Origin: Candidatus Hydrogenedentota bacterium
Lineage (GTDB): Bacteria; Hydrogenedentota; Hydrogenedentia; Hydrogenedentales; GCA-2746185
Assembly (NCBI GenBank): GCA_046583315.1
Contig: JAYGCN010000254.1
Location: forward strand, 1 to 45,876
Direction of reading: 5' to 3'
DNA: 45,876 nucleotides
Shown: positions 1 to 45,876 of the stretch, piece by piece
Layout of the letters: every line of letters begins with the position of its first letter
Numbering within the stretch: the first letter of the stretch is position 1
The notes under the pieces: model-generated
What the model was told of the DNA's origin: nothing
What the model saw: the letters and a program-made list of their open reading frames with translations, nothing else
The model's database searches: none
Program-made: the position numbers and the translations under genes

Positions 1-331
1 CAATATGGATTTTCGTCTTTTGGCCAATTACTAGAAGAAGCAACATCACAGGGGATACTCGATCTAGAACGAGATAAAAAATCCGGCGGATTCATTTTTA
101 AAACACTAAGTTCTTGAGGGTGATTTTTGAAAAGTTGGGATTATCTTACCTTAATCATTCTCTTGACGCTGGTCGTGCGTTTCAACATCATTCGTGTTAC
201 GTTCGCTCCATGATATGTTCAATATCATACTGAACTTCGCCCGACGACATTTTTAACACCCTCACTCTTGATTTCCTGCTCTTTTTCGGGGATGATGCTC
301 CTTTTGTGTGTTCGAACATCGGGAGTTTCTA

Positions 332-346
332 TGAATTGTAATGCTC
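332..346. repeat. Left terminal inverted repeat of the IS3-family element
   Basis: TGAATTGTAATGCTC pairs with the reverse complement of 1604-1618 in 13 of 15 positions. Confidence 0.5.
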
Positions 347-405
347 GCCTAAAAGTGGACGGTTGATTCGAGTTATACTCGCTCTCTTTGAAAGGAGACG
401 GTGTG

Positions 406-696
406 ATGACTCGGAAGAACAAGAAGTACGATGAGGATTTTAAGCTTGAGGCGGCCAAATTGGTGGTGGAGCATGGGTATTCGTGCGCAGAAGCCTCTCG
501 GCGACTCGGGATTGCTCATCATTTGGTGGGAAACTGGATAAAGGCGTTTCGAAAATCAGGGGAATTGCCTGCGGCAGATGAACCGACTCCTGTGGCGGAC
601 GATTTGAAGGCGTTACGTGATGAAAATGCGAAGTTACGCATGGAGAATGAAATCTTAAAAAAAGCGACGGCGTACTTCGCAAAGGATGTTCTGTGA
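406..696 (+). CDS. IS3-family transposase OrfA (HTH DNA-binding subunit)
   Basis: Protein MTRKNKKYDEDFKLEAAKLVVEHGYSCAEASRRLGIAHHLVGNWIKAF... is a typical IS3 OrfA HTH plus leucine zipper. An AAGGAG RBS sits at 392-397, upstream of the ATG at 406. The six-frame ORF begins at 388. Confidence 0.85.
   Translation: MTRKNKKYDEDFKLEAAKLVVEHGYSCAEASRRLGIAHHLVGNWIKAFRKSGELPAADEPTPVADDLKALRDENAKLRMENEILKKATAYFAKDVL
657..664 (+). promoter_or_regulatory. Programmed -1 ribosomal frameshift slippery site (A AAA AAA G)
   Basis: Seven A residues at 657-663 followed by G. The orfA zero frame reads L-K-K-A. The -1 frame is continuous into orfB. This is the classic IS3/IS911/IS150 arrangement. Confidence 0.6.
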
Positions 697-1574
697 GGTA
701 CGCCTGGATGCTGGCGCATGCGATGGAGTACTCAATTTGTATGATGTCCCGTGTTTTGAATGTAAGTAGCGGCGGATATTATGCCTGGAAGACGCGTAAG
801 CCTTCGCGACAACAACAGCGCCGTGAAGAGCTCACGGATGCCGTCCTGACCTTTCACGCAGATACCAAAGGCGCGTATGGGTATCGCAAAGTCCACGAAG
901 ACATTGTGCAGACTTTTGAGGAGCCTTGTTGCCTGGAAACCGTGCGACGTATCATGAAAGACAAGGGCTTACGCTCAACACGGGGACGCAAATTTGTTGT
1001 GACCACGGACTCGAATCATACGATGCCGGTGGCGGAAAATATCCTCGACCGAAACTTTGAGTCCTATGCTCCGAATGAAAAGTGGGTGACGGATATTACC
1101 TTTATCCCCAAGCACCAAGGGTGGACCTACCTTGCTACCGTGATGGATTTATTTGCACGGCGTATCGTCGGCTGGGCCACTTCTAAGCGCATCGACACGG
1201 CACTCATAAGCGAGGCTTTACATAAGGCCATCAAAGAAAGACAGCCCGGCAAGGGACTATTGCACCACTCCGACCGAGGCTCCCAATACGCCTCTAAGGG
1301 ATACCGAAAAACACTTAAGCAGTTCAAGATGAAATGCAGCATGAGCCGCAAAGGCAACTGCTGGGACAACGCACCCATGGAACGATTCTTCAGTAGCTTG
1401 AAAAGCGAATGGCTCCGAGATAAGATATTCCCAACCCACGAAGCGGCGACCAGTGCCATCTTCGAATACATTGAGACCTTCTATAATCCAAAACGGCGAC
1501 ACGCAGCCCTCGGCTACCAATCGCCCATTCAATACGAAAACAACATGAAACAACAGCAACCATTAGCAGCATAA
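693..1574 (+). CDS. IS3-family transposase OrfB (DDE integrase core); probably expressed as an OrfAB fusion by a -1 frameshift
   Basis: 293-aa ORF with the rve/DDE region (…HSDRGSQYAS…, …CWDNAPMERFF…). The -1 frame is open from the slippery site at 657 through 693, giving a KKSDGVLRKGCSV linker. Confidence 0.85.
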   Translation: MRYAWMLAHAMEYSICMMSRVLNVSSGGYYAWKTRKPSRQQQRREELTDAVLTFHADTKGAYGYRKVHEDIVQTFEEPCCLETVRRIMKDKGLRSTRGRKFVVTTDSNHTMPVAENILDRNFESYAPNEKWVTDITFIPKHQGWTYLATVMDLFARRIVGWATSKRIDTALISEALHKAIKERQPGKGLLHHSDRGSQYASKGYRKTLKQFKMKCSMSRKGNCWDNAPMERFFSSLKSEWLRDKIFPTHEAATSAIFEYIETFYNPKRRHAALGYQSPIQYENNMKQQQPLAA

Positions 1575-1603
1575 TTGCTCGGATTGATCGTCCGCTATGG
1601 ATA

Positions 1604-1618
1604 GAGCATTACATGTTC
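1604..1618. repeat. Right terminal inverted repeat of the IS3-family element
   Basis: GAGCATTACATGTTC; its reverse complement matches the left end. Confidence 0.5.
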
Positions 1619-1725
1619 GGGGTCTTTATCGCTCAATGCAGGCTGACGAGAGTTTCAACGTCGTAGGTTCCAGGGTGACAACGCACAATTTTTTCTGCCG
1701 AACCACAGGTAATTAGTTGACAAAA

Positions 1726-1755
1726 TTGACTCTTTGCTCCTGTTCGACGTATAGT
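1726..1755 (+). promoter_or_regulatory. Candidate sigma-70-type promoter for the 1793-6520 gene pair
   Basis: TTGACT (1726-1731), an 18-nt spacer, then TATAGT (1750-1755), about 40 nt upstream of the first start. A second TTGACA lies at 1717-1722. Confidence 0.3.
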
Positions 1756-1792
1756 AAACGGTGTTGTGACAGTGGGTTAGCCCTTTGTCACG

Positions 1793-4144
1793 TTGATGCC
1801 TGCCGGAGAATTGCTGCTGATTATGGCCGAGCGAAGTCCACTCATCGCCGGGGAGACCCGGATTCCGCCTGCGCGCGGGTTGATTACGGCGCACAATCGT
1901 CGTGAGGCCCCTTTACGGGTTCGGCATCTGCGCCAGTGGCTTCGGTACAATCGCCAAGTGTTGAATGCGCTGAAGGTGGATGCGCTGGCGAATGGTGCGC
2001 ATGTGGCGGTCGTGGAGGATTTGCTGCCGACGGCGACTGAACTGGGCTGTGCGCTGAGTCTGCGCACGGATGGCGCGTCGACTCCCCCGGACCTCGCGAA
2101 GTGGAAATCGGCGGGATTGTGGGATGTGAAGTTGTGCCCAGCATCTCTCGATGAATCTGCGCATTCGTGGCTGGATGCCTGCGCCAAAGCTGAGATACCG
2201 ATTCGTCTTCAGTTGGTATTTTCAAACCTTTCCAATGCGAATCTGGATACGCTGTTCGAAGGTCTTGCTAAATCGTCAGTCACTGAACTCGATTTCGTTT
2301 ACGCCGATGATTTGGCGCAAAACGGTTCTGCCAATGCGGTCGATCCTGAACAGGTCGAAGCCGTCGCGCGATTGATTCCGCAACTGGAAGCGTTGAATAT
2401 CCGGGTAACGATTCGTGGCCTTGCCTTTTGCGCGCTGGACGAGTCCCTGTGGTCTCACTTGGCGAACAGTCGGCAGAACGCGCTCGACCACGCGCAAACG
2501 ATTCCCACGTCGCTAACCTTGGCCCGCACAATTCACGGCTATGGCCCCGTGATCGGCGGAAAAATAATTCGCATGGTGCTCGCGCGGCATACATTGAGTC
2601 GCACGCCCGTCGATGAAATTCTGTTGCCGTTTCTTATTAAACGAAGTACTCGCTACCTCATCAATCGTCTGATACGTCGCGTCACCGAGCACATGAACGT
2701 GGCGCACAGTGTGCCCAAGGCCCTGCAACGCTCAAAGTATGAAGAAGTGTTGCAGGACATCCAGGAAGATGCGTTACGCACTGTGCCGAAGGCCTGCGAG
2801 TCGTGTCGGCTTCGACGCATCTGTGATCACGATACCGGCACCCCAAAATCGATTGAAGGCGAACTCGTCGTGTCGCCGATGCACTTTTGCATGGAGCAGC
2901 CGCTTCATTATGACGCGATTGACATGGAACGCCTTGAGGCCCACACGCCGTCGCATGAATTGGCAACGGAAGCGATGGACATTCTTACGCAACAGTCCCC
3001 TACGCGTGCGTATACGTCTGCCGATTACAAAATGGATGACGGATTTTCTGAACAGATGGAGGGTGGCCTGAAATGGTGGTCGGTCACGAACACGGAGAAA
3101 CTCAGCTCGTCACTGGGGACATTTAAGCCGCCGTTTACCGTGTCGGTCGAAGTGGGCGCGGGCATCGCGGATTATATGGGATTCAGTTTCGGCCGCCATT
3201 GCGCGATTGTGTGTCCAATGGAAGCGTATCGACACACCTTGTCATTGCACGTGGATGCCGATGGACGTTATATATTGTTGCGCGACGGGAAAGCGATTCA
3301 ACCCGTCGAGTTTGAAGGTTTCCATCACCTGCCACTCCATCTGGGCGACGTACTTCAGCCGCGAATTTCGTTGTGGAATATTGACGACTGCATTTTGACG
3401 CAGAGCTTGCGAGTGTGGTCGGACCCGGAGACGGATTCGCGACCGCCAGCCAAGTATTCGATTATTATCGTCAGTACGAAATTTACGCGACGGTTGCAAG
3501 CGGTGCTGCACAACATTGCGCACCAGCAGGGAATCGATTTGGCGCAACTGGAAGTGATCGTGGCGTATGTGCCGGGTCTGGATGCAACGGACGATTTGAT
3601 CGACAGTATGTCGCTGAGTTTTCCGGAGTTGCGCGTGGTACGGTCGGCGTTTCCGGAGCACCATGCCAAAGCGAAGGGACTGATGATTAACGAATCCTTC
3701 AAATTGGCGCAGGGCGAATGGATCATGTTGCTGGATTCGGACACGTTATTGCCGCCGGACTATTTTTCACGCATCGAAGAAGTTGCGGACGAGGAGGTGT
3801 TCATCGCGCCGGACGGTCGACGCCTGCTTACCCGTGAGACCACGGCGCGAATCCTGATGGGCGAAATAAAACCGTGGGAATCATGGGCTGAGCTGCTCAA
3901 TGATGAAGGCGAGTTTCGGCATCGTGAAACGCGCGGCATTCCCGTTGGCTTTTGCCAATGCTTTCGGGCAGAATACCTTGATAAGCACCCCTATCTGGAA
4001 ATGGACCACTTTGAAATTGCGGACATGCATTTCAGCATTGACGTGCTCAAAGACATCGGCAAGGAACATCGACTCAGCGGCGCGCCGGTGTTGCATCTCG
4101 ACCACGGGGGCAGTCAGTGGTATGGCACCCGGAAACACATGTAG
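1793..4144 (+). CDS. Large multidomain protein A (783 aa): radical-SAM-like N-terminal barrel without CxxxCxxC, a conserved CxxCx5CxH cluster, a conserved beta-rich domain with a CxxxCP motif, and a C-terminal GT2-type glycosyltransferase domain
   Basis: Long ORF with a TTG start at 1793 and an ATG at 1796. The N-terminal region has 'VAVVEDLL' and 'SLRTDGAS…LAKWKSAGLWDVKLCPASLDE' segments in the positions of the radical SAM GGEPLL and TNG…SLD motifs, but the Cys triad is absent. The middle region carries CESCRLRRICDHD. The C-terminus has the GT-A signature (SIIIVS…EVIVA…KG..INE…GEWIMLLDSDT) with a DxD motif. It is a paralog of the next ORF. Confidence 0.75.
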   Translation: MMPAGELLLIMAERSPLIAGETRIPPARGLITAHNRREAPLRVRHLRQWLRYNRQVLNALKVDALANGAHVAVVEDLLPTATELGCALSLRTDGASTPPDLAKWKSAGLWDVKLCPASLDESAHSWLDACAKAEIPIRLQLVFSNLSNANLDTLFEGLAKSSVTELDFVYADDLAQNGSANAVDPEQVEAVARLIPQLEALNIRVTIRGLAFCALDESLWSHLANSRQNALDHAQTIPTSLTLARTIHGYGPVIGGKIIRMVLARHTLSRTPVDEILLPFLIKRSTRYLINRLIRRVTEHMNVAHSVPKALQRSKYEEVLQDIQEDALRTVPKACESCRLRRICDHDTGTPKSIEGELVVSPMHFCMEQPLHYDAIDMERLEAHTPSHELATEAMDILTQQSPTRAYTSADYKMDDGFSEQMEGGLKWWSVTNTEKLSSSLGTFKPPFTVSVEVGAGIADYMGFSFGRHCAIVCPMEAYRHTLSLHVDADGRYILLRDGKAIQPVEFEGFHHLPLHLGDVLQPRISLWNIDDCILTQSLRVWSDPETDSRPPAKYSIIIVSTKFTRRLQAVLHNIAHQQGIDLAQLEVIVAYVPGLDATDDLIDSMSLSFPELRVVRSAFPEHHAKAKGLMINESFKLAQGEWIMLLDSDTLLPPDYFSRIEEVADEEVFIAPDGRRLLTRETTARILMGEIKPWESWAELLNDEGEFRHRETRGIPVGFCQCFRAEYLDKHPYLEMDHFEIADMHFSIDVLKDIGKEHRLSGAPVLHLDHGGSQWYGTRKHM

Positions 4145-4159
4145 AAGGACAGACGCGTT

Positions 4160-6520
4160 TTGACCCTTAAGCAACACGGACATCGCATCGCATCGACTCG
4201 AGGAATCGTGTCGACCGTAAACGCGAAAGGCGTGCCCTATCATCGCAGCGATGTCGAGCGGTGGATTCGCCTGAACCGTGTTGTGTTCAAAACGGAAAAG
4301 ATCGACCTGCTGGTGAGCGCCGATACCCTTGATGATGTGGCGCACTATTGCGAGTATGCGACCACGCTCGAATCGTTTATCAGTGTGCGTAGCGATTGTT
4401 CGTTTCCCCTACCTGATATGAGGTTGTTGAATGAGTCGGGTGTGTTGGATCTAATGCTGACCCCTACCCCCCAGTCGCTGGCACGTTTGGACGAATGGCT
4501 CGAGGCGGCACGCGACGCGGATCTTCCAGTACGTCTTCAACTTCCGATACCCTTTAGTGATGACTTCGAAGCGGCGGCCCTCGCAGAACATTATGCCCAA
4601 CATGGGGTGCATGTCGTTTCGGTCACGTGTCACGACCCTCTGCTGCCGAAGTTGTCGACGGGGTCGCCCGACGAAACGACGCGCTCTTACGAAATCATGG
4701 CTGCGCTCGCGGAGGCACTGGAGGCGCGGGATGTAGAGTGTTCATTGTTGCATATTCCTTTTTGTGCACTCGACGAATCGCTCTGGAAAAATGTACTCAA
4801 TGAACCGCAGTTCTTTTCCGATCACCAAGGTTATTCGCGCGAATCGTGGGATATTCTGCTTCAACTGCGCAACAAGGGCCCAGTTATCGCGAAGAAGGCC
4901 CTACTAATTTGGCTGGGCCGCTACACCTTGATGGCAAACCCGATTGACGACAAACTTCTCCCCTGGCTACTGGAACATCCTTGGCTGCGTGCACGGACGA
5001 TCGCATGGCATCGACTCACGCGCCACCTGCGGCTCAGTCGTTCGGTGCCAAAAGCGCGCGACATTCAATCCGACGAGGATGCACTGGCGGCGGTGTCTGA
5101 GCGGCACTCCCATAGCGACGAAACCCTCGGACGTGCCTGTAGCGCGTGTCGTCTCAAACACATTTGCAACCATCACGATCATCCTGGCGCAAAATCACTT
5201 AACGGATTCTTGCCGGTCATCATCGAAGGCGAAGTCGTCACCTACCCGATGCAGTTTGCGCTGCATCAGCCGAAATTTTACGATTCCATAGACGCGCGCC
5301 GCAGTGAATTGCCGTCCAAAATGATTTCGCTAGCCGCCCAAGCGAACGATATTCTTGAAAACTCGCCCCCGACTGTTGACGTGGATTCGTTTGACTACGA
5401 AGTGGATGGCGAATGGTGTCATCAATTGCCGGGAGGGGTTCGCTGGTATGGGTTGAGCAATACGGAGAAGATCAGCACGCCGCTCGGGACGCTTGATCCC
5501 CCATTTACGATTTCCTACAAAGCGGGCGGCGGCATTGCGGAGTATATCGGTTTTTCGTTGGGTCGTGACTGCAAACTGTTGTGCCCGATGGAGGCCTATC
5601 AACATACCATCACCCTGCACGTGGATCGAAGCGGATCGTATGTCTTGTTGCGTGACGGTCGACCGGTGCGCCCCATGCAGTTTGAGGGAAACTATTACGC
5701 GCCGACGCGATTGGGCAGCAATCTTCAGCCGCGCATCTCCATCTGGAATATTGACGAGAGCCTGGTCACGCAAAACGTGAAGATTTGGAGCGAGACCTCG
5801 GTAAAAGCCGACGACTCCAAGGAAATCGACTTCACGATCGTCACCGTATGCATTCGTTATGCACGAAGACTTCAGCTGGCCCTGCAATCCATTGCACACC
5901 AGCAAGACTTCGATCTTTCCCGCGTGGAAATTATTATCGCCTATCTCCCCGACGTGGATTCGACAGAAGACATCCTGGAATCCTTTGCGATGGCGAATCC
6001 GGAACTGACGATTCATCGTTCTACCTTTGCCGAAGACAAGGCGCAGGCAAAGGGTTTCATCATCAACGAATGCCTGGAGAAGGCCCGCGGCGAATGGGTT
6101 ATGCTTCTCGACGCCGACACCTTGATTCCGCCGGATATGCTCGTCAAAGTGATGGCGCAAACGGAGGGTCAGAACTTCATCGTGCCGGACGGTCGCAAAT
6201 TGTTGAGTCCAGAGGTCACCTCCGACGTGCTGCTGGGCAATCGACGTCCCTGGGAAGAGTGGGATGCGTTGCTTGGGACCGAAGGCGAGTTCCGGAATCG
6301 CGAAATGGGCGGCACACCAATCGGTTTTTGCCAGGTCGTGCGGCGATCCTGCTTCGATAAAGTGAAATATTACGAAGTCGACCATTTTGAGGGCGCGGAC
6401 TGGCAGTTCTCGATCCACATGCGTGAGGAATTCGGCGACGAACTTCGGCTATCGGGCGTACCCGTGTTGCATCTCGATCACGGGGGCAGCAAATGGTATG
6501 GGACGAGCCGGCATTTCTAA
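4160..6520 (+). CDS. Large multidomain protein B (786 aa), tandem paralog of protein A with the same domain order
   Basis: TTG start 16 nt after the stop of A, with AGGAC at 4146-4150. Blocks shared with A include FCALDESLW, GPVI, SVPKA, CxxCRLxxICxHxD, LSNTEKIS..LGT..PPFT.S…GGIA(D/E)Y(M/I)GFS(F/L)GR.C…CPMEAY.HT..LHVD, QPRIS.WNID, (F/I)(I/T)IV(S/T)…(V/I)I(V/I)AY(V/L)P..D.T(D/E)D…EW(I/V)MLLD(S/A)DTL(L/I)PPD and …GFCQ…LSG(A/V)PVLHLDHGGS.WYGT at the C-terminus. Confidence 0.75.
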   Translation: MTLKQHGHRIASTRGIVSTVNAKGVPYHRSDVERWIRLNRVVFKTEKIDLLVSADTLDDVAHYCEYATTLESFISVRSDCSFPLPDMRLLNESGVLDLMLTPTPQSLARLDEWLEAARDADLPVRLQLPIPFSDDFEAAALAEHYAQHGVHVVSVTCHDPLLPKLSTGSPDETTRSYEIMAALAEALEARDVECSLLHIPFCALDESLWKNVLNEPQFFSDHQGYSRESWDILLQLRNKGPVIAKKALLIWLGRYTLMANPIDDKLLPWLLEHPWLRARTIAWHRLTRHLRLSRSVPKARDIQSDEDALAAVSERHSHSDETLGRACSACRLKHICNHHDHPGAKSLNGFLPVIIEGEVVTYPMQFALHQPKFYDSIDARRSELPSKMISLAAQANDILENSPPTVDVDSFDYEVDGEWCHQLPGGVRWYGLSNTEKISTPLGTLDPPFTISYKAGGGIAEYIGFSLGRDCKLLCPMEAYQHTITLHVDRSGSYVLLRDGRPVRPMQFEGNYYAPTRLGSNLQPRISIWNIDESLVTQNVKIWSETSVKADDSKEIDFTIVTVCIRYARRLQLALQSIAHQQDFDLSRVEIIIAYLPDVDSTEDILESFAMANPELTIHRSTFAEDKAQAKGFIINECLEKARGEWVMLLDADTLIPPDMLVKVMAQTEGQNFIVPDGRKLLSPEVTSDVLLGNRRPWEEWDALLGTEGEFRNREMGGTPIGFCQVVRRSCFDKVKYYEVDHFEGADWQFSIHMREEFGDELRLSGVPVLHLDHGGSKWYGTSRHF

Positions 6521-6526
6521 GCGTCG

Positions 6527-7252
6527 TTAATACGCGGCCCCGTACATGCTCGCCTCGATCTCTTCTTCGAACTCAATGGCGTGGTACAGCGAGGCGTAGG
6601 CGAGTTTCACCCACATGATGGCAGGGATGATGCCGACAATCATAAGCATCAATCCGCCCAAGGTGATCGGAATACCCAACAGCCCGATCATGAACACTTT
6701 GAACGCGTGTCCATCCGTCATTTCCCAGCTTTCTTGAAGGGCGTCGATCACGTTCAATCGTCGATCCACGATCAGATACGGGGTGAATGCGAGCTTGCAG
6801 GCGAGGTAGATGCCGGGAATGATGAAAAATATGAAACCGATAGTAACGATAATTCCGACTAGAATTGTCGCCATCACCGCGTGAATGTAGTTTCTGATGA
6901 AGGCAAACATATCCACAATGTCCAGCGGATCATTACGGGCGGCACGAAGGTAGGTATAATCGACACCGTACTTGAGGGGAGCGGTGATCAAAATACCATA
7001 GAAGAAAGAAAATATAGTAGCGAAAAACGCGATACCGCCACCGAGAACGGTCGTCGCATCGTTGTCGCCTTCGCCGATGATCGCAACGCCGATGTCACCG
7101 AATAAGTTAAAAACACCAGCCGGAGCAGCTAGCAACATAGACACGATTCCGATGATAAAGAGGATCAGAAAATTTTCCCATAGCTGCCGCCACGCATTGC
7201 CGTATGCCGCCGCTATGCCAATTTCTGGAAGTGTCTGTTCCTCGTATCGCAT
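6527..7252 (-). CDS. Polytopic integral membrane protein (possibly DUF975-like)
   Basis: 241 aa with 5-6 predicted hydrophobic helices, rich in Gly/Ile/Phe and lacking enzymatic motifs. It is convergent with protein B. Confidence 0.55.
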   Translation of the reverse strand: MRYEEQTLPEIGIAAAYGNAWRQLWENFLILFIIGIVSMLLAAPAGVFNLFGDIGVAIIGEGDNDATTVLGGGIAFFATIFSFFYGILITAPLKYGVDYTYLRAARNDPLDIVDMFAFIRNYIHAVMATILVGIIVTIGFIFFIIPGIYLACKLAFTPYLIVDRRLNVIDALQESWEMTDGHAFKVFMIGLLGIPITLGGLMLMIVGIIPAIMWVKLAYASLYHAIEFEEEIEASMYGAAY

Positions 7253-7367
7253 GGCTTTGTCCGTTCACCCTTTGGAGTGTGATTTCCGCTCTATATGGTT
7301 TGGACTCGGCGAATCTACCTCTGGTTTCAAAGCGTTTTAGGCGATGAAAGATCAGTTTTTTCCGGGA

Positions 7368-7625
7368 TTATTTGAAGGCATCGAAGGGAATCGCTTCATC
7401 CATCAGCATGACCGGAATATCGTCACGGATGATATACACGTAAGCCTGATCTTCGCGAACGAGTCCGCCATCGATCGGCGTATCAACCGCATCACCCGCT
7501 CGATTCACCACGGAACCGGCACTGATGGCCGCGTTGATTTTGTCGGTCACCGCATCATCAATGGACGACACGGGTGACTTATTTTCGGGGCACACCAGTA
7601 AATCCAGCAATTCCTGGGAAATCAT
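7368..7625 (-). CDS. Trm112-like small protein (methyltransferase activator family)
   Basis: MISQELLDLLVCPENKSPV…DIPVMLMDEAIPF matches the Trm112 family signature (LL.iLvCP..k..L…IP.ML.DEA). A GAAGGAGAG RBS precedes the second ATG at 7625. The six-frame ORF begins at 7655 with GTG. Confidence 0.65.
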   Translation of the reverse strand: MISQELLDLLVCPENKSPVSSIDDAVTDKINAAISAGSVVNRAGDAVDTPIDGGLVREDQAYVYIIRDDIPVMLMDEAIPFDAFK

Positions 7626-7704
7626 AAAACTCTCTCCTTCATTCGGCATTTTCACACGCCGCTATTGTACGTGATGAGCATCCATCGGTCCAAGTTTCCA
7701 CAAC

Positions 7705-8547
7705 CTATCCGGTCAGCCCTCGCGCGATGGCCGCATATTCATCCAACTCAAGCGTCTGCGGACGACGCGACGGGTCTATTCCAGCGTCTTCAATGGCGGC
7801 CAATGCCCGGTCGGCATCATATCCCAGATTGCCGGACTTGACCAGTGAATTGCGTATCGTCTTGCGGCGCATGCTGAAGGCGACGTTGATGATTTTACGA
7901 ATCAATTCTTTGTCAACATCGGGATAGAGCGGTTCGGCGCGGTTCCGAATGCGCACGATGCAGCTATCGACTTTGGGTCGCGGCTTAAAACAGCTGGCGG
8001 GTACTTTGTGCACGATATCCACTTCGGCATGCAGCCGACAGGCAAGCGCGAGTTTTCCGTAGATGGCCGAACCCACGGGCGCGACCATCCGGTGCCCCAC
8101 TTCTTCTTGCACCATGACCACCATACGCTCGAAATACAGAGACGACTCCCAGAAATGGAAGAGGATCGGGGTCGTGATGTAGTAAGGAAGATTGGAAACC
8201 AGCTTGAGCTGTTTGCGATCCGGCAGAAATTCCTCGACCAATTTCTCGACTTCGTGATTGAGGATATCGCCACGAAAAAGCGTCACGTTGTTGACCGTAT
8301 CAAACTGATCATGCAGGCACGGCATGAAGGAACGGTCAATCTCCACAGCAAGAACCCGGTTGGCCTGTTTGTGCAGTCGGGCGGTCAAGGCGCCGAGGCC
8401 CGCGCCCACCTCGACAACGTCATCCTCCTCGGTCAAGGCCGCCGCATCGGACATGATACGGTTGATGTTCTCGTCGAGCAGCAGATTCTGCCCAAGAGAC
8501 TTTTTGAATACTATCCCGTACTGGTCGATCCAATCGCGTAACGCCAT
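7705..8547 (-). CDS. rsmA: 16S rRNA (adenine1518/1519-N6)-dimethyltransferase RsmA/KsgA
   Basis: FKKSLGQNLLLDENI…VVEVGAGLGALTARL…AVEIDRSF…SNLPYYITTPILF are the canonical KsgA motifs. The most likely start is the Met of MALRDW at 8547, which has a GAAAGGAC RBS. The ORF extends upstream to 8655. Confidence 0.9.
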   Translation of the reverse strand: MALRDWIDQYGIVFKKSLGQNLLLDENINRIMSDAAALTEEDDVVEVGAGLGALTARLHKQANRVLAVEIDRSFMPCLHDQFDTVNNVTLFRGDILNHEVEKLVEEFLPDRKQLKLVSNLPYYITTPILFHFWESSLYFERMVVMVQEEVGHRMVAPVGSAIYGKLALACRLHAEVDIVHKVPASCFKPRPKVDSCIVRIRNRAEPLYPDVDKELIRKIINVAFSMRRKTIRNSLVKSGNLGYDADRALAAIEDAGIDPSRRPQTLELDEYAAIARGLTG

Positions 8548-8636
8548 GAAAGTCCTTTCGTGTTGACAGGCTCTATTATCCCAAATTGCCGTGGACCGAA
8601 TACAGGGATTTATTGCAGACGCAACCAACCCCTGAT

Positions 8637-10283
8637 ATGATAGTCGCCATGCCACAATTAATCATAGAGCAGCCGGGAGTCGCTCCATTGACGGTGGACC
8701 TGAAAGGCCCGGAAACCTCGTTTGGCCGTGCGGAGACGAATACGGTCGTGCTGATTGCCGATGAAATCTCACGCAACCACGCACGCATTCGTTTCGTACG
8801 CGAAAAAACAATTCTGGACGACCTGGAAAGCCTTAACGGCACCTATGTGAACCGTCAGCGCATCGTGGAGCGCGTACTGAACGACAACGACGAGCTGTGG
8901 TTCGGAAGCAAATGCCGCGCCGTATTCAAAGACGATTCGCAGGAGGTGCTTGATCAGCGCAAGAAGGCATCCACCATCGCCTTCGATCTTGCGAAGATCA
9001 AAAATGAGATGGACAGCGTCACCGCCTCGATGAGCATGATTCATCCGGTCGGCAAGATCGATAATGCTGCGGCAGACGTTCCTATGCCCCAAGAGCTTGA
9101 TCCGGAAGTCATGGCACGGGCGTTTCGACGTCTTGATGCCTTGTACAAAGCGACCCAGTTAATCTCCTCAGAATTTGATTTGCAGAAACGGATCAGTGAT
9201 GTACTCGACCTGGCGATGGAAGTGACCAATGCCGATCGTGGATTCCTGATGATGAAAGCGCTCGACTCGGACGAGCTCACGGTTCAGGTGAAACGGGATA
9301 AAGATAACGCTATCGAGTCGAGTTCGCCGAGTATGGGAATTGCCCGGCGTGCGGCCATCGATGGCGAGCCCGTGCTGATGTCCGATTCGGATGCAGATTC
9401 GGATTTCGGCGGGCGTGAAAGTATCATCATGCAGCGCATCGAAACGGCGATGTGCGTGCCGTTGCGGGTGGGTGATGACGACGTAATCGGCTCGTTGTAT
9501 GTGGATGCCCAGAATACCTACGCCTCGTTTACCGAAGAAGACCTCGAACTCTTCAACGCCATGGCCAGCCAGGCCGCTATGGCCATTGAAAATGTTCGCC
9601 TCTATCAGCGGATGGTTGAGTCGGAGAAAAAACGTGCTGATCTCGGCCGTTTTTTGTCCCCTGCCGTAGTCTCCATAATTATGAATGAAGACCAGGAAAT
9701 CCAGCTGGGCGGTGACAAGAAGAACGCCACCATTCTCTATTGCGACATTCGCGGGTTTACCCCTTTATCAGAAGGCCTTTCTCCAGCCGCGTTGGTCGAG
9801 TTGCTCAATGAACATTTCACGGCTATGACCGAAATTGTGTTCCGATTCAAGGGTACACTGGATAAGTATATTGGCGATGAGGTCATGGCACTGTTCGGGG
9901 CACCGTTTTCGATTGAGGACGACGCACTCATGGCGGTTCGTGCAGGCATCGCGATGCAGAAGCGAAATGCAGAGCTGAACGTGCTACGTGAACAGAACAA
10001 TTTCCCCACCTTCCATATCGGTGTCGGGATCAATTCGGGGGACGTGTTTTCCGGATATATCGGCTCGCCCGAACGCCTTGACTACACGGTGATGGGCGAT
10101 GTGGTGAATATCGCGTCGCGCTTATGCTCGGTGGCCAAAGGCGAACAAATTATCATCGGGAGCGAAACCAACCATCAAGTAAAAGAACATGTGATCACCG
10201 AAGCCGAAGGCGGCACTGTGTTGAAAGGCAAATCCGAATTGGTGGAAGCCTTCAAGGTCATCGGCGAGAAGTCAAACGGTTAA
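8637..10283 (+). CDS. FHA-GAF-class III adenylate/guanylate cyclase signalling protein
   Basis: An N-terminal FHA-like segment (…TSFGRAETNTVVLIADEISRNHARIRF…LNGTYVN) is followed by a GAF-like region (DLAMEVTNADRGFLMM…). The C-terminal nucleotidyl cyclase domain reads ATILYCDIRGFTPLSE…KYIGDEVMALFGAP…GVGINSGDVFSGYIGS. Start taken at MIVAMPQ (8637); the ORF opens at 8586. Confidence 0.8.
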   Translation: MIVAMPQLIIEQPGVAPLTVDLKGPETSFGRAETNTVVLIADEISRNHARIRFVREKTILDDLESLNGTYVNRQRIVERVLNDNDELWFGSKCRAVFKDDSQEVLDQRKKASTIAFDLAKIKNEMDSVTASMSMIHPVGKIDNAAADVPMPQELDPEVMARAFRRLDALYKATQLISSEFDLQKRISDVLDLAMEVTNADRGFLMMKALDSDELTVQVKRDKDNAIESSSPSMGIARRAAIDGEPVLMSDSDADSDFGGRESIIMQRIETAMCVPLRVGDDDVIGSLYVDAQNTYASFTEEDLELFNAMASQAAMAIENVRLYQRMVESEKKRADLGRFLSPAVVSIIMNEDQEIQLGGDKKNATILYCDIRGFTPLSEGLSPAALVELLNEHFTAMTEIVFRFKGTLDKYIGDEVMALFGAPFSIEDDALMAVRAGIAMQKRNAELNVLREQNNFPTFHIGVGINSGDVFSGYIGSPERLDYTVMGDVVNIASRLCSVAKGEQIIIGSETNHQVKEHVITEAEGGTVLKGKSELVEAFKVIGEKSNG

Positions 10284-10835
10284 CCAGCTCTTTCGCAAAA
10301 AAAACCGCCACACGACGATGCCCGAAAGTCCCAGCCCCCCAAGCAGAATAACCCCGTGAAGCCACCATTGCATGATGCCCCCACCGCCGCCGGAAGTCGT
10401 CGCCTCAGGAACCGCCACGGTCGCGCTCGCAGCCTCCGTTACGATTCCCGCCTCACTTGCAATTTCAAGCGATCGTTGCGCGAGATCGAACTCGGATTCC
10501 AATACCCAGAGCGGCCCGGTGTCTCCTTGAATCTCGATGCCCCCATGCGCCTTCCAGCTTTCTTTGATACGCCGACTGCGCGTATGAGTCGGTTCGGCGT
10601 AGAATTCTTCGATCTTCGTGAGGCGCAGATTCTCGATTCGCACACTTCGAATCCAAGGCTCCTCGATAGTAACTTTGAAGGTTTGCAGTTTGAGTTTATC
10701 GGGATCGACCAAAGCGTAAATCGGTACTTCGGATTCTTTCATGACAAAAACGTATGCTTCACGGGCATTCTGGGCCGCAACCGAAAGAGAAATAAGGAAG
10801 CACGTTATCAGCAGGTATGGAACTTTCATGTGCAT
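10272..10835 (-). CDS. Hypothetical exported protein with an N-terminal signal peptide, a Gly-rich linker and a C-terminal hydrophobic anchor
   Basis: MKVPYLLITCFLISLSVAAQ signal-like N-terminus with the start taken at MHMKV. Near the C-terminus is TSGGGGG followed by a hydrophobic helix (LHGVILLGGLGLSGIVVW). No recognisable enzymatic motif. Confidence 0.45.
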   Translation of the reverse strand: MHMKVPYLLITCFLISLSVAAQNAREAYVFVMKESEVPIYALVDPDKLKLQTFKVTIEEPWIRSVRIENLRLTKIEEFYAEPTHTRSRRIKESWKAHGGIEIQGDTGPLWVLESEFDLAQRSLEIASEAGIVTEAASATVAVPEATTSGGGGGIMQWWLHGVILLGGLGLSGIVVWRFFLRKSWLTV

Positions 10836-10849
10836 GAGTATATAAACCT

Positions 10850-11503
10850 GTGAGCGAATTGACAAGTTCAGTCAAAGTCGATAAGCTTTTTGCGGAGTAC
10901 ACGGAAACCCTGATGAACAATCCCCTGATTCTTATATCCATTCTTGGACTCATTCTTGCCCTGGGCGGCATGACCGTGCTGACACCACGCCTGTTGTCAG
11001 AGAATAAAACGCGGCGGCAGGAACGAAAAACCTGCACCCATACATGCCCCAATTGCCAGCACGACACCTCGCTTAACCCCAATGGCATGCGCCATCTTAG
11101 TGTCACCGAGTCGGCGTTGTTGATTCGGGAAATCCCGGATGCGCCGCAACATGACCTTGCAGACATTCGCTGCAAGGCATGCCAATCGTCCCTGGTATTT
11201 CGTGTCGATCAATGGCCTCCAGGCTTTCTCGCGGTCAACGTCATCGAAGGCCACACGGCGAAGAACAGTTGCACCCAATGCCGGATACCGTTGATGCCAC
11301 CTGAATTTCCCGCAGGGGCTTACGATGGGGATCACGACGCATTACAGCGATTACCCGCGCATGTGGGTCTGATCTGCTCGCGTTGCGAAGCGATCAATTG
11401 TATTTCGTGTGTGGTTGACGCGACCCGAAATCGTACGCAAGATGGCTCCCTGTTGTGCCCTCGCTGTTATCGAGGACCCGTGGACAAGGTGCATCATTTT
11501 TAA
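10850..11503 (+). CDS. Membrane-anchored Cys-rich protein with multiple CxxC zinc-ribbon-like motifs
   Basis: One hydrophobic helix (LILISILGLILALGGMTVL) is followed by CPNCQ, CKAC, CTQC, CSRC…CISC and CPRC pairs. The start is uncertain; M22 at 10913 is possible. Confidence 0.5.
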   Translation: MSELTSSVKVDKLFAEYTETLMNNPLILISILGLILALGGMTVLTPRLLSENKTRRQERKTCTHTCPNCQHDTSLNPNGMRHLSVTESALLIREIPDAPQHDLADIRCKACQSSLVFRVDQWPPGFLAVNVIEGHTAKNSCTQCRIPLMPPEFPAGAYDGDHDALQRLPAHVGLICSRCEAINCISCVVDATRNRTQDGSLLCPRCYRGPVDKVHHF

Positions 11504-11513
11504 CGAGATGTGT

Positions 11514-12533
11514 ATGATAACGAGAATGAATATTTCGACAACAATAATACGAATTGCCTTGGTGGGGGTACTGGGACTGTTGCTGTCCTGCGCCTCGACG
11601 ACGATGTCCAACGATGTTTCGGAAAATATTTCCGTAGCAAAGGCCTTAACACAGGACGAGACAAAACACACCGCGGAATACCTCAAACAATCGATCGGAC
11701 TAATTCTGCGCGACCTGGGCACAAAAACTACCGACGGCCTGGTACTCATGAACGGGCTTGAGAATGTAACCATCGCTGAATTCCAGATCACCGAACAGAC
11801 CACGGCCCAGGCCCTGTCATCGCTCTCCGAGTTGACGGGCGTATCGACCCATCTCACACCGTATTATACCTTCGTTTATGATCCCACCTATGAAACGCTG
11901 GTAACACTGCAAATCGAACAGGAATTGCCCGCGCGCTACCTGGAAACGATGGTCAATATTTCCATCGGCGCAGACACGCCTCTGTTCAGCGCCTTGGCAT
12001 TGCTCGGACATTCGACCGGGCTGACCCTGGTGGCGGACAATGCCATCGGGGACGCACAATGCGGCGAGCTTTCACTCCCCAACGTCCCTCTGCCCCAGGC
12101 ATTGGAGGCATTATTGCAATCGGCCCGTATTCCCCAGAGCAGCGTGGGGCTGCGTGTGCATGATGATTACTTATTTTTCTATTCCGCAGGCCATGCCTTC
12201 GCAACGAATCTGCTGAAAGAGCCCATCTCCGCCGCCGATCGACGCGCATTGGACGAATCCTGCTCGATTTCGCTGCTCGTCTATACCACCCCCGACAATC
12301 AGATTTCCAGCCAGCTAGGCGCGTCACGATTACACAGCGTGTTACCGGAGTTGTCCCTGCAATTGGGTATGCCGGTGAGAGCGACCGAAGAAATCCTGCA
12401 CCTGCCTGTGAATCCGGTGGTCATGAACGACATCAGCCGCGCAACCGCGCTGGAATTGTTGATGCAACAGTGGCTCGTCCCCGCATTTCAATATCAGGTG
12501 CAAGACGGAACCGTCCTGATTTTTCGTCGCTGA
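11514..12533 (+). CDS. Putative lipoprotein of unknown function
   Basis: Signal peptide with a lipobox, MITRMNISTTIIRIALVGVLGLLLSC|AS. About 335 aa, no known motif. The upstream ORF extension to 11409 overlaps the preceding gene and lacks signal-peptide logic. Confidence 0.55.
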   Translation: MITRMNISTTIIRIALVGVLGLLLSCASTTMSNDVSENISVAKALTQDETKHTAEYLKQSIGLILRDLGTKTTDGLVLMNGLENVTIAEFQITEQTTAQALSSLSELTGVSTHLTPYYTFVYDPTYETLVTLQIEQELPARYLETMVNISIGADTPLFSALALLGHSTGLTLVADNAIGDAQCGELSLPNVPLPQALEALLQSARIPQSSVGLRVHDDYLFFYSAGHAFATNLLKEPISAADRRALDESCSISLLVYTTPDNQISSQLGASRLHSVLPELSLQLGMPVRATEEILHLPVNPVVMNDISRATALELLMQQWLVPAFQYQVQDGTVLIFRR

Positions 12534-12545
12534 CGAGAAACGACG

Positions 12546-13205
12546 CTATCCCTGCAACGCGATGAGTTTCGTCATAAATCTGACGGCGTGCTCCTGCATT
12601 TCAATCGCAATGGATTCAACCTGCTTGCTAAAGTAACTGTGAAACGCGAGCGCCGGGATGGCAACACTCAATCCCGCGACGGTCGTGATCAACGCTTTGC
12701 TGATCCCGTCAGAGAGTACCTGCGCATCGCCCAATCCATACGCCGTGATGGCATCAAAAACCGTCACCATGCCGAGCACAGTCCCAAGCAAACCGATGAG
12801 CGGACTGATCCCCGCAACGATTTCCAGCAGCAACAATCCGCGTTCAAGTTTCTCGACTTCTTTGCGGCCCGTGGAATGGAGCATTTCAATCATTTGATGA
12901 TGCTCAAGTTGACGCGAGCCGATGAGCACTTCGATAATGCGACCAAAGGGACTCGTATGACTGCGACACATCTTCACGGCTGAATCCACGGACTCTTCAC
13001 CCTGATAAAGTTCGATCAGATCCAAGACGTTCTGCGGAATGGCGCGTCGTCGTCGCAAGGCAATGATTCGTTCAAAGGCCACGGCAAGACCGGATACCGA
13101 ACAGATGGCCAGCGGTATCATGGGCCAGCCGCCTTGTTTTAGAAATTCGATTGATTCGTTCAGCAATGCTTGTGTTTCCTTTTCTACATGTACGAAAATC
13201 GCCAC
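12546..13205 (-). CDS. ExbB/TolQ-family proton-channel protein
   Basis: 219 aa with three hydrophobic helices and the conserved …GISPLIGLLGTVLGMVTVFDAI… segment (ExbB/TolQ LGLLGTV.GM motif). It overlaps the upstream TonB-like gene by 22 nt. Confidence 0.8.
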   Translation of the reverse strand: MAIFVHVEKETQALLNESIEFLKQGGWPMIPLAICSVSGLAVAFERIIALRRRRAIPQNVLDLIELYQGEESVDSAVKMCRSHTSPFGRIIEVLIGSRQLEHHQMIEMLHSTGRKEVEKLERGLLLLEIVAGISPLIGLLGTVLGMVTVFDAITAYGLGDAQVLSDGISKALITTVAGLSVAIPALAFHSYFSKQVESIAIEMQEHAVRFMTKLIALQG

Positions 13206-14260
13206 CGGATATCAACATTTCGGCTTCGATAGATTTCCGGCACTTCAAAACCCAATTCCGGGAAAGGCGCGGCATCTCGAATGGATTCTCGGCACAGTAT
13301 CGCAAAGGTCATCGACGTTCCCGGATCGATAATTTCCACCGATTCTATCATGCCATCGGGTCGAATCGAACATAGAATGATAGCCTCGACACGCCGGACA
13401 CTGGGATAGCGCATTCGAATAGCGCTATGCCACTCAAATTCCACGCGTTTGCGCACCTGCAACATGAATTCACCCAATTCGTGACTCTTCGCCTCGAAAT
13501 TGATCACGCCGCTCTCCGATGCGCCTCCACCCTCGCGAGTCCGTCCCGCACGAAGGCTCTGCTCGATCACCCTGGGCGGTGGCGGCACTTCGGGTGCAGT
13601 CGCCCTCGCCACTTGAAAGCGTTCCCCCGGCTCCTCCTCAGGTTCGACGGGCTCGATGGGCTCTTCGGCGTCGGAATTGTCTTCGTTCTCCTGCGCAACC
13701 ATCTCTTCGAGTTCAGCCAACACCGTTTCGATCACATCTTGCCCCTCAGGCTCCGGAGCAGCCTCGTTTACCTCGTCGAGCGCTTCTTCCACGGGAGCGA
13801 CGGGTTCTTCAAGTGCAACAATCTCCTCCGTCGGCTGTTCCACATTGGCAGGTTCAGGCGGCAACTCGACAATCGTGGGCGTTTGTAGAATTGGCTCTGT
13901 GGGCACATGTTCTATCGCGTCGAAGTCGTCGATTACTTCCGATACCGGCGCGACACGCTCACCTGTTTCGTCCGATTCGTCGCGCGCCTTGCTGTTTTGA
14001 TCGGAAATCAGATCCGTATCGGCAACTTCTTCATCGGTAGGATCGGGGGTTTCAATGATACGCTTCACCCGCTCCGGTTCCGCCTCGGGATCAGGTTCCG
14101 GCTCGGGGGCTTGCTCCAATCGAAAGACGAGTGGAGCGGGTTGTGCCTGCGCCATCGGTTTTGGTTTCGCTTCGACACGTGACTGCGCCATCCACAGCAT
14201 GGCAATGTGGACGACGATCGATATCACGGTTGTCATAAGCACGCGACGTGAGTAGGTCAT
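13184..14260 (-). CDS. TonB-family energy transducer (N-terminal anchor, Pro/Glu-rich spacer, C-terminal TonB domain)
   Basis: An N-terminal helix (VLMTTVISIVVHIAMLW) is followed by a long stretch of PEPEPDPEAEPE…PV.PVEEA repeats. The C-terminus …EFEWHSAIRMRYPSVRRVEAIILCSIRPDGMIESVEII… has the TonB_C-like YP motif. Confidence 0.7.
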   Translation of the reverse strand: MTYSRRVLMTTVISIVVHIAMLWMAQSRVEAKPKPMAQAQPAPLVFRLEQAPEPEPDPEAEPERVKRIIETPDPTDEEVADTDLISDQNSKARDESDETGERVAPVSEVIDDFDAIEHVPTEPILQTPTIVELPPEPANVEQPTEEIVALEEPVAPVEEALDEVNEAAPEPEGQDVIETVLAELEEMVAQENEDNSDAEEPIEPVEPEEEPGERFQVARATAPEVPPPPRVIEQSLRAGRTREGGGASESGVINFEAKSHELGEFMLQVRKRVEFEWHSAIRMRYPSVRRVEAIILCSIRPDGMIESVEIIDPGTSMTFAILCRESIRDAAPFPELGFEVPEIYRSRNVDIRWRFSYM

Positions 14261-14345
14261 AGTCGTTGGCCGTTAATCTCCTACCCCAGTATACCGCGAG
14301 ATGTGGAATGAAAGAAAGATTCGTTCTCGATCGGTGCCCGATCTA

Positions 14346-14633
14346 CTACTGGGCGAGCTCCCGATTCAGTTGATATACGAAGGCCAATATTTCCGCCACG
14401 GCCTTGAATAGATGCTCGGGTATCTCCGCACTCAGATCGAGTACGGCCAAAATATTGACGAGATCGGGATCTTCGTGGATATGAATATCGTGTTCCTTGG
14501 CCAGTGTGAGAATCTTCTCCGCGATATACCCGGCACCAGTCGCGATGATTTTGGGTGCTCCCTCGCCGTCTTTGTCGTAGTGGAGCGCGACCGCTTTTTT
14601 TCCACGCGTTGGTTTCGGCGTTGAATCGCTCAT
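14346..14633 (-). CDS. Stand-alone FlhB C-terminal-domain protein (FhlB/YlqH-like)
   Basis: KKAVALHYDKDGEGAPKIIATGAGYIAEKILTLAKEHDIHIHEDPDLVNILAVLDLSAEIPEHLFKAVAEILAFVYQL resembles the FlhB/EscU cytoplasmic C-domain. ATGA start/stop overlap with the upstream fliK-like ORF. Confidence 0.75.
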   Translation of the reverse strand: MSDSTPKPTRGKKAVALHYDKDGEGAPKIIATGAGYIAEKILTLAKEHDIHIHEDPDLVNILAVLDLSAEIPEHLFKAVAEILAFVYQLNRELAQ

Positions 14634-15856
14634 GCGCTTATATCCAGCCCCGAAAGCGGTGCGAGTAGATCGGCCAGCGCAGAGAGTCTATCATGCTCTT
14701 CGGTGGTCGCCTGAACGGACACATCGGAAAAATGCCCCCTTCGGAGCCGTTCAGCAAGTGACTCAGAGGCATCCAGAATCACGCCCGCAATGGACTCCGA
14801 TTCCACGTGGAATCGGCATGCGCACCAATCGTCACGATGTTTCATTTCCATCCACACATTTCCAAGCTTCGACAGTTGAAGGTCCAGAATTACGCTGCCT
14901 TCACTTTTTCCATTCTCGCCTCCCGAAGATTCGCGACCCAATATGTGAAGCTGGGCGCGCTGGATGTCTGGCCCGAGTGGCAGATTCAAGAACACATACG
15001 GCACATCCGAAGATCGCGCATTTTGCAAATGCTGTCCCGCGGATTGATCCTGCAAGACATCTACTGCGGAGCGAAAGTTTTGAATTTCAGCGTCTCCCCC
15101 GAGCAGCGATAACACTGCAGAATCATTTCGCATCAACGCGAGTAAGTGATACAGGCCTGATGACTGCGCATCGAGATTCGCGCCGGGGGACACGCCTTCG
15201 CTTGCCGCAGCATGAATCGCCGCCAGCGGTGCGCGGTGCATCTGGTCATGAACGAGCCGCACGAGGCCTTCGATGGCATCCGGACGCGCAAGATCAACTC
15301 CCTTCCCCAGCAAGGCGAGAATCCGTTGCGCAGTCTCAGGAAGAATGCCTTTCGAAGCGGCTCCCTGCAACAGATGTACGAGCGTCTCTCGGGCGTCGGA
15401 GGCCGCGGCAATCGTGTGCACCTGAAAAACGTCGAGCGCAAGACGTAGTATGGCCGCGACGGAGGGCAGTGATGCTGGCGATAATGCGCTAGCGTGTTGC
15501 ACGGGCAATGATTGTAAGCCGGGGATTTCGTGGAGGAGCATCTGTAGCACCGCTGCGGGTGCCGAATTCGGAACGGCTGGCGCGGACGATGACGTACTCA
15601 GTGCTCCCGGCGTAATAATTACTTTTGGACCGTCAGGCTGGGACACAATCTGCACGGTGACCGGATCGCCATGCGCGAGAGTGGTCGATGTCGGCAAGGG
15701 AATACGCGTACCGGACAAATTAACGTGGCGTTGCGCGCCGGAACCGGTGACGTGGGCTTCTACAGGTACGCCCGATTTGATGGATTGCATAAGCTGCAAC
15801 AGAGTGTCGGTCAACGCAACCGTGATCGGGGTAAAACCACCGAGATGGGACATCAT
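14630..15856 (-). CDS. FliK-like flagellar hook-length control protein (tentative)
   Basis: 408 aa. The N-terminal two-thirds is Ala/Leu/Gln/Ser-rich and low-complexity. The C-terminus …SVILDLQLSKLGNVWMEMKH…VESESIAGVILDASESLAERL resembles the Flg_hook domain (LRL.P.eLG.v.v.l). Gene context: flagellar cluster, coupled to the FlhB-CTD gene. Confidence 0.45.
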   Translation of the reverse strand: MMSHLGGFTPITVALTDTLLQLMQSIKSGVPVEAHVTGSGAQRHVNLSGTRIPLPTSTTLAHGDPVTVQIVSQPDGPKVIITPGALSTSSSAPAVPNSAPAAVLQMLLHEIPGLQSLPVQHASALSPASLPSVAAILRLALDVFQVHTIAAASDARETLVHLLQGAASKGILPETAQRILALLGKGVDLARPDAIEGLVRLVHDQMHRAPLAAIHAAASEGVSPGANLDAQSSGLYHLLALMRNDSAVLSLLGGDAEIQNFRSAVDVLQDQSAGQHLQNARSSDVPYVFLNLPLGPDIQRAQLHILGRESSGGENGKSEGSVILDLQLSKLGNVWMEMKHRDDWCACRFHVESESIAGVILDASESLAERLRRGHFSDVSVQATTEEHDRLSALADLLAPLSGLDISA

Positions 15857-15875
15857 TCACCTCCCGGCGCGTATC

Positions 15876-16772
15876 CTAGGCCTGCTTCTCACGCATGTTC
15901 AGAATGAGTTTGATCTCGCCCTTGCCTACACCCAGTTCGCGGGCAATTTCCGGGATACGCATCCCCGCATCGCTAAATTCGTAGATTCTACGTTGCACAG
16001 GCGTGAGCGATTGTTCCAAGGCATTACCGCCTGCGGTCACCTCGGCGAAATCCGCCGCCGAATCGTTCGTTTTCATATCGAGAAGCGCGCGAAACGCATC
16101 GCGCGAAGCCTCCGGGTCATCCGGCTCTAACGGTTCAGGCAACCGCGCGGGTTCAGGGGCTTCCGTCGCGCCAAAATCCACACCGGCCCAATTATCAATG
16201 AAGTCAGGTTTGCGCGTCGGTTTGCTCGCGATGGCATTCAACGGAGGCAAGGGGGCTACTTGGGTAACGTGATCGTCTTCATCATCAAAGGGAACCGGCG
16301 TACCGATGCGCGCATCCGGTTCTGGCAATTTGGTTTCGGTCGGCGCATCGGATTCTTCAACGTCGGAATCCACACCAGAATCATCCCCGCCCGGTAATTG
16401 CTCGTTAAGGTATCCCATGCGACGATTGAGACTGGCCAATTGTTCCTTGGTATCCCGAAGGAGTTCGTCGAGCTCCGTCTGCGCAACCGTGACGCTGGCC
16501 TTTAGCGCGCCAGCTGATTCGATGGTCGTGCGTACGTCGGCAACTTTTCGATCAATACTCAGGTTGAGTTGCCGCGCGAGTTCCTTTTGTTGCTCGACAG
16601 TCTCCCGCATCGATTGAAAAAGGATCATCATATTGGTGAGATCCCCGGAGGTCGCGTTCATGCCACCGCCGCCCAGGCGCGCATTGCGCAACAGAAAAAA
16701 AAGCAGAGAACAACCCGATACGATCATGACCAGCAACGAAGCCGTAATTAATGCAAAGTATGTTTCGTTCAT
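15876..16772 (-). CDS. Membrane-anchored protein with a coiled-coil and a C-terminal sigma-70 region-4-like HTH
   Basis: An N-terminal helix (ALITASLLVMIVSGCSLLFFLL) is followed by a coiled-coil segment, an acidic/Pro-rich linker and a C-terminal LTPVQRRIYEFSDAGMRIPEIARELGVGKGEIKLIL. It sits within the flagellar gene cluster. Confidence 0.5.
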   Translation of the reverse strand: MNETYFALITASLLVMIVSGCSLLFFLLRNARLGGGGMNATSGDLTNMMILFQSMRETVEQQKELARQLNLSIDRKVADVRTTIESAGALKASVTVAQTELDELLRDTKEQLASLNRRMGYLNEQLPGGDDSGVDSDVEESDAPTETKLPEPDARIGTPVPFDDEDDHVTQVAPLPPLNAIASKPTRKPDFIDNWAGVDFGATEAPEPARLPEPLEPDDPEASRDAFRALLDMKTNDSAADFAEVTAGGNALEQSLTPVQRRIYEFSDAGMRIPEIARELGVGKGEIKLILNMREKQA

Positions 16773-16884
16773 GGCAACAACCCGGAGCCCCGTTTACAAC
16801 CGCATTTGGTGTACACCGTTATACCGCGTATGCTTGGGAAAACGCAAATTATGCACATTCGGCCGTCCCTCTTGAAATCAACGC

Positions 16885-17223
16885 CTATATCGTTACGTCC
16901 AGATCGTGATCATCCGGATCCTGCAAAACTTCCTTCTCTTCACTGGCCGTATAGACTGTGTGCGACTGTTCGTTAGTGGGCCCTTTTTTCCGTTTTCCGC
17001 GTTTTTTCGCCGAAGGATTCTTGTTGCGCCCGTCTGCATCGATCCGCGAATGCTCGGCTTTCTCGGTCTCGTTTACCTGGGTCTCGCGAGCGTGATCGTT
17101 TTCCTTCGATTCGGTCGCCGCATGTTGTTGCGCGGCCAGCGATGAACGGCTGGCCACATCCTGCATGCGTTCGGCCATGTGTACCCGTGAAATTTCAGAC
17201 AGCATGTCGATAGGCTGAGGCAT
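16885..17223 (-). CDS. Hypothetical charged, low-complexity protein immediately downstream of fliA
   Basis: 112 aa rich in E/K/R/S and predicted to be largely disordered, with no conserved motif. Position and size are compatible with, but not evidence for, an anti-sigma-28 (FlgM-like) role. Confidence 0.35.
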   Translation of the reverse strand: MPQPIDMLSEISRVHMAERMQDVASRSSLAAQQHAATESKENDHARETQVNETEKAEHSRIDADGRNKNPSAKKRGKRKKGPTNEQSHTVYTASEEKEVLQDPDDHDLDVTI

Positions 17224-17234
17224 ATGAACCTCCG

Positions 17235-18005
17235 TCAGGTTTCGGCGCCCTGATTCCGTACTACCTTCTTCAGTTTCTTGATCGCTGCACTATGAATCTG
17301 ACTGATTCGAGATTCCGACACGTCGAGTACCGCGCCGATCTCCTTGAGCGTCAATTCTTCGTAGTAGTATAAGTTTAACAGTTTTTGCTGCTGATCGGGA
17401 AGCGCAAGAATAGCCTGTACCAGCAGCTCCTGACGCTCCATTTCAACGACCGCCGTCTCAGGAGTGGGCGCGTCAGGGTCGCTGGTCACATCAATCTTAC
17501 GGTTTTCATCGCCGTCTCCGCGGGGTAGATAATCGTCCAACGAGAGCACATGGGCCGTCTGAATTTGCGCCAGGCAGTCTTCCACTTGCTCTTCCGTCGA
17601 TTCGATCTCCGAGCCTATTTCCTCGAAGGACGGTTCGTGTCCCAATTCATGACGAAGCTTGTCGCGCGCGCCGCCTACTTTGCGCGCCATCGCGCGTAAC
17701 GAACGCGGTGCCCAATCCAGGGTGCGGATTTGATCAATGATGGACCCGCGAATCCGAATCGTCGCGTAAGTGGTGAACTTGACATTTTGTTGGTGATCAA
17801 ATTTCTCGACCGCATCCATCAAACCCAAAACACCCCAACCGACGAGGTCGTCAAGTTCCACGCTGGAGGGTACGTGTATGGCCATGCGCCCAGCCACGTA
17901 CTTGACGATGCGCATGTGTTTGATAATGAGCTGTTCGCGCGCATCATCGTCGCCCTGCTCTTTGAAGGCGACCCACTGCTCTTGTTCTGACGTTTCCTGA
18001 ATCAC
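17235..18005 (-). CDS. fliA: RNA polymerase sigma-28 factor FliA (flagellar sigma factor)
   Basis: Sigma-70 region 2 (…IVKYVAGRMAIHVPSSVELDDLVGWGVLGLMDAVEKFD…KFTTYATIRIRGSIID), region 3 and region 4 (LLNLYYYEELTLKEIGAVLDVSESRISQIH). Start/stop overlap with fliY. Confidence 0.9.
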   Translation of the reverse strand: MIQETSEQEQWVAFKEQGDDDAREQLIIKHMRIVKYVAGRMAIHVPSSVELDDLVGWGVLGLMDAVEKFDHQQNVKFTTYATIRIRGSIIDQIRTLDWAPRSLRAMARKVGGARDKLRHELGHEPSFEEIGSEIESTEEQVEDCLAQIQTAHVLSLDDYLPRGDGDENRKIDVTSDPDAPTPETAVVEMERQELLVQAILALPDQQQKLLNLYYYEELTLKEIGAVLDVSESRISQIHSAAIKKLKKVVRNQGAET

Positions 18006-18922
18006 CCCAAACTCTCAATTCGTTCCCTGGGGCTGATGATTTCTGTTATGCGCAGCCCGAATTTTTCGTCCACCACAACCACATCCCCCCGGGCGATTAG
18101 TCGTCCATTGATCAATAATTCCACCGGCTCGTCCACCAAATGACCGACCTCAAGAATTGATCCCGGCCCCATATTCAGCACATCGCCGATCGGCATTTCT
18201 ATTTTACCCAGGCGTGCGGTGGCGGTTAGGTCTATCCCGAGAATCACGTCCAGATTCTCAGGAAGATTCTCCCCGGCATATCCGCCGGATTCTTGATCCG
18301 GTGTAAAGCCGCTGAGAATATCCTTCATTTCGTCATCGCTCACAAGTGCCTCGTCGGCCTCTTCGGGTGCTTCAGATGCGTTGGCAGGAACGCGCGACGC
18401 GAGTACATCGGAGGTCAATACATGGGATGTGCCTTCGAAGTGGGTATCGGCCGAGAATGTAAATAGCGAAGACATCGGACCATCTCCGTGCGAGGCCAAC
18501 AACTCTCCCGCGGCCGCGACTTCCCGGATCACCACCTCGTGGCTCTCGATTTCCAAGGGCTCGCCGACAAGCCCCGCAAGTTCAGCGAGTGCGCCGGAGA
18601 TCGCAATCCCGGCAATCTCTGTTAAGGTCTCAGTATCCGCATCACTCAGGGCGTCGCTTGCGGTGGCTTCGCCTGTACTCTTGAGCGAGGCTATTTTCGT
18701 GGCTTCTTCCATGGTAAACAAGAGTCCCAGTGTGCCGCCACCCGCCACGCGTGCTTCCATGGAAACGGTGTTCTCGGCCAAGAAACCGGCAAGAGCCTCC
18801 TCGTCAAGCGCATCGAAACTGCCGATTTCTGTGGAGAACGGGGTTGACAGTGCCGTCTCAAAAGCACTGGAGAGCCCCTTGAGAATACTGGTCATCAATG
18901 CTTGCGTCGCTTCTTCGTCCAT
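18002..18922 (-). CDS. fliY: Flagellar motor switch protein FliY (CheC-like domain fused to a FliN/SpoA domain)
   Basis: The C-terminal FliN domain reads LDVILGIDLTATARLGKIEMPIGDVLNMGPGSILEVGHLVDEPVELLINGRLIARGDVVVVDEKFGLRITEI. The N-terminal acidic CheC-like region is typical of FliY-type switches. Confidence 0.85.
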   Translation of the reverse strand: MDEEATQALMTSILKGLSSAFETALSTPFSTEIGSFDALDEEALAGFLAENTVSMEARVAGGGTLGLLFTMEEATKIASLKSTGEATASDALSDADTETLTEIAGIAISGALAELAGLVGEPLEIESHEVVIREVAAAGELLASHGDGPMSSLFTFSADTHFEGTSHVLTSDVLASRVPANASEAPEEADEALVSDDEMKDILSGFTPDQESGGYAGENLPENLDVILGIDLTATARLGKIEMPIGDVLNMGPGSILEVGHLVDEPVELLINGRLIARGDVVVVDEKFGLRITEIISPRERIESLG

Positions 18923-18936
18923 TTTTCACCCCTCGC

Positions 18937-19920
18937 TTAATCTTGAATCAATGAAATAATCTGCACCGAACTCTGTTCACCCTTCTTGCCGGGCAACCCG
19001 GTGAATCGAGGAACACCCCCCACGCGAATGTCGATAGGCATATTGTGCTTAGACCCCAATGTCACAACATCACCCACCTGCAATCGCGCCACATCTTCCA
19101 ACGACAACGTCGTTTGACCGAGAATCGGTTCAACGGCGATTTTGGAATTCACTACGCTGTGTGTCAATGCCGCACGCGTTTGCGACGCCACGGCCTTGCT
19201 CATTTCGCGCTGGAAATGCGTCTGGGAAGAAATCTGATCAAGAATCGGATTGAGCACCATCAGCGGGATGCATATATTCATCGAACCGACCGACTCGCCG
19301 ATGTAGATTTTGAAGCCGAGCAGAATGACCATCTCGCTACCCTCGACAATTTGTACAATCAGTGGATCGCTTTCCTGACCCACCACTTTCATGTCCATCT
19401 CGATAAGTTTTTCCCATGCACGTTTCCAGCTATCCAGAATCATCAGCACGATACGGTAAACGATACCTTCTTCAATTTCGGTCAACTCGCGCTGTTGTGA
19501 CAAGGCTACACCTTTGCCACCCAAAACGCGATCAACGATGGGGAAAACCATAGCCGGCCCCATCTCCAACACAGCGCGGCCTTCCAAAGGAGACATGTCA
19601 ATCGTGGACAGCGAGGTTGGACGCGCAACCGACAGGATAAATTCGTCATACGTAAGCTGATCGATGGAGACCAGGTCAATGCGAACCATCGTACGCAAGA
19701 AGGGAGGCAATATAATTCCGATTTCCCGCGTAAACGCCTCGAAGATACTTTGCAGCCCCTTGAGTTGCTCTTTGGAAACACGTTCGGGTCTGCGGAAATC
19801 GTAGGAGGTAAAGACCGGGCCCTCAGAAGCAACTGCGGCATCGACCGCCTCGTCGATATCGCCATCGGACACGGCCGAGAGCAATAGATCGACTTCTTCT
19901 TGACTTAGTATATCAGCCAT
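18937..19920 (-). CDS. fliM: Flagellar motor switch protein FliM
   Basis: The N-terminus has the MADILSQEEVDLLL CheY-P binding motif, followed by the FliM middle domain and a C-terminal SpoA-like segment (…VGDVVTLGSKHNMPIDIRVGGVPRF). Confidence 0.9.
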   Translation of the reverse strand: MADILSQEEVDLLLSAVSDGDIDEAVDAAVASEGPVFTSYDFRRPERVSKEQLKGLQSIFEAFTREIGIILPPFLRTMVRIDLVSIDQLTYDEFILSVARPTSLSTIDMSPLEGRAVLEMGPAMVFPIVDRVLGGKGVALSQQRELTEIEEGIVYRIVLMILDSWKRAWEKLIEMDMKVVGQESDPLIVQIVEGSEMVILLGFKIYIGESVGSMNICIPLMVLNPILDQISSQTHFQREMSKAVASQTRAALTHSVVNSKIAVEPILGQTTLSLEDVARLQVGDVVTLGSKHNMPIDIRVGGVPRFTGLPGKKGEQSSVQIISLIQD

Positions 19921-19985
19921 TCGACCAGGTCATCCTGTGGCAAAACACCCGTGTTTATTGACGTATTCGCAGATTGTGCAACTAG

Positions 19986-19994
19986 AGTATAGCA
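19986..19994 (-). promoter_or_regulatory. Possible extended -10 element (TGcTATACT on the minus strand) upstream of fliM
   Basis: The minus-strand sequence cttgTGcTATACTctag lies about 66-75 nt upstream of the fliM start. No convincing -35. Confidence 0.15.
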
Positions 19995-20053
19995 CAAGGG
20001 TTGACCGTCCTCAACAAGCCCCGTACCACGAATTCGGCGTTATTGATCGCGTA

Positions 20054-20905
20054 TCAAGACGTACCCATCAGTCGGTTCACGATACGTCGCAATCGGATAC
20101 CCACGTAGCTGTCCATCATTGAAAGGGCATCCAGATCACCCCGGACTTTCTGTTGAAAGGTCTCCATCGTGTCGCTCCGGTCGATCCAGATTCTCGGAAT
20201 TTCCCAGCGCGACGAAGAACTCGACACTGGACCGTAACGATTCGAAACCGCATAGGAATAGTTCGCCCGTCGAACACATTGCACGCTCACCGGGTCGTAA
20301 TCCATCGCAGAGCCGAATGGATAGGCAAAGGCTTCGATCGCTTCGCCAAGATGTTCTTCGAGCAAACGGGTCGAGTCAATAATTTCCGACTCCTGGGCTG
20401 CCTCGGACAAAGAGGAAAGCCTCGCATGATTCATCGTGTGCCCCCCTATCGTCACCCCCAACCCCTTCAATTCCAAAATCTCTTCCCACGTCATCAGCCG
20501 CGCATCCTCGGTAGGCAATTCGTGATCCAAAAATCCGCCCGCACGCCCCGGCACCACAAAGACCGTTGCGGGAAATGAATACGCATTCAAGATAGGAGCC
20601 GCGTTCGTCAGATTGTCCCGAAAACCATCGTCAAAGGTTATCGCGACTCCTTCTTTAGCCGCCACCGCATCGCCCAATGAAATCACCGTCGCGTTTTCCG
20701 AGAGCCACTGCATCTGCTCTTGAAACGATTCAGGGGTCACGTTCATTTCATGGTCACGCCTGCCGATGCTGTGGTAGGTCAGCACGCGCGTCTTGTGAGG
20801 CCCACTAACCGATACCGCATTCACCCCCCGAGCAACCGATTTACTGGCCGCTTTCAATGCCGACTTCAGTCGATTACGACTCATCGCATCGCTCCGACGA
20901 TTCAC
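20054..20905 (-). CDS. Polysaccharide deacetylase (NodB-homology, CE4 family)
   Basis: …VLTYHSIG…VAITFDDGFRDN…ATVFVVPG…GHTMNHARLS are the NodB-domain motifs, including TFDDG. It overlaps the upstream GT2 gene by 32 nt. Confidence 0.8.
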   Translation of the reverse strand: MNRRSDAMSRNRLKSALKAASKSVARGVNAVSVSGPHKTRVLTYHSIGRRDHEMNVTPESFQEQMQWLSENATVISLGDAVAAKEGVAITFDDGFRDNLTNAAPILNAYSFPATVFVVPGRAGGFLDHELPTEDARLMTWEEILELKGLGVTIGGHTMNHARLSSLSEAAQESEIIDSTRLLEEHLGEAIEAFAYPFGSAMDYDPVSVQCVRRANYSYAVSNRYGPVSSSSSRWEIPRIWIDRSDTMETFQQKVRGDLDALSMMDSYVGIRLRRIVNRLMGTS

Positions 20906-21764
20906 TTTCTTCCATCACGATTCGCCGATTGGTGCACCATCCCCAGCCATAACCCAAGGCATAAGAACAATACGCCGCGAAACGCATGAACTTGCCCGAT
21001 GCCAGAGCCATCAACAAGCGAAGTGGATAGCGCGCGATCCGATATCCTGGCGTCATCCGGGGCTGAAAATTATTTTCATGCAGGGACTCATGCGTTTCGT
21101 ACACCGTCTCCGGTTGAAAGCGCTGCGCATACGCCGCACCCTTGCCATTGCGGAAAAAAATCTTGAGTAATTTCCTCCAGCCATCAGGTAAAGGATGGTA
21201 GATTCGCGTGTTCGGTGCCAACACCACCCGATATCCCGCTTCCCGCAATCGCACACGCAGATCCGGGTCCAGTCCGCGCACAATGTCCTCACGCTCACGA
21301 CCAACGGAATTAAACACCTCGACTCGCATCGCGCAGCAACCGTGGCACGCGAAATCACTGTCCGTGACAACATCGACGACGGGCGTGTTGAATCTCGGGA
21401 ATTCCCCGGCGGCCTTTTGCTGAAATCTGGAGGATTCAGGCGGTGTTACGATGCTGGCACCCGCCATTCCAATAGATTTGTCCTCCTTCAGTATTTGGAC
21501 AAGTGTCTCGAAAACATGCTCGTCAGCCAGACGACTGTCGTCATCCAGCACAATCAAGATGTCCCCTACTGCCTGGTCGGCCCCCTGATTAATGGCCTTA
21601 CCCTGCGGAAATATCCCCTTCACCATACAGATCTCAAAGTCTGTATAGGTCTGCGCCGCAACACTTTCCAGCAAACCGGGCATACAACCGTCTCGATACC
21701 CGTCGCTGGACGGAATAATCACAGACACGGCGGGTCGAGAGTCTTTTTGAGAAGTGGATTGCAT
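20874..21764 (-). CDS. Family 2 glycosyltransferase (GT-A fold)
   Basis: PAVSVIIPSSDGY…LLESVAAQTYTDFEICMVKG…GDILIVLDDDSRL carries the GT2 N-terminal signature with a DDD motif. Start taken at MQSTSQ (21764); the ORF opens at 21860. Confidence 0.8.
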   Translation of the reverse strand: MQSTSQKDSRPAVSVIIPSSDGYRDGCMPGLLESVAAQTYTDFEICMVKGIFPQGKAINQGADQAVGDILIVLDDDSRLADEHVFETLVQILKEDKSIGMAGASIVTPPESSRFQQKAAGEFPRFNTPVVDVVTDSDFACHGCCAMRVEVFNSVGREREDIVRGLDPDLRVRLREAGYRVVLAPNTRIYHPLPDGWRKLLKIFFRNGKGAAYAQRFQPETVYETHESLHENNFQPRMTPGYRIARYPLRLLMALASGKFMRFAAYCSYALGYGWGWCTNRRIVMEESESSERCDES

Positions 21765-22093
21765 GACGAGACCCAATGTACCTAAAAAAGGGGCGTAATT
21801 CCATCCTATCGGACGAACAGCTCCAAGACCGGAGATCCCTTCGAAATTCAATAAAAGCAATTATAGATGAGTACACAACTATGTTGTGGAGAAGCGAAAG
21901 GAGCGTTCCTCAACGAAAATTATCCACAACACTAACAATTCGTCCTCAATCCCGTCCTCAAGATGGGTGGTAAAAGTATCATTGTGATAATAATGATGCT
22001 ATTTTAAGTGTTGAGTATATCGAACGTCTCCCTAGTTGGAGATTATTATTGGACTCAAACACAATATATAGATTTCGTTATAAAAAATCTTGC

Positions 22094-22135
22094 ATATATT
22101 GATAAGTACTGGTATCATCACGCTATATATTGATG
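22094..22135. promoter_or_regulatory. AT-rich intergenic region with a direct repeat TATATATTGAT(N18)TATATATTGAT; candidate operator/promoter region for the 22234 operon
   Basis: catATATATTGATaag at 22094-22105 and ctATATATTGATgg at 22123-22135. The surrounding roughly 190 bp (about 21990-22180) is around 30% GC, against about 57% for the window. Confidence 0.3.
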
Positions 22136-22233
22136 GTTTTTATCGATTTAGTAGCACATATTGTATGTAAAAAGTACTATACGTGCGCATGGATTCATGC
22201 TCCAATATCAGCACACTTAGGGTGGGGGAACAC

Positions 22234-23790
22234 ATGTCGAACAGAAGTCTACTTGTCAGGATTCCAGCCTTTCCCTTCACTATCGATGCGCTAAGGCCCA
22301 ACAGATTTCTTGCAACCCTTGCCGCACAACTTCTACATGAACAATGGATTACAACGATTTTGGATTACGGTACGGTGGAAGGATTGGAGCGTCTTGACCC
22401 GCAAGAGCCACGGACCGAATTGCATGCTGTCGCTTCGAAATCGACCTCGATTACATCGCTACTGAATCGCTGGCGAAAGACCGCCCACCCCCGGGAACAT
22501 TCGAATCGTCAACACCAGATGTGGGAATCGATTGGGCGGGAGATTATCGACAGAGGGGACTTGGGTTTCGTTGTTTTTGATGTTGCACGGCGCGACGATC
22601 AGGATGCGCTCAATGTGATCATTCCCATGATTCGTTATTACCGACCCTCACTTCCCATTATCGGAGTGGGCGATTTTTTTCGACTCGATGAGTCCCATCT
22701 GGTCGAAGGTGTGTCGCTTTTCGACTGCATCTATTGGGGCGATTGCGATGAGGGGTTCACGCGCTTCGTTTCAACATTGGACAGACCGGATGACTGGAAT
22801 GAGATTCCCTTCCTGGCGTATTCGGACTCGGTACGCATGGTCATTACGCGGGAATGTGACAGTACAGCCTGCGCGACTTTCGCCACACCGGATTATTCCC
22901 GATCCGTCTACCCGGCATTGTATGACGAAACGAAACTCCTTCTTTTCGACGTCGAGGAAGTCCGAATCAATGCTGACAATCGAGCAATCGCACTCAAATC
23001 CCCTGCCCAGCTAACCAATGAAGTAAACGCGATTATGAGAGATCACGGTAGTCGTGCGTTTCATTTGTTGGGCGCGATGAACGATTACCACCACGCCGAG
23101 GCACTGGCGTATGAGTTTCTGGCCCGTCGTCTGCACATTCGCTACACACGCGATTGCCACATCGCCTCAACGCCAACTTCTACGGTTACGGCACTTCGCT
23201 CATCAGGATGTTATGGGGCAAGTTTTCAAATAGACACGGGGAGTCAACGCCTTCTCGATCTCCATTACGATGCCGGTTTTACGGTGACGGAAGTGGAGCA
23301 GACATTGCGCGCGTGCCTGTTCTCCAACTTATACACCGTGATGCATTTTTCCTATCCCTGTATCGAGGATGATTATCACACAAAGGCCGAGACCCTGCGC
23401 GTGATCGAACGCGTAAAGCCGAACAGTGCCCCCTTCTCAATTCCTTCGCAGAATCATCAGCACAAGTCTGATTTGAAGCGTCGTTTCCGTGCCTTCTCCA
23501 AAACACGTAGCGTGTCCGATATTCGACATGAGCACAACGACGTGATCGAAGAAGTTGAACAGTGTGGGATTTCGACGCGCATCACGGCACCCATCGCACT
23601 TATGGCGGAACTTGCCGGGTTTCGCGGACAGGAAGAAGAGTTTCTTGAAGAAACATTATTTCAACTTATGACCGGGGACGCGATGGGTCTTCGAGCGATG
23701 CTGGGTATCCTGAACAAGAATGCGGCGCAACCAGACGGTGCTGTTCGTTTCAAGCCCTTCAGCACATACCGAGATGTGGTGGGCAATTGA
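22234..23790 (+). CDS. B12-binding-domain/radical-SAM-like protein with a degenerate Fe-S motif (CDSTACATF in place of CxxxCxxC)
   Basis: The N-terminus LLVRIPAFPF…LATLAAQLL…ITTILDYG and …VIIPMIRYYRPSLPIIGVGDFF…DCIYWGDCDEGF match the B12-binding domain pattern. MVITRECDSTACATFATP sits where class-B radical SAMs have SRGCP.xCsFC. A later segment, FQIDTGSQRLLDLHYDAGFTVTEVEQ, resembles the GiESGSqrvLk…K motif. Start taken at the ATG at 22234 with a GGGGGAA RBS; the ORF opens at 22183. Confidence 0.65.
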   Translation: MSNRSLLVRIPAFPFTIDALRPNRFLATLAAQLLHEQWITTILDYGTVEGLERLDPQEPRTELHAVASKSTSITSLLNRWRKTAHPREHSNRQHQMWESIGREIIDRGDLGFVVFDVARRDDQDALNVIIPMIRYYRPSLPIIGVGDFFRLDESHLVEGVSLFDCIYWGDCDEGFTRFVSTLDRPDDWNEIPFLAYSDSVRMVITRECDSTACATFATPDYSRSVYPALYDETKLLLFDVEEVRINADNRAIALKSPAQLTNEVNAIMRDHGSRAFHLLGAMNDYHHAEALAYEFLARRLHIRYTRDCHIASTPTSTVTALRSSGCYGASFQIDTGSQRLLDLHYDAGFTVTEVEQTLRACLFSNLYTVMHFSYPCIEDDYHTKAETLRVIERVKPNSAPFSIPSQNHQHKSDLKRRFRAFSKTRSVSDIRHEHNDVIEEVEQCGISTRITAPIALMAELAGFRGQEEEFLEETLFQLMTGDAMGLRAMLGILNKNAAQPDGAVRFKPFSTYRDVVGN

Positions 23791-23793
23791 CCG

Positions 23794-25044
23794 ATGCAAA
23801 ATGACTCTCTCAATATCGTCATCACCGGAATCGGCGTACTGGCTCCCAACGGAATCGGGCGTGCGGAATTCTGGGATGCCCTGGAAAACGGGCGCTCAGG
23901 CATTCGCTTGCTGGATCGCTTCGACCCACTTGATTTACCGTGCCGAATCGCGGGCCAAGTCTGGGATTTTGATCCCCATCAGTATCTATCCAAGGCCAAT
24001 GTTAAACGTTGGCATCGTGTAGTGCATCAATCCGTGGCAGCGACGAAATTGGCCATGGAGGATGCCCAATTTGACGATGCCGGATACGATCTCGAGCGAG
24101 TCGCCGTGGCCATCGGAAGCAGCGTCAGCGATCGCGATGAGGAATACGACCAAATTCGGGTCGCCATCGCCGAACACGGCTGGTCCGGCATTGAACAATT
24201 CTCGTCCAGCACCAATTCCGCACACGCATCCACCGCCAATGTCTGCGCTCAATACAAATTCCGCGGACCTGCCATCACCATCGGCTCCGGATGTGCGACA
24301 GGCCTCGATACAATCGCGTGGGGCACCAACCAGATTCGAAACGGCCACGCCGATGTTGCCATTGTCGGCGCATCCGAGAATCCGGTCACTTATCCCGTCA
24401 TGTGCTGTGCCCAGGCCATTGGGATCCTGTCCCAGAATAATGATGAACCCGACAAAGCCATGCGCCCCTTTGACCACGATGGAGACGGTCTCGTATTAAG
24501 TGAAGCAGCGGTGGTTCTAGTACTCGAACGCGCATCGACAGCCCGAAAGCGCAACGCCCCCATCTTCGCAGAAATTGCCGGTGGTGGCGCAGCTTCCGAA
24601 GGCGGAAACGCATTACTCCTAGAACGAAGCGGAGAAGCAGTATCCCGTGCGGTCTTGGGTGCCGTTCGAAATGCAGGCATGAACCCGCAAGACGTAGATT
24701 GTATTCAGGCGCACGGTGCTGGACTTAGCACCTACGACAAAGCTGAAGTCCAGGCCTACAGAACCGCGTTCGGCGCGCACGCCACACGAATCCCCATCTC
24801 TGCGGTCAAATCGATGACGGGCCAACCCTACTCGGTAGGAGGCCTGTTGGGGGTCGCAGGTGGATGCATGTCACTGACGACGGGCATCATTCCCCCCACC
24901 ATCAATTTCACCTCCCCGGCCGAAGGATGTGACCTGGATTTCGTGCCCAATGAGGCCCGGCTCAATGCCCCATCCAACGTACTGGTAACAGCCATGAGCT
25001 TTGGCGGCACACATTCCTCGCTCATGCTTCGTAAAGTGGCATAA
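23794..25044 (+). CDS. Beta-ketoacyl-ACP synthase, FabF/KAS II-like, with a Cys-His-Gln triad
   Basis: KAS fold motifs are present: the active-site Cys in ITIGSGCATGLD and the first His in DCIQAHGAGLS. The position of the second catalytic His reads KSMTGQPYSVGG. This is judged against my recollection of E. coli FabF (KSMTGHLLGAAG), with the same spacing to the PPTIN motif. The C-terminal …EGCDLDFVPNEAR… follows. The gene starts 4 nt after the upstream stop. Confidence 0.85.
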   Translation: MQNDSLNIVITGIGVLAPNGIGRAEFWDALENGRSGIRLLDRFDPLDLPCRIAGQVWDFDPHQYLSKANVKRWHRVVHQSVAATKLAMEDAQFDDAGYDLERVAVAIGSSVSDRDEEYDQIRVAIAEHGWSGIEQFSSSTNSAHASTANVCAQYKFRGPAITIGSGCATGLDTIAWGTNQIRNGHADVAIVGASENPVTYPVMCCAQAIGILSQNNDEPDKAMRPFDHDGDGLVLSEAAVVLVLERASTARKRNAPIFAEIAGGGAASEGGNALLLERSGEAVSRAVLGAVRNAGMNPQDVDCIQAHGAGLSTYDKAEVQAYRTAFGAHATRIPISAVKSMTGQPYSVGGLLGVAGGCMSLTTGIIPPTINFTSPAEGCDLDFVPNEARLNAPSNVLVTAMSFGGTHSSLMLRKVA

Positions 25045-25086
25045 CATATTCCGATTTATCGGGTAGACTATAGTTAATACAACACG

Positions 25087-27654
25087 GTGGTACAAAGTCG
25101 TATGGGACAAAACCTTCCATCCATAGTCAACATGCTGGTAGCTACAACGTGCCTGAGCCTGGGTATCGTTGTACTCGTGCGCAATCCCCGCAAATTGACC
25201 CATCAGGCTTTTGCGCTACTGACATTCAATCTGACGCTCTGGGCCATTGGTGTATTCGGCGTGGTTCAATCCACCTCCGTCGAAAGCGCGACAATTTGGA
25301 TTCATTTCGCCGAGGTCGCCTCGTGTTTCATACCCGCCACGCTCTACCACTTTGTCGGCTACTTTCCAAAAGGCAAATTCGATGGTAGCACGCGACTGCT
25401 CTCCGTATTGTACGGTCTCGCCATCGTTCTCTCACTGAATTCGCTCACGCCCAACTATATTTACAATGTCGAGTTGGTCGAAGGCGGTCTACCCAAGGCC
25501 CAACACCACGGTAGCATCCTGTTTTTTCTTATTACGGCCGTTTCATCCATTCTCGCCGTGCACCGTAATCTGCGCCGTAAATACAAAGATGCCCAAGGTT
25601 TTGAACGACGCCAGATTCAATTTGTGGTCACCGGTTGCTACACCGTGGCGTTTACCGCAGTACTCCTGATTCTTCTTGAGCAGCTATTCAAGATTCAGTC
25701 GATGCAGGCCTATGGACCAACCGGCATTCTTCTGCTCATCGTTCCCTTTGCCTATGCGATGGTACGGTACCACTTGCTCGACACGCGTGCCTTTCTCTCT
25801 CGTCTTGGTGTCTACATTGGTTCAATCAGCTTCGTCGTATTGACCATCATCGCAATCAACAACCTCGTCGACATTCTGCTACCAGACAACCCTGAAAATG
25901 CCTTCGTTGTGTCAGCGGTGCTCTCCGCCATCATCATCTCCCTTATCTTCCAAACCGTTTACACCGCAGCCGAATATTTTATCGAAGTAACCTTGTTGCG
26001 ACAGCGATACGACATTGACAAATTGTATCGGCGCATTGCCGAGCAAGCCGGTGAATCCTCCGATCTCGAGAAGTTACTTTCGTCCATTTCAAAAGACATC
26101 GAGGAAACCATCGGGGTCGATGTGGTCCGCGTACTCCTGCTCGATCAAGACGACCCGGATTTACTCACCACAGAATTTACGACCGTCTCCAATGAAGAGC
26201 CAATACGCACTCGCGAGCATCGCGTCCTGCTGGAATATTTTGCCCAACAACCCCGGCCGCTGATCCTCGAAAAGATTCTGCATCGACGTCTGGACGAACG
26301 CATGATTGTCGTCGCACGGCACCTGGCCGATCTGGATGCCTATTTCTGCATGCCATTGCATACGAACAAGGGCCTCATCGGCATCTTGACCATGGGCCAG
26401 AAACGCACCCATGACGTATACTCCGAAGAAGAATTGCTCGCCTTCCGCGCGCTCTCCGGTCCGCTGACCACAGCCATCACCAACGCATGGCTGTATCGTG
26501 AACTTGAGCGTGTTCACCGCCACCAGAGTAACGTTTTCGGTCAAATGCGTGAGGGCGTTGTGGCGGTTAACAATCTGGGTATCGTCACCTTGGTAAACCA
26601 GGCCGCATGCGATTTGGCCGGCACCATCGAACTTGACTCCGCCGTTAATGAGTTGCACTCCGAAGTGGGCGAACTATTGGGACGCACACTGGAACTGCAA
26701 GCGCCCATTCACGACTTCGAAACGACCATTGATGTGCCCGATAGCGGGACCCTCAACGTCTTGATGTCTTCCAGTTGCCTGCACGGCATCGACGGTGAAA
26801 TCGAAGGGGCTGTCGCGCTAATCTATGACCTATCCCAGATTAAAAGCCTCGAAGCAAACGTTCAACGTGCCGATCGCTTATCCTCCATCGGTACGCTCGC
26901 CGCCGGGATGGCCCATGAGATCAAGAATCCGCTGGTCTCCATCAAAACCTTCACGCAGCTCCTGCTTGAGCGCTACTCAGACCCCGATTTCAGAACGACC
27001 TTCCACGAAGTGGTGCCCCACGAAGTGGAGCGTATCGACACCATCGTGACACGCCTGCTGGATTTTGCACGACCCCGTCCCGTTCGATTCGAGCCGCAGA
27101 ATATTCGTATCATCATTGACGAAGTACTCGCGCTGGTGGACAACCAAACGCGGCGTGCGGACATTGAAGTGCAGTTCACGCATCCCGATGAGGATATCGC
27201 AGTTTACGGCGACGAACAACAGTTGCATCAAGTTTTCCTGAATCTCGTAATGAATTCCATCGACGCGATAGAAGAGAAAAAGTCCGGCACATTGAGCATC
27301 AATATCGCCAAAGGCTTTATCACGCCCAACGACGGAAGACCAGGCTCGGTATTCGATACGCAACCCTCAGTAATCGTGACACTGTCCGACACAGGCTGCG
27401 GTATCGCGGCCAAACTACTGCAGGAACTTTTCACTCCATTCTTCACAACGAAAGATGATGGTTGCGGACTGGGTTTGGCCGTCGTTCATGGTATTATAGG
27501 CGAACACGGTGGCACCATTGATGTCTCCAGTGTATTGGGCGAAAGCACAACGATGCGCGTTTCGTTACCCAAAGCAGAACGTATCGAAGTAAATTCGACC
27601 GTCGAGGACGAAGTTGCTCTTCGCGACGCAACAGCAAAGTTCCTCAAGGATTAA
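25087..27654 (+). CDS. Sensor histidine kinase with a multi-helix N-terminal membrane domain, GAF/PAS regions, HisKA and HATPase_c
   Basis: About 8 hydrophobic helices at the N-terminus. The H-box reads LSSIGTLAAGMAHEIKNPLVSIKTFTQLL. The N/G boxes read …NLVMNSIDA…DTGCGI…GCGLGLAVVHGIIGEHGGTI. Confidence 0.85.
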   Translation: MVQSRMGQNLPSIVNMLVATTCLSLGIVVLVRNPRKLTHQAFALLTFNLTLWAIGVFGVVQSTSVESATIWIHFAEVASCFIPATLYHFVGYFPKGKFDGSTRLLSVLYGLAIVLSLNSLTPNYIYNVELVEGGLPKAQHHGSILFFLITAVSSILAVHRNLRRKYKDAQGFERRQIQFVVTGCYTVAFTAVLLILLEQLFKIQSMQAYGPTGILLLIVPFAYAMVRYHLLDTRAFLSRLGVYIGSISFVVLTIIAINNLVDILLPDNPENAFVVSAVLSAIIISLIFQTVYTAAEYFIEVTLLRQRYDIDKLYRRIAEQAGESSDLEKLLSSISKDIEETIGVDVVRVLLLDQDDPDLLTTEFTTVSNEEPIRTREHRVLLEYFAQQPRPLILEKILHRRLDERMIVVARHLADLDAYFCMPLHTNKGLIGILTMGQKRTHDVYSEEELLAFRALSGPLTTAITNAWLYRELERVHRHQSNVFGQMREGVVAVNNLGIVTLVNQAACDLAGTIELDSAVNELHSEVGELLGRTLELQAPIHDFETTIDVPDSGTLNVLMSSSCLHGIDGEIEGAVALIYDLSQIKSLEANVQRADRLSSIGTLAAGMAHEIKNPLVSIKTFTQLLLERYSDPDFRTTFHEVVPHEVERIDTIVTRLLDFARPRPVRFEPQNIRIIIDEVLALVDNQTRRADIEVQFTHPDEDIAVYGDEQQLHQVFLNLVMNSIDAIEEKKSGTLSINIAKGFITPNDGRPGSVFDTQPSVIVTLSDTGCGIAAKLLQELFTPFFTTKDDGCGLGLAVVHGIIGEHGGTIDVSSVLGESTTMRVSLPKAERIEVNSTVEDEVALRDATAKFLKD

Positions 27655-27658
27655 CCAA

Positions 27659-29578
27659 ATGAAAATCATACTGACCCTATCTGACGATCATTCGATTTGC
27701 GAGTCAATCAAGGCCACGTTGCCCGCATCCGACGTGATACTTTTTGAATCTACTCTGGAAAAAGGCATGCGCCGTCTGGTATCCGCGCCGGCCGATCTCG
27801 TGATTCTCGACGACAGCCCCTCCTTCGGCATCCAGGCACTCGAAGAGATCAATGCATTACTGCCCGATCTCCCAATTCTTGTGCTCACGGCAAAACGCAG
27901 CGACGACGCCATCGCGCAATATACCGTGGCGGGCGCCAAAGGCTGTATTCCCAAACCCTTTGACTGCAATGCGCTCAACGAGCAAGTCAATCGCTGCAGT
28001 CAATCGGCATCGACCACGACATCAACGATAAATCAAGTGGCGGCCGCAGATTCGACTTCGAGTTCAATCATGCAACACCAACAAGCCCTTCGCTGGATGA
28101 GTCGAAACACCATGTATCTCGATTCTCCCGATCGATTGATGCAAAGCCTGCTCGACGCGCTCATAGACATCATCGATCCCGCACGGGTCTGCATTCTGAT
28201 GGATCAGAACAACACAATCCGAATCACACACTGCCACGGGATCCCCGAAAATGTCGCGCAATCTCTCACCCTGACCTACACCCAAGGGCTCATGCGGCGT
28301 TTGAGTGTCCAGACCAGCCTCATCGACATTCATGCAACCGAGATCGATGCCGATGTGCGCAAGGAATTGAACTTGCTCGGAGGGACAATCGCCATTCCAC
28401 TGCTCTCCAAAGGCCAGACCTCCGGCGCAGTGGTCCTCGGAGAAAAATCGTCCGGACTGGACTACACCCAATCCGAACGCGACCTGCTCGTGACCATGCT
28501 TCGGTGCACATCGACCTGCCTGGAGCGCTCCACCCAACACACGACAATCACCGCACAACAGCAACGACTCAATACCGTTCTCTCAACCATCACCGCAGGG
28601 GTCGTGACCGTGCGCCCCGACAAAACAATCTCAATGATGAACGAGAGCGCCGAACGGATTCTCCAATTGCGCGCGCCTGAAGTTCTCGGCCAACCAATCA
28701 TTAAACTCGGGTCCGCGTTTGCCGATGTCGTGTTACGCACCATGAAGGAAGGCCAGCCACGCATCCGCCAGGAAATTCGCGATGTCTCAATCAATGGTCA
28801 ATTGGGATTGACCGTGACACCCTTGGGACCCGAAGGCGTCGTCGCGATTTTTTCACGCATTCCCGGAACCAACGTGGAAGATTCACCGGAACACGACATC
28901 TCCTATAGTCCGCTGTGGGAATATCTGGCAACGCGCGTGGCACAAGAAATCAAAAACCCTATGGTACCCATCAATACCTACGCCCAGCTGCTCCCTTCGA
29001 AATACGACTCGCAAGAATTTCGCGAAGAGTTCTCAACAATCGTACAGGAGTCCGTGAGTCGAATTAATCAAGTCGTCGAATCCATCTATGAATTCGCACG
29101 GCATCCGCGCCTGAATCGACACACCAACGATCTCAATGAATCCGTGGAACGCATTCTGAAAACCTGTCGACCCGCCTTTGACAAGCACTCCATAAAAGTG
29201 GAACGGCTGTACATGCGCGACGGTGCGCATGTATCGCTCGATCCGCAAATGTTCGCCCGCGCACTCGAAAATATCGTGACCAATTCCATTGATGCGATGC
29301 CTGATGGCGGAACGCTGACCATCGAAACCAAACAGGAAGACGGTACCTGCTCACTCTCCGTAGCCGATACGGGCGCGGGTGTCGACGACAAAGACGCGCA
29401 ACTCATTTTCATGCCCTTCTTCAGTACCAAGGAAAATGGAATGGGTCTGGGGCTAACCATGGCCGACCGCATCATCAAGGAACACAACGGCACCATTGAA
29501 CTCGATACCCACGCGGAACACGGCGGACGATTTATTCTGAGTCTGCCGACAACATCAAAAAATCAAACGACCAACTAA
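27659..29578 (+). CDS. Hybrid signalling protein: receiver domain, GAF, PAS, then histidine kinase (HisKA plus HATPase_c)
   Basis: The N-terminal REC-like fold reads MKIILTLSDDHS…DLVILDD…PILVLTAK…IPKPF. The H-box reads LATRVAQEIKNPMVPINTYAQLL. The G-box reads ENGMGLGLTMADRIIKEHNGTIEL. The start is 4 nt after the upstream stop. Confidence 0.85.
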   Translation: MKIILTLSDDHSICESIKATLPASDVILFESTLEKGMRRLVSAPADLVILDDSPSFGIQALEEINALLPDLPILVLTAKRSDDAIAQYTVAGAKGCIPKPFDCNALNEQVNRCSQSASTTTSTINQVAAADSTSSSIMQHQQALRWMSRNTMYLDSPDRLMQSLLDALIDIIDPARVCILMDQNNTIRITHCHGIPENVAQSLTLTYTQGLMRRLSVQTSLIDIHATEIDADVRKELNLLGGTIAIPLLSKGQTSGAVVLGEKSSGLDYTQSERDLLVTMLRCTSTCLERSTQHTTITAQQQRLNTVLSTITAGVVTVRPDKTISMMNESAERILQLRAPEVLGQPIIKLGSAFADVVLRTMKEGQPRIRQEIRDVSINGQLGLTVTPLGPEGVVAIFSRIPGTNVEDSPEHDISYSPLWEYLATRVAQEIKNPMVPINTYAQLLPSKYDSQEFREEFSTIVQESVSRINQVVESIYEFARHPRLNRHTNDLNESVERILKTCRPAFDKHSIKVERLYMRDGAHVSLDPQMFARALENIVTNSIDAMPDGGTLTIETKQEDGTCSLSVADTGAGVDDKDAQLIFMPFFSTKENGMGLGLTMADRIIKEHNGTIELDTHAEHGGRFILSLPTTSKNQTTN

Positions 29579-29593
29579 CACGAAAAGGCCACC

Positions 29594-30982
29594 ATGAGTA
29601 CCATACTCGCAATCGACGACGAAGAAAGCGTACGCCAATCCTACCGGGTCATCCTTGAACACCAATACGACCTCGCGCTCGCCGCCAACGGAGACGAAGG
29701 GCTCGCCTTTCTCGACACCCACCAAGTCGATCTCATTCTCTTAGACCTCACCATGCCGGGACTCAGCGGCGAAGAAGTCCTCGATCGACTCCGGGAGCGT
29801 GGTAATTCAACACCCGTCATCGTTGTAACCGCCTCCAATTCGATCACCTCTGCCGTGGAAGCGATGAAACGCGGCGCAACGGACTACATCCAAAAACCCT
29901 TCGATGTTCACGATCTCCAGGCCAATATTGAGCGCGCTATCGAAGAAAGCCGGGACAAACGAGAACTCGAATCCTTGCGCGAGGCGGAATCGATCAACTT
30001 CAAATCGATCATTGGCAACAGCACCGCCCTCAACGAAGCACTCAACAACGCGCGACAAGCCATGAAAGTCGATTCGGCTGTCTTGATTACCGGCGAAAGT
30101 GGAACCGGAAAAGATCTGCTCGCACGCTCCATCCACAACGGTGGCGCCCGATCAAAGCACGCCTTCGTCCCCCTGTCCTGCTGCGCCATTCCAGCCCAAC
30201 TCGTGGAAAGCGAACTCTTCGGATACGAAAAAGGTGCCTTCACTGGCGCGGACAAAAGTCGGGTCGGAAAAATGAAAGTCGCGGATGGCGGCACCTTGTT
30301 TCTCGATGAAATCGGCGAGATGCCCGTCGAAGCACAAGTAAAACTACTGCGTGTCTTGCAGGACAACCGCTTCTATCCCGTCGGTAGCACCAAAGAAATC
30401 AAAGTGGACATTCGCATCGTTTGCGCCACGAATCGCGACCTGCCACAGGCCATCAAGGAGGGTGTTTTCCGCGAAGACCTCTACTATCGCGTCAACGTCC
30501 TAAACATCGAGATGCCGCCCTTGCGCAAACGACGCGAAGATATCCCGCTACTGATCGAACATTTCATCGCCAAGCACTGTCCGCGCGTCAACGCCCGCAC
30601 ACAAATCGTCTCCCCCAAGGCCATGAACCTGATGTCCACCTTCGACTGGCCAGGTAACATCCGCGAACTCGAAAACTCCATCGAACGCCTGCTCGTCTAT
30701 CACGGTCAGGAACACACCATCGATGAAGAACACGTGCGTTCACTCTTCCCCAACGCTTCCGCCACGCCAGCAAACGCGGCTCCCGCAACCGGCCATCTCT
30801 CCGATTACGAAGGCTTGCCACTTGAAGATGCCACCCGCCAAATCGAGGCACACCTCATCTCCCGTGCATTGGAACAGTCGAATTATGTACAATCGCGGGC
30901 TGCGGAAGTGCTCGGAACCACGCGGCGCATCCTCAAATACAAAATCGACCAATTGGGCATCGACGCGGACAAGGCCAGCTAA
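29594..30982 (+). CDS. Sigma-54-dependent response regulator (NtrC family: REC, AAA+ sigma-54 interaction domain, Fis-type HTH)
   Basis: The REC domain reads ILAIDDEESVR…DLILLDLTMPGLSGEE…KPF. The Walker A is GESGTGKDLLARSIH. The GAFTGA motif is present in ESELFGYEKGAFTGA. The C-terminal HTH reads SNYVQSRAAEVLGTTRRILKYKI. Confidence 0.9.
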   Translation: MSTILAIDDEESVRQSYRVILEHQYDLALAANGDEGLAFLDTHQVDLILLDLTMPGLSGEEVLDRLRERGNSTPVIVVTASNSITSAVEAMKRGATDYIQKPFDVHDLQANIERAIEESRDKRELESLREAESINFKSIIGNSTALNEALNNARQAMKVDSAVLITGESGTGKDLLARSIHNGGARSKHAFVPLSCCAIPAQLVESELFGYEKGAFTGADKSRVGKMKVADGGTLFLDEIGEMPVEAQVKLLRVLQDNRFYPVGSTKEIKVDIRIVCATNRDLPQAIKEGVFREDLYYRVNVLNIEMPPLRKRREDIPLLIEHFIAKHCPRVNARTQIVSPKAMNLMSTFDWPGNIRELENSIERLLVYHGQEHTIDEEHVRSLFPNASATPANAAPATGHLSDYEGLPLEDATRQIEAHLISRALEQSNYVQSRAAEVLGTTRRILKYKIDQLGIDADKAS

Positions 30983-31024
30983 GACTCCTTTCCAACACAG
31001 CGCGACCCTTCGGAAAGGAAGATC

Positions 31025-31921
31025 ATGAGCGTTACAGTAGTAGGTTCAGTCGCACTGGACACGGTAGACACGCCCTCCGGCGAAAACATCGAAGGACTCG
31101 GCGGCGCGGCGACTTTTTTTTCTCTGGCGGCGTCCAATTTCACCGACGTTAATCTCGTCGGCGTCATCGGCACTGATTTTCCCGAAGAACACATCGAATT
31201 ACTACGCTCGAAAGGCATCAACCTGGAGGGCCTCGAACAGGTTGAGGGAAAAACCTTTCGCTGGAAAGGCCATTACCACGACAATCTCAACGTGCGCGAT
31301 ACCCTCGAAACCCACCTCAACGTATTCGAAACCTTCGAGCCGAAACTGCCCGACATCGCCAAAAACGCGCCGTATCTTTTCCTCGGAAACATCCACCCCT
31401 CCATCCAGATGCAGACCCTTGAACAAACCAACCACGAATTCGTTGCGCTCGACACGATGAACCTCTGGATCGATATCGCCAACGACGAACTCAAAGCCAT
31501 CCTCGGCAAAATCGACTGCCTCATCATCAACGACGAAGAAGTCGTGCAGCTCACTGGTGACCACAACATTGTGCGCGCGTCCCGCAAAATTCAGGAGATG
31601 GGTCCGCGCATCGTCGCCTCCAAAAAAGGCGAACACGGCTGTCTCCTCTTCCACGACGATGACATTTTCTCAGCACCCGCCTACCCCATGGAAGAAGTCG
31701 TTGACCCCACCGGCGCAGGCGACTCCTTCGCAGGTGGATTTATGGGATACATCGCTCAACAAAACGACACCTCCTTCGAGACCCTCAAAAAAGCGGTCAT
31801 CCAGGGCTCCGTTGTCGCCTCCTATCTCTGCTCCCAATTCGGACCCGACGGCCTCATCAACATAGGCCCCAAAGAAATCGAAGCACGCTACCAGCAATTC
31901 GTGGAGCTCTCCCGCTTCTAG
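31025..31921 (+). CDS. PfkB-family carbohydrate/nucleoside kinase (ribokinase-like)
   Basis: The N-terminal VVGSVALDTV…GGAATFFSLAAS and the C-terminal anion-hole motif DPTGAGDSFAGGFMGYI (GAGD). Confidence 0.8.
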   Translation: MSVTVVGSVALDTVDTPSGENIEGLGGAATFFSLAASNFTDVNLVGVIGTDFPEEHIELLRSKGINLEGLEQVEGKTFRWKGHYHDNLNVRDTLETHLNVFETFEPKLPDIAKNAPYLFLGNIHPSIQMQTLEQTNHEFVALDTMNLWIDIANDELKAILGKIDCLIINDEEVVQLTGDHNIVRASRKIQEMGPRIVASKKGEHGCLLFHDDDIFSAPAYPMEEVVDPTGAGDSFAGGFMGYIAQQNDTSFETLKKAVIQGSVVASYLCSQFGPDGLINIGPKEIEARYQQFVELSRF

Positions 31922-32005
31922 CGTCGCTCCGAAATAGACTTTCGATAAGTCTTCTATCCATGCTTTTCAATCCGATCACCATTTAGTTAGGGCTAAATAT
32001 CGTCA

Positions 32006-32023
32006 TTTACTCACGCGAGTAAA
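32006..32023. promoter_or_regulatory. Palindrome TTTACTC-acgc-GAGTAAA upstream of the sulfatase pseudogene
   Basis: Perfect 7-bp inverted arms with a 4-bp spacer in an AT-rich intergenic region. It is either an operator-like site or a short hairpin 85 nt after the pfkB stop. Confidence 0.2.
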
Positions 32024-32129
32024 CTTGTTACTGCAGGCAATCTGACATCCTCCTCGCGAAAATTTGATAATCGAATTTCACTGTATTTATAGAAATATAT
32101 GATTTAATTGAATTTGGGAGGATTCGACA

Positions 32130-33795
32130 ATGAAGCATAAAACCGCCGTATCAATACTACTTTCGGGTACCCTAACACTCTTCGTGGCGCTTGCCCCACA
32201 CCAAAGCCCGCACACCGTTTTCGCCCAAGAAGAGGTACCCGAATTCAAAGGAAAGATCGAGAAATCATACGAGGACCCGAGGAATGGTGGGCACCCAAGA
32301 AACGCCCACCCGAAGGCGCGCCGAACGTAATCATATTCCTGCTGGACGATACCGATTTCGGACAAATCGGATCCTTCGGTGGCCTGATCAAGACACCCAA
32401 CATCGACCGACTGGCAGCCGGGGGATTACGCTTCAACAATTTCCACACGACCTCCCTCTGCTCCCCATCACGTGCAACGCTTATGGCAGGGTGAAATCCA
32501 CACACGATCGGACTCGGAAGTCACGCGCTGACCGCGATGGGTTTCCCGGGCTACAACGCCATCGTCCCCCCCACCGCCAAATCGGTTGCCAACTACCTTG
32601 AAGCCGAAGGCTACGTCAACTACGCAATCGGAAAATGGGATCACACCCCACTCTACGAAGTCTCCCAACTCGGTCCCTTCGATCGCTGGCCGAGCCATGA
32701 AGGCTTCGCGCACTCCTACACCTTCATGGCCGCCGACGTACACCAATTTGTTCCGGTGCTGTGGGATGACCATCATCCAGAACCCTACCGCCGAACCGAG
32801 CACCTCGACAAAGACCTTGCTGAACGTGCGAATCTATGGATCACGGGACATAAATCACTCGACAAAGAATTACCCTTCATGATGCTCTGGGCTTCAGGCT
32901 CAATGCACTCGCCCCACCAAGCCCCCGATAGCTATCTCGACAAATACAAAGGTAAATTTGATCAGGGATGGGACAAAACCCGTGAGATGATCCTCGAGAA
33001 CCAAAAAGAACTCGGCGTGGTGCCAGGCAACACCAAACTCAGCGGACGCATCCCGGAAATCCCCGCCTGGGATTCTCTTGACGCCGATCACAAGAAACTC
33101 TACTCCCGCCAAATGGAGGTGTTTGCCGCACAACTCGAATACTGCGATGCCCAAATCGGAACTGTCATCGACACGCTGGAACGCATCGGCGAATTGGACA
33201 ATACACTCATCTTCGTCACTTCCGACAATGGTGCCAATTGTGAAGGCGATTGGCCGGTACTTTCAACGAAACTTACGTACTCAACGGAATGCAAACACCT
33301 TTCGAAGCCAATATGCGCCATCTTGACCATTGGGGGAAAACTGACACCTACCCCCACTACCACGCCGGTTGGGCCATGGCCGGAAACACCCCCTTCCCCT
33401 ACTTCAAACAAAGCTCCCACCGCGGCGGACAGGCCGATGCCCTCATCGTCCATTGGCCCAACGGCATCAAAGCCAAAGGCGAGGTGCGTAATCAGTACCA
33501 CCACATCTCCGATATCGCGCCCAGCATCATGCAAGCCGCCGGTATTGAGATGCCCGAAACCTATCACGGCATTCCGCAACAGCCCTTCACCGGAATTCCC
33601 TTCAACTATGCCTTTGACAACGCAGACGCACCCAACGCCAAAAAGGTTCAGTATTATGAAATGTTCGGCAACAGGGCCATTTGGAATGAAGGCTGGAAAG
33701 CAGTAACGCTGCACGGCAATCGCATGCCCTGGATCGTAAACTCGACCTCCGCCTTCGAAGACGACGTCTGGGAACTCTACAACGTGGCCCAGGAA
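32130..33795 (+). pseudogene. Sulfatase (arylsulfatase family) pseudogene, inactivated by two 1-nt frameshifts and an in-frame TGA
   Basis: The signal peptide [23 protein letters not shown] lies in frame 0. The frame switches by about 32280 to …[21 protein letters not shown]…[17 protein letters not shown], which carries the C-x-P-S-R sulfatase signature. An in-frame TGA at 32492-32494 sits where Arg is expected (TGR.P). The text continues NPHTIGLGSH…GFPGYN…SDNGAN, then switches frame again near 33244 to …GTFNETYVLNGM…YHAGWAMAGNTPF…WELYNVAQE. Confidence 0.75.
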
Positions 33796-34125
33796 ATTAT
33801 CCGTCTCGAACACGGCCATACCAGCCTCACCGAACGACTGCCCTGGCTCGTCTCGTTTTCCTTCGGACTGCTCCACGGTTTCGGATTTGCCGGGGCACTC
33901 ACCGAAATCGGCCTGCCTCAGACCGCCATCCCCTTCGCACTGCTCTTCTTCAACATCGGCGTAGAAGCAGGTCAACTGCTGTTCGTGCTCGCGGTACTCG
34001 GAATCCTCCACACCGCGAAACGTTTCTGGACCGCTCCATCACCGGTATGGGCCACCCAACTTCCCGCCTACCTCATCGGCACCGTGGTGGCCGACTGGAC
34101 AATCGAGCGGCTCCTCGCGCTGTAG
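33796..34125 (+). pseudogene. 3' fragment of a polytopic membrane-protein gene fused in frame to the sulfatase remnant (possibly HupE/UreJ-like; uncertain)
   Basis: After YNVAQE, sulfatase homology stops. It is replaced by RLEHGHTSLTERLPWLVSFSFGLLHGFGFAGALTEIGLPQTAIPFALLFFNIGVEAGQLLFVLAVLGILHTAKRFW…, a run of hydrophobic helices typical of a membrane protein rather than a sulfatase C-terminus. Confidence 0.4.
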
Positions 34126-34430
34126 CGGTTTTGAATATGCCACCGATGGTTCTCCTGATTCGGGGAGGGCGACGCTCCTGCGGAGCCGGTACTTGCCTAT
34201 AACTACGCGGCTCGGCGGGATCCTCGCCCTCCCCTTGCGCTTAAATATCCCTTGTTTCATATTGGAACGTGACTGGTGATAATCGAGCACTTTCGTTGAT
34301 TCTCGCAAATTCTGAATATGCCATAAGTGTTGTTATATATATACTTAGGCCGACTATGGTGATTTGGCATCCAATTTGCCTTGTATTCACAGCGAAACAC
34401 GTAATTAACCTGTGAATAAGGAGAAGTGAT

Positions 34431-36320
34431 ATGTCAAAAGTTATCGGAATTGATCTGGGGACCACGAATTCGGTGGTTTCTGTGTTGGAGGGTGGCGAAC
34501 CCACCGTCATTAATAATGCGGAAGGCGAACGCACGACACCATCTGTTGTGGGATTCACGAAAGACGGTGAACGCCTCGTCGGGAGTGCGGCGAAACGACA
34601 GGCTGTGACGAACCCGACCAATACGGTGTTTTCGGCCAAACGGTTTATGGGTCGTCAATACAATGAAATCGCGAGGGAAGAAAAACTGGTGCCGTATAAA
34701 GTAACGGCGTCGTCTTCGGGTGATTCGCAGATTCATGTGCACGACAAAACCTATCGTCCGCCTGAGATTTCCGCGATGGTACTGGCGAAACTCAAAACCG
34801 ATGCTGAAGCATTTCTGGGCGAAGAAGTCACGCAAGCCGTGATTACCGTGCCTGCATATTTTAACGATGCGCAACGTCAGGCCACGAAAGACGCTGGACG
34901 CATCGCGGGTCTCGAAGTGTTGCGGATTATCAATGAACCTACCGCGGCCGCACTGGCGTATGGTCTGGACAAAAAGAAAAATGAAAACATCGCGGTGTAT
35001 GATTTGGGCGGTGGTACATTTGATGTGTCGATCTTGTCGATTGGCGATGACAGTTTCGAAGTGTTGAGCACGAGTGGTGATACCCATCTCGGTGGTGATG
35101 ACTTCGATCAAACGATCATCGACTGGTTGGCCGACGAGTTCAAAAAGGAACAGGGTATTGATCTGCGTGAAGACGCGATGGCGTTGCAGCGGCTCAAGGA
35201 AGGCGCTGAAAAGGCCAAGTGTGAGCTGTCGTCGAGCATGCAGACCGATATCAACTTGCCGTTCATCACGGCGGACGCCTCGGGTCCGAAACATCTGAAC
35301 TATAGCCTGACCCGTGCGAAACTGGAGCAATTGGTTGCCGATCTGCTTGAACGCACGAAGGCACCGTGCATCAGCGCGCTTAAAGACGCGGACCTGACTG
35401 CTGACAAAATCGATGAAGTGATTCTGGTCGGCGGCATGACGCGTATGCCTGCGGTTGGCGAGATGGTCAAGGAATTGTTTGGCAAGGAACCGAACCGCGG
35501 TGTGAATCCTGATGAAGTGGTCGGGAACGGCGCGGCGATTCAGGCAGGCGTGTTGTCCGGAGAGGTCAACGACGTGCTTCTTCTGGACGTGACCCCATTG
35601 ACGCTGGGTATCGAAACCCTCGGCGGCGTTTCGACACCGTTGATTGAACGAAACTCAACGATTCCGGTGAGTAAGAAGCAGACCTTTTCAACGGCTGAGG
35701 ACAACCAGACAGTGGTTACGATTCATGTGCTTCAAGGTGAACGCGAGTTTGCCAACGACAACCGTACGCTGGGCCGTTTCAATCTGGAAGGCATTTCAGC
35801 AGGTCCGCGAGGTGCCGCACAGGTCCAGGTCGGATTCGATATCGACGCGAATGGAATCGTCCATGTCACCGCCAAAGATTTGGCGACCGGCAAAGAGCAG
35901 AACATTCGCATTGAGTCTTCGAGCGGCATGACCGAGGCGGAGATCCAGAAGATGGTCGACGATGCCGAGTCGCATGCGGCAGACGACCACAAACGCAAGG
36001 CAGATGTCGAATTGCGGAACCAGGCGGATCAGTTGATTTACCAGACGGAACAAAGCATCGCCGAACTGGATGCGAATATTCCAGCGGATGCGAAACACGC
36101 GGCAGAAAATGCCGTGCAGACGCTTCGCGAGGCCTTGGATGGAAGTGACAGTGGCATGATTGAAGGGGCCATGAATCATCTGGCTCAGGCCACTCAGGAA
36201 CTGACCAGTGCAGCGAGCCAGAATGCCGGCCCGGCACCGGATGCGAGTGTAGAATCCTCTGATTCAGGCTCTGCTGGCGAGTCGATAGATGCCGAATTCG
36301 AGGTTGTGAACGAAAACTAA
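34431..36320 (+). CDS. dnaK: Molecular chaperone DnaK (Hsp70)
   Basis: [18 protein letters not shown]…, [25 protein letters not shown] and the C-terminal lid. AAGGAG RBS. No grpE or dnaJ adjacent. Confidence 0.95.
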
Positions 36321-36333
36321 TCCCGTATACCCC

Positions 36334-36369
36334 GCAGGCATCTGGAGCGTATATCGCTCTGGATGCCTG
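36334..36369 (+). terminator. Hairpin downstream of dnaK (weak terminator candidate with no U-tract)
   Basis: GCAGGCATCTGGAGCG-tatat-CGCTCTGGATGCCTG forms a 15-bp stem if two G-U wobble pairs are allowed. The following sequence is not T-rich. Confidence 0.2.
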
Positions 36370-36635
36370 TGAAATCGCGGGCAGAAATAGCACATTTGTC
36401 CTGAAAATAATACCTATTTGGTGTTTACCTACGAATTTTAGCACTACATAATGACGCATAAAATTTTCCAGGATCCAAATTGCTCCCTTTTCGGAAATAA
36501 TATGGGCAAAAACTTTTTATTGATTTTTTCGGTTTTATGCGTTAGGATTCCCTCGCTGGTTGGGGGGACCATGCAAAGACAGTTTGTATCTCAATACACA
36601 TGCAGTCTACAGGTCACCGGGGGGAGACCATCCTC

Positions 36636-36761
36636 ATGAAAGAGATCACACAAGAAAGCGCGCAGGATAAGAACGTTCAGCAAGTCGCGCCAGGCTACGC
36701 CTGGTTGCTCGCAACCGGACTCCTGCTCGCGCTCATTTTTATACCGATCTTCGTTTCCTAA
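36636..36761 (+). CDS. Candidate 41-aa small membrane protein
   Basis: ATG at 36636 is preceded by a GGGGAG RBS at 36621-36626. The product MKEITQESAQDKNVQQVAPGYAWLLATGLLLALIFIPIFVS has a polar N-terminus and one clean transmembrane helix. It is below the size cutoff of the ORF track. Confidence 0.35.
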   Translation: MKEITQESAQDKNVQQVAPGYAWLLATGLLLALIFIPIFVS

Positions 36762-36957
36762 TTCTTTACATTACGGAACGCACACCCTCGCACCGGGGGA
36801 GTTGCCTCAAGCTCACGTCAGGGAAACACGTCTACCGACATTCCTGGGACGCTCTCCGATAGAATACCCACAAAAAAGGATAAGGTTACGAGCGTTTTTT
36901 GCTACAACTGTGCGGTAGCAACGGGGTACAATACGCGTTAACCCTACGGAATCCTCG

Positions 36958-37608
36958 ATGTCCGACACAATACGTATTACCGAGATTTATCACAGCATCC
37001 AGGGCGAATCGACCTGGGCGGGCCTGCCGTGTACCTTCGTCCGACTGGCGCGCTGCAACTTACGGTGCACTTGGTGTGACACGGCGTATTCATTTTACGG
37101 CGGCGATCCAATGACCGTCGAGGAAATCGTCACGCAGTGCGTAGCCTATGACTGTCCGCTGGTAGAAATTACGGGAGGCGAACCCTTGGCACAGGCCCTG
37201 TGCATTCCGCTGTCGCAGGCCCTCATCGACCGGGGCTACACGGTTCTGATCGAAACCAGCGGTAGTCTTCCCATCGCTCCACTACCGGCAGATGTCATCA
37301 AGATTATGGACCTGAAATGCCCGGGTTCGGGTGAATGCAGCAAGAACGATTACTCGAACATTGCGGAACTCTCTAAAGAAGACGAAGTGAAATTCGTAAT
37401 CACCGATCGCATCGATTACGAATGGGCCAAAGACCAGGTGGGGTCGCACAATCTGATCGAACGCTGCAACGCGGTGCTCTTCTCCCCCGTGTTCAGCCTG
37501 ATTGAACCCGAGACCATCGTCAACTGGATCACTGAAGATAAACTGCAAGTTCGATTCCAGCTACAGATGCACAAGTTCATCTGGCCGCCGGATCAGAAGG
37601 GTGTCTGA
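36958..37608 (+). CDS. queE: 7-carboxy-7-deazaguanine synthase QueE (radical SAM)
   Basis: ITEIYHSIQGESTWAGLPCTFVRLARCNLRCTWCDT has the CxxxCxxC radical-SAM triad (C-NLR-C-TW-C) in the QueE N-terminal context, with a TGA stop. Confidence 0.9.
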   Translation: MSDTIRITEIYHSIQGESTWAGLPCTFVRLARCNLRCTWCDTAYSFYGGDPMTVEEIVTQCVAYDCPLVEITGGEPLAQALCIPLSQALIDRGYTVLIETSGSLPIAPLPADVIKIMDLKCPGSGECSKNDYSNIAELSKEDEVKFVITDRIDYEWAKDQVGSHNLIERCNAVLFSPVFSLIEPETIVNWITEDKLQVRFQLQMHKFIWPPDQKGV

Positions 37609-37617
37609 GCGAAGCGT

Positions 37618-37986
<369 letters not shown>

Positions 37987-38003
37987 CTACGAACTCGATA
38001 GGA

Positions 38004-39345
38004 CTATAAATCGTAGCCCACTTCTTCATGTTCACTTAGGTCCAGCCCAATTGTTTCGACTTCATCTTCAACACGTAATCCGATCACCAAGTCTACTACC
38101 TTTAGTATGATGCCAGAAGCGACCAGGGTATAGACAGCGACAATTAGCGAGGCTTGTAATTGTACACCCAACTGCTGCCCAATGTTCATGTCTTCTACCA
38201 GTCCGCCAAGAGAGGTCGAGCCGAAGAAGGCGACCATTATGATGCCAACGAATCCGCCTACGCCGTGAACGCCTACTACGTCGAGAGCGTCGTCATATCC
38301 GAACTTCTTCTTGATGGCGGTGGCGGCGATATAACACACGACTCCGGATACCAGACCAATTGCCATGGCACCAATGGGGCCGACGCTACCGGGAGGCCGG
38401 GGTGATCGCGGCGAGGCCTGCAATGGCACCGGTGGCGAAACCGAGCGCACTGGGTTTGCCGAAGCGTATCCGCTCAATAACCATCCAGGATATGGCCGCG
38501 ACGCAGGGAGAGATTTGGGTTACGACGATGGCCATGGCGGCAGAACCGTCCGCAGCGAGTGCCGATCCGCCGTTGAATCCGAACCAACCGACCCAGAGCA
38601 TGGCGGTTCCGGTAAGGGTCATGGTCATGTTGTGCGGAGGCATCGCGGTTGCGGGATACCCTTTGCGCGGACCGACCATGATGGCAGCGACCAATGCAGC
38701 GACACCGGCGGTAATGTGTACAACGATACCGCCGGCGAAATCGGTCACGCCTTTGTCGGCGAAGTAGGCGCCGTCGCCTCCCCACACCATGTGGCATACG
38801 GGGATGTAAACGACGACAACCCAGATCGCGGTGAATGCGATCACGGCGGAAAACTTCATGCGTTCGGCAAAGGCACCGACGATAAGGCCGGGTGTGATGA
38901 TGGCGAAGGTCATCTGGAATACAAAAAACAGGACTTCTGGAATCGTGCCCGACATGGAGTCAGGCCCGATACCGTTGAGAAACACGTGGCTGAATCCGCC
39001 GACGAATGAATGTAGATTGAGTCCGTCGGTCGTCATGCCCGTATCATCGAAAGCCATGGAATAGCCGATGGCGATCCAGATGAGTGTGACGACGGCGGTG
39101 ATGCCGAAGCATTGCATATACACGGACAGTACATTTTTCTTGCGAACCAGTCCCGCATAAAACATGGCGAGACCGGGAATCATCATGAATAAAACGAGAC
39201 CGGTGGATATCAGAATCCAGGTGGTATCGCCAGCGTTCAATTCATCGGCTGACGCGGTCGATGGCACAAACGCCGCGGTGCATAGTGCAATGAATAAAAG
39301 ACGTTTGAATGGAGTGGTGCAAAGAGAGTGGATCCGTTCAGGCAT
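38004..39345 (-). pseudogene. amt: Ammonium transporter Amt with a 1-nt frameshift (insertion in a G/C homopolymer at about 38391-38394). This is a pseudogene if the sequence is correct, or possibly a sequencing error.
   Basis: The N-terminal ORF (39345-38386) has a signal peptide and Amt helices up to …GAIAGLAAITPAS, then stops. The C-terminal ORF (38477-38004), in the +1 frame, resumes exactly with GSVGPIGAMAIGLVSGVVCY…DVVGVHGVGGFVG…, as in AmtB (…TPACGYIGVGG…DVFGVHGVCG…). Deleting one C from tCCCgg restores ITPASGSVGPIG. Confidence 0.6.
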
Positions 39346-39372
39346 GATGGTGCTCCGTTAGTTTTACCCCTG

Positions 39373-39404
39373 TCCGGATCGAGACCCTGAGGCACTGATC
39401 CGGC
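39373..39404. promoter_or_regulatory. Inverted repeat TCCGGATC-N16-GATCCGG about 30-60 nt upstream of the amt start
   Basis: Seven-to-eight-bp arms at 39373-39380 and 39397-39404. A second inverted repeat, ATGACAT-N17-ATGTCAT, lies further upstream at about 39460-39492. Confidence 0.15.
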
Positions 39405-39752
39405 TGTCGCGTCCTGACGGCTTCAAGAATTTGACGCGGGGCGCGGCAAACTTTGCGATGATGACATCACTCCGTCCAAGACGATGTCATAGACTAAACA
39501 AAACCCGGTAATACTGAGGCGCAACCCGAACCTATCCGACCGTAATAAGTAGAACACGAACCAACAACAGCAAATTAGCGTAATGAAAGTAAGGTCTCAG
39601 ATCAACGGAGATTGGGAATCGTCCACAGGATTATAGGGTGCGCATAATTTCCCTTTCGATTACAGGACGGTATTTCGCTACTATGATATGCTGTTTCGAA
39701 TAGTCGATTCTGTGATTCAATCAGTCAACCACACGAAGGAGTACCCGGAACC

Positions 39753-41648
39753 ATGTTGAGAATGTGTCTGCTTGCCGCTGTCCTGACGCTATCTATCGCG
39801 ACCCAGGCCGCTGCCGCCCCAATCACCATCGACCTCGAGTTGGACGCGACGGATTTGCCTCGAAAACTTCTTCACGCGAAGATGACAGTGCCTGCGAAAC
39901 CCGGCACGCTGTCGATGTGGTACCCGAAGTGGATTCCGGGCATACACGCGCCGCGCGGTCCGATTCAAAACATGGCGGGCCTGCGTTTTGAGACACCTGA
40001 TGGGGGGGCATTGGACTGGACGCGCGACCCGCGCGAGACGTACCTCTTTCATTGCGAGGTGCCCAAGGGGGTGAAGAAGGTTATCGTGTCGATGGACTAC
40101 ATATGCAGCCAACCATCTACAAATTCCAGAGGGGTAGACAGTTATGGCAACAGTCTGATGGGTGTCATCAGTTGGAACACATGCTTGCTCTACCCGGACG
40201 GCTACACGAGTCGAGAAATTCGCCTGAATCCCAGTTTGATATTGCCTGAGGGTTGGAAATCGGCGAGTTCGCTAATTACGACTTCTCATTCGGACGGTGT
40301 TCAACATTTCGAGACGACGACACTGGAGACACTCGTCGACAGTCCGACCATTGTTGGTGAGAATATCCGCTCCATCGAACTCGACGGTGAAGGACTGCCT
40401 CCTGTGTATCTGGATATCGTTTCCGAATCGGCGAGTGCGCTGCAGATTGATGAAGATATTATCGAAAGCTACGGCAATATGGTCACCGAAGCGGGGCTCA
40501 TGTTCGGAGACGGCCACTTCGACGAGTATCATCTCCTGTTAACCCTGAGCGACGATTTGCCGAGAACCGGACTCGAACATTTGCGGTCCAGCCTCAACGG
40601 ATTGGGTGAGCGTGCGTTGGCTGATGCGGATGACATCGCAACATGGGACGCGTACCTGCTTCCGCACGAGTTCGGGCATTCGTGGTGCGGCAAGTTTCGC
40701 CGTCCTGCAGGCATGGACACGCCGGATTTTCACGCGCCAAAAAATACGGAAGGGCTGTGGGTGTATGAAGGTCTTGACCAGTATCTCGGCGATGTCTTGA
40801 GTGTGCGTGCGGGGTTGGTTGATGTCGAGGATTATTTTGAAGGCCTGACGATGGATATTGCCGGACTGCGCCATCAGAAAGGTCGTCAGTGGCGGCCTTT
40901 GCGCGATACGGCGATGGATTCGGGACACTTGCGTGGCGGCAGTCGCTCCTGGAGCAAAATGCGTCGCGGTCAGGATTATTATGTGGAGGGCCTATTCCTT
41001 TGGATGGAAGTCGACGCTATACTTCGCCAGCAAACGGACAACAAGAGCAGCATTGACGACTTTTGTTTGGCGTTTTTCGGTCCGGACCATCCGGATGTGG
41101 AAGTCCACCCCTATGAATTGGAGGATATTGTTGAGACCTTGAATGAGATCGCTGAATACGAGTGGGAGACCTTTCTCACGGATTGGGTCGATCATCCCCA
41201 TAAAGATCTGCCTCTTGAATTTGTGTCGCGCGTTGGCTATCGGCTGCAGTACGACACGGAGCCGTCGGATGCTCTGAAAGACAGTGAGAAACGGGGCAAC
41301 TACATCCACGCAGCGGACTCGATAGGAATGAACGTGTCGAGCGGCGGCAAAGTAAGCTCATCCGTGGTGCCGGGGTCGCCTGCGGATGCCGCCGGTATTG
41401 CGCCGGGCATGGAGATCATCGGCGTAAACGACCGTAAATTCTCGAAAAATCGTATGAAAGATGCTATCAAGGACAGCGTAACCCGCGGCGACATCGAGTT
41501 GCTGGTCGCGGAAGGGGAAATTATTCGCACGATCACCATCGCATACGATTCGGGGTCGCGGTACTACACTTTGGTGCGCGATGAGTCGAAACCGGATTAC
41601 CTGAGCGATATTTTTGCGCCACGACGTGCGGATGCATCCGCAAAATAA
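39753..41648 (+). CDS. Secreted M61-family metallopeptidase (glycyl aminopeptidase-like) with a C-terminal PDZ domain
   Basis: A signal peptide (MLRMCLLAAVLTLSIATQAAAAP) is followed by an HEXXH zinc site (LLPHEFGHSW) in the M61 context. The C-terminal PDZ-like segment reads SSVVPGSPADAAGIAPGMEIIGVNDRKF. Confidence 0.8.
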   Translation: MLRMCLLAAVLTLSIATQAAAAPITIDLELDATDLPRKLLHAKMTVPAKPGTLSMWYPKWIPGIHAPRGPIQNMAGLRFETPDGGALDWTRDPRETYLFHCEVPKGVKKVIVSMDYICSQPSTNSRGVDSYGNSLMGVISWNTCLLYPDGYTSREIRLNPSLILPEGWKSASSLITTSHSDGVQHFETTTLETLVDSPTIVGENIRSIELDGEGLPPVYLDIVSESASALQIDEDIIESYGNMVTEAGLMFGDGHFDEYHLLLTLSDDLPRTGLEHLRSSLNGLGERALADADDIATWDAYLLPHEFGHSWCGKFRRPAGMDTPDFHAPKNTEGLWVYEGLDQYLGDVLSVRAGLVDVEDYFEGLTMDIAGLRHQKGRQWRPLRDTAMDSGHLRGGSRSWSKMRRGQDYYVEGLFLWMEVDAILRQQTDNKSSIDDFCLAFFGPDHPDVEVHPYELEDIVETLNEIAEYEWETFLTDWVDHPHKDLPLEFVSRVGYRLQYDTEPSDALKDSEKRGNYIHAADSIGMNVSSGGKVSSSVVPGSPADAAGIAPGMEIIGVNDRKFSKNRMKDAIKDSVTRGDIELLVAEGEIIRTITIAYDSGSRYYTLVRDESKPDYLSDIFAPRRADASAK

Positions 41649-41799
41649 TGACGGGCACGTGAATATTCTCTGGAATTGACTGTAATCCCTTATAACGCTT
41701 CACAACAGGATGTCTGCGATTGGACTTTGCTCCGTGTATGGGTACGTTAAAACGCGAATGCGGACTGGCTGTGTGGGTGCTGAATAGGGAGTTCTGAAT

Positions 41800-42378
41800 A
41801 TGGTAACCGTGTTTCAAATTTGTACGGTCTTCGGATCGGTCATCATGATCTTGCAAATACTCATGACCATGCTGGGCATGGATGGTGAAGCGGAGGACAT
41901 CGGCGATGTGGGAGATGACCTCGAAATGGGCGACGAGTATATCGACACGCACAACGTGTCAACTCAATTTTTCGGCATCATCAGTTTTCGTTCGGTGATC
42001 GCCGCTTTGGCCTTTTTCGGCATTGGTGGACTCATCGGAGACTCCGCCGGATTCCCGACTATCATCACGCTATCGTTTGCCATCGGAATGGGCTTTGTCG
42101 TGATGGTGCTGGTGGGTTGGATTATGCAAACGATGATGAAACTCAAATCAGACGGCACGGTGAACATCAAGAACGCGATCGGAACCGTCGGCACGGTCTA
42201 CCTGACCATCCCGGCGGCAAAGTCCGGTGCGGGAAAAGTGACGCTCTCGATACAGAATCGCACCATGGAGTACGAAGCCGTCACGCAGGATGAAGAAAGC
42301 ATCGCCACGGGCGCGCGGGTCGAAGTGTGCGACATCGTGGACGTTCATACAATCGAAGTCAAACGAGAAAACGGATAG
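41800..42378 (+). CDS. NfeD-like membrane protein (short NfeD/YuaF type), partner of flotillin
   Basis: N-terminal membrane helices and an acidic loop are followed by a C-terminal OB-fold-like beta region, GTVGTVYLTIPAAKSGAGKVTLSIQNRTMEYEAVTQ…ARVEVCDIVDVHTIEV. The gene lies 9 nt upstream of the flotillin gene. Confidence 0.7.
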   Translation: MVTVFQICTVFGSVIMILQILMTMLGMDGEAEDIGDVGDDLEMGDEYIDTHNVSTQFFGIISFRSVIAALAFFGIGGLIGDSAGFPTIITLSFAIGMGFVVMVLVGWIMQTMMKLKSDGTVNIKNAIGTVGTVYLTIPAAKSGAGKVTLSIQNRTMEYEAVTQDEESIATGARVEVCDIVDVHTIEVKRENG

Positions 42379-42387
42379 GAGTACACC

Positions 42388-44055
42388 ATGGAAACTGGGC
42401 TCTACATTACCGGCGGAATCGCTTTACTGGCCGTATTATTCTTTTCACTCATTCTTCTGCTGAGCAAGCGTTATAAACGCTGCCCGAGTAACCGAATTCT
42501 CGTGATTTACGGTAAGGTCAACAAAGGCCAGAGCGCGAAAACCATTCACGGCGGCGCGGCATTTGTCATCCCTCTGTTACAAGATTTTGATTACTTGAGC
42601 CTGGAGCCGATTCAGATCGAAGTACCCCTGCGCGATGCTCTGTCCATGGAAAACATTCGTGTAAGTGTTCCCTCCGTCTTTACCGTCGCAATCGGCACCG
42701 AGCCGGACATGATGAACAATGCGGCGATACGTTTGCTCGGCCTCGATATCGCATCCATTCAGAAACAATGTGAAGACATCATCTTCGGACAGTTGCGCCA
42801 GGTGATCGCGTCCATGAAAATTCAGGACATCAACCGCGACCGTGAACAATTCCTGATTAACATTCAGACCAACCTCGAACCGGAACTTCGCAAAGTCGGA
42901 ATGGTGCTCATCAACGTAAACATCACCGATATCACGGACGAGTCGGGGTACATCGAAGCCATTGGTAAGAAGGCAGCATCCGAAGCCATCCAGCGTGCGC
43001 GTGGTGATGTGGCGGATGAGCAGAAGAAAGGTGAGATTCGCGTCGCGGAGGCGGAGCGTGATGAAGCCGTTCAGGTCGCCGAACACAACAAACTTAAACA
43101 GATCGGTATGCGCGAAGCCCAGAGGGAACAGGCCGTTCGCATCGCTGACCTGGCCAAGGAACAAGCAGTTGGTGAGCAGCAGGCCGCTTTCCTCCAGGAA
43201 ACGAAAATCAAAGACGCTGAGCGTGAGAAACGCGTCGCTGTGGCCAATGCTGACTCTGTGGCCTCCATCGGTGAAAAAGAAGCTGAGCAATCAATGCGTG
43301 TATCGGTGGCAGAAGCCGATGCCCGTGCCATCGAAGGGGAAAATACGTCTCAGGCGGCGGTTGCTGTATCGAATGCCAGCCTTGAAGTGCAGCGCGCGGA
43401 ATCTTATCAGATAGGGCAGACGAAAACGGAAGAAGCCAAGGCGGCCGTGATGGAAGCGAAGAACCTGGCCTTGGCCAAAGCAGCTATTGCGGACGCGCAA
43501 CGTGTTGAAGCTGAACACCGTGCGCGACTTGAAGCGACGGCTAAAGCGAAGAAGGCTGAGACCATCGTGGAGGCGCAGGCTGAAGCGGAGAGAATGCGCC
43601 TGGAAGCTGAAGGTGAGGCGTCTGCAATTTTTGCCAAACTGGAAGCTGAAGCGAAGGGTCAATACGAGATTTTGGCGAAGAAAGGTGACGGTCTACGTCA
43701 GATCGTTGATGCCTGCGGCGGGGCCGATCAAGCCTTCAAATTACTGATGCTCGAACAACTCGAGATGCTAGCCGAGACCTCCGCAAAGGCCATCTCCAAT
43801 ATCAAATTCGACAAGGTCATCGTCTGGGAAAACGGCGGCTCAGATGGAAAAGGAAGTACATCCGGATTCCTGAGCAGCCTCGCGAACACCATGCCCCCCA
43901 TGTTGCAGGTCATGAAAGATATCGGCGGTATTGAATTCCCTGATGCCCTGGCAACGATACACGGCGACGACGAAACGGCGAAGGACGATGAGCAGGAGGC
44001 GCGGAAACCGGAGGATAAGGCGAAGGATTCTCCTGCTACGGAAATCGTTGAGTAG
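42388..44055 (+). CDS. Flotillin-family SPFH/band-7 protein (FloT/YuaG-like)
   Basis: An N-terminal helix is followed by the SPFH domain (…ILVIYGKVNKGQSAKTIHGGAAFVIPLLQDFDYLSLEPIQIEV…), a long Ala/Glu-rich coiled-coil (flotillin EA repeats) and a C-terminal …KFDKVIVWENGG. Confidence 0.9.
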   Translation: METGLYITGGIALLAVLFFSLILLLSKRYKRCPSNRILVIYGKVNKGQSAKTIHGGAAFVIPLLQDFDYLSLEPIQIEVPLRDALSMENIRVSVPSVFTVAIGTEPDMMNNAAIRLLGLDIASIQKQCEDIIFGQLRQVIASMKIQDINRDREQFLINIQTNLEPELRKVGMVLINVNITDITDESGYIEAIGKKAASEAIQRARGDVADEQKKGEIRVAEAERDEAVQVAEHNKLKQIGMREAQREQAVRIADLAKEQAVGEQQAAFLQETKIKDAEREKRVAVANADSVASIGEKEAEQSMRVSVAEADARAIEGENTSQAAVAVSNASLEVQRAESYQIGQTKTEEAKAAVMEAKNLALAKAAIADAQRVEAEHRARLEATAKAKKAETIVEAQAEAERMRLEAEGEASAIFAKLEAEAKGQYEILAKKGDGLRQIVDACGGADQAFKLLMLEQLEMLAETSAKAISNIKFDKVIVWENGGSDGKGSTSGFLSSLANTMPPMLQVMKDIGGIEFPDALATIHGDDETAKDDEQEARKPEDKAKDSPATEIVE

Positions 44056-44067
44056 CTTCGGCGCGGA

Positions 44068-44526
44068 CTACTTGTAAAGCGTGAGTGGTTCGAAGCCGCC
44101 GAGGATCCCACCGACGACGAGGGTGAAAGCTCCGAACACGACCACGGTGAAAACGACTTGGAGCACACTCACCATGACTCCGCTGCCGATGCCGATGGCG
44201 CCCTTCTTCGGCTCGACGAGCATCTTGGCGCAGATGATGCACTGTGCGATGAAACTCATGACCATGATGCCCATCAGCGAGGCCGTCGGATCGACCAGGC
44301 CCATGGTACCGCTGAGAAGTTCCATGGCGAATTTGATGCCTGCACCGACGGCAAGCACCATAAACGATACCATGCATGCCATGCCGTAGGATGGATTGAA
44401 GCCGGTGACAATCTTGCACGCGAATTGAATGAACAAGGCCACGACCATGGCGACGAGTATGCCACCCAAAAACGGACCGCCAAGCTGAGCTATCAAGTTC
44501 TGCATCGTTGCAACCTCCTGCCACAT
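44068..44526 (-). CDS. Small polytopic membrane protein of unknown function
   Basis: 152 aa with about 4 hydrophobic helices and Gly-rich helix faces, with no motif recognised. The start may be the internal Met at 44505. Confidence 0.5.
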   Translation of the reverse strand: MWQEVATMQNLIAQLGGPFLGGILVAMVVALFIQFACKIVTGFNPSYGMACMVSFMVLAVGAGIKFAMELLSGTMGLVDPTASLMGIMVMSFIAQCIICAKMLVEPKKGAIGIGSGVMVSVLQVVFTVVVFGAFTLVVGGILGGFEPLTLYK

Positions 44527-44903
44527 TTCTAGTTCGCGCGAACCTTAGTTCTTCGTCGAAAAACGTGGCGTACCTTCGTACGCCGATACGCGATCACTAA
44601 TTCAGGACACAGCCTATGCCCATTCACGCAAATATAACTACGCAACCTATAAGTATACCCACTTTTAGAGTTTTTGTGAAGTATTAATCGTATTTATTGT
44701 TCGGAATGGAGGTCAGGAAACGAATCTACAGATACATAACCTGTGCTATACATATATTTACGACATAGCGTCAGAAGAGTGGGCGGGTATCAGCATTTCC
44801 TCGATCTAAAGCGTGAATAGTAAGGCGGATACGTGGAGAACAGCACCGCGTTGCGTCATTCCACGGCGAAGTGCAATGCAAATCGTGTAACGTTCATACC
44901 TAT

Positions 44904-45575
44904 TCAACCATGACTGTATGGACCTCTTCGTAAACAGAACTGACACTCTCTATTAGCCTTCCGAATTTCGTTCAGTGCTATAACTTTTTCCCGAGTTGGG
45001 GAACCAGAACAAAAGTCGATACTAAATTTATCCGAAAGGATTCTATCCGCTATGGCATCTGCATCGTCTCCGTCGAATTCTCTAAGAGCCGCCGGAACCA
45101 CCTCCTGAATCTTAACCATAATCGGACCCCAACCCACAGAATCTATCATGTGCCCGCCGTGGCCACCGTGCAATGTTAGGGCGTTCGCGCTCGCTTCAAT
45201 AGCCAAGTCTCGCCGATTGAACAGGGTTTCAATGTACACCCTATCTAGAGGGGTGTCGCCGATAACGTTTTTGGCGTTTACGTCCGCACCGTGCTCAACG
45301 AGATAACAAATTACATCTACATAACGATTCCCTGAAGCTAGATGAAGAGCGGTCTGTTCATCATGTTCGTCATCACTTTTATGATTTACATCCGCGCCGT
45401 TTTCCACAAGGAGCTCGACCATGCGCAACCCGGCATGAACAGCAGGAAGCAATAATTCATCTAACTCTTTTTTGGAAACGCCCTTCTTAATGTGCTTTTT
45501 TGCAACTCTAAGGTCATTACCGTAGACGGAGCTTTTGAACGATTTGTTACTAAAAATGCTGAACCAACCCATCAT
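44904..45575 (-). CDS. Ankyrin-repeat protein in a low-GC island
   Basis: At least two ANK repeats (…GLRMVELLVENGADVNHKSDDEHDEQTALHLASGNRYVDVICYLVEHGADVNAKNVIGDTPLD…) and an unrelated C-terminal region containing a CxxC motif. The local GC is around 42%, against about 57% for the window. Confidence 0.75.
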   Translation of the reverse strand: MMGWFSIFSNKSFKSSVYGNDLRVAKKHIKKGVSKKELDELLLPAVHAGLRMVELLVENGADVNHKSDDEHDEQTALHLASGNRYVDVICYLVEHGADVNAKNVIGDTPLDRVYIETLFNRRDLAIEASANALTLHGGHGGHMIDSVGWGPIMVKIQEVVPAALREFDGDDADAIADRILSDKFSIDFCSGSPTREKVIALNEIRKANRECQFCLRRGPYSHG

Positions 45576-45723
45576 CTAGTCCTTTCTTCTAGTGTCGAAT
45601 ATATTACTATAAGGGTCGCAAAAGGATGCCTTACTCTATGAGTGCCAGCAATTTCTTCTAAAAGTGGAGACATCCCCCGGCTTATATGGTTTTCCTATAT
45701 ACATTGCCGTTGGTAACGATGAG

Positions 45724-45876
45724 TTATGATCGGTCACTATCTCGAATCACGTAGGTTTGCAGGTAGGATTCGATGATGCCCTGGTGTTCCTGACTATAGA
45801 GCACGGGGTAGAGCATGCTTTCTTGTCCGTCGATGAGGCCTTGGGCGCGGGATTTGATGGCCTGGGCGATGCGGTA
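45724..45876 (-). CDS. 3' end of a gene running off the window (C-terminal 50 aa, …ESMLYPVLYSQEHQGIIESYLQTYVIRDSDRS)
   Basis: Open frame on the minus strand from the window edge to a TAA at 45724-45726. The function is undetermined; there is a faint resemblance to a winged-helix wing. Confidence 0.35.
   Translation of the reverse strand, partial: YRIAQAIKSRAQGLIDGQESMLYPVLYSQEHQGIIESYLQTYVIRDSDRS

Follow-up and report, generated by a model that had tools for sequence, protein, structure and literature searches.

Results

Two old paralogs with the same four-part architecture lie side by side

We analyzed a stretch of 45,876 nucleotides (the window) from an uncultured Hydrogenedentota bacterium in which two paralogous genes, ORF1 and ORF2, stand next to each other (Table 1). 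Both products consist of a barrel derived from radical SAM enzymes, a helical twitch-like region with four cysteines, a β-sandwich and a GT2 glycosyltransferase domain. A sequence-only reading of this DNA had described adjacent, co-oriented genes 16 nt apart; the co-orientation holds, but the spacer measures 15 nt. This short spacer carries a Shine-Dalgarno-like AAGGA, which indicates a single operon for ORF1 and ORF2. BLASTP aligned the two proteins over 784 columns with 41% identity and 60% positives (E = 0), far above chance and above the 35-40% identity first estimated. The residues conserved in the family are present in both proteins.

Table 1. Features of the gene pair (nucleotide positions in the window; residues numbered separately for each protein)
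Feature	Position	Strand	Details
σ70-like promoter match	1726..1755	+	TTGACT-18-TATAGT; 10/12 positions; between IS3 element and ORF1
ORF1, upstream paralog	1793..4144	+	783 aa; start TTG, ATG next at 1796
ORF1 radical-SAM-derived (β/α)6 barrel	1874..2422	+	aa about 28-210; without CxxxCxxC loop and GGE
ORF1 helical twitch-like region	2423..2992	+	C213 (nt 2429-2431); C335-x2-C338-x5-C344 (nt 2795-2824)
ORF1 β-sandwich	3002..3427	+	aa about 404-545; ConA-like/CBM-like
ORF1 GT2 (GT-A) domain	3449..4141	+	DxD D648-S-D650 (nt 3734-3742)
Intergenic spacer	4145..4159	+	15 nt; AAGGA about 10 nt before ORF2 start
ORF2, downstream paralog	4160..6520	+	786 aa; start TTG; same four parts as ORF1
ORF2 radical-SAM-derived barrel	4199..4759	+	aa 14-200; AF2 model and alignment with active relatives
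ORF2 helical twitch-like region	4760..5359	+	C202 (nt 4763-4765); C327-x2-C330-x5-C336 (nt 5138-5167)
ORF2 β-sandwich	5372..5794	+	aa 405-545; AF2 model, Foldseek GlfT2-like match
ORF2 GT2 (GT-A) domain	5825..6517	+	DxD D651-A-D653 (nt 6110-6118)

A scan of the region for promoters and terminators returned no more sites than expected from shuffled sequence, and it is its position alone that makes the σ70-like match suggestive of an ORF1 promoter. We also sought terminal inverted repeats of the upstream IS3 element and found none that were convincing.

Homologs do not always come in pairs, a point that the sequence-only reading had left to be checked: tandem fusion genes occur at 16 of 85 loci. 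These pairs go back to old duplications, ORF1 and ORF2 being two old paralogs, and the trees of the up and down clades are congruent. We considered that one paralog might be a dead glycosyltransferase and rejected this, as all invariant GT residues are kept in both. The family is found almost only in Hydrogenedentota genomes, where its members are publicly annotated as "glycosyltransferase family 2" and nothing else. We found no curated family or paper on this fusion, as had been supposed at the outset; searches of the literature for Hydrogenedentes, for rSAM-GT fusions and for pseudo-radical-SAM domains yielded nothing of relevance.

The C-terminal half is a β-sandwich joined to a soluble GT2 domain

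The C-terminal domain of ORF1 matches PF13641 with 39.3 bits (cutoff 27; E 9.8e-10) and PF00535 with 34.6 bits (cutoff 23.3; E 2.3e-8), and that of ORF2 matches PF00535 with 43.4 bits (E 4.5e-11), likewise above the gathering score. A GT2 match was returned for 56 of 56 family members scanned, and the DxD motif together with H742, H771, D773 and H774 (ORF2 numbering) is invariant in 95/95 members. Foldseek searches with the full-length AF2 model of ORF2 (pLDDT 83.8) matched the GT-A enzymes GlfT2, K4CP, SpsA, AvpGT, WrtF, RmlT and TarP, all of which share the fold and the DxD motif with ORF1 and ORF2. The C-terminal GT-A domain with a DxD motif proposed from the letters alone is thereby borne out.

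The Foldseek probability was 1.00 for AvpGT, SpsA, WrtF and K4CP. Target-normalised TM-scores reached 0.56-0.66 for AvpGT (9jn3/9jma), SpsA (1h7l/1qg8/1h7q) and WrtF (9omk), and 0.24-0.31 for the local matches to GlfT2 and K4CP (K4CP 0.29-0.31). The β-sandwich and GT-A domain together match the GlfT2 arrangement over 421 columns (E 2.8e-12). However, sequence identity to GlfT2 and the other soluble GT2 enzymes is only 10-18%, the C-terminal HLDHGGSxWYG motif is specific to the fusion family, and none of the seven enzymes carries a radical-SAM-derived domain. A search of the BFVD viral folds matched the GT-A domain alone. Neither ORF1 nor ORF2 contains a transmembrane segment (maximum 19-residue Kyte-Doolittle average 1.2), and a membrane-integral GT2 synthase was rejected on this ground.

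The β-sandwich is strongly conserved, with 51% mean pairwise identity across the family. What had been called an unknown β domain is a ConA-like/CBM-like sandwich. The conserved middle domain and the CP of its supposed CxxxCP motif are present, with C475 of CP conserved at 95%, but the first Cys of the motif is conserved in only about 50% of the family.

The N-terminal barrel descends from radical SAM enzymes and has lost their catalytic motifs

The N-terminal domain has the partial (β/α)6 TIM-barrel core of the radical SAM superfamily. Residues 1-550 gave only noise when both ORFs and 56 members were scanned with Pfam and NCBIfam (HxsC at E 0.43; PF04055, Radical_SAM, at E 0.15 in 1 of 56 members), neither PF04055 nor PF13186, both among the models named for checking, matches ORF1 or ORF2, and PDB sequence-profile searches with full-length and N-terminal alignments returned GT2 matches or noise only. 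By contrast, an N-terminal profile of the fusion family, run with hmmsearch against 1.84e9 proteins, picks up canonical PF04055 proteins with E values of 1e-16 to 1e-8, in agreement with the radical-SAM-like barrel first suspected. The matches at E 1e-16 and the shared cysteines led us to reject a generic TIM barrel.

Alignment with active relatives shows how far the catalytic motifs have eroded. The loop that carries the SAM-cluster CxxxCxxC is deleted in ORF1, in ORF2 and in 95/95 members, so the motif had rightly been reported missing from both copies. The GGEPT of the active relatives lies opposite ANGAH in ORF1 and VSADT in ORF2, at a position that is variable across the family; the GGE motif is therefore absent from both proteins, and it is replaced in 95/95 members. 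The segment VVEDLL, earlier taken as the GGE equivalent, does not correspond to it. The segment SLRTDGA was correctly seen as a TNG-like strand, since its counterpart in active radical SAM relatives is the TLITNG strand. The barrel contains no other conserved Cys triad that could stand in for the lost one.

The barrel is the least conserved part of the protein (33% mean identity). Among the 58 positions invariant in the active subfamily, the fusions retain 12 at 80% or more (R14, D49, D97, R125, P160, P200, C202, Q217, D221, C327, C330 and C336 in ORF2). These residues line the ancestral barrel and are specific to the subfamily, not general radical SAM motifs. Taken together, the profile matches and alignments show a twitch-like radical SAM enzyme to be the ancestor of the N-terminal 400 residues. 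The domain is homologous to the superfamily and, judged by its motifs, not a functional member of it.

The helical region keeps four cysteines of a putative auxiliary cluster

Each of the four cysteines of the helical region is conserved in at least 94% of the family, and all four occur together in 89/95 members, which upholds the FCALDE Cys and CxxCx5C cluster noted earlier in both ORFs. The four (1+3) are invariant in the active relatives as well. SPASM domains have a seven-Cys pattern that includes Cx2Cx5Cx3C and bind two auxiliary clusters. The fusion proteins conserve Cx2Cx5C and one upstream Cys, whereas the fourth Cys of Cx2Cx5Cx3C is absent, its place being taken by D/N-H/G, and PF13186 matches neither ORF1 and ORF2 nor the active relatives. 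The earlier comparison with SPASM/twitch auxiliary-cluster spacing is nonetheless reasonable, because active relatives of the SPASM/twitch branch conserve this Cys constellation. A twitch domain is a shortened form of SPASM, a C-terminal extension that follows the barrel and coordinates one Fe-S cluster (PMC9012708). The CxxCx5C motif plus one upstream Cys is consistent with a single putative auxiliary cluster of this kind. Metal binding we infer only from the conserved cysteines common to the fusions and the active relatives.

Auxiliary clusters of twitch and SPASM domains touch substrates or take up electrons (PMC9012708), and all four cysteines persist in 89/95 members although the radical SAM cluster loop is lost. 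One could thus imagine a non-canonical glycosyltransferase that is still redox-active or radical, in which the CxxCx5C cluster, with or without C202, would act on the sugar or acceptor by SAM-independent electron transfer or unusual SAM binding. We consider this highly improbable, given the family-wide loss of the loop and of GGE, the lack of a substitute Cys triad, and the low conservation of the barrel. Moreover, six scattered members lack the cysteines and keep all GT residues, so that the four-Cys site can be dispensed with.

The sporadic loss of the cysteines and the lower conservation of the N-terminal half fit another alternative, in which the four-Cys site would hold structural zinc or no metal and the N-terminal half would be a purely architectural relic serving oligomerisation or peripheral membrane association through an amphipathic helix at aa 262-292. 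The helical region of ORF2 does contain a conserved basic amphipathic segment at these residues (hydrophobic moment z 2.3-3.3, net charge +4 to +5), and in the published GlfT2 structure the N-terminal β-domain reportedly helps oligomerisation. However, the 12 subfamily-specific residues lining the barrel are kept at 80% or more, and the domain is retained family-wide under evident constraint, which makes a mere relic doubtful.

Active relatives adjoin glycosyltransferase genes, and phages carry intact fusions

The closest sequence relatives of the N-terminal module form an unnamed subfamily of twitch-like radical SAM proteins with intact motifs, represented here by alignment A4. They are stand-alone proteins of 350-460 aa that keep CNxxCxFCY and GGEPT, and databases name them merely "radical SAM protein"; no NCBIfam model reaches its cutoff against them. 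Examples are WP_337995979.1 from Oleispirillum naphthae, proteins from Caminibacter sp. and Kiritimatiellia, and the rSAM genes of the Campylobacter phages CP220 and CPt10. The subfamily profile matches PqqE, SuiB, SkfB, BlsE and MoaA at E 4e-16 to 1e-11. BtrN and anSME are further enzymes of the twitch/SPASM type. ORF1 and ORF2 differ from such enzymes in lacking CxxxCxxC, GGE and any PF04055 or PF13186 match, and in having a β-sandwich and a GT2 domain attached. The NCBIfam family TIGR04347 ("pseudo-SAM/SPASM protein"), by name a radical-SAM/SPASM-like family flagged as pseudo, is among the weak matches of the active relatives and is not matched by ORF1 or ORF2; we know of no GT fusion in it.

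The active relatives always adjoin glycosyltransferase genes, as seen in the glycan clusters that house them in Oleispirillum, in Kiritimatiellia, in Campylobacterota and in one further bacterium. Fusions from T4-like phage contigs (P0252, P0256 and P0266) join an intact-motif radical SAM domain to a homologous β-sandwich and GT2 domain, with the same domain order and the same four cysteines as ORF1 and ORF2. ORF2 aligns with P0252 over 474 aa at 26% identity (E 7e-26), beginning at the CxxC motif and ending at HLDHG..W.G near the C-terminus. Unlike ORF1 and ORF2, the phage fusions retain CxxxCxxC and GGE and are therefore presumably catalytically active. Their genes adjoin phage tail, sheath and topoisomerase genes. 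They are very rare, with three clusters found; scanning IMG/VR for intact-motif fusions with the patterns used returned nothing, and scanning it with the family alignment returned weak GT2 fragments only.

In 13 Hydrogenedentota loci an active relative lies directly upstream of the fusion gene, co-oriented and with gaps of 2-300 nt, and in pair loci a second fusion gene occupies the same slot. This arrangement, the cis-fused active versions in phages and the subfamily-specific nature of the retained residues speak for an N-terminal module that is a docking domain, forming a heterodimer with a stand-alone active radical SAM protein of the same subfamily and channelling or presenting a radical-modified sugar to the fused GT2 domain. 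The partner would be the upstream protein in the 13 loci, would be encoded elsewhere in the genome studied here, and would be replaced by the second fusion protein in pair loci. On the other side stand 41 loci with a single fusion gene and no radical SAM gene within 6 kb, and the window itself holds no active relative. We regard docking of this kind as possible, though not the likely answer.

The genomic context of related loci suggests glycan assembly

At least 21 related loci place the fusion genes in a Wzm/Wzt-type ABC-transporter context with an ABC-2 permease, a TagH/Wzt-like ATPase and further GTs. The ATPase, of 718 aa, matches models for TagH and for galactan-Wzt (E 1e-47 to 1e-56). 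GT4 genes are present in 23 loci. Such an operon is absent from the window and from its syntenic relative L005. More broadly, neither the window pair nor its nearest syntenic relatives (L005, L009 and L010) lie in a Wzm/Wzt-GT4 operon or close to a radical SAM gene, so that the pathway assignment for the present pair is extrapolated. A 340-aa gene conserved upstream in the syntenic loci is also absent from the window.

Flagellar genes lie 8-13 kb from the pair in the window, CsrA/FliW genes lie 5 kb away in L005, and the active relative of Oleispirillum sits in a sugar island beside flagellin, FlaF and FlbT. The active subfamily also counts the RiPP maturases PqqE, SuiB and SkfB among its closest relatives of solved structure. 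These observations could indicate that the pair glycosylates a protein or peptide (flagellin or a RiPP-like precursor), with the SPASM/twitch-derived module as a peptide-binding domain. Against this, the recurrent neighbours of the family include no conserved small precursor gene and no RRE/PqqD domain; they are Wzm/Wzt-like transporter and GT4 genes, typical of polysaccharide assembly. The flagellar linkage is moreover distant, with housekeeping genes in between, and we judge peptide or protein glycosylation improbable.

Discussion

Each protein of the pair is probably a soluble cytoplasmic GT2 enzyme of glycan building that carries a catalytically dead radical-SAM module for recognition or docking. 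With the SAM-binding [4Fe-4S] loop deleted and GGE replaced, no SAM cleavage would be expected. The GT-A domain would use an NDP-sugar as donor and pass its sugar on to a glycan acceptor, perhaps a lipid-linked one or a protein; in the at least 21 related loci this step would belong to an ABC-transporter-dependent operon of the Wzm/Wzt type that also encodes GT4 enzymes. The dead module and the β-sandwich would recognise the acceptor. The sugar or glycan modified by the active relatives may also be the substrate here; alternatively or additionally, the dead module may dock a partner from among these active radical SAM proteins. The four-Cys site would carry a structural or redox-sensing Fe-S cluster, and the two paralogs would perform two distinct transfers or form a heteromer.

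More speculatively, and with low confidence, an undescribed "radical SAM plus glycosyltransferase" module might comprise the fusion family, the active stand-alone proteins related to it and the phage fusions. In it, a twitch-type enzyme would modify a sugar or glycan by a radical reaction not yet described, and the fused dead copy would be a reader or hand-over domain, possibly Fe-S-tuned, that couples modification to glycosyl transfer. If so, the coupling would operate on surface glycans (or flagellin) of bacteria as well as in glycosylation directed by phages.

To our knowledge, catalytically dead radical SAM domains have rarely been documented. Because the one described here keeps only the auxiliary-cluster cysteines, it offers a natural experiment on the twitch/SPASM auxiliary site without radical chemistry. 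Our analysis also links three generically annotated sets: about 120 "GT2" genes of Hydrogenedentota, a radical SAM subfamily without a name whose genes consistently accompany those of glycosyltransferases in several phyla and in Campylobacter phages, and the rare fusions from phages in which the radical SAM motifs are intact. For annotation, the gain would lie in the first 550 residues of the family, which have no Pfam or NCBIfam model. The linked sets provide targets in the search for new radical sugar modification, including the cultured hosts Oleispirillum naphthae and Caminibacter.

A tandem gene pair in vertically inherited DNA

ORF1 and ORF2, the paralogous fusion genes of the window, encode proteins that are 41% identical over 784 columns (BLASTP, E = 0). 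Because their 15-nt spacer holds AAGGA about 10 nt 5′ of the ORF2 start, we assign them to one operon. An IS3-family transposase lies directly upstream; a search for terminal inverted repeats of this element gave none that were clear. Four syntenic loci (L005, L009, L010, and L059) carry an unannotated upstream gene of ~340 aa, which is absent from the window, where the IS element occupies that slot. A convergent gene for a DUF975-like membrane protein lies 3′ of ORF2. The window is uniform in composition (GC 0.49-0.56), and the order of the genes for KsgA (RrnaAD), an FHA-GAF-adenylate/guanylate cyclase and a MotA/ExbB-family protein after the pair is common to the window and L005, a 49%-identical relative that likewise has the gene pair. 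The shared order supports vertical synteny, and the pair region is chromosomal, vertically inherited Hydrogenedentota DNA. At 14 kb from the pair, a polysaccharide deacetylase gene overlaps a separate GT2 gene.

Features of the window, its proteins and related loci (window coordinates unless stated)
Feature	Position	Strand	Remark
Truncated gene, 3′ end	1-115	+	terminates in …QYGFSSFGQLLEEATSQGILDLERDKKSGGFIFKTLSS and stop
IS3-family transposase	388-1574	+	two overlapping ORFs
IS3 first ORF	388-696	+	HTH_Tnp_1 match
IS3 second ORF	693-1574	+	rve integrase core match
ORF1	1793..4144	+	783 aa
ORF2	4160..6520	+	786 aa
KsgA, cyclase, MotA/ExbB genes	7705-13205; L005 12483-17967
Flagellar block	14630-19920	-	FliK-like hook-length protein, σ28-type sigma factor, FliN, FliM
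Deacetylase and GT2	20054-21860	-	PF01522, PF00535
Small Radical_SAM protein	36958-37608	+	216 aa; PF04055, 5.7e-9
Alternating β/α barrel	ORF2 aa 14-200		AlphaFold2
Helical region	ORF2 aa 201-400		AlphaFold2; low confidence at 274-299
All-β domain	ORF2 aa 405-545		AlphaFold2
GT-A domain	ORF2 aa 556-775		AlphaFold2
Basic segment LLPWLLEHPWLRARTIAWHRLTRHLRL	ORF2 aa 262-292 (4943-5035); ORF1 aa 273-303		rich in W/R/H
158-aa protein	L006 12892-13368; L072 14799-15272		13 further loci
Intact-motif fusions P0252/P0256	L088 4562-6745; L089 8001-10250
Campylobacter phage rSAM	NC_027997.1 139402-140247

A radical-SAM-derived barrel without its SAM-cluster ligands

Curated profiles and PDB sequence searches gave no match in the N-terminal half of ORF1 or ORF2, and no Pfam or NCBIfam model spans residues 1-550. 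We searched 1.84 billion representatives with a profile built on residues 1-553 (alignment A2), which, beyond the fusion family itself, retrieved proteins of 350-460 aa at E 1e-16 to 1e-8. These are canonical PF04055 radical SAM (rSAM) proteins bearing CNxxCxFCY and GGEPT, here called active relatives. In all 95 aligned fusion proteins the G..CN..C.FCY block is a gap, and variable residues stand in place of GGEPT; the sequence-only reading had reported CxxxCxxC as missing from ORF1 and ORF2. Alignment with the active relatives bears out that reading's assignment of SLRTDGA to the TNG strand and contradicts that of VVEDLL as the GGE equivalent. Among the active relatives, 58 positions reach 90% conservation or more; the fusions keep 12 of them at 80% or more (R14, D49, D97, R125, P160, P200, C202, Q217, D221, C327, C330, and C336). 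The barrel is radical-SAM-derived and has lost the SAM-cluster ligands and GGE; ORF1 and ORF2 would be incapable of making 5′-deoxyadenosyl radicals. The retained residues are specific to the subfamily and not generic, which suggests that the ancestral substrate pocket survives. An HMM of the active-relative subfamily gave no score for the small Radical_SAM protein encoded elsewhere in the window.

Active relatives and fusions share the four cysteines (PFC … CxxCx5C), which are thus an inherited trait of the rSAM subfamily. The profile of the active relatives matched PqqE (4e-16), followed by SuiB, SkfB, BlsE, GDGT-MAS, MoaA, and anSME, and by this similarity the subfamily belongs to the SPASM/twitch branch. 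A twitch domain, a shortened SPASM domain, binds a single auxiliary cluster (PMC9012708), a description with which the 1+3 cysteine pattern, lacking the Cx3C cysteine, appears to agree. All four cysteines are kept in 89/95 fusion members. The other six (L056, L076, L085 at 3753-6068, both copies of L034, and L002), scattered over the tree, lack at least two and keep every GT-domain invariant. Metal binding is predicted, and the site would carry a structural or redox Fe-S cluster. That it is instead a Zn site or an architectural relic we consider unlikely; that non-canonical Fe-S chemistry is still active there seems very improbable.

Soluble proteins with a GT-A glycosyltransferase domain

AlphaFold2 models built from family alignments reached a pLDDT of 83.8 for full-length ORF2, and 82.8 with a pTM of 0.78 for ORF1 residues 1-550. 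A Pfam scan of both proteins, as the sequence-only reading had proposed, detected GT2 as the sole domain, above the gathering score, and neither Radical_SAM nor SPASM; the GT2 match recurs in 56/56 family members. The top Foldseek match of the ORF2 C-terminal half was GlfT2, covering β-sandwich and GT-A (421 columns, E 2.8e-12), followed by K4CP, SpsA, AvpGT, WrtF, heparosan synthase, RmlT, and TarP. DxD, H742, H771, D773, and H774 (ORF2 numbering) are invariant in 95/95 sequences; the predicted C-terminal GT2/GT-A domain with DxD stands. A search for transmembrane segments found none in either protein; both are soluble proteins with a GT-A/DxD glycosyltransferase domain, and would move sugar from an NDP-sugar. 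In the conserved basic segment of the helical region, modeled at low pLDDT, T287 and H289 exceed 90% conservation; the segment scores as a basic amphipathic helix (hydrophobic moment z 2.3-3.3, net charge +4 to +5), which may form a membrane or partner interface.

Distribution, neighbors, and paralogy

The fusion family comprises ~120 loci among 185,579 species genomes and is confined to uncultured bacteria. Nearly all record titles read Hydrogenedentota; some read Nitrospirales, Nitrospiraceae or FCB group. In the source annotations the proteins are called just "glycosyltransferase family 2/A" or "hypothetical protein", and radical SAM is never mentioned. We classified 85 non-redundant loci: 16, including the window, have two fusion genes (arranged in tandem with one exception), 14 have an active relative nearby (>500 bits to the relatives' HMM), five have another rSAM/SPASM gene adjacent, 41 have a single fusion gene with no radical SAM within 6 kb, and nine have too little upstream sequence to judge. 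Homologs are therefore recurrently but not always paired, the point that the sequence-only reading had raised. Where an active relative is present, it lies immediately upstream and co-oriented, 2-300 nt away, in 13/14 loci. Docking of such a partner in trans is a tentative explanation of the dead barrel, which these 13 loci favor and the 41 without a radical SAM neighbor speak against.

GT4 genes (23 loci), a 718-aa TagH/Wzt-like ABC ATPase (21 loci), an ABC-2 permease and a second GT2 are recurrent neighbors. Such a neighborhood is the established hallmark of ABC-transporter-dependent glycan assembly (Wzm/Wzt pathways). In such operons containing the fusion gene, a 158-aa protein without Pfam or NCBIfam match comes after the GT4 genes (15 loci). 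Window-type pairs are located outside a Wzm/Wzt-type operon.

In a neighbor-joining tree of the 95 proteins, the upstream and downstream copies of the window, L005, L011, L008, L009, and L010 form two separate clades of congruent topology, which points to an old duplication after which the two copies co-diverged. Another group of pairs has its own upstream and downstream clades, with paralogs on different contigs in three genomes; retention of two paralogs is thus recurrent and tandem linkage not obligatory. Both window paralogs retain every family-conserved residue. Their upstream and downstream clades differ at no more than about seven conserved positions; β-sandwich loops account for four of these and the basic helix for two, a pattern compatible with two acceptor specificities or with a heteromer.

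Relatives linking radical SAM to glycosyl transfer

Three protein clusters, P0252, P0256, and P0266 (727-749 aa), have an intact CxxxCxxC together with the CxxCx5C of the fusion family, a β region and a homologous GT2. The GT2 of P0252 and P0256 scores above 100 bits with the family's GT HMM. ORF2 is 26% identical to P0252 over 474 aa (E 7e-26). The contigs of P0252 and P0256 carry T4-type gp13, gp15, sheath and tube genes, or topoisomerase and helicase, and we read them as phage; a conserved gene of ~105 aa and, in divergent orientation, a topoisomerase gene come before each fusion gene. The target of the phage enzyme could be DNA, a host glycan or a virion protein. CP220-type Campylobacter phages have the rSAM part alone: group II phages (CP220, CPt10, CP21, CP20 etc.) encode an rSAM of the same subfamily, ~30% identical to P0252 residues 8-303, whose annotation says no more than radical SAM domain protein. 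Further rSAM-GT2 fusions occur without a family name. GT and pseudo-rSAM have been fused independently in P0239 (1174 aa), which joins GT4 to a cluster-less rSAM-like domain with CxxCx5C. P0216 (531 aa) joins a thymidylate-kinase/AAA_28 domain to an active rSAM domain of the subfamily, a combination that hints that the substrate is nucleotide-linked.

Stand-alone active relatives, for which "radical SAM protein" is the only name given, occur in Oleispirillum naphthae, Caminibacter, Kiritimatiellia and others. The 4/4 contexts examined were sugar clusters in which a GT gene was next to the rSAM gene or close to it: GT4, rSAM, GT61, and RmlABCD-like genes beside flagellin, FlaF, and FlbT (Oleispirillum, L090); epimerase, rSAM, and an overlapping GT2, then ABC-2 permease and ATPase; rSAM, sulfotransferase, and several GT2 genes; and GT2 then rSAM, 10 nt apart. 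The window has its flagellar block, and in L005 CsrA/FliW lies 5 kb 5′ of the pair. With the Oleispirillum island, these genes allow a possible, though weak, connection to flagellin glycosylation, and glycosylation of a protein or RiPP is, beside the Wzm/Wzt-type neighborhoods, an improbable role.

We favor a glycan-building GT2 in which the dead barrel and β-sandwich would serve acceptor recognition or the docking of an active partner; the four alternatives weighed above and this reading are not mutually exclusive. Pseudoenzyme domains are a known phenomenon and all component folds are already known; in published full texts we found no description of such an rSAM-GT fusion or of a radical SAM pseudoenzyme joined to a GT. 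The fusion family reveals a coherent putative rSAM-GT module across bacteria and phages.

Follow-up and report, generated by a model that had tools for sequence, protein, structure and literature searches.

A co-conserved Hydrogenedentota operon joins a radical-SAM derivative lacking its cluster loop and a FabF-like ketosynthase to a sensor kinase, a putative pseudo-kinase and an NtrC-type activator

The 45,876-nucleotide stretch of Hydrogenedentota DNA analyzed here (the window) contains a block of five genes that is a real, strongly co-conserved unit and the Hydrogenedentota version of an older, uncharacterized gene module present in multiple phyla. The best explanation, which we hold tentatively, is an ancient circuit for a lipid or other hydrophobic compound, built from radical-SAM and ketosynthase (KAS) enzymes, a kinase and an activator, in which the product of gene 1 would now be structural or regulatory and signaling would use one-step His-to-Asp transfer. 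We found no published description of this operon in the literature. The analysis is purely computational, and all genomes compared are metagenome-assembled genomes or metagenome contigs.

Operon layout, conservation and promoter region

The block and its surroundings contain the following features.

20054-20905, minus strand: PgaB/IcaB-like polysaccharide deacetylase, paired with the GT2 gene and divergent from gene 1
20874-21860, minus strand: GT2 glycosyltransferase, divergent from gene 1 across a common intergenic region
22061-22167, plus strand: conserved putative promoter/operator region, from alignment upstream of gene 1
22234-23790, plus strand: gene 1, 518 aa, class-B (cobalamin-type) radical-SAM derivative without the [4Fe-4S]-binding loop
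22855-22881, plus strand: gene 1 residues 208 to 216, C-DSTA-C-AT-F, in a nonconserved interdomain linker
22933-23013, plus strand: gene 1 residues 234 to 260, true position of the cluster loop from alignments, with strand beta-1 followed by an 11-residue deletion (VEEVR/INADN)
23794-25044, plus strand: gene 2, 416 aa, FabF-like ketosynthase whose active site is Cys167-His307-Gln344
25087-27654, plus strand: gene 3, 855 aa, sensor kinase with HisKA_7TM, GAF, PAS, HisKA and HATPase domains
27659-29578, plus strand: gene 4, 639 aa, predicted pseudo-histidine kinase, in which REC, GAF and PAS domains precede a DHp without the His and an ATP-binding domain that looks intact
29594-30982, plus strand: gene 5, 462 aa, NtrC-type sigma-54 activator with REC (Asp51), AAA+ and HTH_8 domains
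31025-31921, plus strand: PfkB-family sugar kinase, from domain match and synteny

Genes 1 to 5 and the PfkB gene are six open reading frames on one strand with intergenic gaps of 3, 42, 4, 15 and 42 nt. These coordinates bear out the gene order, single strand and gap sizes given in a preliminary description of this DNA, including the 42 nt before PfkB, and the domain content listed there was matched in full (KAS; 7TM-GAF-PAS-HisKA-HATPase; REC-GAF-PAS-HisKA-HATPase; REC-sigma54 AAA-HTH_8; PfkB).

A synteny survey of species-representative genomes yielded 42 loci, 28 of them labeled Hydrogenedentota. The order of genes 1 to 5 was unchanged on every sufficiently long contig (22 complete cases, window included) and recurs in 22 or more Hydrogenedentota genomes. 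The preliminary description had proposed that a lack of co-conservation would count against its reading; the five-gene unit is kept across the Hydrogenedentota loci. The unit is not inviolable, because no activator adjoins the block in L028 and the activator directly follows gene 1 in L046. In the window and 14 further loci, the activator is followed by the PfkB gene, which therefore probably ends the unit in the Hydrogenedentota. Flanking genes differ between loci, while the five-gene core is retained in nearly all. The GT2 and deacetylase pair divergently adjoins gene 1 in the window and in L001, L004, L009, L024, L029 and L031, and lies upstream of a partial gene 1 match in L047. In several genomes the neighbors are either this pair or flagellar switch genes, with fliM, fliN or fliA near the block.

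The module in other phyla runs in the order class-B radical-SAM protein, FabF-type ketosynthase (Cys-His-Gln/Asn), 7TM/GAF/PAS kinase, REC-like/GAF/PAS kinase and NtrC-type sigma-54 activator. There, catalytic motifs are retained by the radical-SAM protein and by the second kinase, which keeps its His. The full order is found in L055, L056 and L059 and, with the radical-SAM gene set apart, in L065 and L066. Two loci labeled Elusimicrobia, L051 and L053, contain extra radical-SAM enzymes, and L053 also contains an ICMT-family methyltransferase. The rpoN gene adjoins the module in L053, L055, L056, L058 and L059, and L055 and L059 have a REC-HD-GYP gene after the activator. A FadL/TodX outer-membrane channel and a REC-kinase are encoded divergently behind a near-consensus sigma-54 promoter (TGGCACGCTTTTTGCT in L059, TGGCACAGTACTTGCA in L065, TGGCACATCGCTTGCT in L066 and TGGCATATTTTTTGCA in L055). 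Thus, the coupling of radical-SAM and KAS genes to their own signaling genes, which the preliminary description had rightly called unusual, recurs beyond the Hydrogenedentota. The association of radical-SAM, KAS and 7TM-kinase genes in distant lineages comes with different flanking genes. About 9 of 22 sister-family loci had no KAS or kinase gene nearby.

The intergenic region upstream of gene 1 contains a sigma-70-like promoter (TTGCAT-17 nt-TATCAT, 22090-22118) whose -10 element is extended by a preceding TGG, together with four copies of a ATATATTGTG-like motif (22061-22072, 22093-22106, 22123-22136 and 22155-22167). Alignment shows this arrangement ahead of gene 1 in nearly every Hydrogenedentota locus examined, and the region from 22061 to 22167 probably acts as promoter and operator. 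A strict motif pattern had seven matches in the whole window, four of them in the promoter region and covering three copies there; the remaining copy was identified by eye. The four repeats flanking the promoter suggest that the operon regulates itself or is controlled by a different DNA-binding protein. A local sigma-54 promoter is not borne out, as the operon promoter is sigma-70-like and no sigma-54 promoter was found near the block in the window. The surroundings of the Hydrogenedentota loci yielded neither a FadL gene nor a sigma-54 promoter.

The radical-SAM derivative and the ketosynthase

The AlphaFold2 model of gene 1 (pLDDT 81.6, pTM 0.83) has the layout of a B12 domain plus a radical-SAM barrel, and its top PDB fold matches in Foldseek are TsrM (E value of 1.6e-13), MgmA, AprD4, TokK and CysS. 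Alignment by hhalign to an intact, uncharacterized class-B family that carries PF04055 and PF02310 extends over the full length (probability 100%, E value of 6e-79), and weak NCBIfam B12-radical-SAM matches cover residues 250 to 394. Gene 1 thus has the two-domain fold of class-B radical-SAM proteins (TsrM, TokK, CysS, MgmA and HpnR-like lipid methylases), a Rossmann-like B12 domain and a partial TIM barrel. The domain layout proposed in the preliminary description is upheld by these comparisons but not by Pfam, one of the checks it had named: a Pfam search of gene 1 gave no match at all, neither PF02310 nor PF04055.

Unlike class-B enzymes, gene 1 has a deleted cluster loop, no CxxxCxxC and a single conserved Cys. 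Strand beta-1 (KLLLFDVEE, residues 234 to 242) precedes the cluster site of relatives, (D/E)SRGCxxxCxxC, and alignments place an 11-residue deletion in gene 1 exactly at their DESRGCPNxCxFC. The missing Cys triad reported in the preliminary description therefore remains absent after correct gapping. Its assignment of C-DSTA-C-AT-F as a degenerate cluster site was rejected: this Cx4C is a chance, unconserved pair about 30 residues upstream of the homologous site, before beta-1.

Most gene 1 orthologs have a deleted or eroded loop, and SRGCxxxCxxC is kept in L015, L027, L028 and L037. In a neighbor-joining tree, the Hydrogenedentota-type clade comprised 27 members with the triad, which are basal or scattered, and 122 without it. 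Because some orthologs in the same operon retain the triad, its loss was recent and probably repeated, with the number of independent losses resting on this rough tree. The whole clade differs from class-B enzymes in that the aromatic residue of CxxxCxFC is missing even with three Cys present (aromatic in 0/27 triad-keeping proteins; Phe in 27/27 sister-clade proteins). In cluster-less members, Cys326 is the only conserved Cys, and conservation also covers the B12-type domain at the N terminus and the motifs SSGC, DTGSQRLL and DDYHTxAETLR of the barrel. The evolutionary rate of gene 1 is two to five times that of its neighbors, and the gene is under purifying selection (dN/dS of 0.08 to 0.19 in cluster-less ortholog pairs). 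Loss of the Fe-S loop makes gene 1 incapable of canonical radical-SAM chemistry.

KAS III enzymes use a Cys-His-Asn triad, which the Asn/Gln position of the module ketosynthases resembles. Gene 2 matches PF00109 and PF02801 and shares with FabF/KAS II the thiolase fold, nucleophilic Cys, first His, Lys and gating Phe; it differs in an invariant Gln at the second His and a fabF equivalog score of 318.6, below the cutoff of 493.75. Alignment with PDB FabF chains sets KSMTGQ against KSMxGH, so that Gln344 (24823-24825) replaces the second catalytic His; Cys167 and His307 are encoded at 24292-24294 and 24712-24714. The preliminary description was right to call this an atypical FabF-like KAS with a changed residue, but there is no decay. 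Cys167, His307, Lys339 and Gln344 are each found in 120/120 relatives and Phe403 in 119/120, and the dN/dS of 0.025 to 0.09 is at or close to the minimum for the block. Modules in other phyla have Gln or Asn at the second-His position. The suggestion that the enzyme is catalytically compromised is not supported; its conserved residues indicate that it is probably still active. No acyl carrier protein, reductase or dehydratase gene lies within the block, which leaves no basis for proposing a product.

The anammox ladderane cluster (amxFabF2/amxFabFmut), in which FabF homologs lie beside radical-SAM enzymes in a presumed lipid pathway, is a precedent for pairing genes 1 and 2 (bioRxiv 10.64898/2026.05.19.726425). 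Unlike that cluster, the block has a single KAS gene and no CLF-like partner, ACP or FabZ; gene 1 scored 19.7 bits against the ladderane B12-radical-SAM model TIGR04072 (cutoff of 360).

Kinase, pseudo-kinase and activator

The H-box of gene 3, MAHEIKNP (26908-26931), contains His610, which is kept in 27/27 sequences compared. Its adjacent paralog, gene 4, has VAQEIKNP (28937-28960), where Gln429 replaces the phospho-accepting His, as in 25/25 orthologs compared. Gene 4 otherwise conserves the QE[IV]KN motif and the ATP-binding N, G1 and G2 boxes; the Asp and Lys of its REC domain are largely retained and the acidic pocket is variable. No Hpt domain was found in the system. Gene 4 was ruled out as a functional phosphorelay step, having no phosphorylatable His, and the three-protein phosphorelay of the preliminary description is not sustained. 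Because of the Gln in 25/25 sequences, the system reads as a kinase, a predicted pseudo-kinase and an NtrC-type activator.

DivL, a pseudo-histidine kinase, carries Tyr at the phospho-His position, in contrast to the Gln of gene 4. DivL (PMC4211667), RocA (PMC7380576) and PsmA (PMC12963549) modulate a true kinase. Gene 4 resembles all three in lacking the phospho-accepting His, keeping DHp and CA domains and being encoded with a bona fide kinase; it differs in being the paralog of the adjacent kinase and in having GAF and PAS domains and a receiver-like domain at the N terminus.

Gene 5 has Walker A (GESGTGK) and GAFTGA motifs. Genes 3 and 4 score best to AtoS, and gene 5 to AtoC (422.8 bits), then NtrC (417.9 bits), with a LuxO score of 339 bits. 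The similarity to NtrB/NtrC and AtoS/AtoC thus includes GAFTGA and Walker A; the differences are scores that are all below equivalog cutoffs, a different 7TM sensor, the extra pseudo-kinase and enzyme genes in the operon.

Proposed function and alternatives

Most likely, the operon encodes a circuit that senses a lipid or hydrophobic compound. The operon would be driven by the sigma-70-type promoter with its four flanking motif repeats. The two enzymes would produce or alter a hydrophobic compound, fatty-acyl or other, and the membrane-embedded 7TM kinase encoded just downstream would report on it or on its membrane effect. One-step His-to-Asp transfer from gene 3 to gene 5, possibly also to the gene 4 receiver, rather than a His-Asp-His-Asp relay, would pass the signal to sigma-54-dependent genes. 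Gene 4, which keeps its ATP-binding boxes and an E-x-x-N phosphatase motif despite losing the phospho-His, is most likely a modulator of the gene 3 kinase or a phosphatase of the activator. Because the loop is lost yet purifying selection persists, gene 1 most likely partners the ketosynthase or the kinases in a structural or regulatory capacity. The preliminary description is thus confirmed in part as observation and supported in part as interpretation: the missing triad makes a noncatalytic or scaffolding role reasonable for gene 1, and a loss of catalysis is not supported for the ketosynthase.

It is unlikely that genes 1 and 2 make no product and act jointly, by protein-protein contact, as a ligand-sensing input to the kinase pair, with the cluster-less fold binding cobalamin, SAM or a lipid and the KAS being an acyl-enzyme at Cys167. 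This alternative is nearest to the preliminary description. It would account for the selection on gene 1 despite its lost catalytic loop, for a gene pair always directly upstream of the kinases in several phyla and for a block without ACP or other fatty-acid-synthesis genes. However, the KAS retains all catalytic residues and is at or near the top of the block in constraint, the radical-SAM proteins of other phyla are fully canonical and accompanied by further radical-SAM and methyltransferase enzymes, which looks biosynthetic, and no fusion of these enzymes to signaling domains was found. A simple co-transcription of an extra fatty-acid KAS, a decaying gene 1 passenger and unrelated regulators (e.g., of flagella or exopolysaccharide) is improbable. 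Flagellar switch genes or the GT2 and deacetylase pair do lie beside the block in several genomes, and gene 1 does evolve faster than its neighbors, but its dN/dS is far from neutral, the radical-SAM/KAS/7TM-kinase grouping recurs in distant lineages with differing flanks, and the core is kept in nearly all loci as flanks vary.

We consider it highly improbable that gene 1 is still an enzyme without a radical-SAM cluster, for example, a cobalamin-dependent polar methyltransferase. TsrM, its top structural match, uses nonradical chemistry, and the B12-type domain and barrel motifs are conserved in cluster-less members, but TsrM still binds a [4Fe-4S] cluster and gene 1 has no Pfam B12-binding match. 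Quite improbable, too, is a diffusible or cell-to-cell lipid signal, in which the KAS, helped by gene 1, would make a fatty-acid-like autoinducer sensed by the 7TM kinase, as in CqsA/CqsS-LuxO or RpfF/RpfC/RpfG (DSF). Against it are the lack of FadL and HD-GYP at Hydrogenedentota loci, a sigma-70-like operon promoter with no sigma-54 autoinduction loop and the absence of evidence supporting an exported product; for it are the synthase gene adjoining a membrane-embedded kinase and a LuxO-like sigma-54 activator and, in other phyla, a FadL-type channel for hydrophobic compounds and an RpfG-like REC-HD-GYP. With those two systems and DesK/DesR, the block shares a likeness of logic only, a lipid-type enzyme gene beside a membrane-embedded kinase and a regulator, and its enzymes, sensor domains and regulators are nonhomologous to theirs. 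The REC-HD-GYP and FadL genes of the other-phylum modules are a further parallel to synthase-sensor systems of the RpfF/RpfC/RpfG type.

A conserved five-gene block and its predicted promoter

Gene 1 (NCBI locus VCD00_15465, annotated publicly as "hypothetical protein") is followed by genes for a ketosynthase (g2), two kinase-like proteins (g3 and g4), an NtrC-type sigma-54 activator (g5), and a PfkB kinase, with intergenic gaps of 3, 42, 4, 15, and 42 nt from gene 1 through PfkB.

Genes of the block, with the basis of each assignment
22234-23790, plus strand: gene 1, radical-SAM-derived protein (ORF listing)
23794-25044, plus strand: g2, FabF-like ketosynthase (ORF listing, Pfam, and NCBIfam)
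25087-27654, plus strand: g3, HisKA_7TM-GAF-PAS-HisKA-HATPase kinase (Pfam and NCBIfam)
27659-29578, plus strand: g4, REC-GAF-PAS-HisKA-HATPase protein (Pfam and NCBIfam)
29594-30982, plus strand: g5, REC-sigma54 AAA+-HTH_8 activator (Pfam and NCBIfam)
31025-31921, plus strand: PfkB kinase (Pfam and NCBIfam)

Intrinsic terminators and promoters within the block were no more frequent than in shuffled sequence, and no RNA family or riboswitch leader was detected in the window at Rfam gathering thresholds.

A scan limited to one genome per species revealed gene-1 relatives at 42 loci, labeled Hydrogenedentota (28), "uncultured Nitrospirales/Nitrospiraceae" (9), unnamed (3), Rhodothermaeota (1), and FCB (1). 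The order and strand of g1 to g5, followed by tblastn with the window proteins, were kept wherever the contig allowed, and 22 loci including the window were complete. The ORF listing (six ORFs, plus strand, same gaps) reproduces the gene map of the preliminary description, and its refuting condition, a lack of co-conservation, fails on these 22 same-order loci. Two reduced variants were found: in L046 (4123-7427) a gene-1 homolog is followed directly by the activator, without ketosynthase or kinases, and in L028 (15457-20183) no activator adjoins the pseudo-kinase. Among the loci with non-Hydrogenedentota titles (Nitrospirales/Nitrospiraceae, Rhodothermaeota, or FCB group: L010, L011, L020, L023, L024, L027, L030, L031, L034, L044, and L047), those full-length gene-1 proteins that entered the tree nest among the sequences of Hydrogenedentota, and the operon is the same where contigs suffice; the titles are probably in error, or else the contigs were mis-binned.

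The genes flanking the block are less widely shared. Besides the window, 14 loci have PfkB after g5. A divergent pair encoding a GT2 glycosyltransferase and a polysaccharide deacetylase lies beside the block at seven loci including the window; L047 also has the pair, with only a gene-1 fragment matched. Upstream of the block, fliM, fliN, and fliA are found at six loci, namely the window, L006, L009, L031, L034, and L036.

Neighbors of the block in the window
12546-19920, minus strand: flagellar/motility run (MotA/ExbB-like, FliK-like [Flg_hook], DUF6115, FliA-type sigma, FliN, and FliM)
20054-21860, minus strand: GT2 glycosyltransferase and PgaB/IcaB-like deacetylase, divergent from gene 1

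A search for sigma-54 promoters (TGGCAC-N5-TTGC), covering the window and 10 kb on either side of the Hydrogenedentota loci, found none close to the block, whether in the window or at 26 related loci. The near-match TGGTATCATCACGCT upstream of gene 1 belongs instead to a sigma-70-like promoter, as its conserved extended -10 element, and a reverse-strand sigma-54 reading (TGGCTAGATGGTAGCA), seen in L001-like loci, lacks conservation over the phylum. About 100 to 145 nt upstream of gene 1, TTGCAT-17 nt-TGnTAnnAT recurs at nearly all of the loci examined, bracketed by four direct repeats in a layout that is likewise conserved.

Elements upstream of gene 1
22090-22118: window copy of the TTGCAT-17 nt-TGnTAnnAT promoter, recognized by cross-locus conservation
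22061-22167: four direct copies of a ATATATTGTG-like motif bracketing the promoter

The copies lie at roughly -60, over the -35 element and spacer, just past the -10 element, and about 40 nt beyond that. Four of the seven window matches to the strict ATATATTGTG-like pattern fall within this 100-bp stretch, and the region looks like a sigma-70-type promoter with a putative operator array. Two weak sigma-54-like sites, neither near consensus, occur elsewhere on the plus strand: TGGCTGTGTGGGTGCT (41766-41781), 19 nt upstream of an unassigned 192-amino-acid ORF (41800-42378) that is followed by an SPFH/Band-7 protein, and TGGCATCGTCGATGCT (37662-37677).

Fold of gene 1 and loss of its cluster site

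Gene 1 could be placed by fold and profile-profile methods only. Pfam returned zero families at an E value of ≤0.01, hence neither PF04055 nor PF02310, and precomputed Pfam results are empty for all 17 of its close homologs; gene 1 and its relatives escape Pfam and carry a "hypothetical" label in public records. NCBIfam gave only weak matches to B12/radical-SAM families over residues 250 to 394, and the gene-1 family profile found nothing significant among PDB sequences. The AlphaFold (AF2) model, built on 16 homologs (pLDDT 81.6, pTM 0.83), has the class-B layout of an N-terminal B12-binding Rossmann-like domain and a radical-SAM partial TIM barrel. Its closest solved structures by Foldseek are TsrM (E value of 1.6e-13), then MgmA, AprD4, TokK, and CysS, all cobalamin-dependent radical-SAM enzymes. 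The gene-1 family profile, which recovers 331 cluster representatives at E values of ≤1e-30 among 1.84 billion proteins, aligned by hhalign over 515 columns (probability 100%, E value of 6e-79) with an intact sister family that carries PF04055 and PF02310 and whose records are labeled Elusimicrobia, Goldbacteria, Omnitrophica, Planctomycetota, and archaea, among others.

Known family models did not fit gene 1. It scored 19.7 bits against TIGR04072, the ladderane-type lipid-biosynthesis B12/radical-SAM model (cutoff of 360; sister-clade proteins score 78 to 109 bits), and far under the cutoffs for BzaD and ApyD. The longer family proteins P0134 and P0145 contain no ketosynthase or kinase domain that would indicate a Rosetta-stone fusion; P0145 bears a methyltransferase domain. 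A separate radical-SAM protein of 216 amino acids (36958-37608), which does match PF04055, is unrelated to gene 1.

The motif that ligates the [4Fe-4S] cluster, defined as CxxxCxxC and usually CxxxCx-aromatic-C, occurs nowhere in gene 1. The sister-family motif DESRGCPNxCxFC aligns exactly to an 11-residue deletion (VEEVR/INADN) at residues about 244/245, following strand beta-1 (residues 234 to 242). The missing cysteine triad had thus been recognized correctly in the preliminary description, and the loop is deleted rather than mutated: C-DSTA-C-AT-F (residues 208 to 216), previously taken for the altered cluster motif, lies about 30 residues upstream at an unconserved, nonhomologous position. 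The deletion is not an assembly artifact, because independent homologs at 58% and 55% identity share it.

Orthologs in the same operon context vary at this site. Those of L015, L027, L028, and L037 keep the triad as (S/H)(R/G)GCxxxCxxC, others retain vestiges such as SRGGTHVPH, and yet others have deletions. A rough neighbor-joining tree of 177 family members shows an almost wholly intact sister clade, whose sole exception has a one-residue insertion in the motif (CFYGKCNFC), and a Hydrogenedentota-type clade with the triad in 27 members and without it in 122. The keepers are mostly basal or scattered, which suggests several independent losses, so far as this rough tree can be read, and the loss of the triad in the gene-1 family is recent and has probably been repeated. 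By their own motif the Hydrogenedentota-type keepers are also atypical: the residue before the last cysteine is Phe in 27 of 27 sister proteins and aromatic in none of the 27 keepers.

The rest of the protein has been maintained. The barrel motifs SSGC, DTGSQRLL, and DDYHTxAETLR are equally conserved with or without the triad, and Cys326 is the single cysteine conserved among triad-less members. Pairs of triad-less gene 1 orthologs have dN/dS values of 0.08 to 0.19 (0.025 to 0.09 for the adjacent ketosynthase); on this measure the triad loss is not neutral. The absence of a cluster site together with constrained dN/dS argues that gene 1 encodes a selected protein predicted to be unable to perform canonical radical-SAM chemistry. 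One fixed operon context spans the canonical radical-SAM motif, the atypical motif, eroded loops, and deletion, with purifying selection on the whole series, a natural conversion of enzyme to pseudoenzyme. To our knowledge, well-documented radical-SAM pseudoenzymes are rare, and none was found in the literature searched.

The ketosynthase, the kinases, and the activator

The N- and C-terminal ketoacyl-synthase domains of g2 (PF00109, 137.6 bits; PF02801, 84.8 bits) indicate a thiolase fold, and its closest PDB match is the FabF structure 1j3n (E value of 4e-73). Compared with solved FabF, g2 has the nucleophilic cysteine in SGCATG and the first histidine in AHG; the second catalytic histidine is replaced by glutamine (KSMTGQ versus KSMxGH in FabF). 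Its triad is Cys167, His307, and Gln344 in place of Cys-His-His, and it scores 318.6 bits against the NCBIfam fabF equivalog, under the cutoff of 493.75. Cys167, His307, Lys339, and Gln344 are each present in 120 of 120 close relatives and the gating Phe403 in 119. By this pattern of conservation g2, though unusual, shows no degradation. The catalytic triad of KAS III and chalcone-synthase-type enzymes is Cys-His-Asn; an amide at position 344 may therefore still support decarboxylative condensation.

The kinase g3 has the H-box MAHEIKNP, with His in 27 of 27 sequences compared, an HATPase_c domain (72 bits), and the N, G1, and G2 boxes of a HisKA kinase. Its paralog g4 (24 to 31% identity across the C-terminal halves) reads VAQEIKNP, with Gln in 25 of 25 sequences compared. 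Its three ATP-binding boxes (N, G1, and G2) are retained. So is, after the H-box position, the Glu-x-x-Asn that we take to be the HisKA phosphatase motif. Most orthologs keep the acceptor Asp and Lys of the g4 receiver, and the Mg-binding acidic pair varies among them (SDD, AEE, SGN, AAN, and others). The activator g5 (PF00072, PF00158 at 234.8 bits, PF25601, and PF02954) is canonical for the NtrC type, with Asp51, the Walker A motif GESGTGK, GAFTGA, and a C-terminal HTH_8. Identity with the PEP-CTERM pair PrsK/PrsR was rejected on scores of 89.5 and 358 against cutoffs of 300 and 502.6.

No Hpt domain was found by Pfam in any of the five proteins. With Gln in 25 of 25 g4 sequences and no Hpt domain, there is no second phosphorylatable histidine between the two receiver domains, and the three-protein phosphorelay of the preliminary description falls, as does its motif assignment in gene 1; its genes, fold, missing triad, and atypical ketosynthase stand, and its interpretation, a regulatory or scaffolding role rather than straightforward biosynthesis, is supported in part. 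One-step transfer from g3 to g5 would be the most economical reading, in which g4 would modulate as a pseudo-kinase or serve as a dedicated phosphatase. The second kinase retains the histidine in modules outside Hydrogenedentota (SHELKNP, SHEIRNP), so that Gln is a derived state of Hydrogenedentota. The histidine-less modulators DivL, RocA, and PsmA belong to the category proposed for g4 (PMC4211667, PMC7380576, PMC12963549); like DivL and RocA, g4 keeps the kinase fold without the phospho-accepting histidine. This loss parallels that of the radical-SAM cluster in the neighboring gene, and in annotation g4 would be mistaken for an active hybrid kinase.

The module in other phyla and its possible role

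About 22 full-length loci came from sister-family lookups and a metagenome scan; at roughly 13 of them the family member is accompanied by the ketosynthase, by a HisKA_7TM kinase, or by both. With an intact radical-SAM gene, L055, L056, and L059 have the identical five-gene order; L065 and L066 have the same gene set with that gene displaced. In L051 and L053 (labeled Elusimicrobia), the ketosynthase is accompanied by two to four B12-radical-SAM enzymes, a 7TM-GAF kinase, and a receiver. L053 additionally encodes an ICMT-family methyltransferase; L051 encodes a ThiF-like protein and a methyltransferase of the PEMT/ICMT type. The second histidine of the ketosynthase is replaced by Gln in L051, L053, and L062 and by Asn in L055, L059, and L073, and is His once (L071). 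L055 and L059 have a REC-(GAF)-HD-GYP regulator after the activator, and rpoN adjoins the module in L053, L055, L056, L058, and L059. A divergent FadL/TodX outer-membrane channel and REC-kinase are present in L055, L056, L058, L059, L065, and L066; L060 also has the FadL gene, its short contig showing no more.

Divergent FadL/TodX and REC-HisKA-HATPase operon
L055, 4431-7945
L059, 1119-4766
L065, 11643-14151
L066, about 11637-14155

Near-consensus sigma-54 promoters precede the FadL operon in L059 (TGGCACGCTTTTTGCT), L065 (TGGCACAGTACTTGCA), L066 (TGGCACATCGCTTGCT), and L055 (TGGCATATTTTTTGCA); ahead of the ketosynthase itself, L053 has a sigma-54-like site and L062 a less clear one. None of the extra genes of other phyla (rpoN, FadL, and the rest) was found in the Hydrogenedentota loci, in several of which the GT2/deacetylase pair sits where the FadL-type operon stands elsewhere.

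The comparison of loci shows that the five genes are an evolutionary unit predating Hydrogenedentota and that two of its members lost their defining catalytic residues there while under selection. Recurrence in several distant lineages argues that the link between the parts is functional and speaks against mere co-transcription. The nearby FadL channel as a target of sigma-54, the 7TM sensor embedded in the membrane, the enzymes of lipid type, and the HpnR-like and ICMT-like companions in L053 together point to a circuit that would make, modify, or monitor a fatty-acyl or hydrophobic compound and report to sigma-54-dependent genes. Along the window lineage, gene 1 would have been kept for a structural or regulatory role as a subunit, and g4 would act as a modulator. 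We hold this whole reading tentatively, at a little short of an even chance.

An enzyme-derived receptor would shift the role of the first two genes. The former radical-SAM protein and the Cys-His-Gln ketosynthase would have been co-opted as the sensory input to the kinase/pseudo-kinase/sigma-54 circuit, and the kinases would directly read acylation of the ketosynthase or binding of cobalamin, SAM, or lipid by the cluster-less barrel. We think this unlikely; if true, Hydrogenedentota catch the transition from enzyme to receptor in stages, with the triad intact but atypical, eroded, and deleted. Other rivals to the hydrophobic-compound circuit are a diffusible-signal system, mere co-transcription, and a cobalamin enzyme that works independently of the cluster. 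The nearest precedent is the anammox ladderane cluster, in which FabF homologs lie beside radical-SAM enzymes (bioRxiv 10.64898/2026.05.19.726425); gene 1 differs in failing the family model of that cluster by a wide margin.

Literature searches on the gene combination, on Cys-His-Gln ketosynthases, and on HisKA_7TM found no publication describing the g1-to-g5 module. Its parts are of known kinds, and the combination is an uncharacterized multi-phylum module. It joins three things not usually connected, namely radical-SAM chemistry of the cobalamin type, a condensing enzyme of the fatty-acid type, and membrane kinase signaling to sigma-54, in its intact form together with a FadL-type channel for hydrophobic compounds. 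It offers a defined target, in phyla that are mostly uncultured, for finding a new pathway of lipids or hydrophobic signals and, for comparative work, a radical-SAM protein turning into a pseudoenzyme beside a conserved histidine-less kinase.

Two other genes of the window appear incomplete. A sulfatase appears split over two overlapping frames (32537-34125), ORF 32537-33706 covering Sulfatase profile positions 77 to 247 and ORF 33250-34125 positions 247 to 301 plus a HupE/UreJ_2 segment; a frameshift, a pseudogene, or an error of assembly could account for the split. An ammonium-transporter ORF (38386-39345, minus strand) spans profile positions 2 to 269 of 399, and the gene may be truncated or frameshifted.
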